Below are positions 1 to 64,000 of a stretch of 64,000 bases of DNA, in pieces. This stretch comes from Ascidiella aspersa (Eukaryota). The stretch's first letter is position 1; the number at the start of each line of letters is the position of its first letter. Location: contig OZ004613.1 in assembly GCA_963924565.1 (NCBI GenBank), positions 11,222,001 through 11,286,000 on the forward strand, read 5' to 3'. The notes beneath the pieces were generated by a model. It did no database searches. It was not told the DNA's origin and saw nothing but the letters and a program-made list of their open reading frames with translations. A program made the position numbers and the translations under genes.

Positions 1-610
1 AAAATAATTTCACTGTTTGATTTATAAGTTGTCTATAAGTTAACCAGGAACCGTTTCAGAAACAGTACACCAAAATTAATTAATGAAAAATATGCGTTTT
101 TCTGCTACAGTAATAAAAATTAGTTTTAAAAATAACTCCCACATAGTCATAATCGCATTTGTTAATGTTTAACACATTTATGTGTTGCACAAATATAAAT
201 TGTCGTGGGAAATTGAAAACAATAACGAAAACAAAATAATAATAAACTTATTTGTTCTGGAAAATTAGGTTTGAATAAATCTCATGTTCAATGAATCTAT
301 TAACTGTGATTTTTGTCAAGCATACTGTTCACATAAATCATTTTTGCGAAATATGCTTTTGAATTTATGACTTGTGGATAACGAAGTATGAATGCGGCTG
401 AAGTGATTTGTTTTCATTTCACTTACTTTTGCTGGGCGAACTGACTTAAACTTTCTCGATCGACCCAGCAGGAAAATAAAGACATATAAGCTCTTTTTTC
501 TAACTCATACAAAACTCTTTTTTCTCCCAGCGCAAGCCCTATCGGATGTTGCTATGAACAGCTGGCTACTGAGATACACAAGGAAAAACAAATATTTTCC
601 TGTTTAACGC

Positions 611-618
611 TATATAAG
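611..618 (+). promoter_or_regulatory. TATA box of peptide gene copy 1 (conserved in all four copies)
   Basis: TATATAAG upstream of a short non-coding exon ending at donor 670; same motif at 30253, 41059 and 54069. Confidence 0.7.
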
Positions 619-763
619 TGGCCCGTCAGCATCAGATAATCAGCGCATCCATCTCAAACCAACGTTTGAGTGAACAGCGCTCAAAGTGTTAAAATTATAA
701 ATTGTTCAGCGTTATGCCAAACAATTTTGTAATATTTGAATTGTTTTAGATTATTCAGGAACC

Positions 764-1603
764 ATGAATAAGCTAACTGTTTTCGCTCTTCTTTTTGCTG
801 TTCTTTTGTTGGCTGATGTCGACGCCTGGGGTCGTCGTCGTCGTCGTCGTCGCCGCCGTCGCCGTCATCTTGTGAGAAGAATCATCCGTATTGGTTGCAG
901 CTTGAACAAATATTGCAGAACTGGGCGCACAATTTACAGAATCGGACGCAGAATTTTCCGTGCGTTCGGGTGAGTAAAATAATTATATTTTGTAAGAGTT
1001 TGTTTAGAGTTGTTAATGTGAAACCCAAGTAAGTTTGTGTGGCTTAAAGTTAGAATAAAAACAAACAAATATGTTTTGTAAATAATTTTGAATAGTCCTG
1101 ACATATAACCTAGCTAAGCAAGGACGTTTTGTCAATTTGTTTACAGAGTGAGAAATTGTTTACATTTATTATATTTTACAACTATTTTCTTTGAATTTGC
1201 AGTGATGAAGAAATGCAGCAAGAACAAGAAATGTTAGGTTGGTCCAAACACTGTTTATATTGTAGTTTTATGTTACCTTGTAGTTTTGAATGAAATATTA
1301 AGATCAATTTTCTTTGTACATTGAGGACACGAATCAAATGAGCTACTGAGTTAGTTTCAACAATAGTTTACTAAATCTTTTTAATGAACCGTTTTTATTT
1401 CTAAATTTATTATAAGTTTGAAGAGTGAGTAAAGATTTGGCAATATTTTAATGTATTTTGAGGCTTTGTTTCAACATAAAAGAAATAAGACAACATATTT
1501 ATTTTACACAGACACAGCTGATTTCGTAGAGGAAGAACCTGTTGACTTCGTAGAGGAAGACATTGTGGATGAACCCGAAATGGAAGAAGTTGTCCAGGAA
1601 TAA
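764..1603 (+). CDS. Putative antimicrobial peptide precursor, copy 1 (CDS exons 764-969, 1203-1237, 1512-1603; 110 aa)
   Basis: GT-AG splicing joins the 69-aa ORF to DEEMQQEQEMLDTADFVEEEPVDFVEEDIVDEPEMEEVVQE*. Signal peptide MNKLTVFALLFAVLLLADVDA, cationic core WG-R11-HLVRRIIRIGCSLNKYCRTGRTIYRIGRRIFRAFG, acidic tail. Likely UTR introns 670-749 and 1611-1816; AATAAA at 1878-1883. Confidence 0.85.
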
Positions 1604-3408
1604 ATTCAACGTAAACACCTATAGTTTGTTATCTTATTTTTTATTATAAAACAAGTTGTATTTACGTCTGGTGATTTTTCTGCTTTGTAAACAATCAGTT
1701 AAACATATAACAAATAAATTCCTTTATAATGATGCTAAAGAACAGTACAACGTTACTGGAGAAACGCCAGTAATTTTAATCATACACATTTAATTGTTTT
1801 GTTTTTTATATTTTAGATGGAACCGAAAAACGACAAGATCTCAATGGAATTGTTTTTATTTGGCTTTAAAAACTACAAATAAACTGCATTTAAAATCATC
1901 AGTGCTGTTATATGATACTATATTGTAGCCCCAATATTTATAGTAAAAGGCCTATTTAAGACATTAGAATTACCGCAAAAATATCCTCGTGAGTTGTAAC
2001 ACAGAAGGGCAGAAATTACTTGTTCTAAATATTGCGACTCTTCAGAAAGAAGCAATATAAGCAATATTGTAAATTAAACACTAATTTGGTCAAGTTATTA
2101 AGAAAACTTTCTATTGAGATAAAAAAAAAGATTTAAATCCGAGAAACAAATAATACACGTATAAAATGTATTAACAGTTATACACTGATAATAATTAATT
2201 AAAATTCGCTCAATTTATCAAATTACCATAGTGTTATAAACATTTTTTACCAAAAAATGAAGTACTTTAGAAAACAAATATTTTAACACTTAATTTCAAA
2301 GGAATGAACATAGCTAATATTCCTGTTAATAAAATGCAGACCTGTGTCAACAAAATCTTTTTTAAGTAGAAAATAGTTTTTTTTCTAAAATTTTACTTAA
2401 ATTATAGCACTTTCAAAAAAGAATTCCACTAAAATTATAAAAATAACTAGTTTCAGAGTTTAAATAAAACAACAACTTTTGTGTTTATTATGAATCTCGT
2501 ATTTCAATCACAAAATTAAGGCGAAATAAAAAAACAATTCATCGAAATTTGTTTAACGAAGTAGATATATTAATAACAATATTATTATTTGTCATGAAGC
2601 AAAACAGTCTTTAAAGTGATATGGGTGTCTTCACATTTCACAAATCCCTGAATCTCTTATAATAACTGGCAAAGTTTGTCCGCAGGTTGCCGATTTATTA
2701 TCTCCGGCATATTTTCGCCTGTCGGTCGCCGGCATGTCGTCTTAGAGAGACAGATAGAGCAACGTCGCTCACAATGCTCCTTCCTAAGTGAGAAGCGAGG
2801 AGATGGGTAAATTAGAAAGTAAGCCATGTGCTAACAGATAGAAAAATATTAGGCTCTATTTATAAGAAAAAAGCCAGATCAATAAAGAGGAGTTCAGTAA
2901 AGTTTTAAGGATGCGTATATGTTGAACAACATCTGGATCATGCCGTCTCCAATCTCGGGAAGATGAGATTTGCCTCAACAGGAACATCTTGGTTATGAAG
3001 TGCTAAGACTCTGCCCTTCCTAAAGCCATAAACACATATTTGCAATTCACTTAGTGGAAGATGAATGTTTGCAAAACACGATGATATTGCGGCTTTTGAG
3101 CTAATTGGGTTTGATTGTTGCCAAAGCAGGATGTGTGCGACATTGTTGAGGCGAAATCGTGTAGTTTTAGCTGACGCCAAACAAGTGATTTAGCTTTAAA
3201 CAAATATATCAGATGGTTAAATATAATAATAATTATTTGAATTTCTTACTCTTAAAAGATAAATTTTTATGAAGCCGAGTATGTCTTTGTGCATTCCAAA
3301 CCAATTTTATTTTCCGTCTTCACTGTTGACCATTGTATTTGATAGAAACAACATGGTAATTGTTTTAATCACAGTTACACAAACATAAAAACAAACTCAA
3401 CAAGTATT

Positions 3409-4030
3409 AGTAGTCTTTAACTTGCGCGAAGTGTGCCGTGTCCCCAGGTGTGCCCAGGTGTGCGGAAGTGTATTCCGGCGTATTCAGGTTACATCCGGTG
3501 AGCAAAAGTAAAATTGAAAAGTGTTCAAAAGTGTGCAAAAGTACCCTGAGGAGCAAAAAAGCGTCTTTGGGTGAAAAAAAACGTTTTTATAAGTTTCCGG
3601 AAGTGAAGGTGGAAGTGTCAAAAAGTGACAAAAAGTGTGATACGGTAAGGTAAGGTAGTTCTCTACGTTGCAGTGTTTTTGTTAGGCCCAAAATATTTTT
3701 TGTAAAATTTTCAGAAGAGTCAGAAAGCTACTTTTGCGCGAGGTGTGCCAATTTCAAAAAGTGACCTTTGCACGAAGTGTGCCAAAAATATCGTCGATTG
3801 GTAAAGTCGAACTGTACATTGGTTGTCTTGTTTGTTGTGGCAGATTTGGGCTCGTTCACAGAGAAGCGAGCAGAGAGGAAACAGTGTTTCCCTATCAAGA
3901 CTGGTTTCCTAATTATAGCCAGTATTGGTTTACTATTGACGTAAAGAGTATGAGATGGTATTTTATATTTAGTTCTTTAAAACTTTAGTTGTTTGGTAAT
4001 TTAACTTGAAGATGACGGATTTTATTATTG
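3409..4030 (+). repeat. Left terminal inverted repeat (~620 bp)
   Basis: Reverse complement of 19878-20493, with roughly 20 differences by manual comparison. Confidence 0.95.
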
Positions 4031-4081
4031 TTTTTCAGGTATATTAAAATCTATGTTATTCGAAAACCTTTCTTGAATTTA

Positions 4082-4687
4082 ATGGATTTCATTCACCCCT
4101 TCACTTGTGTCGTAGCGGGTCCAACAGGTTGTGGGAAAACACAATTTGTAAAGCGTGTTATCGAAGAAGAATTGATTAAACCCAAGCCACAAAATATAGT
4201 ATGGTTCTATTCTGAGTGGCAGGACTCCTACAAACAAATGAAAAACGTTAACTTTGTTAATGGATTTTCGTTGGATATTGATTCAATGGAGAATAGTTTG
4301 TTGATTTTAGATGATATGATGGGTTCGTGTGACAAACGTGTTTCCAATCTTTTTACGAAAGGGTCACATCACCGAAACAATAGTATTTTTTATATAGTTC
4401 AAAATGTTTTCGATAAATCAAAAGAACATCGAACTATTAGCCTAAATGCACATTACCTTATTGTTTTCAAAAACCCAAGAGATTCGTCACAAATTACACA
4501 CTTAGCCAAACAAGTGCTTCCCTCTCACGTAAGATCAATCCAGGAAGCATTTAGAGATGCTACATCGAAGCCACACGGTTATTTGATGTTTGATTTCAAG
4601 CAGTGTGTACCGGATGAACAACGTCTAAGGACAAATATATTTAAAGGACAACAGCAGTTTGTTTACATTCCAAAAAAACAAGTGTAA
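4082..4687 (+). CDS. Polinton genome-packaging ATPase (A32/FtsK-like)
   Basis: Walker A GPTGCGKT, Walker B LLILDD, FTKGSHHRN and RTISLNAHY motifs; first ATG at 4082. Confidence 0.93.
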   Translation: MDFIHPFTCVVAGPTGCGKTQFVKRVIEEELIKPKPQNIVWFYSEWQDSYKQMKNVNFVNGFSLDIDSMENSLLILDDMMGSCDKRVSNLFTKGSHHRNNSIFYIVQNVFDKSKEHRTISLNAHYLIVFKNPRDSSQITHLAKQVLPSHVRSIQEAFRDATSKPHGYLMFDFKQCVPDEQRLRTNIFKGQQQFVYIPKKQV

Positions 4688-4688
4688 A

Positions 4689-5027
4689 ATGTCACAAAAA
4701 ATTAGACGTAATGCAGACACACTGAATTTTTTAGCCCGGGGAAAACCACATGTAATTAAGTCTGTTATAAAAACAGCCGACTCAGAGTTAATAAAGTGTA
4801 TTTGTGAATGTGCACAAAACATACTACATGGAAACTTTCCTCTCTCGACAAAACAGAAAAAAAAACTTAATCGTTTTAAGAAAGATCTTCGTTTCATTTC
4901 CAAGAAAACTTCAAGTGTCAAGAAAAAAAAGAAAATTATTCAAAAAGGTGGTTTCCTAGCTGCTCTTTTAGCGCCTCTTCTCGGAAGTATTATACCATCT
5001 ATAGCTAAAAGTTTGCTCGGAAAATAA
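4689..5027 (+). CDS. Basic virion core protein with adenovirus pX-like hydrophobic C-terminus (probably the Polinton PW family)
   Basis: Lys-rich; ICECAQNILHGNFPL motif; QKGG|FLAALLAPLLG resembles adenovirus pX RGG|ILPLLIPLIAAAIG; ATG follows the ATPase stop after a 1-nt gap. Confidence 0.75.
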   Translation: MSQKIRRNADTLNFLARGKPHVIKSVIKTADSELIKCICECAQNILHGNFPLSTKQKKKLNRFKKDLRFISKKTSSVKKKKKIIQKGGFLAALLAPLLGSIIPSIAKSLLGK

Positions 5028-5731
5028 TGGAACATGTTCAAAAGATGGCATTGGTAGACCCGAAGTTGTTGAATCAATTACAATCAAAGCCTGCTCCACA
5101 GCTTTCCATTAAAGAAATACAAATTTCCTCTTTAAATAAAGAAATGAGTGATATTGCAAATGATTCTTCTATTGATTCTTTTGCTAAAGTTAAACTCTAC
5201 AATCAAGTTCTTTATCGTTATCGATTTTACCTAAATGAACAGGAAAATTCTCCGATTCCATTATCTACGATGAGTGTTGTTAACTACCCACCTTTAACTC
5301 AGAGTGATCCAATGGTTACTCCTACCCAAGAAAAAACACATATTCCATCAAAAATAACAAAAATAGCATCAGAGGATGTCAATGAGCCATGGAGTGAACA
5401 GATCATTAGTAGTTTACCGACAACAGCAAGAGTCAATGGAAAACTATTAGTTGATAGTATTAAATCCTCGTCGAATATAAAAGTTAATGAAAACGGCGAA
5501 CTTGAAATTAAGGGTAAATCTATTCCAGGAAGTAGCATTCATGATCTAGTTCATGATTTTGTCAGAAGAAGAAAAATTGCACAAAAACCAAAAGGTTGGG
5601 AGAATTTCGGAAAAGCATTAAAAGCAGACCGAATCCCATCTAATCTTATTGGTAGTATAAAACACCGTGAGTGGATGTTCCCCTCCGCTGGAAGTATTGT
5701 TTCAAAAGCACGAACATGGAACGAGATATGA
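5027..5731 (+). CDS. Conserved Polinton protein of unknown function (probably the PZ family)
   Basis: 234-aa ORF; MEHVQKMALVDP, KVKLYNQVLYRY and GELEIKGKSIPGSSIHDLV...PKGW motifs; TAATG overlap with the upstream gene. Confidence 0.7.
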   Translation: MEHVQKMALVDPKLLNQLQSKPAPQLSIKEIQISSLNKEMSDIANDSSIDSFAKVKLYNQVLYRYRFYLNEQENSPIPLSTMSVVNYPPLTQSDPMVTPTQEKTHIPSKITKIASEDVNEPWSEQIISSLPTTARVNGKLLVDSIKSSSNIKVNENGELEIKGKSIPGSSIHDLVHDFVRRRKIAQKPKGWENFGKALKADRIPSNLIGSIKHREWMFPSAGSIVSKARTWNEI

Positions 5732-6780
5732 GTGAAGTGTATTATAACCCAAGAAAAATTGGAAGTTTTGGAGGAGTAAATAGACTAACTGCAAACTCGA
5801 ATTTCTCTCGTTCGAGTGTAAGTGAATGGCTGTCGTCGCAGGATGCCTATACGCTTCACAAACCGATTCGGAAAAAATTTGAACGACGTCGTGTTGTTGT
5901 TGGTGGAATTGATCACCAATGGCAGAGTGATTTAGTGGATATGTCTAAATTTGCTCGCTTTAACGATGGAGTTAAATTTCTAGTTACTTGTATTGATGTA
6001 TTTTCTAAATTTGCATGGGTTCTTCCAATTAAAAATAAAACTGGAGAAAGTATCATAAATGCTTTTAAAACTATTTTATCTTTAAGTAAACGAAAACCAA
6101 TTAAACTACAAACCGATCAAGGATCTGAATTTACAAACCGTAAATTTCAAACTTGGTTGAAGAAACAAAACATATTGTTTTTCCATACATATACATCGGA
6201 AACAAAGGCTCAAATAGTTGAACGTTTTAACCGTACTCTCAAAACACGTATGTGGCGATATTTTACACGTTTTTCAACCAATCGTTATATTGATGTTTTA
6301 CAAAATATTGTTTTTTCCTACAACAACTCTTTTCATAGGAGTATCGAAAGACCTCCTGCGTTAGTTAACCATGGTAATGAGAAAGCTGTATGGAATTCGC
6401 TTTACAAAGGAGATAGGTTTCCCAGTAAACCACCAAAATTTAAGATCGGTGACAGTGTAAGAATTGTTGTTGCTCGTGGTATATTCAAAAAAGGATACAC
6501 CAAAAACTGGTCAACAGAGATATTTTTTGTTGAAAAGGTTCTCAAAACAAATCCACATGTTTATATCATCAAAGACTATGGAGGTGAAAAAATTTCAGGA
6601 ACATTTTACGAAGACGAACTTCAAAAAGTAGTAAAGAAAAACGATGTATATGAAATCGAGCGGGTGGTTAGAAAAAGCAGAAAAAAAGGGAAACTTAAAT
6701 TTCTTATAAAATGGAAGGGATACCCTAAAAAATTCAATTCATGGATATCACCAGAAGATCTCAAAGAGTTCTCAAGTTAA
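5728..6780 (+). CDS. Retroviral-like (rve) integrase with C-terminal chromodomain
   Basis: DDE triad in SDLVDM / QTDQGSEF / VERFNRTLK; SH3-like KFKIGDSVRI; chromodomain YEIERV...FLIKWKGYPKKFNSWI; likely start at the ATGA overlap at 5728. Confidence 0.95.
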   Translation: MSEVYYNPRKIGSFGGVNRLTANSNFSRSSVSEWLSSQDAYTLHKPIRKKFERRRVVVGGIDHQWQSDLVDMSKFARFNDGVKFLVTCIDVFSKFAWVLPIKNKTGESIINAFKTILSLSKRKPIKLQTDQGSEFTNRKFQTWLKKQNILFFHTYTSETKAQIVERFNRTLKTRMWRYFTRFSTNRYIDVLQNIVFSYNNSFHRSIERPPALVNHGNEKAVWNSLYKGDRFPSKPPKFKIGDSVRIVVARGIFKKGYTKNWSTEIFFVEKVLKTNPHVYIIKDYGGEKISGTFYEDELQKVVKKNDVYEIERVVRKSRKKGKLKFLIKWKGYPKKFNSWISPEDLKEFSS

Positions 6781-6783
6781 ACT

Positions 6784-7092
6784 ATGTGGAAAAATCAATT
6801 GTGGGTTTGGTTTGGAAAAAAATATCCTAGTAGTGAAATAATATTTTTTTGTCAAATAGTTATTGTGACTTGTGTTGTTTTAGCTAGTATTATTAATTTG
6901 AGTTTGTCGGATTCCAATAGAAATTTGTGGATAAGTCTCTTATCAAGCTCTTTTGGTTATATACTTCCTTCGCCGTCGTTGAATAAAGAATATGTTTCAT
7001 ATCACGCTTCCGTCAAACAGCTCATTGAAATATTATCCAAAAAATACGTTAACCAGTTACGTAACGAAACTCCCAAGAACAATAACTCTTAA
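6784..7092 (+). CDS. Small two-helix membrane protein
   Basis: ATG 3 nt after the integrase stop; hydrophobic IIFFCQIVIVTCVVLASIINL and LWISLLSSSFGYILPSP; overlaps the minor capsid ORF by 101 nt. Confidence 0.65.
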   Translation: MWKNQLWVWFGKKYPSSEIIFFCQIVIVTCVVLASIINLSLSDSNRNLWISLLSSSFGYILPSPSLNKEYVSYHASVKQLIEILSKKYVNQLRNETPKNNNS

Positions 7093-7783
7093 TGGATTAT
7101 GGGAGGTTGGTTTGATTGAATTTCAAGCCCCACACTCCTGGTTTACTGTTATGGATAAAGAGGTTTTTCTCTCTCGTACTTCAATATCAAATGGTGAGGA
7201 GGAAAAATTATTCCTCCCAGGTGGACACTACGAAAATGAAACGGAATTCATGGAATACCTTAATAAGCTGATTGAAGACGCAGACTTACAAATATTAACT
7301 AACTCTCCAGAAATCTTTGATTCAAGGGTTCGTCTTCGTTTTAAGTTTAATTCTCTTACGCGAAAAACTGAGTTAAAGGTTTCACCAGATGGTAGTCGTG
7401 TAAATTTATCTGTTAAACTTGCTTCAATGTTAGGTTTTCAACAAACAACTTTTGATGGAGGAAGGCGATATAGTGGGGATGTAGCAACAGATATTCGCCG
7501 TGGAGTTAATGAATTGTATGTTTATTCGGATATTATTGAACCACGTATCGTGGGCGATTGTGAAGTCCCATTATTCGAGACCATTCCAATTACTACGAAA
7601 CGTGGTGAAATGATTTACCATCGTTTTCCTTTTCCAATATATCATCGTCTTCAACGAAACTCATTTTCTTCTATCGAAATACTTATAAGAGATGTGTTTG
7701 GCAATGTCATACCATTTGTTTCGGGGCTTGTTACCGTTACCCTTAAGTTTCGAAAACGACAACGTCTCTTCGATTTAGCATGA
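6992..7783 (+). CDS. Minor capsid (penton) protein
   Basis: FHITLPSNSS..YP.NT...Y...LP..I.L.G.WEVGL N-terminus; LYVYSDIIEPRIVGD and IEILIRD..G..IPF motifs typical of Polinton minor capsid proteins. Confidence 0.9.
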   Translation: MFHITLPSNSSLKYYPKNTLTSYVTKLPRTITLNGLWEVGLIEFQAPHSWFTVMDKEVFLSRTSISNGEEEKLFLPGGHYENETEFMEYLNKLIEDADLQILTNSPEIFDSRVRLRFKFNSLTRKTELKVSPDGSRVNLSVKLASMLGFQQTTFDGGRRYSGDVATDIRRGVNELYVYSDIIEPRIVGDCEVPLFETIPITTKRGEMIYHRFPFPIYHRLQRNSFSSIEILIRDVFGNVIPFVSGLVTVTLKFRKRQRLFDLA

Positions 7784-8184
7784 AGCAACCCTACTGTTGT
7801 CAACAGGATGTTAAAGAGTATGAAAAATATTATCTTTCACAAGTAGGGAGTGGTTTTCCAATTTATTCTGGGGGATTGCAAAGAGGGTATGGTTTAGGGT
7901 CTATTTTTTCAACAATTGGGCGTTCTATTTTACCGATAATTCGTTCTGGTGCAAAATCAGTTGGAAAACAAGTTTTAAAATCTGGAATTGATTTTGCTTC
8001 CGATGTAATGCAAGGACAAAATCCTAGAAACTCTGCTATAAAAAGAACACGAGAGTTAACCAACTCATTCTTTTCTCAAAAGAAACGAAAAGGTTCACAT
8101 CCGCCAGGCGAACCTGCTGTAAAGAAAAGAAAAAAGAATAAACGAAAAAATAAAAAAACAAAAAAATCTGATATATTCCAATAA
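7780..8184 (+). CDS. Virion core / membrane-active protein (cupiennin-like amphipathic helix, basic tail)
   Basis: YYLSQVGSG, QRGYGLGSIFSTIGRSILPIIRSGAKSVGKQ, Lys-rich tail ending DIF; ATGA overlap with the minor capsid gene. Confidence 0.75.
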   Translation: MKQPYCCQQDVKEYEKYYLSQVGSGFPIYSGGLQRGYGLGSIFSTIGRSILPIIRSGAKSVGKQVLKSGIDFASDVMQGQNPRNSAIKRTRELTNSFFSQKKRKGSHPPGEPAVKKRKKNKRKNKKTKKSDIFQ

Positions 8185-8337
8185 TGTCGATTACTGAATT
8201 GTTTGTTCTATTTTTGAGGATAGTTAACTGGTTGAGCTACCGTATTTGTTTCTGATTGGTGTTTTTATTTTTTGCATTGATTGAGAAGACATATATAAGA
8301 CAACACAAGTCAAATATTATTATTGGCTCACTTAATC

Positions 8338-9636
8338 ATGGCACTTAAAGACGATCGCTCCTGTCATTGTCTAATGGAGGAGTTGGATCTGTTTGCAGTT
8401 AAACCAACTCAAATTAGCGTGGAAGACTCATATTCTGTCGAGTATTTACCGATTTCAACGTTGACTGATAGTGGAACGATTGAATTCGATTTAGCTGGAA
8501 CTAGTGATTACCTTGATCTCTCAAGTGTTCAATTGTACTGTTGTGCACGTGTTGTGAATGCCGACGGGACAGAGTTAGCAGAAGATGCAGTTGTAGCACC
8601 AGTTAACTATTGGCTTCATTCCTTATGGAGTCAAGTTGATGTATCGTTTAACAACAAAATGATAACTGCTTCAAACAATACTTACCCATACCGAGCTTAC
8701 CTGGAAGCATTACTTAACTTTGGTAGCGATGCGAAAAAGACTCACCTTACGTCTGCATTGTGGAAAAAGGACGTTGCTGAACAGTATGATACACTTACGA
8801 ATGCCAATCAAGGTTTTCGTGATAGAAAATTTTTGGCTCGTAACAGTCGAATAGTTGAGATGCTGGGAAAGATTCACTTTGACATGGGTTTTCAACCTCG
8901 CTATTTAATCGATGGAGTGGACGTTAAGGTACGACTTTCAAGAAGTAAAGATACATTTTCTCTTATGTCTGCAAACAATGGAGAATTCAAAGTCAATCTT
9001 AAAAGTGTAGCCTTATTTGCACGCAAGATAAGACCTTCTCCACCTGTTCTAATGGGCCACTTGAAAGCCCTTGAACGTGGAACAGTTAAATATCCTATTT
9101 CTCGTGTGGATGTAAAAGTTTTTTCGATTCCTAGTGGTGATCTTACTGTAGTGAAAAATATTATTTCTGGTCAAATCCCTAAACGAGTTATTATTGGTTT
9201 AGTAGACAACGCTGCTTTTAATGGTCAATTGGATAAAAATCCTTTTTATTTTAAAAATTATAACCTAAATTTTCTCGCTCTCTACCAAGACGGAAAACAA
9301 ATTCCTTCCAAAGCTTATCAACCTAACTTTTCTCGTCAAAACACAGCTCGTTCTTATTTTGCGTTGTTTTTAGCAACAGGAAATTTTTTTCGAAATGGTG
9401 GACACAATTTATCAAAGTCAGAATTTATTGATGGATGTACATTGTATGCCTTTGATTTAACTCCAAATTCTTGTGATTCTTCTCACACTGATTTGATTAG
9501 ACACGGAACTATTCGTTTAGAGTGTAAGTTTGGAACTGCTCTTCCAAATTCTGTTAATATTGTGGTGTTTACTGAATTTGACTCTTTATTAGAAATTGAT
9601 AGGTCAAGGAGTGTTTCATTTGATTTTAACTCATAA
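8338..9636 (+). CDS. Major capsid protein (double jelly-roll)
   Basis: ELDLF..PTQ, YPYRAYLEALLNFG, GQIPKRVIIGLV, FNG...NPFYF and LYAFDLTP motifs of Polinton MCP; first ATG at 8338. Confidence 0.93.
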   Translation: MALKDDRSCHCLMEELDLFAVKPTQISVEDSYSVEYLPISTLTDSGTIEFDLAGTSDYLDLSSVQLYCCARVVNADGTELAEDAVVAPVNYWLHSLWSQVDVSFNNKMITASNNTYPYRAYLEALLNFGSDAKKTHLTSALWKKDVAEQYDTLTNANQGFRDRKFLARNSRIVEMLGKIHFDMGFQPRYLIDGVDVKVRLSRSKDTFSLMSANNGEFKVNLKSVALFARKIRPSPPVLMGHLKALERGTVKYPISRVDVKVFSIPSGDLTVVKNIISGQIPKRVIIGLVDNAAFNGQLDKNPFYFKNYNLNFLALYQDGKQIPSKAYQPNFSRQNTARSYFALFLATGNFFRNGGHNLSKSEFIDGCTLYAFDLTPNSCDSSHTDLIRHGTIRLECKFGTALPNSVNIVVFTEFDSLLEIDRSRSVSFDFNS

Positions 9637-9638
9637 AT

Positions 9639-10109
9639 ATGAATAGTATTGAAATTCGTAATGTTATTCAAAATGATCCAATAGCAAATCAGACATTTCG
9701 TGGTGTTTTTGCAAGTGATGAACTACGAAGACTGAACACTTATTCAATTAAAAAAAGCAAAACTTCTCAATCGTATGTAATTAATTTGGATTCGTCCGAA
9801 AAACATGGAAGTCACTGGGTGGCGGTCTATTTCAATTCTAATGGAGAGTGTGATTACTTTGACTCATTCGGTTGTTATCCAATTGGAAATGATATATCAC
9901 GTTTTGTTTCGCGATCATCCTACATTTTTCGTTACAACACAAAAACTTTACAAGAGTTAACGTCAACATTCTGTGGATTCTATAGTTGTTTTTTTATTTT
10001 AGTTCGTAGTCGTGGTATTGCTATGCCAGACATTGTAAATATTTTTAATTCTGATTTGGAAGCCAATGATGAGTTTGTGTATAACTATGTAACCGAATCG
10101 TTTCTGTAA
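9639..10109 (+). CDS. Adenain-like cysteine protease (clan CE)
   Basis: FRGVFASD, GSHWVAVY (His), YFDSFG (Asp), LQ...FCG (Gln, Cys); ATTAAA at 10121-10126. Confidence 0.93.
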   Translation: MNSIEIRNVIQNDPIANQTFRGVFASDELRRLNTYSIKKSKTSQSYVINLDSSEKHGSHWVAVYFNSNGECDYFDSFGCYPIGNDISRFVSRSSYIFRYNTKTLQELTSTFCGFYSCFFILVRSRGIAMPDIVNIFNSDLEANDEFVYNYVTESFL

Positions 10110-10527
10110 AAACTAATCAGATTAAAATAATATGGATGAACAATTTGGTCATTTTTTTTGTTACACTTCAATGATTTGGGGAATCTCCCTTTCAGTCAGC
10201 TGCTAACGCCTCACATAATTGTAAATTTAGTTTAAAATAACATCAACATTCCATATACTCTTCCTAAGATTGAATAACTTGAAAAGAACCTTAAAACATA
10301 CAAACAACCATATTCATTTTATAAATTCTTTTAATCTGTGATTCTTTATGTAAGAAGTAAACAAAAAAACAACAACATAAAATAAGACATTTCCCATCAA
10401 TGTCATCACAATTACATGTTTTCACTGTTTTCTTTTTTCTGGTTATAAAGCGATTTAGTAATACATAACAAAACAGTTTCATTAAAAATTCACAATTACT
10501 ACAGAAGTACAACAAAGTATATGCTTT

Positions 10528-13500
10528 TTAAATATCTAATGGGCTTGAGTTTATACCATCAGAATGAATTTTTCGTTTAGGATAAAAATAATTCAAGCCT
10601 TGTCGAAATTGTTGATAGCTATATATCTTTTGATTTACGTAACGAAATCCACGATTTTCTCCACAAACATTTATTTTTTCTGATAGAACCTTAAAATAAT
10701 CGTCAATGCAATATTTGTTTTGCTTCTTAATCAATCCTTTTGATGTTTGTTTAGTTTTTTCACCATGGCAAAAGTATGTTTTTGAGTTCAGAGCTACAAT
10801 GGCTTTGCCAGAATACTCTACTTTAAACAAACCAGGGGTCCGACTTTCATGTTTAAAATGTGTAAGACAGCATGCACGAGAAGCATTAAAGGGGAGATTA
10901 GCAGTTTTGGTAGCGACAAATTCATTAAAATGCAATGGGCAAGCAATAGAAGGAAACCATGTGTCATATTCACCATAAAATTCTGCACGTTTTTCAGGAA
11001 TAATTACATTATCCAAATTTTTGTCAGAAAGTGCAAAATATAATGAATCAGTGTCCATTTGAACAAGTTCAAAGTTTTGCGGCGAAATATATTTGTTAAG
11101 ACAATCATAGTAAAACCTTAGCATACGAAGTTTAGCGAGCTGTAAAATCATTGAACCTATCTGTATAGGAACATTGTGTACGATTGAACGTTTTCTACTG
11201 TGTACTTCATACACGTTGTCACTCAATTGTGTAGCATTGCGAAAATGTTTGGAGTTCATAGCTTTGGTGGTTTTTTCCTCACTTAAAAAAGTAACATTTT
11301 CCTGTTTTTCTTTATTAAGCAATGTCCTTCCGTATGCAGAGTTACCCTGAAAAAACAAATTAAAGATTTTCATTAATATTAGTAGTAATTTCCCTTATAG
11401 TATTGAGTTACAAATCTATTTAACAAAAAAAAAAAAAAAAAAAAAACAAAAAAAACTAAGTAATATCAAACAACTAATACTTTTTTGAGGTTTTACCTGT
11501 AATTTCCATAAATCTGCTAATATTTGGGAGTCTGGATGAAGATCACCTTTCCGTCGCTCAGTCGTTACTTTATCACAAAATGTTTTGAAACATTGTTTGG
11601 GTTCATAGAGTATAACTTTGTGAACAAATGTGACCACCAATCCATTTGTCATATACCATGCAAGAAGAGGGGAAGCTAAGAGGATTTTATCACCCTTATA
11701 ACTGCTTATAAGATATCGAGTGGGATAGGATAATAGATCATTATCAATTGCATATTGCTTCATGTTATCTCCAATATCATCACGTGAAATGGCTGCATTC
11801 TTAAAAATTGGGGGGAACTCTTTAAATTTATCTCTTAGACCAGGTGGGACAAAAATATCCACCAAAGCAAAACCAAACAACTCTCCATTTTGGAACCCAC
11901 GAAGAATATTTTCTTGTGTGAGTGGTTTTGGGGGCTGAAGTGATGTCAATAGATAGTGTGACACAAATCTGATGGCAAGTGGATCAGTCTTACATTGAAA
12001 AGCCCAAGTACATTCACGCATTTCAATAAGAGTATAACCAAAACTTCGAATATAGGCTGCAATATCTTTGTCTTTTTCCCTAACTTTTTCAAAGTCACGA
12101 TCCTTAAAGGTTTTCGTGATATTACATTTAGGACAGCAATGAAAAAAGCAACCCAAAAACGAAAGTACAATTTTTTGATCTGCTATATACCCATCTACTT
12201 TAATATTACGAGAACCAATTTGCTTTTCTCCACCATTAAATTGATGTTGAATGTATGATATATCATTTTGCATTGCATAAAATGTCATCCACTGTAAAGC
12301 AAGATATCCAGTTGTTTGTGACCTTTCAAATTTAAACTTATCATTTTCTTTTCGCTCGAGAAGAATGTAATTTCCAGTTGGCATATCACCCATTAAAGCT
12401 GACAAATAAAGGGAATTTGCATCATACCCTATAACACTTTGACATGTTTTTGCAGTAGCACCATAGACATCTCCCCGTATAACAGATTCCCCTGCTGCAT
12501 GCCAACGTGTAAAAACAATTGATGGACCTCCAACAATTTGGTCGCGAAACAATTTATTAATGTGAGCATGCTTGTTTGGAAACAAAGAGAAATAGATATC
12601 TGGTGGAACAAATTGAAACATAAGTCGTTGTGATAAACCAGGGGTTGACACCCCATCACACAAAAAATTGATGTTCAGTGAGTGATAGATTGAAATTAAC
12701 TTAATAACAACCTGTTTAAGTGGTTCAACGTCATGTAGATTGTAAGCAATAAGATAATCCCTAAAAGTTTTCATACCTTGAGTTTTCCATAACTTACAGC
12801 ATTCATCGTAGTCATCTTCTGAAATAGTTTCTTTTGTGAGACTGCTTCGAAATGCCTCTCTTGGTGGAAGACACCTGTCTTGTAATTTATCTAAATTGTC
12901 AACATATTCGTAAGGAAAAAAAAGTTTTTGCTGTTCAGTGTTAAATGCAAGAAGCAAACTTCGAAGATTATATCCTGGTGATATAAAGTTACATAGATCT
13001 AAGAAACGAAATTTGGCTGTTTGAAGGCAAAGATAGGAATTCTGTTTCTTAATGCAAAAAAGAATCGGATCAAATTGTTGCAATAGTGGAATTAGCCATT
13101 TTAAACATAATGGAATGTCGTATCTTGATCCATTAAATGTTAACACTGGTATTGCCTTTATAAAAGCTGAAAATTTTGCTTTTAATTTAACCAAAGGGTG
13201 GTTTTTCATTTTGAAATCAGGTTCGTTAGATTTGGCTTCATCAATCTTGCAATTTAATTCGTCAAGTACATGACTATATTTGTCGAGCATCAAATTTTCA
13301 GATTTATTTTGAATTGCAAAAAAATAATGCAACATATTGCAAATTAATTGGTGAGAGTTTCCATTTGAAATTAGACACACAGGTTTATCAAAACCTGGAA
13401 CATTTGATGTTATTGCAACACTTAAAAGTTGGTGACATTGTGTAAAAGTTGTTTTTCCTGTGTTTGTTGGAAGACTGCTGACATTTTTTGGAAAGAAAGC

Positions 13501-14578
13501 CTCAAAATCAAAAATAATGAAAAATGGATGATATTGCAATTGTTTGGCAATTAAAATTCCATTTTGCTCTAGCTCAAGGTATATATTAGGGTTAACTCGA
13601 AATATTTTTCCAGGAAAGGTTTGTTTGACACCGATTTCACATGATGATTCATGTTTTAGAACAAGATAAGGTTTTTTGAACATGTTGTTGCAAAATTGAC
13701 ATGCAAAGTTATGGGTGATGCTTTCAATAGATTGAACAAAACAAAAGTGATTCTCATATTGTACTACATCAAAAGATATAAAATTTGCATTTGATTTGGG
13801 AACATAAGATCTACGTTTTACTTTCCAAATAATTTCTTCGTTAACTTTTTCGACTGAGAACACAGTAATTCGAACTTTGAAAAACTGTTCAATATTTGAA
13901 ATTTCATTAAAAGATACACCTGGAAATGAGTCTACATTTTGTTCAGGATAGTACTGAGAGAAGTATTCTAATGTTTTTTTTTCAAGATTAGCATCATCAC
14001 ACTTTAAACCTTTTGCCAAACATCTAAAAAGACAGAGGTTGTCATTAATCTGTTTCCTAGAGTGGTTTCTTGTAAAACCAAGGATACCTCTACGCTTCAA
14101 GAAAGAGGGTAAACAAATAACAGAACAACCGATTAAGGGAAACTCCTTTAGACGATAGGTAAAAAAAGTAACATTTGTGAGTTCTGTTAAATACCACTTT
14201 GTATCTTCACGGTGCAATGAAAGTTTAGCTAAAACATCACTATTTAGAACTGACTGCAATATATTTTTGAGATCTTCAAAACAACGAACAACAGGTGGCA
14301 TCAAATAGAAAGTAAAATTGTTTGGGGATGCATGGAAATACTGGTTCACAAGTGACATTGTGTTACTCATAACAAAACCAAAACTTGTATTTATCTTGAA
14401 GCTGGATGGAGACATACCTTCTAGAATATCTTTTGTGATATCGTCAATAGATTTTTCAAGTGGTAATTGGTAGTTGAAAATTGACATCATGGTATTCAGT
14501 GATGTAGAAGTAGAAATACTATCCCAATGTTGTTGAACAATATCGGATCTGTTTTCTGGACATATAGGATTTGTAATT
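10528..14578 (-). CDS. polB: Protein-primed family B DNA polymerase, core exons 14578-11497 and 11346-10528
   Basis: Exo motifs FDFE, FNGSRYD, YNLHDV; Pol A YDANSLY; Pol B KLQ|GNSAYG joined across a 150-bp phase-0 GT-AG intron (11347-11496); Pol C MDTDSL; OTU-like DNLCLFRCL...HFCF; Vsr-like insert. Confidence 0.95.
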
Positions 14579-14666
14579 CTAAAAAAAAAAAAAAAAAATT
14601 GAATAGTTATTTTTTCTTACAAAAAATTACATTTCTTAATGAAATAAATAATATAGTGATAATCAC

Positions 14667-14943
14667 CTTTTCGATCTCTTTCTCTTTGGTGGCAAGTCAC
14701 AAAATTTAGACGTAGAAGTTTCATCTTTGTCATTTGTATCCATTGGTGTATAGTTTGAACTGTGTGCCACTTCAGTTGGAATTGAACTACAAAATAGAAT
14801 TATGTTAATTGAAAGGTACTATTTAATATAAATCATTTATCACCTAGACTTACGTTTGATTCTTCTTTGGTATTGTTGAGAAAAGTATATCACTATCTTC
14901 AGAAAATCTGTTTCGAACACTAAAACAAAACATATTTTTTAGA

Positions 14944-14977
<34 letters not shown>

Positions 14978-17425
14978 ATATTAAAGATTAATTAATATTG
15001 GTTTACCTAGTATCCAACAGTTTACGTTTTCTGTTTAACAATTTTATTCTTTGGTCACGACTCCGTCTAGGAATTCTGAATTCAAAAACAAATAAAAAAA
15101 AAACATTAAAATAGAATAGTGTAAGTGTAAACAATAAAAAATGACATATACTAACATTTTTTGAAGTTTTCTTGGTCTTTGAGTTACTTCATCAGGAACG
15201 TTTAATTTTTTTTTCAACCCTTGGCCTTTCTGAGGAGAGTTAAAATCAGAACTGTCACTGCTAATCATTCGATTCGAATTCCTAAAAACATATTATTAGG
15301 TAAAAAAAAAATCATGATGTGTGACTTACATAAAAAAATTGCTTACTTTTTTTATGAAAAGGTTTTAAAAGTTTTTGAAAATCGCTCGAACTATCTGATG
15401 AGTCTGAATCTAAAATTTGATTACGTTTTTTGCTTGATATATTTTTTCTGTTGTCATCATTGTATTTGGAAATTCTAAATTCAGAGACACATAAAAAGAC
15501 ATCAAAATAGAATAATGTAAGAGTTTACAATAAAAAATGCATATATACACTGAAAAAAAAAAACAAAAAAACTAACTTTTTCTTGTGAAAAGGTATTGCT
15601 GTATGTTTTTGAAAATCAATTGTGCTATCTGATGAATTTGAATCTATAATTTGATTACGTTTTCTTTTGTCATCACTTCGTTTAGAAATTCTAAATACAG
15701 AGACAAATAAAAAAAAACAACAAAAAAAACAAAAAAACATTTAAATAGAATAATGTTTCGATAACTAAAAATAAAAAACGATAAGCTTACAGTTTTTTAG
15801 GTTTTGTTGGTTTTTCAATTTTATCCTGAACGATTAAATTTTCTTTCAACCCTTGGCCTTTTTGAGGAGATAAATCAGAGATGTTCATAGTTTCCTTAGA
15901 ACAAAACCTTTTTCTCCGTTGTTCACAAGCTTTATCACTGTGCTGTCTTTTTCGGTACGCAGATGAAAAGCTATCATGAAAAAAAAAATCAATTTTAATT
16001 TGAGTTGTGAATAATTAAACCCAAAATAAAATTAATAATATATAAGAATACAAAATTGTCTTACCAGTAATTACAAAGTTTACACTGAAGCTTTGGGTGG
16101 TTTGAAATATGATGTTTCTGTAACATGGCTTTGCTCTCAAAATAACTTTTACAAAGTCTACATTTATTTTGATTTGTTTTGTCAATAATGAGATGAGTTT
16201 TGTCTTTGACTTTATCTGAAACATAAAAGCAAACAACTTTTTAACAGTTAAATCACAAATATCTCATTTAAATATGTATGTTTATAAATATTCAAAAGCA
16301 AAGCTATAAAATCAATAGAACTATCCTAAATATAAACACCTGCAGGTATATTTTTCTTTTCTACATTTTTGGTTTTAAGTTCAGGTTTACTTTCCTTCTC
16401 TGCATTATTGGTTCCAATTTTAACTGAAATACAAAGCAAGAAAAACTCATAATAGATTAGTCACTAAGCCATTAAGTACATAAACACACCTGCAAAATCC
16501 AAAACTTGATCAATATTGTCTGGAAGTTCAACTTGGTCAGTGAGATCTATGATGAGAGGCATCTGTTTAGGTATAGTCTCCTTCTTTATATTTTTTGTTA
16601 CAAGTTTAGATATACTCTCCTTTTCCACATTTTTCGTTTCAGGTTTAGTTTCCTTCTCTGCATTATTGGTTCCAATTTTAACTGAAATACAAAGCAAGAA
16701 AAACTCATAATAGATTAGTCACTAAGTCATTACGTACATAAACACACCTGCAAAATCCAAAACTTGATCAATATTGTCTGGAAGTTCAACTTGGTCAGTG
16801 AGATCTATGATGAGAGGCATCTGTTTAGGTATAGTCTCCTTCTTTATATTTTTTGTTACAAGTTTAGATATACTCTCCTTCTCCACATTTTTCGTTTCAG
16901 GTTTAGTTTCCTTCTCTGCATTATTGGTTCCAATTTTAACTGAAATACAAAGCAAGAAAAACTCATAATAGATTAGTCACTAAGCCATTAAGTACATAAA
17001 CACACCTGCAAAATCCAAAACTTGATCAATATTGTCTGGAAGTTCAACTTGGTCAGTGAGATCTATGATGAGAGGCATCTGTTTAGGTATAGTCTCCTTC
17101 TTAATATTTTTTGTTACAAGTTTAGATATACTCTCCTTCTCCACATTTTTCGTTTCAGGTTTAGTTTCCTTCTCTGCATTATTGGTTCCAATTTTAACTG
17201 AAATACAAAGCAAGAAAAACTCATAATAGATTAGTCACTAAGCCATTACGTACATAAACACACCTGCAAAATCCAAAACTTGATCAATATTTTTAGGAAC
17301 TTTATCTTGCTTAGTAAAATCCAAAAGTGATAATGGTTTAGGGTCATAAAAGATTTCATTTTCCTGTGGTAATTGCTTTTCTGGAGTTTCTGATGGACAA
17401 TAAATTTTAGTTTTTTTTTTTTCAC
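14667..17425 (-). CDS. Spliced N-terminal extension of polB (exons 17425-17264, 17197-17006, 16939-16748, 16681-16490, 16423-16340, 16215-16065, 15970-15791, 15690-15577, 15474-15347, 15281-15156, 15075-15007, 14919-14854, 14786-14667)
   Basis: Every exon is open and bounded by pyrimidine-rich AG and by GT; introns are 65-124 bp. Phases match at all junctions but one (15347, an A-run one base short). A zinc finger is reconstituted across intron 15971-16064. Confidence 0.8.
16381..17290. repeat. 258-bp tandem repeat, ~3.5 units (192-bp exon + 66-bp intron)
   Basis: Near-identical units; ORF track hits at 16464, 16722 and 16980 are spaced 258 bp apart. Confidence 0.95.
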
Positions 17426-17707
17426 CTAAAAAATACCGGTTACAAAACTAACCACAAATTTCCACCAAAAAGGGTTTATTCATTTCCTCAATAAACCATG
17501 ATTGATGTACAAGATAGTCAGCTAAAAAACAAATACATAAATGTAAGAATCCTATCACAACGCATATAATTTAGCTTAGCATTCGGTAAGTGATTTTCCC
17601 TCACACCATATCACCTAACGTAATCTCTGAAAACTTCACACTATTCAGAAACAAACAAAAAACAAATACTTCTATTATATTTCAAATACAAATAAATAAA
17701 TAAATAC

Positions 17708-18100
17708 CGTTGTTTTGCAGTGACAAATCATCTTGTAAGCCTAAAATATATATTATAATATAACTAAATCTTGTTTCAAAAAAAAAAAAAGTCTAGATCT
17801 GGGCAGTAATCTTCACACTGTTTAAGTTTATTTTTTATCTGAGATTTAAATTACTTTATTATAACATATATTATAATATAACTAAATCTTGTTTCAAAAA
17901 AAAAAAAGTCTAGATCTCGGCAGTAATCTTCACACTGTTTAAGTTCATTTTTTATCTGAGATTTAAATTACTTTATTATATTCAATATTATAATTTCATT
18001 ATTTTACTAGCAAATAACAGATCAATAAAGCAAACAAAATATGAATACTAATTTAAAAATAAAAATACATCTCTATTAACGTACCTTGCTCACAATTCAT
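17708..18100 (-). CDS. Tentative first two coding exons of polB (18100-18085, 17740-17708; MNCEQG LQDDLSLQNN G)
   Basis: ATG at 18100; AAG|GTAC donor; the phase-1 mini-exon is compatible with exon 17425. Other candidate mini-exons at 17640 and 17521 make this end uncertain. Confidence 0.45.
17747..17981. repeat. ~118-bp direct repeat, 2 copies, within the putative first intron
   Basis: ATATATTATAATATAACTAAATCTTG...TTACTTTATTATA occurs twice in tandem. Confidence 0.85.
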
Positions 18101-18457
18101 TCTTGCTAAGTTAAAATAACGAAAGGTATCACTTTCCTGTTTCCATTAAATTAAAAAGTAACGAAACTTATCTAAATAGTTTTTGCTCTCAATATGTCAA
18201 TATACAAAAAAAACCTCATACATTTATAGAGATCCACAACTGTTTTCACTCACCATCTCTGTGGGAACGGAAGTTGGATACATGTGGCGCCGTTCTGACG
18301 GTTATCTATTGAATAATGACAGTCGCAAAAAAAAATCGTTGGTCATTTTACTCTGTCGCAAGATGGCATATTTAAGCCGTTACACATCAATTTAATACTA
18401 AAGAAAAATATCCCTGGGAACTATTTGAAAGACAATTTTCTATTAAAATGAATTGTT

Positions 18458-18770
18458 CAGATTTCTATAAAAACAATTTTAAATTGATTGTTTCTATTAT
18501 GAGAAAATAATATATACTAAACAAATCTTCCCACAGCTTTTTTGCTTGCCTAGGCACGCCTAAAACAGATGCAGATTTCTATAAAAACAATTTTAAATTG
18601 TTTGTTTAAATTATGAGAAAATAATGTATACTAAACAAATTTTCCCACAGCATTTTTTGGCTTGCCCAGGCATGCCTAAAACAGATGCAGATATCTATAA
18701 AAACAAAAATTTAATTGTTTGTTTAAATTATGAGAAAATAATGTATACTAAACAAATTTTCCCACACCAT
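18458..18770. repeat. ~115-bp direct repeat, ~2.7 copies, in the divergent promoter region
   Basis: CAGAT(T/A)TCTATAAAAACAA...TATGAGAAAATAAT.TATACTAAACAAAT.TTCCCACA starting at 18458, 18572 and 18688. Confidence 0.85.
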
Positions 18771-18858
18771 TTTACACACCAAGAACAGATGTTTTTTTTC
18801 ATTCATCAAACAGTATATATATCTGTGTCTGTGAGCAAAATTTCACAAGTCAAACAAA

Positions 18859-19508
18859 ATGGCTCAGCTTTTATTAGATTTATGTAATGAGGACTCTCAA
18901 CTTTTACAGGATTCTCAGTTGTTTGAAACTCCGCCAAAACGTCAAGAGCCAAGTTGTGTTGGGCCGATAAAGCGAAAACCGATTCGTGAAATGTTTAGAA
19001 AGATACGTTCAAAACGTCGCTTTTTGACGACGAATCGAATATTCGAATGGTTACGATCAGTGTTCAAGTACGAGGCAAGGCATTTTTCAATCACGGACAA
19101 CTCAAACAGATAGTTGAGATATTAATGGACGTTTCGTCACCTTTTGTAATTATGTATCCTAAACAAAAAGAGAGCCAAAATGGATATACAACTGTTCAAG
19201 TTCTATTTTGGCCCACTTGTATAGATGATAGTGAATGTACTATTCAATCCAAGATCAAAACGACTGCTGCTGAAATTAAAGAAGATGGTTTAATTTTAAA
19301 ATCACGGGTACAAAATATTTATGCACCAAAAAATTACTTAAAGTATTTAATACCCAATATAAAGTTCTACGAAGTTGCACCACTAGCAGACGGATTAGTT
19401 GATTCCAATGTAAGAAGACAATTTAATGAACTGGTAAAGTTATTGCAGTCTATGTGGACGGACATGAAAGACTCCATCAAAAACCAAAAAAGGAGTATCA
19501 AGAAATAA
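18859..19508 (+). CDS. Polinton accessory gene of unknown function; two overlapping ORFs (18859-19113, 19047-19508), possibly one frameshifted ~216-aa gene
   Basis: TATATATA at 18814 upstream and AATAAA at 19552 downstream; one extra T in the run at 19021-19025 would fuse the ORFs. Confidence 0.55.
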
Positions 19509-19877
19509 CTGTTTTATATAATAACAACATTAATAGTGTCGCTGTATTTGAAATAAAAATAGTTGGTAATAAACAATATAGATTGAAAATGATTGCTTTT
19601 TTTTTTTGAGTGTCATCAACAAAATACATTATATTTCCAAACGACGTAAGTTTTAATTAACTGAAAAAAAATAAAATAACAATTCCATGCTCTATAACTC
19701 AATAGCAAACCAATACTTGCTATAATTAGGATACCAGTCTTGATAGGGAAACAGTGTTTCCTCTCAACTTAACGTTCTGTTAACGTCAAGCAAAACTATA
19801 CAGTCAATGGTATATTTAAAACACAAATATTTAGAAATAAACAAAATGAATTGGATAATGTAAGTTTTTTTGTGTGC

Positions 19878-20493
19878 CAATAATAAAATCCATCATCTTC
19901 AAGTTAAATTACCAAACAACTAAAGTTTTAATGAACTAAATATAAAATACCATCTCATTGCTCTTTACGTCAATAGTAAACCAATACTGGCTATAATTAG
20001 GAAACCAGTCTTGATAGGGAAACACTGTTTCCTCTCTGCTCTGTGAACGAGCCCAAATCAGCCACAACAAACAAGACAACCAATGCACAGTTCGACTTTA
20101 CCAATCGACGATATTTTTGGCACACTTCGTGCAAAGGTCACTTTTTGAAATTGGCACACCTCGCGCAAAAGTAGATTTCTGACTCTTCTGAAAATTTTAC
20201 AAAAAATCTTTTGGGCCTAACAGAAACATTGCAACGTAGAGAACTAGCTTACCTTACCGTATCACACATTTTGTCACTTTTTGTCACTTCCACCTTCACT
20301 TCCGGAAACTTATAAAAACGTTTTTTTTCACCCAAAGACGCTTTTTTGCTCCTCAGGGTACTTTTGCACACTTTCGAACACTTTTCAATTTTACTTTTGC
20401 TAACCGGATGTAACCTGAATACGCCGGAATACACTTCCGTACACCTGGGCACACCTGGGCACACGGCACACTTCGCGCAAGGAAAACACTACT
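19878..20493 (-). repeat. Right terminal inverted repeat (~616 bp)
   Basis: Reverse complement of 3409-4030. Confidence 0.95.
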
Positions 20494-21220
20494 AGTATTA
20501 TCATTAAAGATGTTTATGTGAATAGCCATACATAACGAATTACTAATAATCACCCAAATGAACTAGACAGGGTGTGCGGTTTTTGTATATTTTACCAGGA
20601 GGTACATGGCGGATGTACTACATCATATCAGGGGGTATAGTGCAGTTCCGCTATATTTTACCAGGGGGTATTCTCTAGTAATTCTATATTCTTTCAACGG
20701 GCCTAATTTGTCAGTGTCCATATTCTCCCAATGTTGTGTCATACGTTTCTGTGCTTTATCAGGTAAAAGCTGATGTGGCCCGAAGTTTCGTGTCATTAGT
20801 TGGGCATGGTGCACTCAACATTGATTGCCAGTGTTGTTAATAAAAATTTGGCTGCGAAGCAAACCTATAACTTGTCTTTATAATTAAAAAACATTTGACA
20901 TTTTTTTCTTGCACCCCTATACGCCTCTAATTGGGGACAAAAGTCAATAGTGTGATGTATTCGATTTAGTTCTTTACAGCTATCTACTCCAATCTAGCGG
21001 CAGAAAATCTTCAATACAGTATTCGGTCCAATCGCTTGCTTTATTCTGGCCGCGAATCGGCTGGCTCCCTGCTGTGCAACCTTCATTGTGCGAAGTGTCT
21101 CATCTTAGTAAAACTAAGCGCGTGCGACTTGCCTTTTAGAAAGAGGCTTTTCTTCGAAAATTATATGGGCCGAAAATTTATTTTCGGGACATATCTTGTT
21201 TTTGCCGCTATTCTTTTTTG

Positions 21221-21372
21221 GTTTCCTATGGTTTCCTATGGTTTCCTATGGTTTCCTATGGTTTCCTATGGTTTCCTATGGTTTCCTATGGTTTCCTATG
21301 GTTTCCTATGGTTTCCTATGGTTTCCTATGGTTTCCTATGGTTTCCTATGGTTTCCTATGGTTTCCTATGGC
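21221..21372. repeat. 10-bp minisatellite (GTTTCCTATG)n, ~15 units
   Basis: Directly visible perfect tandem array. Confidence 0.98.
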
Positions 21373-22060
21373 ATGTTTCAGACCGATTTTTTTCCGAAGC
21401 TTTAGAAAAAGTATACATCGTAGAACCTACAAATTTTCAGACATGGCGTAGAGTGGTATGTAGGTGCTTTGTAGAAGTTTATGAGGCTGCACCCCCAGGG
21501 GACTTTGCTTGGGGGTAAAAACCTGAAATATTGCGTTTTAGCTCTTTGTAGCTAACGACTGTCATCTAGCAGCAGAAAAACTTTCATACAGAATTCGTTA
21601 ATATTCGCTTGCTTTGTCCAGCTTGTGAAGTGAAGAAGCGACTAACCGCCTGCTGCGCTTTATTGTCCCGCGCGTGAGACTTTCATTGTGCGAAGTGGCA
21701 CCAAGCCATGGTAAATATTTACCGAGTAAAAGTTTGCAAAAGTATTGCAAACCATAGGCGTTAAACCATTTTAAGTCTTTAGGAGAATGATAAATATTTG
21801 CTTTTCAAACACGTAAGCTGGCCAAAATGTAATAAAATGGCCATACACATCATCTACGTAAATTCTAATTATCAAATATATGTTTCGATCATTCCCCAAA
21901 TACTACGCCATATTTGAACCCCTTTCGCATCAAAGGCATAAGTTAAGTGGGGAAGTTTTCGGTCCATATCTGTTTTTGCTTGCAGAAACAAGTTAAGGAA
22001 AATGAAAAACAAAATATGAAATATATAATATAAAATATACAATACAAAATACAAAATATT

Positions 22061-22208
22061 NNNNNNNNNNNNNNNNNNNNNNNNNNNNNNNNNNNNNNNN
22101 NNNNNNNNNNNNNNNNNNNNNNNNNNNNNNNNNNNNNNNNNNNNNNNNNNNNNNNNNNNNNNNNNNNNNNNNNNNNNNNNNNNNNNNNNNNNNNNNNNNN
22201 NNNNNNNN
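22061..22208. other. Assembly gap (148 N)
   Basis: Run of N; its flanks match those of the AT-rich tract at ~23812-23947. Confidence 0.99.
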
Positions 22209-22265
22209 CGAAAATATAGCCCCTGACAAAATATACAACAACCGCACCCCCGTCTAGTCTTTTTT

Positions 22266-22457
22266 GGTTTTCCATGATTTCCTATGGTTTCCTATGGTTT
22301 CCTATGGTTTCCTATGTTTTCCTATGGTTTCCTATGGTTTCCTATGGTTTCCTATGGTTTCCTATGGTTTCCTATGGTTTCCTATGGTTTCCTATGGTTT
22401 CCTATGGTTTCCTATGGTTTCCTATGGTTTCCTATGGTTTCCTATGGTTTCCTATGG
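22266..22457. repeat. 10-bp minisatellite (GTTTCCTATG)n, ~19 units
   Basis: Second copy, with the same downstream flank as the first. Confidence 0.98.
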
Positions 22458-25400
22458 CATGTTTCAGACCGATTTTTGTCCGAAGGTTTATAGAAAAAGT
22501 ATACATCGTAGAACCTTCAAATTTTCAGACATGGCGTAGAGGGGTATGTAGGTGCTTTGTAGAAGTTTATGAGACTGTACCCCCAGGGGCCTTTGCTTGG
22601 GGGGCAAGAACCTGAAATATTGCGTTTTAGCTCTCTGTAGCTAACGACTGCCATCTAGCAGCAGAAAAACTTTTATACAGAATTTGTTCATATTCGCTTG
22701 CTTTGTCCAGCTTGTGAAGTGACCAAGCAACTCGACGCCTGCTGCGCTTTATTGTCCCGCGCGTGAGACTTTCATTGTGCGAAGTGGCTCGTCCAAAACT
22801 GGCCGCGTGCGACTTGCATTTTAAAAAGAGGCTTCTCTTTAGTAAAAAAATCCTCTTAAGAAAACAACATATTTTACCGCCGCAAATTTAAATGCGAGAT
22901 CTAGTGGCAACTCCAATCCAACATAACAACACCAGGCCTACACAACTTAAAATTGTGTGTTGATATGTTGGATTGGAGTAACATACGAAACAGGTGCAAA
23001 TAGTAAATATTCTCCAAAGACGATTTTTTCAAATATTTCCCAAATCGTATTTCATTGTACTGTCGCGGTAATACACCGAGAGGTAAGGCCGTGAATAAAC
23101 TTTCACCCACCGCACAATTAACGCAGGAAAGCATTGCGAGTAAGGATGTTCACAGCAGAATATCGGTTTTCGGGCGACCAATTACTTCGCAGTAAGCTTC
23201 GCCTAATAATCGAATATCAATAGGGTGTATTTACCGCAGCAAATTTAAATGCGAAATCTTGAGACAGTGTACGCCTCTCTGTTAGCACCTGTTGTGAAAG
23301 TTGCTCCAACCAACAAACCAACATCAGGCCTAAACAATTAGCTGAATTTTCGATTTAATAGTTTGCGTATTAGGCACATATAGTGTTTTTCATATTGTTT
23401 GAAACTACAGATTTAAAGCCTGTTTTAACAGTGATTGCCCGGACCAAGCCATGGTAAAAATTTACCGAGTAAAAGTTTACAAAAGTATAGCAAACCATAG
23501 GCGTTAAACCATTTTAAGTCTTTAAGAGAATGATAATAGTTGCTTTTCAAACACGTAAGCTGGTCAAAATGTAATAAAATGGCCACACGCATTATTTATA
23601 CGTAATTTCTATTGACCAAATATATGTTTCGATCATTCCCCAAAATCTACGCCATATTTGAACCCCTTTCGCATCAAAGGCATAAGTTAAGTGGGAAAAT
23701 TTTCGGCCCATATCTGTTTTTGCTTGCAGAAACAAGTTAAGGAAAATGAAAAACAAAATATGAAATATAAAATATATAATATAGAATACACAATACTAAA
23801 TACAAAATATTAAAAAATAAAAAGTATAAAATAAAATAAAAAATAATAATATAAAAAAATAAAAAATTACGTCAATCAAAAATATTAAAAAAAAATAAAT
23901 AAATAAAATTAAATTTGAAATTAAAAATATAACACTAAACCTACCTTGAAAATATACCCCCTGACAAAATAACAATAAACATATGGTGGCAATAAAGCGT
24001 TGGTAAAAAGTAGAAACCGTGCAAGCGATGCTTTCCTGGCAATTAACTTTAAATAATACAAGATGTAACGTTCTCTTGATGAATGTTGGTTATTCCCCGC
24101 ATTTCATAACAACTATAGATGAATAATCTCAAGATATTCTGCCTAAATATTTAAGGGCCCACATAAATATTTATTAAAATTTTCCGCTTAAACTTGAGTA
24201 TAACTTTAGTGTTCCACTGTCTAATTCTTTGTCAAAGACTAGACATAACACAAGTATGTTTTTGCGGTAATTCTATTTTACAAAAGATCAGATTTTTATT
24301 GCGAAAACATGCATTAGACACGCACCAGTTCGCTCTGTCGCGAAACCTTGTGTTAAGGAAATCTTTTTTGGGGCATTAAGCTTATGAAGTTGGTTTGGTG
24401 TATTAATTGTTTTTTAAAACCAAGTTCAAATGGAACTAAGACTCTCACATAGATATACCATAAAGGAAACCTTTAAAACGCCCACTTGCCACATAAACTG
24501 ACGTTAAATTCAGATATGTGGAGTTGACTCAAACATCTTGAATATCTGTTAAGGGATATTTGTTCGGAAAAATGTGCTGACAATGTCATCATCTGTGGGG
24601 CAAACATATATTACATCAGTCCAAAACCTATCAATTATTGTGAATGAAACTACAGAAAAAGTCGGTGCTACAGGCATTGTTGGAGGAAAAGTGTTTTCGA
24701 AAAATGGAAGTTTTGAACAGAGTTTGTTGAAGCGTTAGCTCGGGATGTAAATGCGATGACTAAACATCTTGATAGGGTCTTGGCCTGATCTCGAGAGTTT
24801 CCCGTTATGCAGCGATAAACATATGGTCGCAACTCGTTGCCTGAACGTGTAGAACGCGCAGTATTTGATAAAGCCAATCTCCTATTTTTTCTGGGGAGTA
24901 TAATTGAGTTTAATGCCGCTTTTTAACAGCCATCGAACGCTTGTGCAGCCATCATTGTTAAGCAAGGTGTGTGTTTTTTCCTAACTGTATATTTACGCCG
25001 ACCATTTTAGAGTAATATATACCCAAAGGTGTCGTACCGTGGCATGATACGGCACGTAAACTGAATTTGTCGCCCTTCGCGCGATAAGGCTGAATCTACG
25101 GTTTATTACGATTAAGACGTGTTAAGATCGAGAAACGCTACAACACAAAGATTCTTTTGTCAAAGCATACGTTTCCAGCGACGGTTGTACCTCATAAGCT
25201 TGCAAATTATTTTATAATGCATAACAACAAACCAGTCTACACCTAAACCAAACTTTTTCACATGGTATGGAATTTTATTGCCTTGTGACTTTATATTATA
25301 AAAAAGGGTGTTTTCTGCCAACGTTCGGTTGTACACAGCAAATTATTTGGCTCAGTGTTGATGAAAAACAACCGGGGTTTTGGGCAGTTTTTCATCTAGT

Positions 25401-28400
25401 AGATTTTTAACTTGAAAATGCGATTTAGGGGAAAAGAATGGCTATCGTCGAACAATTCGAGCTATCAATAAGCACAATGGTTAAACTGAAAGTAAGAACG
25501 TTGTGTTTATCCGTAAAAATATTTTGCGTTTTGTGTTCAAAGTGTTTTTATTACTGCTGTAAATATTTATGTTGATTGCCGTTACTTACAGTAAATGTAA
25601 AATTGGTCCTAAGTAAAGCATTTCAAGTTGCGAAATAACTTTACGCGTTTAACCTATAAATTTGTTTTGATAATATAAAACATACGCTAAATCTCTAGGA
25701 TGTGAATGATGGTTAAACAGGACGCTCCTCGGGATGTTGATGCGATGACTATACCATAAATGCGATGACTACCATCTCGACCGTTTCTTCGCCAATCTCG
25801 GCGAATTTTGTTTTATGCGATTGGAAGACATGTTGGGTTCGATAACTCTCTTCTCATTCTATAGCAATAAACATATGGTCGCAATGAGACGTTGGTAAAA
25901 AGGAGCAACCACGCAAGCGATGTTTTCTTGGCAAGTAACTTTAAACAAAACAAGTTGTAAAATTCTCCATATATGTTTAACTAATAAATGTTGTCTATTT
26001 TATTTTACCTTTCGAATTTAACGTCTACTGAAATTGTTCTTGCAATGACAACTTTTCAGCGCGACGATCATGCTATAAATATACCAAGACATTTTACATT
26101 GACATGCTAAAAAATTATACATAATTTATATCGATATCATTTATTTGGCAAATCGATGAAATCAAAAGCATAAACTGAAGGACAACAGTGTTGTTTGTTT
26201 CTAATACAGAGACCAACTAATATATTACTTTTATTTTTACGGTAATATAATACATTATTAGCAAAATTTTAAAGCTGTATAAAAGCTATACACTATGATA
26301 ATACGGTGGTACTCGAATTTAATACATAAGTGCTTTCCGCAAGCATCGTTTTCCATAAAAATATTCATGTATTTTTGCACAAACATGTTTCATTGACTTC
26401 GATTTTCAATTTTGAATCCTTATCAAATAATTTATTTTATTTATATCCACAAAATTTCAAGGTATTATCTAAACACGAGTATTATGATATTTCACCTGCA
26501 CTTTCCCGGACTTAAATATGTGGAAAAACAGTCTGGAGATAGCACTATTCCAATCAAAATTCGGTTTGATTTGTAAACAAAGGGAGTCTATGGTGAAAAG
26601 AATTGTCTTGAAGAGTGATACGTCATAAGCGATTAATTATCAATTATGACATATAAAGGTGTATGTAAATGTTGCCTAACAGTAATAAAATGGCAGCCAA
26701 ATTTGATTATACAATAAATTTTATCATTAAATCACCACTCAATTTGCACATAAACCAAAAAGTGGTGGTCAAAAGTTAAATTAAGCACACTTATTGGAAT
26801 TTACCATCGAAAACTATAGACATCAAACTGAAGGCAAGAAAATATTTATTACAGTTTTCAGTAGAATTTGACGAATGTTTATAAACTTTGTTATTATTTA
26901 TACAGTTGCGCTCGCTGGGGATACCAATATTTTGACTAACATCTCGAACGTGCCTGTGTCAATCTCGGGAAGATGAGTTTTCGCTGCAACGGGAACTTTA
27001 CGGTTATTAACTATGAACTCCCTTCCCGAGCTATAGCGATAAACATATTGTGGCAATTTGACTCAGGGGAAGATATCTATTAGCACAACACGTTGATCCG
27101 TTCTATAGCGATGGGCATATTATCGCGCTAACTAGATATGGTTGTTGCAAAAACAGGAGGTTTGCGAAACTGTTAAGGCGAAACCGTGTGGTTTAGCTGG
27201 CGCCAAATTGCAAAGTGATTTAATGTTGTACAAATATAGCCTCTGGGTATATAGAATTATTTCATTACATTTTTATTTAACCTTTCTCTAAAATAAACAT
27301 TGTTATCAAGCCGCGAGTGTCTTTGTGCATTTCAAACGAATATTATTTCCCGTCTTTGGGTACCATAACAGGGTATTGAACAACTTATTTATCTTCTGGT
27401 ATGATGTTTGCTTTACCCTGTAATATTTATTTCTGGGTAAACCTGGCGTTTCATATTACTTTTTTATGTCATGGAATGTTTTTTTCAATGCTGGCATTTG
27501 TATTAAAAAAAACACAACATTATAATTGTTTTTATCACAATTGCCCATGCACAAAAACACACTCAACAATTAACAATTAAGATGTATTTACCAATAGCCA
27601 ACCAAATGGATAAATGCCTATCCCGCCAAACAAAAATTGGCACGAGGCCGTTAATACATTATTATATCTATATATGTGACTCTGGTTAAAAGTTTTCCCT
27701 TTTAGGGATTTACAATATAGAAGTGATAGATTTAAAAAAAAAAGTTTTGCCGAAATTTTTTACTGGAAATATAATCTATTGCTACACGAAACTATTTGTG
27801 TCTTTAAAAGATGAAAGTATAATATCGAGAGTTTTTCGATCCTATTCAAATTAAACTAAAACTAGATAACCGATTAGATTTATCGTGTTTCGAAGGACAT
27901 TTTTTATGAGAACTTTCTTTGGGGTCATGGTTGGTGCCCAGTGTTTTACAAAATCGTACGAATTTGCGCTTTCTAACTGGATTTTTAATAGCCCAAACTC
28001 CATTGGACCAACGCCAACCCTTTAGGTTTGGCGCCTGTTGTACTGTATCACATTAAAATTTGGCTTTAAGCTTTGGCCAACCCTTTTAAGTTTTAGATTT
28101 AAAAACGTTTACCGAAGGCTGTTGTACTGTATAGTGTAGTGTCACTTGCAATATGCTGCTTGTTTTGCCAAGCTAAACACGAATCTGCAATCTTGCTAAC
28201 GTCCTGTAGTGCCAGCAGCTTACGTCCCATGAGTTAGGGGTGACGATGTGTTTAGTTCTCATAACAGGAAAATACCAGCTATATTTCACAACAAAGTGTT
28301 TCATTTTCGTCGACGAAAAAGTTCGTCCGCGATTGGCGAACTCTCTGGTGGTATTGGTCATTGCATTCACATCCCAATTTTCTAAAGAATTTTAAATGAC

Positions 28401-30405
28401 GAAACCAACAATCTATAGCTTACTATATTAAGAGAAATCAACAACAAATATACAGTTACCAAAATCGTGGTTATTTAAATTTTCAAAATGTAATTGGCCG
28501 CAGCGTTATCATGGTACAAAATATTTACAATGATTATTTGCCTTCATTGAAAAATATCTAAGATTGTCTTTTATAACTGAAGACATTTTTACATATTACT
28601 GTCGCAACACCAAACATTATTACCGAGGTTGGTCAAAACACTGTCGAGATTATTCGAAGCAAAGGCAGCATACAACCCTGTTCTTAATCGTTTGGTCTCG
28701 CGAGATTAATACTCTTATCCCTCAAATACTCTTATGCGTCCCATACCATGCTGCAGCGTGAACGACAGTCTATTTTTGTGTCCTCGATTAAAATAATGAT
28801 CTATTTCGAGGCGGTAATTTTATTATAAATTAGAAGACAATGGTTTTGTCACCCTAATCAGTTTTAAAATAAGACCTACAAGGCAACAATCTTCAGCAGA
28901 AGAATCTATAATATTTAGTATTAAGACTAACGACATAATAAATCCAAATACACAATAATGGTAGGGATTGGAAGTTGGTTAGGGTTAAAATTATTAGGAG
29001 GGTTAGTAGTGTAGGCTACTTAGCGGTGGGGTTTAGTAAATGTTTGTATAGTCGCTTTGCAATATGTTGCGGGGTCTTTACAATAACTCTTAGTTCTCAA
29101 CAGCAATATTGCATGCGTCAAGATGCGGCGATCTGTTCATAGCTATGCAGAAAGGAAGACAGATCACACTCCACAACAAAATCTTCCTGTCGCAGAAGCT
29201 AAAAAAACCTACACGATTTACTAAGAAGTGGTATCGTGATTTACTCATTGCATTCGCATCATAAGAAAACGTATCAATATACTTTGTGGAAAACATCTTG
29301 TTTCGCCAGAGGATCGCTCGCCTGCTGTATCCTGCAAACACAGATTGATGAACTCAGCGTACTATGTCCTCTTAATAGTGTGATACACTATGCGAACCCA
29401 CAGAATAATTATTAAATAGTTTTTTTTACTGTAAACATCAAGAGTAAACGTTTTAGAAAAATAGTCACCGGAAAATATAGATTTTAAATTTGGAATGCAA
29501 AGTATCGTAGGCTTAATACAGCCTAAAAGTTCTAAGATAAACAAATAGTTGTAATTTATTTGGAAAAATCTTGATTTGTTTGCATTGAATAATCGTGTCG
29601 GTATTAAAATATTCACAATTCCAACGGGAACGTCACAAAATAATTCCATTGTTTGATTTATAAGTTGTCTATAAGTTAACCAGGGACCGTTTCAGAAACA
29701 GTACACCAAAATTAATTAATGAAAAATATGCGTTTTTCTGCTACAGTAATAAAAAATAGTTTTAAAAATAGCGCAAACTCCCACATAATCATAATCGCAT
29801 TTGTTAATGTTTAACACATTTATGTGTTGCACAAATATAAATTGTCGTGGGAAATTGAAAACAATAACGAAAACAAAATAATAATTAACTTATTTGTTCT
29901 GGAAAATTAGGATTGAACAAATCTCATGTTCAATGAATCTATTAACTGTGATTTTTGTCAAGCATACTGTTCACATAAATCATTTTTGCGAAATATGCTT
30001 TTGAATTTATAACTTGTGGATAACGAAGTATGAATGCGGCTGAAGTGATTTGTTTTCATTTCACTTACTTTTGCTGGGCGAACTGACTTACACTTTCTCG
30101 ATCGACCCAGCAGGAAAATAAAGACATATAAGCCCTTTTTTCTAACTCATACAAAACTCTTTTTTCTCCCAGCGCAAGCCCTATCGGATGTTGCTATGAA
30201 CAGCTGGCTACTGAGATACACAAGGAAAAACAAATATTTTCCTGTTTAACGCTATATAAGTGGCCCATCAGCATCAGATAATCAGCGCATCCATCTCAAG
30301 CCAACGTTTGAGTGAACAGCGCTCAAAGTGTTGAAATTATAAATTGTTCAGCGTTATGCCAAACAATTTTGTAATATTTGAATTGTTTTAGATTATTCAG
30401 GAACC

Positions 30406-31245
30406 ATGAATAAGCTAACTGTTTTCGCTCTTCTTTTTGCTGTTCTTTTGTTGGCTGATGTCGACGCCTGGGGTCGTCGTCGTCGTCGTCGTCGCCGCCG
30501 TCGCCGTCATCTTGTGAGAAGAATCGTCCGTATTGGTTGCAGCTTGAACAAATATTGCAGAACTGGGCGCACAATTTACAGAATCGGACGCAGAATTTTC
30601 CGTGTGTTCGGGTGAGTAAAATAATTATATTTTGTAAGAGTTTGTTTAGAGTTGTTAATGTGAAACCCAAGTAAGTTTGTGTGGCCTAAAGTTAGAATAA
30701 AAACAAACAAATATGTTTTGTAAATAATTTTGAATAGTCCTGACATATAACCTAACTAAGCAAGGACGTTTTGTCAATTTGTTTAAAGAGTGAGAAATTG
30801 TTTACATTTATTATATTTTACAACTATTTTCTTTGAATTTGCAGTGATGAAGAAATGCAGCAAGAACAAGAAATGTTAGGTTGGTCCAAACACTGTTTAT
30901 ATTGTAGTTTTACGTTACCTTGTAGTTTTGAATGAAATATTAGGATCAATTTTCTTTGTACATTGAGGACACGAATCAAATGAGCTACTAAGTTAGTTTC
31001 AACAATAGTTTACTAAATCTTTTTAATGAACCGTTTTTATTTCTAAATTTAGTAAAAGTTTGAAGAGTGAGTAAAGATTTGGCAATATTTTAATGTATTT
31101 TGAGGCTTTGTTTCAACATAAAAGAAATAAGACAACATATTTATTTTACACAGACACAGCTGACTTCGTAGAGGAAGAACCTGTTGACTTCGTAGAGGAA
31201 GACATTGTGGATGAACCCGAAATGGAAGAAGTTGTCCAGGAATAA
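30406..31245 (+). CDS. Putative antimicrobial peptide precursor, copy 2 (exons 30406-30611, 30845-30879, 31154-31245)
   Basis: Same exon structure as copy 1; I>V and A>V in the mature region. Confidence 0.85.
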
Positions 31246-34200
31246 ATACAACGTAAACACCTATAGTTTGTTATCTTATTTTTTTATTATAAAACAAGTT
31301 GTACTTACGTCTGGTGATTTTTCTGTTTTGTAAACAATCAGTTAAACATATAACAAATAAATTCCTTTATAATGATGCTAAAGAACAGTACAACGTTACT
31401 GGAGAAACGCCAGTAATTTTAATCATACACATTTAATTGTTTTGTTTTTTTATTTTAGATGGAACCGAAAAACGACAAGATCTCAATGGAATTGTTTTTA
31501 TTTGGCTTTAAAAACTACAAATAAACTGCATTTAAAATCATCAGTGCTGTTGTATGATACTATATTGTAGTCCCAATATTTATAGTAAAAGGCCTATTTA
31601 AGACATTAGAATTACCGCAAAAATATCCTCGTGAGTTGTAACACAGAAGGGCAGAAATTACTTGTTCTAAATATTGCGACTCTTCAGAAAGAAGCAATAT
31701 AAGCAATATTGTAAATTAAACACTAATTTGGTCAAGTTATTAAGAAAACTTTCTATTGAGATAAAAAAAAAGATTTAAATCCGAGAAACAAATAATACAC
31801 GTATAAAATGTATTAACAGTTATACACTGATAATAAGTAATTAAAATTCGCTCAATTGATCAAATTACCATAGTGTTATAAACATTTTTACCAATAAAAT
31901 AAAGCACTTTAGAAAACAAATATTTTAACACTTAATTTCAAAAGAATGAACATAGCTAATATTCCTGTTAATAAAATGCAGACCTTTGTCAACAAAATCT
32001 TTTTTAAGTAGAAAATAGTTTTTTTTTTTAAATTTTACTTAAATTATAGCACTTTCAAAAAAGAATTCCACTAAAATTATAAAAATAACTAGTTTCAGAG
32101 TTTAAATAAAACAACAACTTTTGTGTTTATTATGAATCTCGTATTTCAATCACAAAATTAAGGCGAAATAAAAAAACAATTCATCAAAATATGTTTAACG
32201 AGGTAGATATATTAATAACAATATTATTATTTGTCATGAAGCAAAACAGTCTTTACAGTGATATAGGTGTCTTCACATTTCACAAATCCCTGAATCTCTT
32301 ATAATAACTGGCAAAGTTTGTCCGCAGGTTGCCGATTTATTGTCTCCGGCATATGTTCGCCTGTCGGTCGCCGGCATGTCGTCTTAGAGAGACAGATAGA
32401 GCAACGTCGCTCACAATGCTCCTTCCTAAGTGAGAAGCGAGGAGATGGGTGAATTAGAAAGTAAGCCATGTGCTACCAGATAGAAAAATATTAGGCTCTT
32501 TTTATAAGAAAAAGCCAGATCAATAAAGAGGAGTTCAGTAAAGTTTTAAGGATGCGTATATGTTGACCAACATCTGGATCATGCCGTCTCCAATCTCGGG
32601 AAGATAAGATTTGCCTCAACAGGAACATCTTGGTTATGAAGTGCTAAGACTCTGCCCGTCCTAAAGCGATAAACACTTATTCGCAATTTCAATTAGAGGA
32701 AGATGAATGTTTGCAAAGCACGATAATCCATTCTACAGCGATGGACATATTGCGGCTTTTGAGCTAATTGGGTATTATTGTTGCCAAATCAGGATGTGTG
32801 CGACATTGTTAAAGCGGAATCGTGTAGTTTTAGCTGACGCCAAACAAGTGATTTAGCTTTAAACAAATATATCAGCCGGATATATATAATAATAATTATT
32901 TGAATTTGCGACTCTGAAAAGTTAAATTTTTATGAAGCCTAGTATGTCTTTGTGCATTCCAAACGAATTTTATTTTCCGTCTTTACTGCTGACCATTGTA
33001 TTTGATAGAAACAGTATTGTAATTGTTTTAATCATAGTTACACAAACACAAAAACAAACTTAACAAGTATTATCAATAAAGATGTAAATGTGAATAGCCA
33101 TACATAATGAATTACTAATAATCAACACAAATGAATTAAAGACTCGGAAATACCTATCTATCTAGAAAAGAAAACTTTGCACGAGGCCGTTAGTAATTTA
33201 TTTCGCTGTTTGTGCGATGCTATTTTCGCCTTTAGTTTTTTGGAATCATGGTTGGTGCCGGGTCGATATTAATTTTGTTTTCGCCTTCGCACGAACGAAT
33301 TTCCGTTATCGTTTGAAATAAATTTTGACCCATTTTTAATAGCCAAAACTTCATTGAACCGCACCTTACCAATAGTTGTTGCATTTAAGTGTTTGACAAG
33401 TAAAACGTTTGAGCAACGAAAATGTCATTTAAATTTGTTACGGCCCTACGAGATCTTTTAAGTTTGGCTTTGGTCCGCTATTCGAAAAAGTTTGCCAAAC
33501 GCCTGTTGTACTGCAAGCATTATAAGTCAATTGCAATATGCTGCGGGTTTTGCCAGGCTAAACACTTCTTGTGAGTTAGGGGTGACGATGTGTTCAATTC
33601 TTATAACAGGAAAATACAAGATATACTCCAGAACAAAGTGTTTCCTTTTTGCCGATTGAAAAGCTCTGCCGAGATTGGAGAAGACTCACGGTATTCTCCA
33701 TTGTATTCACATCCAAACCAAACTTGAAAAGTTTGTTTTAAAGAATTTTTTAATGACAAAACCACTAATCTAAATAACTTGTTATTAACAGATTAAACAA
33801 CAACAAACATACGGTTACCAAAATCGTGGTTATTTAGGTTTTCAAAATATAGTTGGCCGCAGTGTTATTAAGGTACGAAATATTTGCCTCCATTGACAAA
33901 TAATAAAGATTTTATTTTCTATAAAGATAAGGAATTTCGCAACACCAAACAACACTCTTATGCGTCCCATCGCTTGGTGCAGTTTCAGCGATAGCCTAAA
34001 CTTTGCAGCTATGATCAAAACAAAATCTTAGTTTAATGAGATCATTTTGTTACAAATTATAATACGAAAGTCTTATCGTCATAATCAGTTTTAAAGGTCG
34101 TCTTCATATTATATTCTCAGCTTACCATTGCTGTAATCAAAGCCGGGAACACATAAAAAGACCTAAGGCAAAAAAGCAGAATAATTTATAATACCATAGT

Positions 34201-37200
34201 ATTAAGACCAACGACGTAATAGAGCCTAAAACACAATATTATGCCTGAAAGTATAAAATCTAAATCGTTTCAATAAGATCTAAATTTGTCGAAATACAGC
34301 CTCGTTTAGGTTTCGACGTTTGAACGCCTTAGTTTGACAGGTGCCGTTAGGTCGCCGCCGTTTTGGCACAGGATTTTTGTCCCTTTATTGGTTAATGAGG
34401 GGTAATGGTGGGGTTTAAAAATTGGTTTAGGGTTAAGATTTTTAACAGGGTTAGTGATGCACCTCGGGTTGGGTTTGGGGTTAAGTAAAAGTTTGTATAG
34501 GTCAATCTGATCATTTAGGTCTTAGTCCTATGGGTTTAGGAATTATGCCGACTTAGGAGTTGTTGCGACTATTAGGTATTAGTCCTATTTTGGTCTCATT
34601 AAAAATTTATATTTTATTCAGACTTAAATGTTAGTTTTATTTTGTTCTTATGGACTCCGAAACGCTCTCACTAGATTAACGAGTCCATACATTTGATTTT
34701 TTAGCATGAAAAGCAAAGTTATGTTGTTTACTGACGGTAGTTTTCAGTTTTAACGCAATTTTACATTCGTCTCCAACATGGTACACAGCTGCATTGTTCC
34801 AAGTGTTCCACTGTCTAATTTTTTGTACAAGACAATAACACAAGTAAGTTTGTGCCGTAATTCTAATATTAGCAAAAATCAGTTTTTTAATGTAAAAAAC
34901 ATGCATTAGACAAGCACCAATTTACTCTGTCGCGACATCTTGTGTTAAGGAAATCCTTTTTGGGGCATTAAGCTTATAGTTGGTTTGGTGTATTAATTTT
35001 TTTAAATGGAAGTTTAAATGGAACTAAGACTCTCACATAGATTTACCATCAATGAAACCTTTAAAACGCCCACTTGACACATAAACTGAAGTTAAATTCA
35101 GATACGAGTTGACTCAAACATCTAGAATATCTGTTAAGGTTAAGGGATACCTTTTCGGGAAAATGTGCTGACAATGCCATCATATGTGGGCCTAGCAAAT
35201 ATGACATCAGTCCAAAACTATCAATTTATGGTAAAAACAAAGGAGAAGTTTGGTGCTACAGGCTTTGTTGGAGGAAAAGTGTTTTCGAAAAATGGAACTT
35301 TTAAACAAAGTTTGTTGAAACGTTTGCTCGGGATGTAAATGCGATGATTCAACATCTTAATAGCGTGTTCGCCTGATTGCGAGAGTTTCCCGTTATGTAG
35401 CGACAAGCATATGGTCGCAACTCGTTGCCTGGTGGATATAGCTGTTTGCAAAAAACGACATTCGTGAAAAACGTGCGATCCTGATAAGAGCCTGTCCGCA
35501 TTAAATTAAGTCAACTAAAATTAATCTCGCGAATAAAATTAATCTAGCACAACAATCAGTCCACTTATACCATATCATAAAGTTACATTTAAAAATTAAG
35601 CGCAACATTTTCAGAGATAAAAGGATCAACGTATTTTCCATAACATGACTGAAAGAACAGCAATTAGTTGCGTTTTATTAGGTAAATTGTTTTAATTAGT
35701 GTCTATAGGATTAAATATATGTATTATACCCATTTTGCCAATGTATTGTCGTGTTCCAAATAAATTTCTTTTTTGCTAGCAGTGCGCCTTTAGAGCTATA
35801 GAAAATAATTGCTATTTAAATATCTACGGTTTATTACGATTAAGACGTGTTAAGATTAAGAAACGATACCACACAAATATGCTCTTGTGCATTTTTTCCA
35901 GAGCATAACAACAAACCAGCCTACACCTAAACCACACTTTTTCAACTGAAATGTAATTTTATTGCCTTGTGACTGCATAGACGAAAGGGTGTTTTTGTGC
36001 CAACGTTCGGCTGTGCACAGCAAATTATTTGGCGCAGTGTTGATAACAAACAACCAGGGTTTTGGGCAGTTTTTCAACTAGTAGTTTTTTAACTTGAAAA
36101 TGCGATTTAGGGGACAAGAATTGTTATCGTCGAAAATTCGAGCTACCAATAAGCATAATGGTTATACTGAAAGTAAGAACATTGAGTTTATCCGTTGAAA
36201 AATATTTTGCCTTACGTTTTGAAAGTGTTTATGATTACTGTTTCAAATATAATGTTGAGTGTCGTAACTACTCAAATGTAAAAATGCCCCTAAGTACAAC
36301 ATTGCAGGTTGTGAAATAACGTTACGCGTTTAACCTAGAAATTTGTTTTGATGATATGTAAAACATATGCTATATCTGCAGAACATGAATAATGGTTAAA
36401 CAAGGCGCTTTACGAAAAAAACTTCTTGCAGCGCCTTCCTCGGGATGTAAATGCGATGACTAAAATCTTGATAGCGTCTTCGCTATTCTCGAGGGTTTAT
36501 CGTTATGTAGCGATGAACATATGGTCGCAACTCGTTGCATGATGGGTAGACAAAACTGTTTGTAAAAAATGACATTCGTCAAAAACATGCGATCCTGACA
36601 AGATCCTGTCCGCATTAAATTAAGTCAACTTAAATGAATTCTTGCGAATAAAATTAATCTAGCACAACAGTCAGTCCACTTAAAAACTTTTTCAGAGACA
36701 TAAGGATCAACGTACTCTCCATAACAAGACTGGAAGAACAGCAATTAGTTGCGTTTTATTAGATAAATTTTATTAATCAGTGACCATAGGATTACATACA
36801 TGTATTATACCTTTTTGCCAATGTATTGTCGTGTTCGCATTAAATTTCTTTTTTGCTAGCATTGAGTCTTTAGTGCTATAGAAAATAGTTGCGATTTAAA
36901 TATCTACGGTTTATTACGATTAAGACGTGTTAAGATCGAGAAACGCTACAACACGAAGATGCTTCTGTCAAAGCATACGTTTCCAGCGACCCGTTCTTCC
37001 TCCTAGGGTTGAATTTTGTTCCAGGACATAACAACAAACCAGCCTACACCTAAACCATACTTGCATAATGGTTAAACTGAAAGTAAAAACATTTAATTTA
37101 TTCGTTAAAACATTTTGCGTTGTGTTTGGAAAGTGTTTACGATTACTGATTTAAATATTTACGTTGATTGCCGTTACTTACATTAAATGTGAAATTAGTC

Positions 37201-40200
37201 CTAAGTAAAACATTTAAAGTTGCGAAATAACTTTACGCGTTTAACCTAGAATTTTGTTTTGATAATATAAAACATACGCTATATCTCCAGGATGTGAATG
37301 ATGGTTAAACAGGACGCTTTAGAAAAAAGTTTCTTGCAGCGATTTCCTCGGGATGTTAATGCGATGACTATACCATAAATGCGATGACTACCATCTCGAC
37401 CGTTTCTTCGCCAATCTCGGCGAATTTTGTTTTCTGCGATTGGAAGACATGTTGGGTCCGATAACTCTCTTCTCATTCTATAGCAATAAACATTTAGTCG
37501 CAATAAGTCGTTGGTAAAAAGGAGCAAATGTGCAAGCGATGTTTTCTTGGCAAGTAACTTTAAACAATACAAGTTGTAAAATTCTCCATATAAGTTTAAC
37601 TAATAAATGTTGTCTATTTTCTTTTTCCCTTTGAATTTAACGTCTACTGAAATTGTTCTTATAATGACAACTTTTTAAGCGCGACGATTATGCTACAAAT
37701 AAGTTATACATATGATTATACGGTGCTACTACATTCTGTTGCTTTGCAAAACTGTTGTTGGTTTGACAGCATTGTACAGAGCTGTCTTTAACATACCGGT
37801 ATTAACAAATATCAAGATTTAGGTTATTATATTTCAATCAAAGGCTTTGTTTCAATACAAAGGTGCTTTCCTCGAGCATCGTTTTCCAGAAAAAAAAATA
37901 TTCATGTATATTTGCACCAACATGTTTTATTGACCTCGATTTTAAATTATAAATCTTTTTCAAATAATTGGACTTAAATATGTGGAAAACAGTCTTGAGA
38001 CAATACTATTCCATTAAAAAACTCGGTTTGATTTATAAACAAAGGACGTCTATAGTGAACAGATTTGTCTTGAAGAGTGATGCGTCATAAGCATTTAATT
38101 TTATTGCTTTAAATGTGAATGTCATTGTTACATCTCCGGAGCGCGTAAATGGCGAAGCGAGCTGAGTGTAACAGATATGTATTCGAAGTCATTAACATAT
38201 CAATTATGACATATATAGGTGTGCTTAAATGTTGCCTAACAGCCATAAAATGGCAGCCAATATTGAATATACAATAAATTTCCCCATGAAATCACCATTT
38301 AATTTGCACAAAAACCAAAAAGTGGTGGTCAAAAGATTAATTAAGCACACATATTGGGATTTACCATCGAAAACTATAGACATCAAACTAAGGACAAGAG
38401 AATATTTATAACAGATATCAGCAAAATTTGGCGAATGTTTATCGTAAACTTTGTTATTATTTATACAGATGCGCTGAAAGTAAAATGTAAGACCATGATA
38501 GAGTTTAAGTATACCGTAACAAACAATCAATATTTCAATTTTTTTAGATCCTATATTTCAACCGATGCTACACGACAAAATATGCCAAGTCAACTGAATG
38601 GGATAAATAAGGGGTGGTCCCTCGAAATAGAACGCTTAAAGAGGAGTTGGTAAAGTGCTCGCTGGAGATGCGAATATGTTGACTATCATCTCGAACGTGC
38701 CTGTGTCAAACTAGGACTTTGGGGTCATGGTTGGTGCCCAGTGTTTTATAAAATCGTACGAATTTGCGCTTTCTAACTGGATTTTTAATAGCCCAAACTC
38801 CATTGGACCAACGCCAACCCTTTAGGTTTGGCGCCTGTTGTACTGTATCACATTTAAGTTTGGCTTTAAGCTTTGGCCAACCCTTTCAAGTTTTAGATTT
38901 AAAAAAGTTTACCGAAGGCTGTTGTACTGTATAGTGTAGTGTCACTTGCAATATGCTTCTTGTTTTGCCAAGCTAAACACGAATCTACAATCACGCTAAC
39001 GTCCTGTAGTGCCAGCAGCTTACGTCCCATGAGTTAGGGGTGACGATGTGTTTAGTTCTCATAACAGGAAAATACAAGCTATACTTCACAACAAAGTGTT
39101 TCCTTTTAGTCGACGAAAAAGTTCGTCCGCGATTGGCGAAGACTCTGTGGTGGTGTTGGTCATTTCATTCACATCCCAATTTTCTAAAAATTTTAAAAGA
39201 CGAAACCAACAATCTAAGTAGCGTACTATATTAACATAAAACAACAACAAACATACGGTTACCAAAATCGTGGTTATTTAAGTTTTCAAAATGTAATTGA
39301 CCGCAGTGTTATCAAGGTACAAAATATTTAGAATGATTATTTGCCTTCATTGAAAAATATCTAAGACTGTCTTCATTATAACTGAAGACATTTTTAAATG
39401 TTACTGTCGCAACACCAAACAATATTACCGCGGTTGGTCAAAACACTGTCGAGATTATTCGAAGCAAAGGCAGCATACAACCCTGTTCTTAATCGTTTGT
39501 CGTCGCGAGATCTGCAATATTGTTATCCCTCAAATACTCTTATGCGTCCCATATCATGCTGCAGCGTGAACGACAGTCTATTCTATGTATCCTCGATTAA
39601 AATAATGATCTATTTCGAGGCGGTAATTTTATTATGAATTAGAAGACAAAGGTCTTGTCGCCCTAATCAGTTTTAAAATAAGACCTAAAAGGCATCAATC
39701 TTAAGCAGAAGAATCTATAATATTTAGTATTAAGACTAACGACATAATAAAGCCAAATACACAATAATGGTAGGAATTGGAAATTGGTTAGGGTTAAAAT
39801 TATTAGGAGGGTTAGTGGTGTAGGCTACTTAGCGGTGGGGTTTAGTAAAAGCTTGTATAGTCGCTTTGCAATATGTTGCGGGATTTTTACAATAACTCTT
39901 AGTTCACTACAGCAATATCGCATGTGTCAAGATTCGGCGATATGTTTGTAGCTATACAGAAAGGAAGAGAGATCACAACCCACAACAAAATCTTCCTGTC
40001 GCAGAAGTTAAATATACCTACACGATTTACCAAGAAGTGGTATCGTGATGTTACTCATTGCATTCGCATCATGAGAAAGCGTATCAATGTACTTTGTGGA
40101 AAACATCTTGTTTCGCGAGAGGATCGCTCGCCTGCTGTATCCTGCAAACACAGATTGTTGTACTCAGCTTACTATGTCCTCTTAATGGTGTGACACACTA

Positions 40201-41211
40201 TACGAACCCACAGAATAAATTATTAAATAGTTTTTTTTACTGTAAACATCAAGAGTAAACGTTTTAGAAAAATAGTCACCGGAAAATATAGATTTTAAAT
40301 TTGGAATGCAAAGTATCGTAGGCTTAATACAGCCTAAAAGTTCTAAGATAAACAAATAGTTAAAAAAAAAAAAATCTTGATTTGTTTGCATTGAATAATC
40401 GTGTCGGTATTAAAATATTTACAATTCCAACGGGAACGTCACAAAATAATTCCATTGTTTGATTTATAAGTTGTCTATAAGTTAACCAGGGACCGTTTCA
40501 GAAACAGTACACCAAAATTAATTAATGAAAAATATGCGTTTTTCTGCTACAGTAATAAAAAATAGTTTTAAAAATAGCGCAAACTCCCACATAATCATAA
40601 TCGCATTTGTTAATGTTTAACACATTTATGTGTTGCACAAATATAAATTGTCGTGGGAAATTGAAAACAATAACGAAAACAAAATAATAATTAACTTATT
40701 TGTTCTGGAAAATTAGGATTGAACAAATCTCATGTTCAATGAATCTATTAACTGTGATTTTTGTCAAACATACTGTTCACATAAATCATTTTTGCGAAAT
40801 AGGCTTTTGAATTTATAACTTGTGGATAACGAAGTATGAATGCGGCTGAAGTGATTTGTTTTCATTTCACTTACTTTTGCTGGGCGAACTGACTTACACT
40901 TTCTCGATCGACCCAGCAGGAAAATAAAGACATATAAGCCCTTTTTTCTAACTCATACAAAACTCTTTTTTCTCCCAGCGCAAGCCCTATCGGATGTTGC
41001 TATGAACAGCTGGCTACTGAGATACACAAGGAAAAACAAATATTTTCCTGTTTAACGCTATATAAGTGGCCCATCAGCATCAGATAATCAGCGCATCCAT
41101 CTCAAGCCAACGTTTGAGTGAACAGCGCTCAAAGTGTTGAAATTATAAATTGTTCAGCGTTATGCCAAACAATTTTGTAATATTTGAATTGTTTTAGATT
41201 ATTCAGGAACC

Positions 41212-41278
41212 ATGAATAAGCTAACTGTTTTCGCTCTTCTTTTTGCTGTTCTTTTGTTGGCTGATGTCGACGCCTGGG

Positions 41279-41317
<39 letters not shown>

Positions 41318-42054
41318 ATCTTGTGAGAAGAATCGTCCGTATTGGTTGCAGCTTGAACAAATATTGCAGAACTGGGCGCACAATTTACAGAATCGGACGC
41401 AGAATTTTCCGTGCGTTCGGGTGAGTAAAATAATTATATTTTGTAAGAGTTTGTTTAGAGTTGTTAATGTGAAACCCAAGTAAGTTTGTGTGGCCTAAAG
41501 TTAGAATAAAAACAAACAAATATGTTTTGTAAATAATTTTGAATAGTCCTGACATATAACCTACCTAAGCAAGGACGTTTTGTCAATTTGTTTAAAGAGT
41601 GAGAAATTGTTTACATTTATTATATTTTACAACTATTTTCTTTGAATTTGCAGTGATGAAGAAATGCAGCAAGAACAAGAAATGTTAGGTTGGTCCAAAC
41701 ACTGTTTATATTGTAGTTTTATGTTACCTTGTAGTTTTGAATGAAATATTAGGATCAATTTTCTTTGTACATTGAGGACACGAATCAAATGAGCTACTAA
41801 GTTAGTTTCAACAATAGTTTACTAAATCTTTTTAATGAACCGTTTTTATTTCTAAATTTAGTAAAAGTTTGAAGAGTGAGTAAAGATTTGGCAATATTTT
41901 AATGTATTTTGAGGCTTTGTTTCAACATAAAAGAAATAAGACAACATATTTAATTTACACAGACACAGCTGACTTCGTAGAGGAAGAACCTGTTGACTTC
42001 GTAGAGGAAGACATTGTGGATGAACCCGAAATGGAAGAAGTTGTCCAGGAATAA
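41212..42054 (+). CDS. Putative antimicrobial peptide precursor, copy 3 (exons 41212-41420, 41654-41688, 41963-42054; 111 aa)
   Basis: Same structure; Arg tract of 12. Confidence 0.85.
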
Positions 42055-45000
42055 ATACAACGTAAACACCTATAGTTTGTTATCTTATTTTTTATTATAA
42101 AACAAGTTGTACTTACGTCTGGTGATTTTTCTGTTTTGTAAACAATCAGTTAAACATATAACAAATAAATTCCTTTATAATGATGCTAAAGAACAGTACA
42201 ACGTTACTGGAGAAACGCCAGTAATTTTAATCATACACATTTAATTGTTTTTTTATATTTTAGATGGAACCGAAAAACGACAAGATCTCAATGGAATTGT
42301 TTTTATTTGGCTTTAAAAACTACAAATAAACTGCATTTAAAATCATCAGTGCTGTTGTATGATACTATATTGTAGTCCCAATATTTATAGTAAAAGGCCT
42401 ATTTAAGACATTAGAATTACCGCAAAAATATCCTCGTGAGTTGTAACACAGAAGGGCAGAAATTACTTGTTCTAAATATTGCGACTCTTCAGAAAGAAGC
42501 AATATAAGCAATATTGTAAATTAAACACTAATTTGGTCAAGTTATTAAGAAAACTTTCTATTGAGATAAAAAAAAAGATTTAAATCCGAGAAACAAATAA
42601 TACACGTATAAAATGTATTACAAGTTATACACTGATAATAAGTAATTAAAATTCGCTCAATTGATCAAATTACCATAGTGTTATAAACATTTTTACCAAT
42701 AAAATAAAGCACTTTAGAAAACAAATATTTTAACACTTAATTTCAAAAGAATGAACATAGCTAATATTCCTGTTAATAAAATGCAGACCTGTGTCAACAA
42801 AATCTTTTTTAATTAGAAAATAGTTTTTTTTCTAAAATTTTACTTAAATTATAGCACTTTCAAAAAAGAATTCCACTAAAATTATAAAAATAACTAGTTT
42901 CAGAGTTTAAATAAAACAACAACTTTTGTGTTTATTATGAATCTCGTATTTCAATCACAAAATTAAGGCGAAATAAAAAAACAATTCATCAAAATATGTT
43001 TAACGAGGTAGATATATTAATAACAATATTATTATTTGTCATGAAGCAAAACAGTCTTTACAGTGATATGGGTGTCTTCACATTTCACAAATCCCTGAAT
43101 CTCTTATAATAACTGGCAAAGTTTGTCCGCAGGTTGCCGATTTATTGTCTCCGGCATATGTTCGCCTGTCGGTCGCCGGCATGTCGTCTTAGAGAGACAG
43201 ATAGAGCAACGTCGCTCACAATGCTCCTTCCTAAGTGAGAAGCGAGGAGATGGGTAAATTAGAAAGTAAGCCATGTGCTAACAGATAGAAAAATATTAGG
43301 CTCTTTTTACAAGAAAAAGCCAGATCAATAAAGAGGAGTTCAGTAAAGTTTTAAGGATGCGTATATGTTGACCAACATCTGGATCATGCCGTCTCCAATC
43401 TCGGGAAGATAAGATTTGCCTCAACAGGAACATCTTGGTTATGAAGTGCTAAGACTCTGCCCGTCCTAAAGCGATAAACACTTATTCGCAATTTCAATTC
43501 GAGGAAGATGAATGTTTGCAAAGCACGATAATCCATTCTACAGCGATGGACATATTGCGGCTTTTGAGCTAATTGGGTATTATTGTTGCCAAATCAGGAT
43601 GTGTGCGACATTGTTAAAGCGGAATCGTGTAGTTTTAGCTGACGCCAAACAAGTGATTTAGCTTTAAACAAATATATCAGCCGGATATATATAATAATAA
43701 TTATTTGAATTTGCGACTCTGAAAAGTTAAATTTTTGTGAAGCCTAGTATGTCTTTGTGCATTCCAAACGAATTTTATTTTCCGTCTTTACTGCTGACCA
43801 TTGTATTTGATAGAAACAGTATTGTAATTGTTTTAATCATAGTAACACAAACACAAAAACAAACTTAACAAGTATTATCAATAAAGATGTAAATGTGAAT
43901 AGCCATACATAATGAATTACTAATAATCAACACAAATGAATTAAAGACTCGGAAATACCTATCTATCTAGAAAAAAAAACTTTGCACGAGGCCGTTAGTA
44001 ATTTATTTCGCTCTTTGTGAGATGCTATTTTCGCCTTTAGTTTTTTGGGATCATGGTTGGTGCCGTGTGGATATTAATTTTGTTTTCGCCTTCGCACGAA
44101 CGAATTTCCGCTTTCGTTTTAAATAAATTTTGACCCATTTTTAATAGCCAAAACTTTATTGGACCGCACCTTACCAATAGTTGTTGCATTTAAATCTTTG
44201 ACAAGTAAACGTTTGAGCAACGAAAATGTCATTTAAATTTGCTAAGGCCCTACGAGATCTTTTAAGTAGTGTTATTATGGTACAAAATATTTGCCTCCAC
44301 TGACAAATAATAAAGATTTTATTTTCTATAAAAATAAGGAATTTTGCAACACCAAACAACACTCTTATGCGTCCCATCGCTTGGTGCAGTTTCAGCGATA
44401 GCCTAAACTTTGCAGCTATGATCAAAACAAAATCTTAGTTTAATGAGATCATTTTGTTACAAATTATAATACGAAAGTTTTATCGTCATAATCAGTTTTA
44501 AAGGTCGTCTTCATATTATATTTTCAGCCTACCATTGTTGTAATCAAAGCCGGGAACACATAAAAAGACCTAAGGCAAAAAAGCAGAATAATTTATAATA
44601 CCATATTATTAAGACCAGCGACGTAATAGAGCCTAAAACACAATATTATGCCTGAAAGTATGAAATCTAAATCGTTTCAATAAGATCTAAATTTGTCGAA
44701 ATACAGCCTAAAGGGAAAAATAACCGTTTAGGTTTCGACGTTTGAACGCCTTAGTTTGAAAGGTGCCGTTAGGGCGCCGCCGTTTTGGCACAGGATTTTT
44801 GTCCCTTTATTGGTTAATGAGGGGTAATGGTGGGGTTTAAAAATTGGTTTAGGGTTAAAATTTTTAACAGGGTTAGTGATGCACCTCGGGTTGGGTTTGG
44901 GGTTAGGTAAAAGTTTGTATAGGCCAATCTGATCATTTAGGTCTTAGTCCTATGGGGATAGGAATTATGCCGACTTAGGCGTTGTTGCGAATATAAGGTG

Positions 45001-45695
45001 TTAGTCCTATTTTGGTCTTATTAAAAATTGTATTTTATTCAGGCTTAAATGTTGGTTTTATTTTGTTCTTATGGACTCCTAAACGTTCTCACTAGATTAA
45101 CGAGTCCATACATTTGATTTTTTAGCATGAAAAGCAAAGTTATGTTGTTTACTGACGGTAGTTTTCAGTTTTAACGCAATTTTACATTCGGCTCCAACAT
45201 GGCACACAGATGCAGTGTTCCAAGTGTTCCACTGTCTAGTTTTTTGTACAAGACAATAACACAAGTAAGTTTGTGCCGTAATTCTAATATTAGCAAAAAT
45301 CAGTTTTTAATGTAAAAACATGCATTAGACAAGCACAAATTTGCTCTGTCGCGACACCTTGTGTTAAGGAAATCCTTTTCTAGGGCATTAAGACTCTCAC
45401 ATAGATTTTCCATAAATGAAACCTTTAAAACGCCCACTTGACACATAAACTGTAGTTAAATTCAGATACGAGTTGACTCAAACATCTAGAATATCTGTTA
45501 AGGTTAAGGGATACCTTTTTGGAAAAATGTGCTGACAATGCCATCATATGTGGGCCAAACATATATGACATCAGTCCAAAACTATCAATTTATGTTAAAA
45601 ACAAAGGACAGAGAAGTTTGGTGCTACAGGCTTTGTTGGAGGAAAAGTGTTTTCGAAAAATGGAACTTTTAAACAAAGTTTGTTGAAACGTTTGC

Positions 45696-48600
45696 TCGGG
45701 ATGTAAATGCGATGATTAAACATCTTGATAGCGTGTTCGCCTGATCGCGATAGTTTCCCGTTATGTAGCGACAAACATATGGTCGCAACTCATTGCCTGG
45801 TGGATATAGCTGTTTGCAAAAAAACGACAATCCTGATAAGAGCCTGTCCGCATTAAATTAAGTCAACTAAAATTAATCTCGCGAATAAAATTAATCTAGC
45901 ACAACAATCAGTCCACTTATACCATATCATAAAGTTACATTTAAAAATTAAGCGCAACATTTTCAGAGATATAAGGATCAACGTATTTTCCATAACATGA
46001 CTGAAAGAACAGCAATTAGTTGCGTTTTATTAGGTAAATTGTTTTAATTAGTGTCTATAGGATTAAATATATGTATTATACCCATTTTGCCAATGTATTG
46101 TCGTGTTCGAAATAAATTTCTTTTTTGCTAGCAGTGCGCCTTTAGAGCTATAGAAAATAATTGCTATTTAAATATCTACGGTTTATCACGATTAAGACGT
46201 GTTAAGATTAAGAAACGATACCACACAAATATGCTCTTCTGCATTTTTTCCAGAGCATAACAACAAACCAGCCTACACCTAAACCACACTTTTTCAACTG
46301 AAATGTAATTTTATTGCCTTGTGACTGCATAGACGAAAGGGTGTTTTTGTGCCAACGTTCGGCTGTGCACAGCAAATTATTTGGCGCAGTGTTGATAACA
46401 AACAACCAGGGTTTTGGGCAGTTTTTCAACTAGTAGTTTTTTAACTTGAAAATGCGATTTAGGGGACAAGAATTGTTATCGTCGAAAATTCGAGCTATCA
46501 ATGAGCATAATGGTTAAACTGAAAGTAAGAACATTGAGTTCATCCGTTAAAAAATATTTTGCCTTACGTTTTGAAAGTGTTTATGATTACTGTTTTAAAT
46601 ATAATGTTGAGTGTCGTTACTACTCAAATGTAAAAATGCCCCTAAGTACAACATTGCAGGTTGTGAAATAACGTTACGCGTTTAACCTAGAAATTTGTTT
46701 TGATGATATATAAAACATATGCTATATCTGCAGAACATGAATAATGGTTAAACAAGGCGCTTTACGAAAAAAACTTCTTCCAGCGCCTTCCTCGGGATGT
46801 AAATGCGATGACTAAAATCTTGATAGCGTTTTCGCTATTCTCGACGGTTTATCGTTTATAGCCATGAACATATTGTCGCAACTCGTTGCATGATGGGAAG
46901 ACAAAACTGTTTGTAAAAAACGACATTCGTGAAAAACGTGCGATCCTGATAAGAGCCTGTCCGCATTAAATTAAGTCAACTAAAATTAATTCTTGCGAAT
47001 AAAATTAATCTGGCACAACAGTCAGTCCACTTATACCATATCATAAAGTTACATTTAAAAATTAAGCGCAACATTTTCAGAGATAAAAGGATCAACGTAT
47101 TTTCCATAACATGACTGAAAGAACAGCAATTAGTTGCGTTTTATTAGGTAAATTGTTTTAATTAGTGTCTATAGGATTAAATATATGTATTATACCCATT
47201 TTGCCAATGTATTGTCGTGTTCGAAATAAATTTCTTTTTTGCTAGCAGTGAGCATTTAAAGCTATAGAAAATAATTGCTATTTAAATATCTACGGTTTAT
47301 TACGATTAAGACGTGTTAAGATTAAGAAACGATACCACACAAATATGCTCTTGTGCATTTTTTCCAGGGCATAACAACAAACCAGCCTACACCTAAACCA
47401 TACTTTTTCAACTGAAATGTTATTTTATTGCCTTGTGACTGCATAGACGAAAGGGTGTTTTTGTGCCAACGTTCGGCTGTGCACAGCAAATTATTTGGCG
47501 CAGTGTTGATAACAAACAACCAGGGTTTTGGGCAGTTTTTCAACTAGTAGTTTTTTAACTTGAAAATGCGATTTAGGGGACAAGAATTGTTATCGTCGAA
47601 AATTCGAGCTACCAATAAGCATAATGGTTAAACTGAAAGTAAGAACATTGAGTTTATCCGTTGAAAAATATTTTGCCTTACGTTTTGAAAGTGTTTATGA
47701 TTACTGTTTCAAATATAATGTTGAGTGTCGTTACTACTCAAATGTAAAAATGCCCCTAAGTACAACATTGCAGGTTGTGAAATAACGTTACGCGTTTAAC
47801 CTAGAAATTTGTTTTGATGATATATAAAACATATGCTATATCTGCAGAACGTGAATAATGGTTAAACAAGGCGCTTTACGAAAAAAACTTCTTGCAGCGC
47901 CTTCCTCGGGATGTAATGCGATGACTAAAATCTTGATAGCGTTTTCGCTATTCTCGACGGTTTATCGTTTATAGCGATGAACATATTGTCGCAACTCGTT
48001 GCATGATGGGTAGACACAACTGTTTGTAAAAAATGACATTCGTCAAAAACATGCGATCCTGACAAGATCCTGTCCGCATTAAATTAAGTCAACTTAAATG
48101 AATTCTTGCGAATAAAATTAATCTAGCACAACAGTCAGTCCACTTATACCATATCATAAAGTTACATTTAAAAATTAAGCGCAACATTTTCAGGGATATA
48201 AGGATCAACGTATTTTCCATAACATGACTGAAAGAACAGCAATTAGTTGCGTTTTATGAGGTAAATTGTTTTAATTAGTGTCTATAGGATTAAATATATG
48301 TTTTATACCCATTTTGCCAATGTATTGTCGTGTTCGAAATAAATTTCTTTTTTGCTAGCAGTGCGCCTTTAAAGCTATAGAAAATAATTGCTATTTAAAT
48401 ATCTACGGTTTATTACGATTAAGACGTGTTAAGATTAAGAAACGATACCACACAAATATGCTCTTGTGCATTTTTTCCAGGGCATAACAACAAACCAGCC
48501 TACACCTAAACCATACTTTTTCAACTGAAATGTTATTTTATTGCCTTGTGACTGCATAGACGAAAGGGTGTTTTTATGCCAACGTTCGGCTGTGCACAGC

Positions 48601-50670
48601 AAATTATTTGGCGCAGTGTTGATAACAAACAACCAGGGTTTTGGGCAGTTTTTCAACTAGTAGTTTTTTAACTTGAAAATGCGATTTAGGGGACAAGAAT
48701 TGTTATCGTCGAACAATTCGAGCTACCAATAAGCATAATGGTTAAACTGAAAGTAAGAACATTGAGTTTATCCGTTGAAAAATATTTTGCCTTACGTTTT
48801 GAAAGTGTTATGATTACTGTTTTAAATATAATGTTGAGTGTCGTTACTACTCAAATGTAAAAATGCCCCTAAGTACAACATTGCAGGTTGTGAAATAACG
48901 TTACGCGTTTAACCTAGAAATTTGTTTTGATTATATATAAAACATATGCTATATCTGCAGAACGTGAATAATGGTTAAACAAGGCGCTTTACGAAAAAAA
49001 TTTCTTGCAGCGCCTTCCTCGGGATGTAAATGCGATGACTAAAATCTTGATAGCGTTTTCGCTATTCTCGACGGTTTATCGTTTATAGCCATGAACATAT
49101 TGTCGCAACGCGTTGCGTGATGGGTAGACACAACTGTTTGTAAAAAACGACATTCGTCAAAAACATGCGATCCTGACAAGATCCTGTCCGCATTAAATTA
49201 AGTCAACTAAAATGAATTCTTGCGAATAAAATTAATCTAGCACAACAGTCAGTCCACTTATACCATATCATAAAGTTACATTTAAAAATTAAGCGCAACA
49301 TTTTCAGAGATATAAGGATCAACGTACTCTCCATAACAAGACTGGAAGAACAGCAATTAGTTGCGTTTTATTAGGTAAATTGTTTTAATTAGTGTCTATA
49401 GGATTAAATATATGTATTATACCCATTTTGCCAATGTATTGTCGTGTTCGAAATAAATTTCTTTTTTGCTAGCAGTGCGCCTTTAGAGCTATAGAAAATA
49501 ATTGCTATTTAAATATCTACGGTTTATTACGATTAAAACGTGTTAAGATTAAGAAACGATACCACACAAATACGCTCTTGTGCATTTTTTCCAGAGCATA
49601 ACAACAAACCAGCCTACACCTAAACCATACTTTTTCAACTGAAATGTAATTTTATTGCCTTGTGACTGCATAGACGAAAGGGTGTTTTTGTGCCAACGTT
49701 CGGCTGTGCACAGCAAATTATTTGGCGCAGTGTTGATAACAAACAACCAGGGTTTTGGGCAGTTTTTCAACTAGTAGTTTTTTAACTTGAAAATGCGATT
49801 TAGGGGACAAGAATTGTTATCGTCGAACAATTCGAGCTACCAATAAGCATAATGGTGAAAATGAAAGTAAGAACATTGAGTTTATCCGTTGAAAAATATT
49901 TTGCCTTACGTTTTGAAAGTGTTATGATTACTGTTTCAAATGTAACGTTGAGTGTTGTTACTTCTCAAATGTAAAAATGCCCCTAAGTACAACATTGCAG
50001 GTTGTGAAATAACGTTACGCGTTTAACCCAGAAATTTGTTTTGATGATATATAAAACATATGCTATATCTGCAGAACGTGAATAATGGTTAAACAAGGCG
50101 CTTTACGAAAAAAACTTCTTGCAGCGCCTTCCTCGGGATGTAAATGCGATGACTAAAATCTTGATAGCGTTTTCGCTATTCTCGAGGGTTTATCGTTATG
50201 TAGCGATGAACATATGGTCGCAACTCGTTGCATGATGGGTAGACAAAACTGTTTGTAAAAAACGACATTCGTGAAAAACATGCGATCTAGACAAGAGCCT
50301 GTCCGCATTAAATTAAGTCAACTTGAATGAATTCTTGCAAATAAAATTAATCTAGCACAACAATCAGTCCACTTATACCATATCATAAACTTACATTTAA
50401 AAATTAAGCGAAACGTTTTCAGAGATATAAGGATCAACGTATTTTCCATAACAAGACTGGAAGAACAGCAATTAGTTGCGTTCTATTAGATAAATTTTAT
50501 TAATCAGTGACCATAGCATTAAATACATGTATTATAACTTTTTGCCAATGTATTGTCGTGTTCGCATTAAATTTCTTTTTTGCTAGCATTGAGTCTTTAG
50601 TGCTATAGAAAATAGTTGCGATTTAAATATCTACGGTTTATTACGATTAAGACGTGTTAAGATCGAGAAA
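45696..50670. repeat. ~1.11-kb tandem repeat, ~4.5 units
   Basis: Equivalent positions at 46208, 47322, 48435 and 49549; only ~1.5 units in the paralogous region 35327-36950. Confidence 0.93.
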
Positions 50671-53600
50671 CGCTACAATACGAAAATGCTTCTGTCAAAG
50701 CATACGTTTCCAGTGTCCCTTTCTGCTTCCTAGGGTTGAATTTTGTTCCAGGGCATAACAACAAACCAGCCTACACCTAAACCATACTTGCATAATGGTT
50801 AAACTGAAAGTAAAAACATTTAATTTATTCGTTAAAACGTTTTGCGATGTGTTTGGAAAGTGTTTATGATTACTGATTAAAATATTTACGTTGATTGCCG
50901 TTACTTACATTAAATGTGAAATTAGTCCTAAGTAAAACATTTAAAGTTGCGAAATAACTTTACGCGTTTAACCTAGAAATTTGTTTTGATAATATAAAAC
51001 ATACGCTAAATCTCCAGGATGTGAATGATGGTTAAACAGGACGCTTTAGAAAAAAGTTTCTTGCAGCGATTTCCTCGGGATGTTAGTGCGATGACTATAC
51101 CATAAATGCCATAACTACCATCTCGAACGTTTCTTCGCCAATCTCGGCGAATTTTGTTTTCTGCAATTGGAAGACATGTTGGGTTCGATAACTCTCTTCT
51201 CATTCTATAGCAATAAACATTTAGTCGCAATAAGACGTTGGTAACACGGAGAAACCGTGCAAGCGATGTTATCTTGGCAAGTAAGTTTATACAATACAAG
51301 TTGTAAAATTCTCCGTATAAGTTTAACTAAAAAATGTTGTCTATTATCTTTCCCCTTTTGAGTTTGACGTCTAGTGAACTGCCAACGAAACCTTATTCAG
51401 CCTGACGATCATGCTATAAATACATCAAGACATTTTACATTGACATGCTAAATAAAATAAACAACATATTTTACATCGATATCATTTATTTTTGCAAATG
51501 GTTTAAACTGAACGAACAGCAGTTTTTTGTTCTTTCTAATGCAGAAACGAACTAATATTCCTTCTATTTTTACGGTAATATGCTACATTCTTAGCACAAT
51601 TTTAAAGTTATGTATTAAAAAATATTATGATTTGGGTTATTATATTTCAATCAAAGGCTTTGTTTTAATACAAAAATGCTTTCCGCAAGCATCGTTTTCC
51701 AACAAATAATATTTATGTATTTTTGCACAAACATGTTTCATTGACTTCGATTTTCAATTTTGAATCCTTATCAAATAATTTATATTTATTTATATCCACA
51801 AAATTTCAACGTATTATCTAAACACGAGTATTATGATAATTCACCAGCACTTTCCCGAACTTAAATATATGGAAAAACAGTCTGGAGACACTATTCCAAT
51901 CAAAACTCGGTTTGATTTATAAACAAAGGAAGTCTATATAGTGAACAGATTTGTCTTGAAGAGTGATATGAGCGTTTAAGTTTCTTGCTTTAAATGAGTG
52001 TCATTGTTACATCTCCGGAGCGCGTAAATGGCAAAATGGGCTGAGGGTAACAGATGTGTATCTATATAAGCGTGACGTAACGAAATCGAAGTCATTAACA
52101 TATCAATTATGACATATATAGGTGTGTGTAAATGTTGCCTAACAGCCATAAAATGGCAGCCAAATTTGAATATACAATAAATTTCCCCATTAAATCACCA
52201 CTCAATTTGCACATAAGCCAAAAATGGTGGTCAAAACTTAAATTAAGAAAACATATTGGGATTTAACCATCGAAAACTATAGACATTAAACTGAAGACAG
52301 GAAAATATTTATTACAGTTTTCAGTATGGCGAATGTTTATCGTAAATTTTGCTATTATTTATGCAGATGCGCTGACAGTAACATGTAAGACCATGAGAGA
52401 GTTTAAGTATACCGTAACAAACAATCAATATTTCAATTTTTTAGATCCTATATTTCAACCGATGCTACACGACAAAATATTAGTCGACTGAATGGGATAA
52501 TTAAGAGGTGGTCCCTCGAAATAGAACTCTTAAAGAGGAGTTGGTAAAGTGTTCGCTTGGGATTCGAATATGTTGACTAACATTTCAAACGTGCCTGTGT
52601 CAATCTCGGGAAGATGAGTTTTCGCTGTAACGGGAACTTTATGGCTATTAGGTATGAACTCCCTTCCCGTGCTATAGCGATAAACATATTGTGACAATTT
52701 GACTCACGGGAAGATAGCTATTAGCACAACACGATTATCCGTTCTATAGCGATGAACATATTGTCGCACTTTAGCTAATTAGATATGGTTGTTGCAAAAA
52801 CAGGAGGTTTGCGAAACTGTTAAGGCGAAACCGTGTGGTTTAGCTGGCGCCAAACTGCAAAGTGATTTAACGTTATACAAATATAACCGCTGAGTATATG
52901 CAATTATTTTATTACTTTTTTTATTTAACCTCTCTCTGAAAGATACATTGTTATCAAGCCGCGAGTTTCTTTGTGCATTTCAAACGAATATTATTTCCCG
53001 TCTTTTGGTACCACAACAAGGTATTGAACAACTTATTTATCGTCTGGTATGATGACTGCTTTACCCTGTGATAGTTATTGAATGCTATCTATTTATACAC
53101 GAAATAATTTGTGTCTTTAAAAGATGAAATTATAATATCAAGAGTTTTTCGATCCTATTCAAATTAAACTGAAACTAGATAACCGATGAGATTTATCGTG
53201 TTTCGAAGTACATTTTTTTTTACAACATTCTTTAGGGTCATGGTCAGTGCCCAGTGTTTTTCGAGATCGTACGAATTTACGCTTTCTAAATGGATTTTTA
53301 ATAGCCCAAATAGTGTAGTGTCACTTGCAACATGCTGCTGGTTTTGCCAAGCTAAACACCAATCTAAAATCTTGCTAAAGTCCTGTAGTGCCAGCAGCTT
53401 ACGTCCTATGAGTTAGGGGTGACGATATGTTTAATTCCCATAACAGGAAAATACAAGCTATATTTCACAACAAAGTGTTTCCTTACTCTTATGCGTCCCA
53501 TATCATGCTGCAGCGTGAACGACAGACTATTCTTTGCAGCCTCGATTAAAATAATGATCTATTTCGAGGCGGTAATTTTATTATAAATTAGAAGACAAAG

Positions 53601-54217
53601 ATCTTATCGCCCTAATCAGTTTTAAAATAAGACCTACAAGGCAATAAATATAAATTGTCGTGGGAAATTAAAAACAATAACGAAAACATAAATAATAATG
53701 AACTTATTTTTACTGGAAAATTAGGATTGAACAAATCCCATGTTCAATGAATCTATTAATTGTGATTTTTGTCAAGCACACGGTTCACATAAATCATTTT
53801 TGCAAAATATGCTTTTGAATTTATAACTTGTGGATAACGAAGTATGATAATGCGGCTGAAGTAATTTGTTTTCATTTCACTTAGTTTTGCTGGGCGAACT
53901 GACTTACACTTTCTCGATCGACCCAGCAGGAAAATAAAGACCTATAATCCCTTTTTACTAACTCATACAAAACTCTTTTTTCTCCCAGCGCAAGCCCTAT
54001 CGGATGTTGCTATGAACAGCTGGCTACTGAGATACACAAGGAAAAACAAATATTTTCCTGTTTAACGCTATATAAGTGGCCCGTCAGCATCAGATAATCA
54101 GCGCATCCATCTCAAGCCAACGTTTGAGTGAACAGCGCTCAAAGTGCTATAATTATTCAAATTGCTTAGCACAAGCAATCTTGCTAAATTTGAATTGTTT
54201 TAGATTATTCAGGAACC

Positions 54218-55072
54218 ATGAATAAGCTAACTGTTTTCGCTCTTCTTTTTGCTGTTCTTTTGTTGGCTGATGTCGACGCCTGGAGTCGTCGTCGTCGTCG
54301 TCGCCGCCGGCGCCGCCGTTATAATGTGAGAAGAATCATCCGTACTGGTTGCAGATTGAACACATATTGCAGAACTGGGCGCACAATTTACAGAATCGGA
54401 CGCAGAATTTTCCGTGCGTTCGGGTGAGTAAAATAATTATATTTAGTAAGAGTTTGTTTAGAATTGTTAATGTGAAACCCATAAGTTTGTGTGGCTCAAA
54501 GTTAGAATAATAACAAACAAATATGTTTGGTAAATTATTTTGCGGTTTATCGAAATTGAATAGTCCTAACATATCACCCAACTAAAGAAGGACGTTTTGT
54601 CAATTTGTTTACAGAGTAAGAAATTTTTTTCATTCATTAGTTTTTACAAATTTTATCTTTGAATTTGCAGTGATGAAGACATGCAGCAAGAACAAGAAAT
54701 TTTAGGTTTGTCCAAACACTGTTTATATTGTAGTTTTTTGTTACCTTGTATTTTTGAATGAAATATTAGGATCATTTTGCTTTGCACATTGAGGACACGA
54801 ATCAAATGAGCTACTAAGTTAGTTTCAACAATAGTTTACTAAATCTTTTTTATGAACAGTCTTTATTTAAAAATTTATTATAAGTTTAAAATAGTTAGTA
54901 AAAGTTTGGTAAAATTTTAACCTATTTTGAGGCTTTGTTTCAACATAAAGTAAATAAGATAACCTGTTTATTTTACACAGACACAGCTGACTTCGTAGAG
55001 GAAGACCCTGTTGACTTCGTAGAGGAAGACATTGTGGATGAACCCGAAATGGAAGAAGTTGTCCAGGAATAA
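54218..55072 (+). CDS. Putative antimicrobial peptide precursor, copy 4, divergent (exons 54218-54423, 54671-54705, 54981-55072)
   Basis: Same structure; mature region WS-R11-YNVRRIIRTGCRLNTYCRTGRTIYRIGRRIFRAFG. Confidence 0.85.
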
Positions 55073-57513
55073 ATACAATGTAAACACCTATAGTTGGTTA
55101 CCTTATTTTTTATTATAAAACAAGTTGTATTTACGTCTGGTGATTTTTCTGTTTCGTAAACAATCAGTTAAACATATATCAAATAAATTCCTTTATAATG
55201 ATGCTAAAGAACAGTAAAACTTTACTGCAGAAATGCCAGTGATGTTATTCATACACATTTAATTGTTTTTTTATATTTTAGATGGAACCGAAAAACGACA
55301 AGATCTCAATGGAATTGTTTTTATTTGGCTTTAAAAACTACAAATAAACTGCATTTAAAATCATTAGTGCTGTTGTTTGATATTATATTTTTGCCCCACT
55401 ATTTATAGTAAAAGGCCAATTCAAGACATTAGAATTACCGCAAAAATATCCTCGTAAGTTGTAACACAGAAGGGCAGAAATTAGTTGTTCTAAATATTGC
55501 GACTTTTCAGAAAGAAGCAATATAAGCAATATTGTAAATTAAACACTAATTTGGTCAAGCTATTTAAGAAACTTTCTATTGAGATAATAAAAAGGATTTA
55601 AATCCGAGAAACAAATAATACACGTATAACATGTATTAACAGTTATACACTGATAATAATTAATTAAAATTCGCTCAATTTATCAAATTACCTTAGTTCT
55701 ATAAACATTTTTACCAATAAAATAAAGCACTTTAGAAAACAAATATTTTAACACTAAATTTCAAAAGAATGAACATAGCTAATATTCCTGTTAATAAAAT
55801 GCAGACATGTGTGAAAAAATCGCACTTTCAAAAAAGAATTCCACTAAAATTATAAAAATAACTAGTTTCAGAGTTTAAATAAAAGAACAACTTTTGTGTT
55901 TATTATGAATCTCGTATTTCAGTCACAAAATTAAGGCGAAATAAAAAAACAATTTATCGAAATATGTTTAACAAAGTAGATACTAAAACTCAGTTTTTAG
56001 GCGCTATATTAGTACAACCTTTTTAGCAGTCAAATTTGTTAAAAGATATACTAATAAAAATATTATTATTTGTGATGAAGCAAAATAGTCGTAAATATAG
56101 GAACTTTAAACGGTTATGGTCGGACGACGGCACGTCGTCTTAGAGAGACCAGACAGAGCAACGTCGCTCACAATGCTCCCTATAAAACGAGAGTCCAGGC
56201 GATTGGCTAATATAGAAACAATGTCCTGTGCTCCTATAGAAAGAAAAATAGTGGACTTTTTCCATGAGAAAATGTCGCATAAATGAAGAGAAGTTTAGAA
56301 AATTGTTCGTTGGAAATACGAATATGTTGACTAACATATGGATCTTGCCTTCTCCAATCTCGGGAAGATGAGTTTTCGCTGCAACAGGAACGATTTGTTT
56401 ATAAAGTGTAAACTCTTTTCCCGCCCTACAAACACATAATTGAACAAAACGATGATCCTTTCTATAGCGATTGACATATTGTCCATTTTTAGCTAATTGG
56501 AAATGGTTGTTGCTAAAACAAGAAGTTTGCCAAACTATTAAGGTGGAATAGTGTTCGTCTAGCCCCATACTGCAAGGTGATTTAGCGTTATACAATTATA
56601 ACAGCTGGCTATAATAAAATTAATTATTTAAATTTGACTCTCTGCAAAAGAGACATTGTTGTCAAGCCTAGTGTGTCTTTCTGCATTTGAAACGAATATT
56701 ATTCCCCTTTGGTACCATAACCGGGTATTGTTCATCTAATTTATCTTCTGAAAAGATGATTGATCTGCCCTGCGATATTTATTCCTTTCACATTATATAT
56801 TTATATTATGAAATGTTTATTTCATTGCTTGCAAATGTATTTAAAAAACACACAACATATTAATGGTTTGAATCACAGTTTCTCATGTGAATAAAAACAC
56901 ACTTAAAATTATTACCAAGTAAGATGTATACACCAATGGCTACCCGAATGGATTACCAATAATCACACAAATAAATAAAGACTCAGAACACACATTCAAA
57001 CCCACAAAAAAATTGCACGAGGCCTTATAGTACACATTTATTTCGCTCTTTGTGTGGTGCTATTTTCGCCGCTAGTTAAGTTTTCGTTTTTAAGGATTTT
57101 CAGAATACAAGTACTGGAAATATTATCAATTACAATTTCTTCGAAATTCTTGCAGGCAATGGAATGAACATATTGTCGCAACTTGTTGCATGATGGGTAG
57201 ACACAACTGTTTGTAAAAAACGACATTCGTGAAAAACATGCGATCTTGACAAGAGTCTGTCCGCATTAAATTAAGTCAACTTAAATAAATTCTTGCGAAT
57301 AAAATTAATCTAGCACAACAGTCAGTCCACTTATACCATATCATAAAGTTACAAGATATACTCCACAACAAAGTGTCTCCTTTTTGCCGATTAAAAACCT
57401 CTGCCGAGAAGACTCATGGTATTCGTCATTGTATTCACATTCGAACCAAACTTAAAAAGGACTTATGACGATTTAGGCGTTGTTACGACTATTAGGTATT
57501 AGTCTTTTGGTAT

Positions 57514-58171
57514 TGTTACGGACAAAATAACAATATTTATATAAGTTTTCTGTGCTTCTCTGTCAAGTGCAACCATGCGTTACGGTATGATTCCTTGGTG
57601 TATTTCGGCTTTGTTTTCGCACCCCTTTTTAGTGCAGTCTTTGTTCACTTTCTGTTGCAGTCTTCGTATGGCAGTTATCTGTTGGAATCGGCTAAGTTTA
57701 GTTGTTTATATGCTCGTTAATGTAAGAAAATTGCAATTTACTTAATGACTAGTTATGTAAAGTGTTTTGGTAACATTTTGTTTGTTGTTATTCTTTAAAT
57801 GTTTAGACGATTAATCAAACACCGTAATGCTAAACACCTAGGTACTGTGAACTTCAGAAATCTCAATGTGTCTTCTACTGTACAATCTCAACATGTTCTG
57901 TATTATGTAAACGCCTTTCAATGTCATCATTTAGAATGAACCCTCTTTGGATACGAACTGTATTTGTTTATCCGTTGCCGAATTCGTGCACCGTTCTTTC
58001 ACCTTCATCGCCATAATATAACACTGAAAACCACAGTTTGTGCAGTTTAGAGGACAGTTGTGAATTTCTGACTCATCGTGCCCGATGACGTCACCTATAC
58101 GACAAAGGCAAAAGCCTAGGTTTCCTAACTTGTAAGCCTATGCGTGACAGTCCTAAATTTTGGACGTCACA
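57514..58171. mobile_element. Solo LTR of an LTR retrotransposon (658 bp)
   Basis: TGTTACG...CGTCACA termini; 5-bp TSD GGTAT at 57509-57513 and 58172-58176; uninterrupted related site at ~62424-62446. Confidence 0.8.
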
Positions 58172-58679
58172 GGTATTATTATAAATTGTGTTTTATACCG
58201 ATTTAAATGTTGGTCTTATTTTGTTTTTATGGACTCCTAAATGCTCTCCCTAGATTATAGATTCCATTCACTTGATTTTTAGCATGAAACGCAAAGTTAT
58301 GTTGTTTACTGACGGTAATTTCAACGCAATTTTACATTCGGTTCCAACATGGAATACAGCTGCATGAAATATTGTTATTGTTTTGACCACGTGTTTTTAT
58401 TCCTAAATTATGTCGCCTATTGCTACAAAGTATTTTCACAAGTTTCAGTTTTGTTTCAATTTACAATGGTGTGAAACTGGACTTACAATCGAGTGCTTGG
58501 AACAGTTAAAACGTTTGAGGTTAAGGTTTCGTCCTATATTGAAAATCGACAACGAAAATAAAACTAATTTTCGTTTACTGAATTCTATTGGACGTAATGC
58601 AAGTAAATTAGAAACATCCTTGACAAGCAAGATAAAATATATTACCCACTCATCGAAGTAAAATATTTCCAACTGCTGC

Positions 58680-59035
58680 CAATATTGAGGGGTTAAAATT
58701 TGTTTTAAATAATGCGATGAGTAGGCTACGACGATCTGTATTTGCAGGATACAGCAGGCGAGCGATCCTCTCGAGTGGAACAGGATGTTTTCCACAACAG
58801 AGTATATTGGCACGCATGCTCGTGATGCGAATGCAATGACTTACATCACGATACCACTTCTTCCTAAATTGCATAGTTATTTTTAGCTCTTGCGACAGGA
58901 AGACTTTGTTGTGGACTGTGATCTCTCTTCCTTTCTGTATAGCTACAAACATATCGCCGAATCTTGACGCATGGGACATTGCTGTTGTGAACTAAGTATT
59001 TATGGGAAAAACTCCATAATTTATTGCAAAGCGAC
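58680..59035 (-). mobile_element. Dispersed non-coding repeat (MITE-like); same orientation at ~62940-63290, inverted at ~29050-29365 and ~39860-40170
   Basis: Shared GAGGATCGCTCGCCTGCTGTATCCTGCAAA core in both orientations. Confidence 0.6.
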
Positions 59036-60149
59036 TTGTTACTTTAGTGCATAATCATGAATCTCAAATTTTTCAGGCTGCTGACCACTATGAAAACAAA
59101 ATTCGGTTCTACGCACTCTTTTGCAATCCAATATTGTCAAAATGTAAGAATTACCCTAGCAGAAATAGTTAAAAACAATAATATTTTCAGGTATATAATT
59201 GAGAGTGTGCATTTAACTCTCTGGTGATTGACTGCATGCCTATTAATGCAAAGATGTTATATTTTAACATTGCAACTCTGTGTATACCCTTGAGAATTTC
59301 TCGAGGCACACAGTTGTATCAGAACACACAGTTTAAAAGTTTCGACATCTTGACTCACTCTTAGGTTTTTATTAATTTTGTAGCGCTTAGATAAAAACTA
59401 CCAGTGCACCAACTAAAACTTGCAAGTTATATTTAAACAATTTACCATAATTTTTGTTTTTTATAACCTGTTATATAAGCGAGGAAAAATTTAAGCATGA
59501 CACTCGAAACGTTTTTGAAACAAATGACATAATATTATCACCAAGGAATTTATCTCAGTATTTAACCGATTTTGCATTTACTGAAACAGGCAATTGTATT
59601 AAGATCAACATAACTTTTGATAAATATCCCACAATATAAGAGAACATTACATATTGTGCGTAAAATTTAAGGTCAAAAGTTATTGTCTTATACATGTATG
59701 AATATTTTTGAAAGAAATGCGTAGAAAATACATTGATTATAACATTGCCCTTTCGTTGCCTTTTTTCGTAATATATAGCTTGTTCCTGCTTCTGGTAAGT
59801 GATTCGCATTTGCATACCGAACAAACAATTCTGCAAACTAAATGCCTGCTTTTTTTAAATAGACACCACGATGTTATAACGTTAATATTTTAAATGTATG
59901 CGACAGATCGGACATATTAATCTAATCTTTTAAATTAATAATAATTTAGCTACTTTTATACCCTTTTATTATCTTAATATTTATTTAGTCTATATGTTCT
60001 CCAATAAGTTCAAACCCAATGTGGTTTACACATAATAATCACTATGCCTTGTCAAAAAGCAATAACCTATAAATATACTCTGTTCTTATGGATTCTACAA
60101 TAATTGCAAAAAGTTTGTTTAATTGTTTTGCTCGAAGTTATTTTTATGT

Positions 60150-60440
60150 TTCCTTACTTGAATTATTAGCTTTAAAACAAGATTGTTAGTTCTGTTTTAA
60201 AAAAGATTGCGGAGCAGTAATCCTAATAAGATAGATATTTATTTAAACCAGTGCTCCGCAACCTTTTTTACTTGCATCACACTAAAAGAGATAAAAATTC
60301 GGCGGCACACCTACGAAGTATTCACCCGTTTCGATTTGTTTTAGACGCTCGTAGTTCTCTAGTTAGAATAATTCAGGGCTTCCTAGCGTATGTTTCAAAA
60401 CATGTGGCAAGAATTGTATGCTTCAAGTAAACTGTGTAAC
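60150..60440. repeat. Segment duplicated in inverted orientation at ~63440-63728; contains the hAT-like end CAGTGCTCCGCAACC
   Basis: AAATTCGGCGGCACACCTACGAAGTA at ~60295 versus its reverse complement at ~63556. Confidence 0.75.
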
Positions 60441-61536
60441 AACAACTCGATTCAGTATTTAACTACCACAGATTTCACTATTTTCAAATTGTCTCAGTGA
60501 TATTTCATTGAAAATGACGAATTACTTTTTGTAGGGTTTGCGCAAGGCTTAGGAAAATTACCAAAGGGGCCGCTGCTAATAAAGGTGTGGATATGGATGT
60601 ATTTTAAACGTATCAATTATATTTTCGTTTTACTAGCAGGCAAAAAAATATCCTCTTTTTGGGTGCTAAAAATATGGTAGCCCTAGTATAAGTACAAAAA
60701 TTCGGTGACTTTGTTTGGTGCTTTTGTAGCTTTATATTTCTGTACTCGAGAAATTGTGGACTTTCAATGGTAAAACTCAGCTTGACTTGATCCTAACAAA
60801 AATCGAAACAATCTAAGTCATTTTGTGCAGTTATATATAGACGAGATAGTTTTATCATATCATGAGACTAGGGTGAATGAAATCTGGAGATAGATGCTAG
60901 GGGTGAACAAAAATAAAAAAAGTTTAAGCACTGCTGTATAGCATTATAAGTCAATTGCAATATGCTGCGGGTTTGCCCGGCTAAACACTTCCTATATATG
61001 TTAGGGGTGACGATGTGTTTAATACTCATAACAGGAAAATACAAGCTATACTCCACAACAAAGTGTTTCCTTTTTGCCGATTAAAAAGCTCTGCCGAGAT
61101 TGGCGAAGACTCTGTCATGGTATTCGTTATTCCATTCACATCCTAATCAAACTTAAAAAAATTATTCTAAAGCGTTTTTAATGACGAAACCAGTAATCTA
61201 AATAGCTTATTATTAACAGATTAAACAACAACAAACATACGGTTACCAAAATCGTGGTTATTTAGGTCTTCAAAATATAATAGGCCGCAGTGTTATTGTT
61301 GTACGAAATATTTACAATAAATGTTTGCCTTCTTTGATAAATAATAAAGATTTTTTTTATCATAAAGATAAGGAATTTTAAATAATACTGTCGAATCACC
61401 AAACAATTACACTTATGCATCGCGTAGTGCAGCTTCAACGATAGCCTGATTTTTGGTACAGCCTAAAACACAATAATATGCCCGAAAGTGTAAAATCTAA
61501 ATCGTTCGAATAAGATCTAAATTTGTTAAAATAAGT

Positions 61537-62161
61537 CCGGGGCCCGCGAGACAATTTTCTGGGACCGCGAAGCACCCAACAGAAAACCAATACGACGCTC
61601 CCGAAGAAGAAAATTTTTTGTGCAATAAAATTTTCAGGCAACTTACTTTACCAAGCATAGCAAACACAAAAATAATAACTATGCCGCTATTCGTTGAGCA
61701 AAAGAAAGAAAGTCAAACTCAGGCTCGACCTATACGCGCAAAGTGACATCACGCTAACGTAATTCCAACGTGTTTGCGCTCGTCATCACAACCTATGATT
61801 ACTTGGTAATTTACGTGATTACATGCTTTGGGTTGAATTGTGCATTGTGACTTCAAAGTATTGCTTTGTGATAAAGAGAATTACGTTTTTACAGCTTGCC
61901 TCGCTGCCACCTTTGACCGTCCGTCACGGTTTTAAAAACTTATCGTGATTGCTTCACTCAAATAAAGTAATTTCGTTAGCGTTACAATACTAAATACGGT
62001 ATTAACCAGCCTATCTAAGACTGGAAGTGCACCCGCACCATTTGATACCATTAAAAACAACGTTTTATTTTGTGTATATATATATTTAGGGTACAGTGAG
62101 CAATCTATAAATTGCTAGGGGACCGTTGCGAATTTCTTTTAAAAAAGTTTGAGAACCACTG
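61537..62161. mobile_element. Truncated non-autonomous hAT/Charlie-like element
   Basis: Ends in TTGAGAACCACTG (reverse complement of CAGTGGTTCTCAA); absent from paralogous sequence at ~34290-34330; other end not found. Confidence 0.55.
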
Positions 62162-64000
62162 CCTTAGTTTGACAGGCGCCGTTAGGACGCCGCCGTTTTG
62201 GCACAGGATTTTTGTCCCTTTATGAGTTAATGAGGATTAATGGTGGGGTTTACAAATTGGGTTAGGGTTAAAATTATTAACAGGGTTTGCGATGTACCTA
62301 GGTTTGGTTTTAGGGTTAGGTAGAATATTGTATCGGTTAATCTGATCATTTAGGTCATATTCCGACTGTTTAGAACTTATGACGATTTAGGCGTTATTAT
62401 GACTATTGTAGGTATTAGTCCTATTTTGGTCTTATTACAAATTGTGTTTTATTCCGACTTAAATGTTGGTCTCATTTTGTTCTTATGGACTCCTAAATGC
62501 TCTCCCTAGATTATAGAGTCCTTACATTTGATTTTTTAGCATGAAACGCAAAGTTATGTTGTTTACTGACGGTAATTTCAACGCAATTGCACATTCTGCT
62601 CCAACATGACATTCCGCTGCATGAAATATTGTTATTGGTTTGTCCACCTGTTTTAATTTCTAAATTATGTCGCCTATTGCTACAAAGTATTTTCACAAGT
62701 TGCAGTTTTGTTTTAATTTATACAATCAAGTGAAATTGAACTTACAATCGAGTGCATGGAACAATTAAAACATTTGAGGTTAAGGTTTCGTTCTAGATTA
62801 AAAATCGACAACGAAAATAAAAACAATTTTCGTTTAATGACTTCTATTGGACGTAATGCAAGTAAAGTAAAAATATCCTTGATAAGCAAGAGAATACATA
62901 TTACCGACTCATCGAAGTAAAATATTTCCCACTGCTACCAATATAGAGGGATTAAAATTTGTTTTAAATAATACGGTGAGTAGGCTACAACTATCTGTAT
63001 TTGCAGGATACAGCAGGCGAGCGATCCTCTCGAGTGGAACAGGATGTTTTCCACAGAGTATATTGGCACACATGCTCGTGATGCGAATGCAATTACTAAC
63101 ATCACGATAGCACTTCTTCCTAAATCGCATAGTTATTTTTAGCTCTTGCGTCAGGAAGACTTTGTTGTGGAGTATGATCTCTCTTCCTTTCTGTATAGCT
63201 ACAAACATATTGCGCATCTTGACGCATGGGATATTGCTGTTATGAACTAAGCATCTTTGTGAAGACCCCGAAACATATTGCCAAACAACTTAATATTGTA
63301 GAACATTGGATCTTTTTTTTTTCAGGCTGCCGAACACTAAAAAACGAAAATTATGTTCTCCGTACAATGTACTAAAACTATAACTTAACATTCACTTTTA
63401 CACGGCAAGGAATTAGATAAATAATATATTGAGTTGTTACAAAATTTGCTTGTAGCATACCATTTTTGTCACATGTTTTGAAACATACGCTAGAAAGCCC
63501 TGAATTATTCTAACTAGAGAACTACGAGCGTCTAAAACAAATCGAAACGGGTGTGTACTTCGTAGGTGTGCCGCCGAATTTTTATCTCTTTTAGTGTACC
63601 GTACTGCAAGTGAAAAAGGTTGCGGAGCACTGGTATAAATAAACATCTATTTCATTAGGTTTACTGCTCCGCAACCTTTTTAAAACACAACTAACAATCT
63701 TGTTTTAAAGCTAATAATTCAAGTAAGGAGGATCAACCTATTCTCCATAACATCGCTGGAAGAACAGCAATTAGTAGCTTTTTATTAGGTAAGTTGTTTT
63801 AATCAGTGACCATTTTTGCCAATGTATTGTCGTGTTCGCATAATTTTTGTTTTGCTAGCATTGAGTCTTTTGTGCTATATGAAATAATTGCTATTTAAAT
63901 ATCTACGGTTTATTACGATTAAGACGTGTTAAGGTTAACAAACGCTACAACACAAAGATTATTTTGTCTAAGCTTACGTTTCCAGCGTCGCGTTGTGCCT

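Follow-up and report, generated by a model that had tools for sequence, protein, structure and literature searches.

A strongly transcribed Ascidiella aspersa gene encoding a probably secreted precursor with a poly-arginine head and a charge-matched acidic tail, one branch of a large ascidian superfamily

Styelins and clavanins, from Styela clava, and botryllin, from Botryllus, are haemocyte peptides that are made as a signal, a cationic peptide and an acidic extension. Styelins start directly with Gly-Trp, and in clavanins the Gly before the acidic part is an amide donor. Defensins carry an anionic propiece that is about equal and opposite in charge to the cationic peptide, and in the alpha-defensins this propiece is N-terminal; the myticalins of mussels use a dibasic cleavage site; and R8 to R12 is the length range of oligoarginines used for cell entry. 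The precursors of the Ciona LCAMP candidates, which include Ci-MAM and Ci-PAP, are described as having the order signal, cationic region, anionic tail, with signals that are conserved within families (one of them starting MNK), and five of the Ciona peptides are active at 3–12.5 µM (PMC7387483). The myticalins have a comparable signal/cationic/anionic build (PMC7387483; PMC5577615). Styelins and clavanins are cleaved N-terminal of an Asp (PMC7387483), a KHK-type motif has been named for styelins and botryllin, botryllin decorates extracellular nets, and furin is reported in the morula-cell granules of Botryllus (PMC9966394). L-hexa- to nona-arginine inhibit furin with Ki values of 42–114 nM, nona-L-arginine can be cleaved by it, and cyclic W/R peptides, with Trp beside Arg, are also furin inhibitors (PMC11394684).

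The gene at 764–1603 on the forward strand of the window (the whole 64-kb stretch of DNA that was analysed) is a real, strongly transcribed small gene of A. aspersa. Its parts are the following, all on the + strand.

748–763, +: mRNA 5′ end and short 5′UTR, placed by a pile-up of read ends
764–969, +: coding part of exon 1, a 21-aa signal-like start MNKL..DVDA, then W-G-R11-HLVRRIIRIGCSLNKYCRTGRTIYRIGRRIFRAF, then a split Gly codon
764–826, +: signal-peptide-like start MNKLTVFALLFAVLLLADVDA, 21 codons, a start common to the superfamily
827–865, +: head, Trp-Gly and 11 Arg (Arg at 833–865, codons CGT/CGC)
866–967, +: variable body of 34 aa, with Cys45 (896–898), Cys51 (914–916) and an amphipathic C-terminal 14-mer ending ..RAF
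968–969, +: first two bases of the Gly codon, whose third base is 1203 (joint codon GGT, split GG/T)
970–1202, +: intron 1, GT..AG; RNA reads across the joint, depth of 0 inside
1203–1237, +: micro-exon 2 of 35 nt, acidic DEEMQQEQEML, from translation and RNA joints
1238–1511, +: intron 2, GT..AG; RNA reads across the joint
1512–1610, +: exon 3, acidic tail (D)TADFVEEEPVDFVEEDIVDEPEMEEVVQE, stop at 1601–1603, then 7 nt of 3′UTR
1611–1816, +: intron 3, in the 3′UTR, GT..AG; RNA reads across the joint
1817–1900, +: exon 4, 3′UTR, with AATAAA at 1878–1883; traced as far as 1900

The splicing that the earlier note had predicted from the letters is borne out, since RNA reads cross both coding joints, and all three joints of the gene are of the GT..AG type. 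In the stranded run X6, joint 968/969>1202/1203 is crossed by 313 reads on the RNA's strand and by 1 on the opposite strand, joint 1235/1237>1510/1512 (where the codon formed is GAC, Asp) by 279 reads, and joint 1610>1817, which had not been predicted, by 180 reads; a 363-nt contig of run X1, from a separate study, contains all three joints with no differences. RNA depth at the gene reaches about 840 from about 6 in 100 of run X6. Depth rises from 2.7 in bin 655–705 to 452 in bin 757–807, and the ends of 59 molecules fall at 748 and those of 65 at 749, right at an AG preceded by a T-rich tract. This pile-up is either a transcription start site or, at 749/750, a trans-splice acceptor; no spliced leader was present among the loose ends listed at the 5′ end of the gene's RNA. 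The RNA variants at 793, 802, and 874 are all three synonymous.

Translation and residue counts agree with the layout that had been read from the window earlier: the 21-aa signal-like start is followed by a 48-aa cationic part with 21 Lys/Arg and no Asp/Glu, which includes the R11 tract, a C-x5-C formed by Cys45 and Cys51 of the body and an amphipathic end, and by a 41-aa tail with 20 Asp/Glu (5 + 1 + 14) and no Lys/Arg. The three coding pieces are not a product of chance, because they recur at 30406–31245, 41212–42054, and 54218–55072. The charges of the two parts almost cancel (+21 against −20), but the acidic propiece lies C-terminal here and N-terminal in the alpha-defensins, to which there is no sequence relation. 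The boundary between them reads ..RAF-G and then DEE.., with no dibasic flanks, unlike the dibasic site of the myticalins, to which there is likewise no sequence relation. The run of 11 Arg falls inside the length range used for cell entry, and it also forms a chain of overlapping R-X-K/R-R convertase motifs; the body of the precursor holds RR pairs as well. The last 14 residues of the body, RTIYRIGRRIFRAF, have a hydrophobic moment of 0.75, a value that only 0.9% of 5000 shuffled versions of the 34-aa body attain.

The start looks like a signal peptide by sequence rule, which was used here rather than predictor software: it begins with MNK, has a hydrophobic core of 14 residues and places Val at −3 and Ala at −1, with an unusual +11 flank. 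That flank puts +11 within 15 residues after the hydrophobic core, and by the well-established positive-inside rule such an arrangement might produce a reverse signal-anchor or a failed translocation, in which case the Arg-rich part would reside in the cytosol or nucleus, for example as a nucleic-acid binder. Non-secretion of this kind appears very improbable, given that a 14-residue core is short for an anchor, that the residues at −1 (Ala) and −3 (Val) suit a cleavage site, that two conserved acidic residues part the core from the Arg run in nearly all members of the superfamily, and that many small precursors that have paired Cys and an acidic tail use the same signal exon. A strong positive stretch right behind a hydrophobic segment can nevertheless disturb translocation, and to that extent it speaks against a secreted defense peptide.

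The earlier note had placed the precursor in the ascidian type with signal, cationic part, Gly, and acidic tail, and this assignment holds, the order of parts matching the description in PMC7387483. In Ciona, the boundary is likewise marked by acidic residues and has no dibasic site (KH.S908.1, ..AALG then DEGE; KH.C7.94, ..RRRFGD), the candidates are likewise often Arg-rich (KH.L63.9 has R8 and R9 runs), and, by eye, the ..AEMEEVMQ.. of the Ci-MAM-D/E tails is comparable to the end of the window tail, ..PEMEEVVQE (PMC7387483, Table 1). On the other hand, the Arg run of the window peptide comes after a conserved Trp, right where cleavage of the signal is predicted; its body has a conserved C-x5-C, whereas the Ciona screen threw out Cys-containing sequences (PMC7387483); the database searches detected no body or tail homology with Ciona; and the Ciona peptides were assayed, whereas this one is a candidate. 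In our literature search, a natural secreted marine peptide with at least eight consecutive Arg was found only in PMC7387483 among the papers compared. An antimicrobial reading of this build is favored by those Ciona peptides that are active in print and weakened by KH.L63.9, which in spite of its R8 and R9 runs has no or weak activity against E. coli (PMC7387483), a result that also counts against a defense role for the window peptide. The styelins, clavanins, and botryllin are set apart from it by their descriptions rather than by alignment: a poly-Arg head is unreported for those described, and RRRR does not occur in the accessible portion of PMC9966394. Synthetic cell-penetrating oligoarginines resemble the head in composition, and the head also has a Trp near its Arg like the furin-inhibiting cyclic W/R peptides (PMC11394684); in contrast to them, the window peptide is natural, genome-encoded behind a signal peptide, fused to an amphipathic body with a putative disulfide loop, and made with its own acidic counter-ion tail.

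The gene is one branch of a superfamily with at least 61 loci in this genome, counted as exon-1-like loci with signal, Trp and Arg-run head (E ≤ 0.001). Four copies lie in the window and nine in the tandem array to which it belongs (C7, 11.22–11.33 Mb); the other three in the window are as follows.

30406–31245, +: copy 2, exon 1 changes I41V and A67V; unit 29637–33072 is 96.7% identical to 1–3409
41212–42054, +: copy 3, R12 for R11, I41V; unit 40443–43877 is 96.5% identical to 1–3409
54218–55072, +: copy 4, W-S-R11 head, exon-1 peptide 91% identical; unit 53646–55982 is about 92% identical

Both Cys are invariant in seven of seven array copies. Arg runs are 9–12 residues long in the array, 9–13 in the C7 and C3 genes together and 4–13 in the whole family. 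The C3 cluster has the same three-exon build, with a cationic part ending in FG and then an acidic tail whose first residue is Asp. Splice models of paralogues were used only where they reproduced the RNA-proven pattern of the window gene (the other four full-length C7 copies, L002, L003, L004, and L007, and three C3 genes); automatic enumeration over 16 paralogues was noisy and found no model for L006, L011, L013, and L019. Across at least seven clusters of this genome the bodies are unalignable, and nothing in the mature region but the head stays constant; in some relatives (L021 and L038 of this genome, P0014 and P0020 of the databases) the Arg run is the sole cationic part. A pure CGT microsatellite was considered as the origin of the run and rejected, as other clusters use CGA/CGC or AGA/AGG/CGA mixes. 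The genome also contains copper monooxygenase genes of the PAM/DBH type and P-domain convertase genes.

Among the array copies, the head is kept at the amino-acid level with varied codons, the body outpaces the introns, and the signal and tail are nearly static. The signal has 0/63 changed bases in five of the seven array paralogues and 0–1/63 in six of seven, and exon 3 differs at 1–2 of 92 bases in the five full-length paralogues (the shorter tails of L006 and L008 differ at 2/68 and 13/65 aligned bases, respectively). Head pN/pS is 0–0.15 in the five comparisons that show change, synonymous Arg-codon changes among them, and there is no head change at all relative to L002. In the body, pN/pS is at least 1 in five of six comparisons (L006, 1.45; L007, 1.53; the most distant copy, L008, 0.86), and all nine changes in the three closest copies are non-synonymous; these are small counts, and a body value above 1 could also stem from relaxed constraint or from gene conversion in the flanking parts. 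Changed bases are more frequent in the body than in the introns for L007 (21/96 against 58/711, Fisher p=1.4e-4) and L006 (26/105 against 104/681, Fisher p=0.023). Tandem copies, heavy transcription, and a fast body between a conserved signal and tail make up the pattern expected of defense effectors. A neuropeptide was rejected as the main reading in view of the unconserved body, the tandem multiplication and a C-terminal boundary without dibasic flanks.

The database search of the precursor that had been proposed was run with exon pieces, and no named family was matched. Pfam gave only sub-threshold noise for the exon-1 and exon-3 peptides and three paralogues; its Conotoxin match (E=0.01) covers residues 4–52 of L009, that is, the signal, Arg run and start of the body. 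The word-index protein search, run with exon 1 only (exons 2 and 3, with 11 and 29 codons, fall below its length bound), gave two candidates, none of which scored; as the query was only part of the protein, this negative outcome carries little weight. An exon-1 profile, in contrast, found 25 proteins with the same layout among 1.84 billion, from Ciona, Styela, Clavelina, a brachiopod, an anemone, and a sponge. The best of these matches align only to profile positions 1–42 up to 1–66, and none of the 20 that were looked up carries a peptide-family name, the labels, where there are any, being "uncharacterized," "hypothetical," glue-protein-like, lipase, and At3g49140. Two Ciona matches (P0004, E=2.5e-6; P0014, E=3.1e-4) have signals of the form MNKLLL..L.D/E..(E/S)(S/A), which by eye are like the MNKSALLxLLxxGLxVLxExxxA of a "novel LCAMP family" in Ciona (PMC7387483), and two from Styela clava (P0013 and P0021) have a W-G-R5-6 stretch and then a body with a K(R/K)HK-type motif (KRHK/KRNRK) that resembles the KHK motif of styelins and botryllin (PMC9966394). 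The proposal of a new family therefore stands only in part: no named family was matched by the Pfam, word and profile searches, but the gene is a branch of the superfamily rather than a stand-alone family. Same-layout relatives from Ciona, Styela, and Clavelina are already deposited as uncharacterized proteins, and part of the Ciona members have been screened in print (PMC7387483). By sequence the gene is a new sub-branch, and a variant, of the signal/cationic/anionic-tail kind that is known from ascidians. In the relatives the charges match only roughly, which weighs somewhat against the defense reading: in 14 small precursor-like proteins hand-picked from the 25 (the 11 left out being the TSP1, lipase, and mucin-like matches, the long or 5′-extended gene models, and some short matches), net charge runs from −13 to +8, and the Spearman correlation of 0.60 is moderate.

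Our preferred but still tentative reading is that the gene encodes the secreted precursor of a cationic host-defense-type peptide of ascidian build; among the readings considered here, a defense peptide of the known sea-squirt build is the most likely. The signal would be removed after ..DVDA, and while the precursor is made and stored the acidic tail would neutralize its cationic part. Cleavage would then fall between Gly and Asp, as reported for styelins and clavanins, with the Gly leaving a C-terminal amide, and the product would keep the W-G-R11 head and have about 47 residues and one small disulfide loop. Even at the salt level of seawater, the arginine head could bind polyanions (microbial surfaces, nucleic acids, or sulfated matrix); the amphipathic helix at the C-terminal end could attack membranes.

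Whether the head stays on the mature peptide bears directly on this scheme. It is conceivable, though rather unlikely, that the Arg run is a removable N-terminal spacer, with furin-type convertases cutting within it or behind it and carboxypeptidases trimming it, giving a mature H35..F68-amide; the active part would then be the 34-residue body with its disulfide loop, and the head might serve sorting, charge balance, or the timing of activation. The overlapping R-X-R-R sites of the run and the P-domain convertase genes of the genome would suit such processing, as would the W-G-R5-6 that precedes a styelin/botryllin-like motif in P0013 and P0021, given the Gly-Trp start of styelins. So would the furin of ascidian morula-cell granules (PMC9966394), by which the head might be cut off, a point against the defense reading with a retained head, and the cleavage of nona-L-arginine by furin (PMC11394684). 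However, four Arg would do for cleavage, yet 9–13 are kept with a pN/pS of 0–0.15; the RR pairs inside the body would be cut too; and long L-polyarginines do not behave as simple substrates of furin but inhibit it at nanomolar levels (PMC11394684). Because runs of 9–13 far exceed the need of a convertase and because relatives exist in which the run is the only cationic part, the run itself is probably part of the product, as the defense-peptide reading has it.

The profile matches also show the signal, Trp, and Arg-run head on unrelated cargo. In the sponge Sycon it precedes a class-3 lipase (P0025), in Ciona a glue/mucin-like protein (P0012), and in an anemone an EF-hand protein (P0009), and TSP1-domain proteins (P0018 and P0023) carry it too. 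Such cargo speaks against a purely antimicrobial head. This recurrence, together with the head being the one constant over unalignable bodies and with the presence of botryllin on extracellular nets (PMC9966394), would fit a general polyanion anchor or condensation tag on a protein that is not primarily a microbicide, although we consider this doubtful. The +21 beside −20 would make a self-neutralizing polyampholyte that condenses in granules, and after release the cargo might stick to sulfated tunic or mucus matrix, extracellular nets, or surfaces and serve there in adhesion, in clotting, or as matrix. However, rapid non-synonymous change in the body, along with tandem copies, is typical of effectors facing changing targets and not of matrix proteins, and the body has a strong predicted amphipathic helix. 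Moreover, the E-values of the non-ascidian matches are modest (3.7e-6 to 9.8e-4 against 1.84 billion proteins) and were obtained on biased sequence with a profile that demands a Trp in the head, so these matches may be convergent.

More broadly, it is an improbable but attractive idea that the head (acidic signal end, Trp, and 8–13 Arg) is a selected natural poly-arginine tag, placed at the mature N-terminus of many unrelated secreted marine-invertebrate cargoes. The cargo would be defense-peptide bodies in ascidians and, elsewhere, a lipase and proteins of the TSP1, mucin-like, and EF-hand kinds; at the ionic strength of seawater, the tag might keep it bound to polyanionic targets or take it into cells, and where the cargo is small the acidic tail might act as a removable counter-ion. 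If true, the synthetic R8–R12 cell-penetrating and furin-inhibiting peptides would have here their first counterpart encoded in a genome. If the mature peptide of A. aspersa keeps its head, it would be a natural, abundantly expressed W-G-R11 peptide, and would give a biological setting to an oligoarginine chemistry so far met mainly in synthetic cell-penetrating peptides and convertase inhibitors, as well as a test case for cationic defense peptides that work at 0.5 M salt. In terms of annotation, the superfamily takes in at least 61 small genes of this genome, and its members in other ascidians are deposited as "uncharacterized" or are mis-named. The family is also a natural experiment, with one constant head, at least seven unrelated bodies, and Arg runs of 4 to 13, that can be used for synthesis and assay.

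The gene at window positions 764–1603 (copy 1) is transcribed into a real, spliced and abundant mRNA. Its features are as follows.

764–1603, + strand: coding stretch in three pieces, by direct translation
764–969, + strand: exon 1, encoding MNKLTVFALLFAVLLLADVDA, WG, R11 and HLVRRIIRIGCSLNKYCRTGRTIYRIGRRIFRAF, plus the first two bases of a Gly codon
1203–1237, + strand: exon 2, completing the Gly codon and then encoding DEEMQQEQEML
1512–1603, + strand: exon 3, whose joint codon is Asp, followed by TADFVEEEPVDFVEEDIVDEPEMEEVVQE and the stop codon
1611–1816, + strand: intron 3, in the 3′UTR, beginning 7 nt past the stop codon (X6 reads and an X1 contig)

Four public runs were compared with window 400–1900. 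In the stranded RNA run X6, of which ∼6 in 100 was read, depth rises to ∼840 in exon 1 and falls to 0 within introns 1 and 2. The two splice joints that the earlier note had predicted are crossed by 313 and 279 X6 reads, respectively, on the RNA's strand (one further read crosses the first joint on the opposite strand), and 180 reads cross a third joint (1610>1817) that was absent from its model; all three introns are GT..AG. First mates in X6 lie almost all on the − strand, which fits a + strand RNA in the usual type of stranded library. A 363 nt contig from run X1 (from another study, labelled as another organism) spans the three joints and shows no differences. Reads of X4 span introns and flanks; this run probably derives from DNA of the sample used for the assembly and therefore supplies no independent evidence. 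Read ends cluster at 748/749, 15 nt 5′ of the ATG, where an AG follows a T-rich tract, and upstream of this position a low RNA depth persists (2.7, versus 0 in the introns); this position may be a spliced-leader (trans-splice) acceptor or a start site.

The three frequent coding variants in the RNA (at 793, 802 and 874) are each synonymous. At 793, 355 of 520 reads (68%) have A instead of T; none of the eight assembled array copies has this A, which therefore probably represents an allele in the animal that was sequenced. The I41V replacement of copies 2 and 3 occurs in 0 of 874 reads, and the transcripts thus match copy 1 or I41-type copies.

A recount agrees with the layout that had been read from the genomic sequence, a 21 aa start, a cationic part of 48 aa and an acidic tail of 41 aa. 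The cationic part contains 21 Lys/Arg and no Asp/Glu, and the tail contains 20 Asp/Glu and no Lys/Arg, so the charges nearly balance. The final 14 residues of the cationic part are predicted, on paper, to form a strongly amphipathic helix; their hydrophobic moment of 0.75 is reached in 0.9% of 5000 shuffles.

Copy 1 is one of four gene copies in the window (starting at 764, 30406, 41212 and 54218), each within a duplicated unit that is at least 3.4 kb long; the units share 92–97% identity. Whole-genome search placed the window on contig C7 in an array of nine loci (11.22–11.33 Mb) and found additional clusters on C1, C2, C3 and C6. A profile of 16 exon-1 peptides gave 61 exon-1-like loci in this genome at E ≤ 0.001, including C7:13608054, C7:20327583 and C7:20337579. 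Common to all 61 are a signal-like start with an acidic end, an aromatic residue (nearly always Trp) and 4–13 Arg, often with Gly or Ser between the aromatic residue and the Arg run. The bodies are cluster-specific (C-x5-C, W/H/K repeats, W/R repeats, Y/R repeats or Pro/Glu-rich stretches), and in many loci the last residues of exon 1 before a GT donor are ..FG or ..GE. In the C3 genes the three-exon build of copy 1 recurs, with a cationic part ending in Gly, an acidic micro-exon of 11 codons and a terminal acidic exon.

One array member, L010 (G000:C7:11317844–11317972, −), is on the opposite strand; its Arg run is interrupted (R6-V-R3) and its body is short (..ANRRGIIRLIG), with downstream acidic exon pieces kept. 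Loci L028, L030, L031, L034 and L040 (G000:C1:27.81–27.85 Mb) form a separate cluster with its own signal ..LLFIFLIVCLLLDSNG, heads of W-W-R9-12 (W-R11 in L040, W-G-R5 in L031), bodies ending ..C-(QF/RV/EF)V(P/S)N(F/W/Y)xxWR, and a long open frame on the opposite strand through the Arg run. In the window, a 624 bp stretch directly behind the gene unit (3408–4030) has an inverted copy at 19878–20494 (95.7% identity) that adjoins 10528–18100, a region labelled as a Polinton polymerase gene; 22061–22208 is 148 N.

Comparison of the array paralogues with copy 1 as reference shows that different parts of the gene change at very different rates. The signal has 0–1 changes per 63 bases in six of seven paralogues, and acidic exon 3 is similarly conserved in the five full-length ones (1–2 per 92 bases); in L006 and L008, whose tails are shorter, 2/68 and 13/65 aligned bases are changed. 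In the head (Trp, Gly or Ser, and the Arg run) there are many synonymous Arg-codon changes and almost no replacements, with pS 0.17–0.58 and pN/pS 0–0.15 in the five comparisons with any change, although this pS is inflated by slippage within the repeat and the counts are small. The Arg codons are CGT/CGC in the C7 cluster, CGA/CGC in C3 and AGA/AGG/CGA in C6 and C1; these different mixes rule out a mere DNA repeat and indicate that Arg itself is maintained. By codon usage and pN/pS, on small counts, the head is the conserved element. The body, again on small counts, changes fast: in the three closest copies nine of nine changes are replacements, and pN/pS is 1.45 in L006, 1.53 in L007 and 0.86 in L008, the most distant copy. 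Its share of changed bases exceeds that of the introns in L007 (21/96 versus 58/711, p = 1.4e-4) and L006 (26/105 versus 104/681, p = 0.023), but not in L004 (6/105 versus 60/706, p = 0.44). In each of the seven array copies compared, both Cys are kept, as is the C-terminal F-G.

No named family had been recognised for this peptide, and none emerged from Pfam, a word search of proteins with exon 1, or a HMMER search of the 16-row profile against 1.84 billion representative proteins (E ≤ 0.001). The last returned 25 proteins with the layout of copy 1 (best E = 4.4e-11). Among the 20 checked, Ciona intestinalis contributes five, C. savignyi two, Styela clava two, Clavelina lepadiformis one, the brachiopod Lingula one, the anemone Actinostola two and the sponge Sycon one, and six are unnamed metagenome or read-assembly contigs. 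The non-ascidian matches, with modest E-values, biased sequence and a profile that demands Trp, attest to the recurrence of a layout but do not prove homology. Those of the checked proteins that bear a name are called "uncharacterized", "hypothetical" or unrelated labels (P0012 "salivary glue protein Sgs-3-like", P0022 "At3g49140", and a P0025 cluster member "Lipase ZK262.3"). None of the 25 aligned with the C-x5-C body, and relatives of it were not detected outside this genome. Eight (P0001, P0002, P0003, P0004, P0008, P0013, P0015 and P0022) are small precursors whose cationic part ends ..G before Asp and an acidic tail. The Styela proteins P0013 and P0021 (XP_077967195.1 and XP_077966722.1; "uncharacterized", 160–165 aa) have a W-G-R5-6 head, a Lys/Arg-rich body with a KFYKRHK/KFYKRNRK motif and a long acidic tail; in size and motif they are reminiscent of botryllin (158 aa, KHK motif; Franchi et al. 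2023, PMC9966394).

Elsewhere the head is joined to TSP1 domains (P0023 above the cut-off and P0018 below it, both unnamed ENA contigs), a class-3 lipase (P0025, Sycon ciliatum, 104 bits), EF-hands (P0009) and a glue/mucin-like protein (P0012, Ciona); P0025, P0018, P0023 and P0012 start with a signal, Trp and Arg7-10. The Trp and Arg-run head on enzyme and TSP1 cargo is a new observation of this analysis. It bears on the reading of the head as a general anchor or condensation tag with a matrix-like role, which seems unlikely for the product of copy 1.

The same order of signal, cationic region and anionic helix is described for most candidates of a Ciona screen for linear cationic helical peptides (Ohtsuka and Inagaki 2020; PMC7387483), where a conserved signal begins MNK, Arg-rich candidates are listed and every Cys-containing sequence was excluded. 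Five of those peptides had MICs of 3–12.5 µM, and four others, including KH.L63.9 with R8 and R9 runs, had weak or no activity on E. coli. Ascidian precursors, cf. styelins and clavanins, are there said to be cut apparently N-terminal of acidic residues. Botryllin, according to Franchi et al. (2023), is kept as a propeptide inside morula-cell granules and also occurs on extracellular nets. The literature searches turned up no paper in which a secreted peptide family is defined by a conserved poly-Arg head. New here are RNA proof for the C7 array, the 3′UTR intron, and the head as conserved element.

The best full explanation, to be held tentatively at slightly under an even chance, is as follows. 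The precursor would enter the secretory path and lose its signal after DVDA; the pro-form, nearly neutral at +21/−20, could be stored safely. A cut between Gly and Asp would be followed by amidation of Phe68, and the genome encodes enzyme families that could enable this, copper monooxygenase and P-domain convertases, which lends the scheme weak support. Convertases might instead remove the head, which seems unlikely, and a protein that is not secreted at all seems very unlikely. Furin is mentioned in morula-cell granules (Franchi et al. 2023), and a furin-inhibitor review (PMC11394684) gives Ki values of 42–114 nM for L-hexa- to nona-arginine, nona-L-arginine being still cleavable. In the main explanation, a single disulfide would form a ring of seven residues flanked by two basic helices, the Arg head of the product would bind polyanions and its amphipathic tail would disturb membranes. 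In general terms, the product of copy 1 is probably a defence-type secreted peptide precursor.
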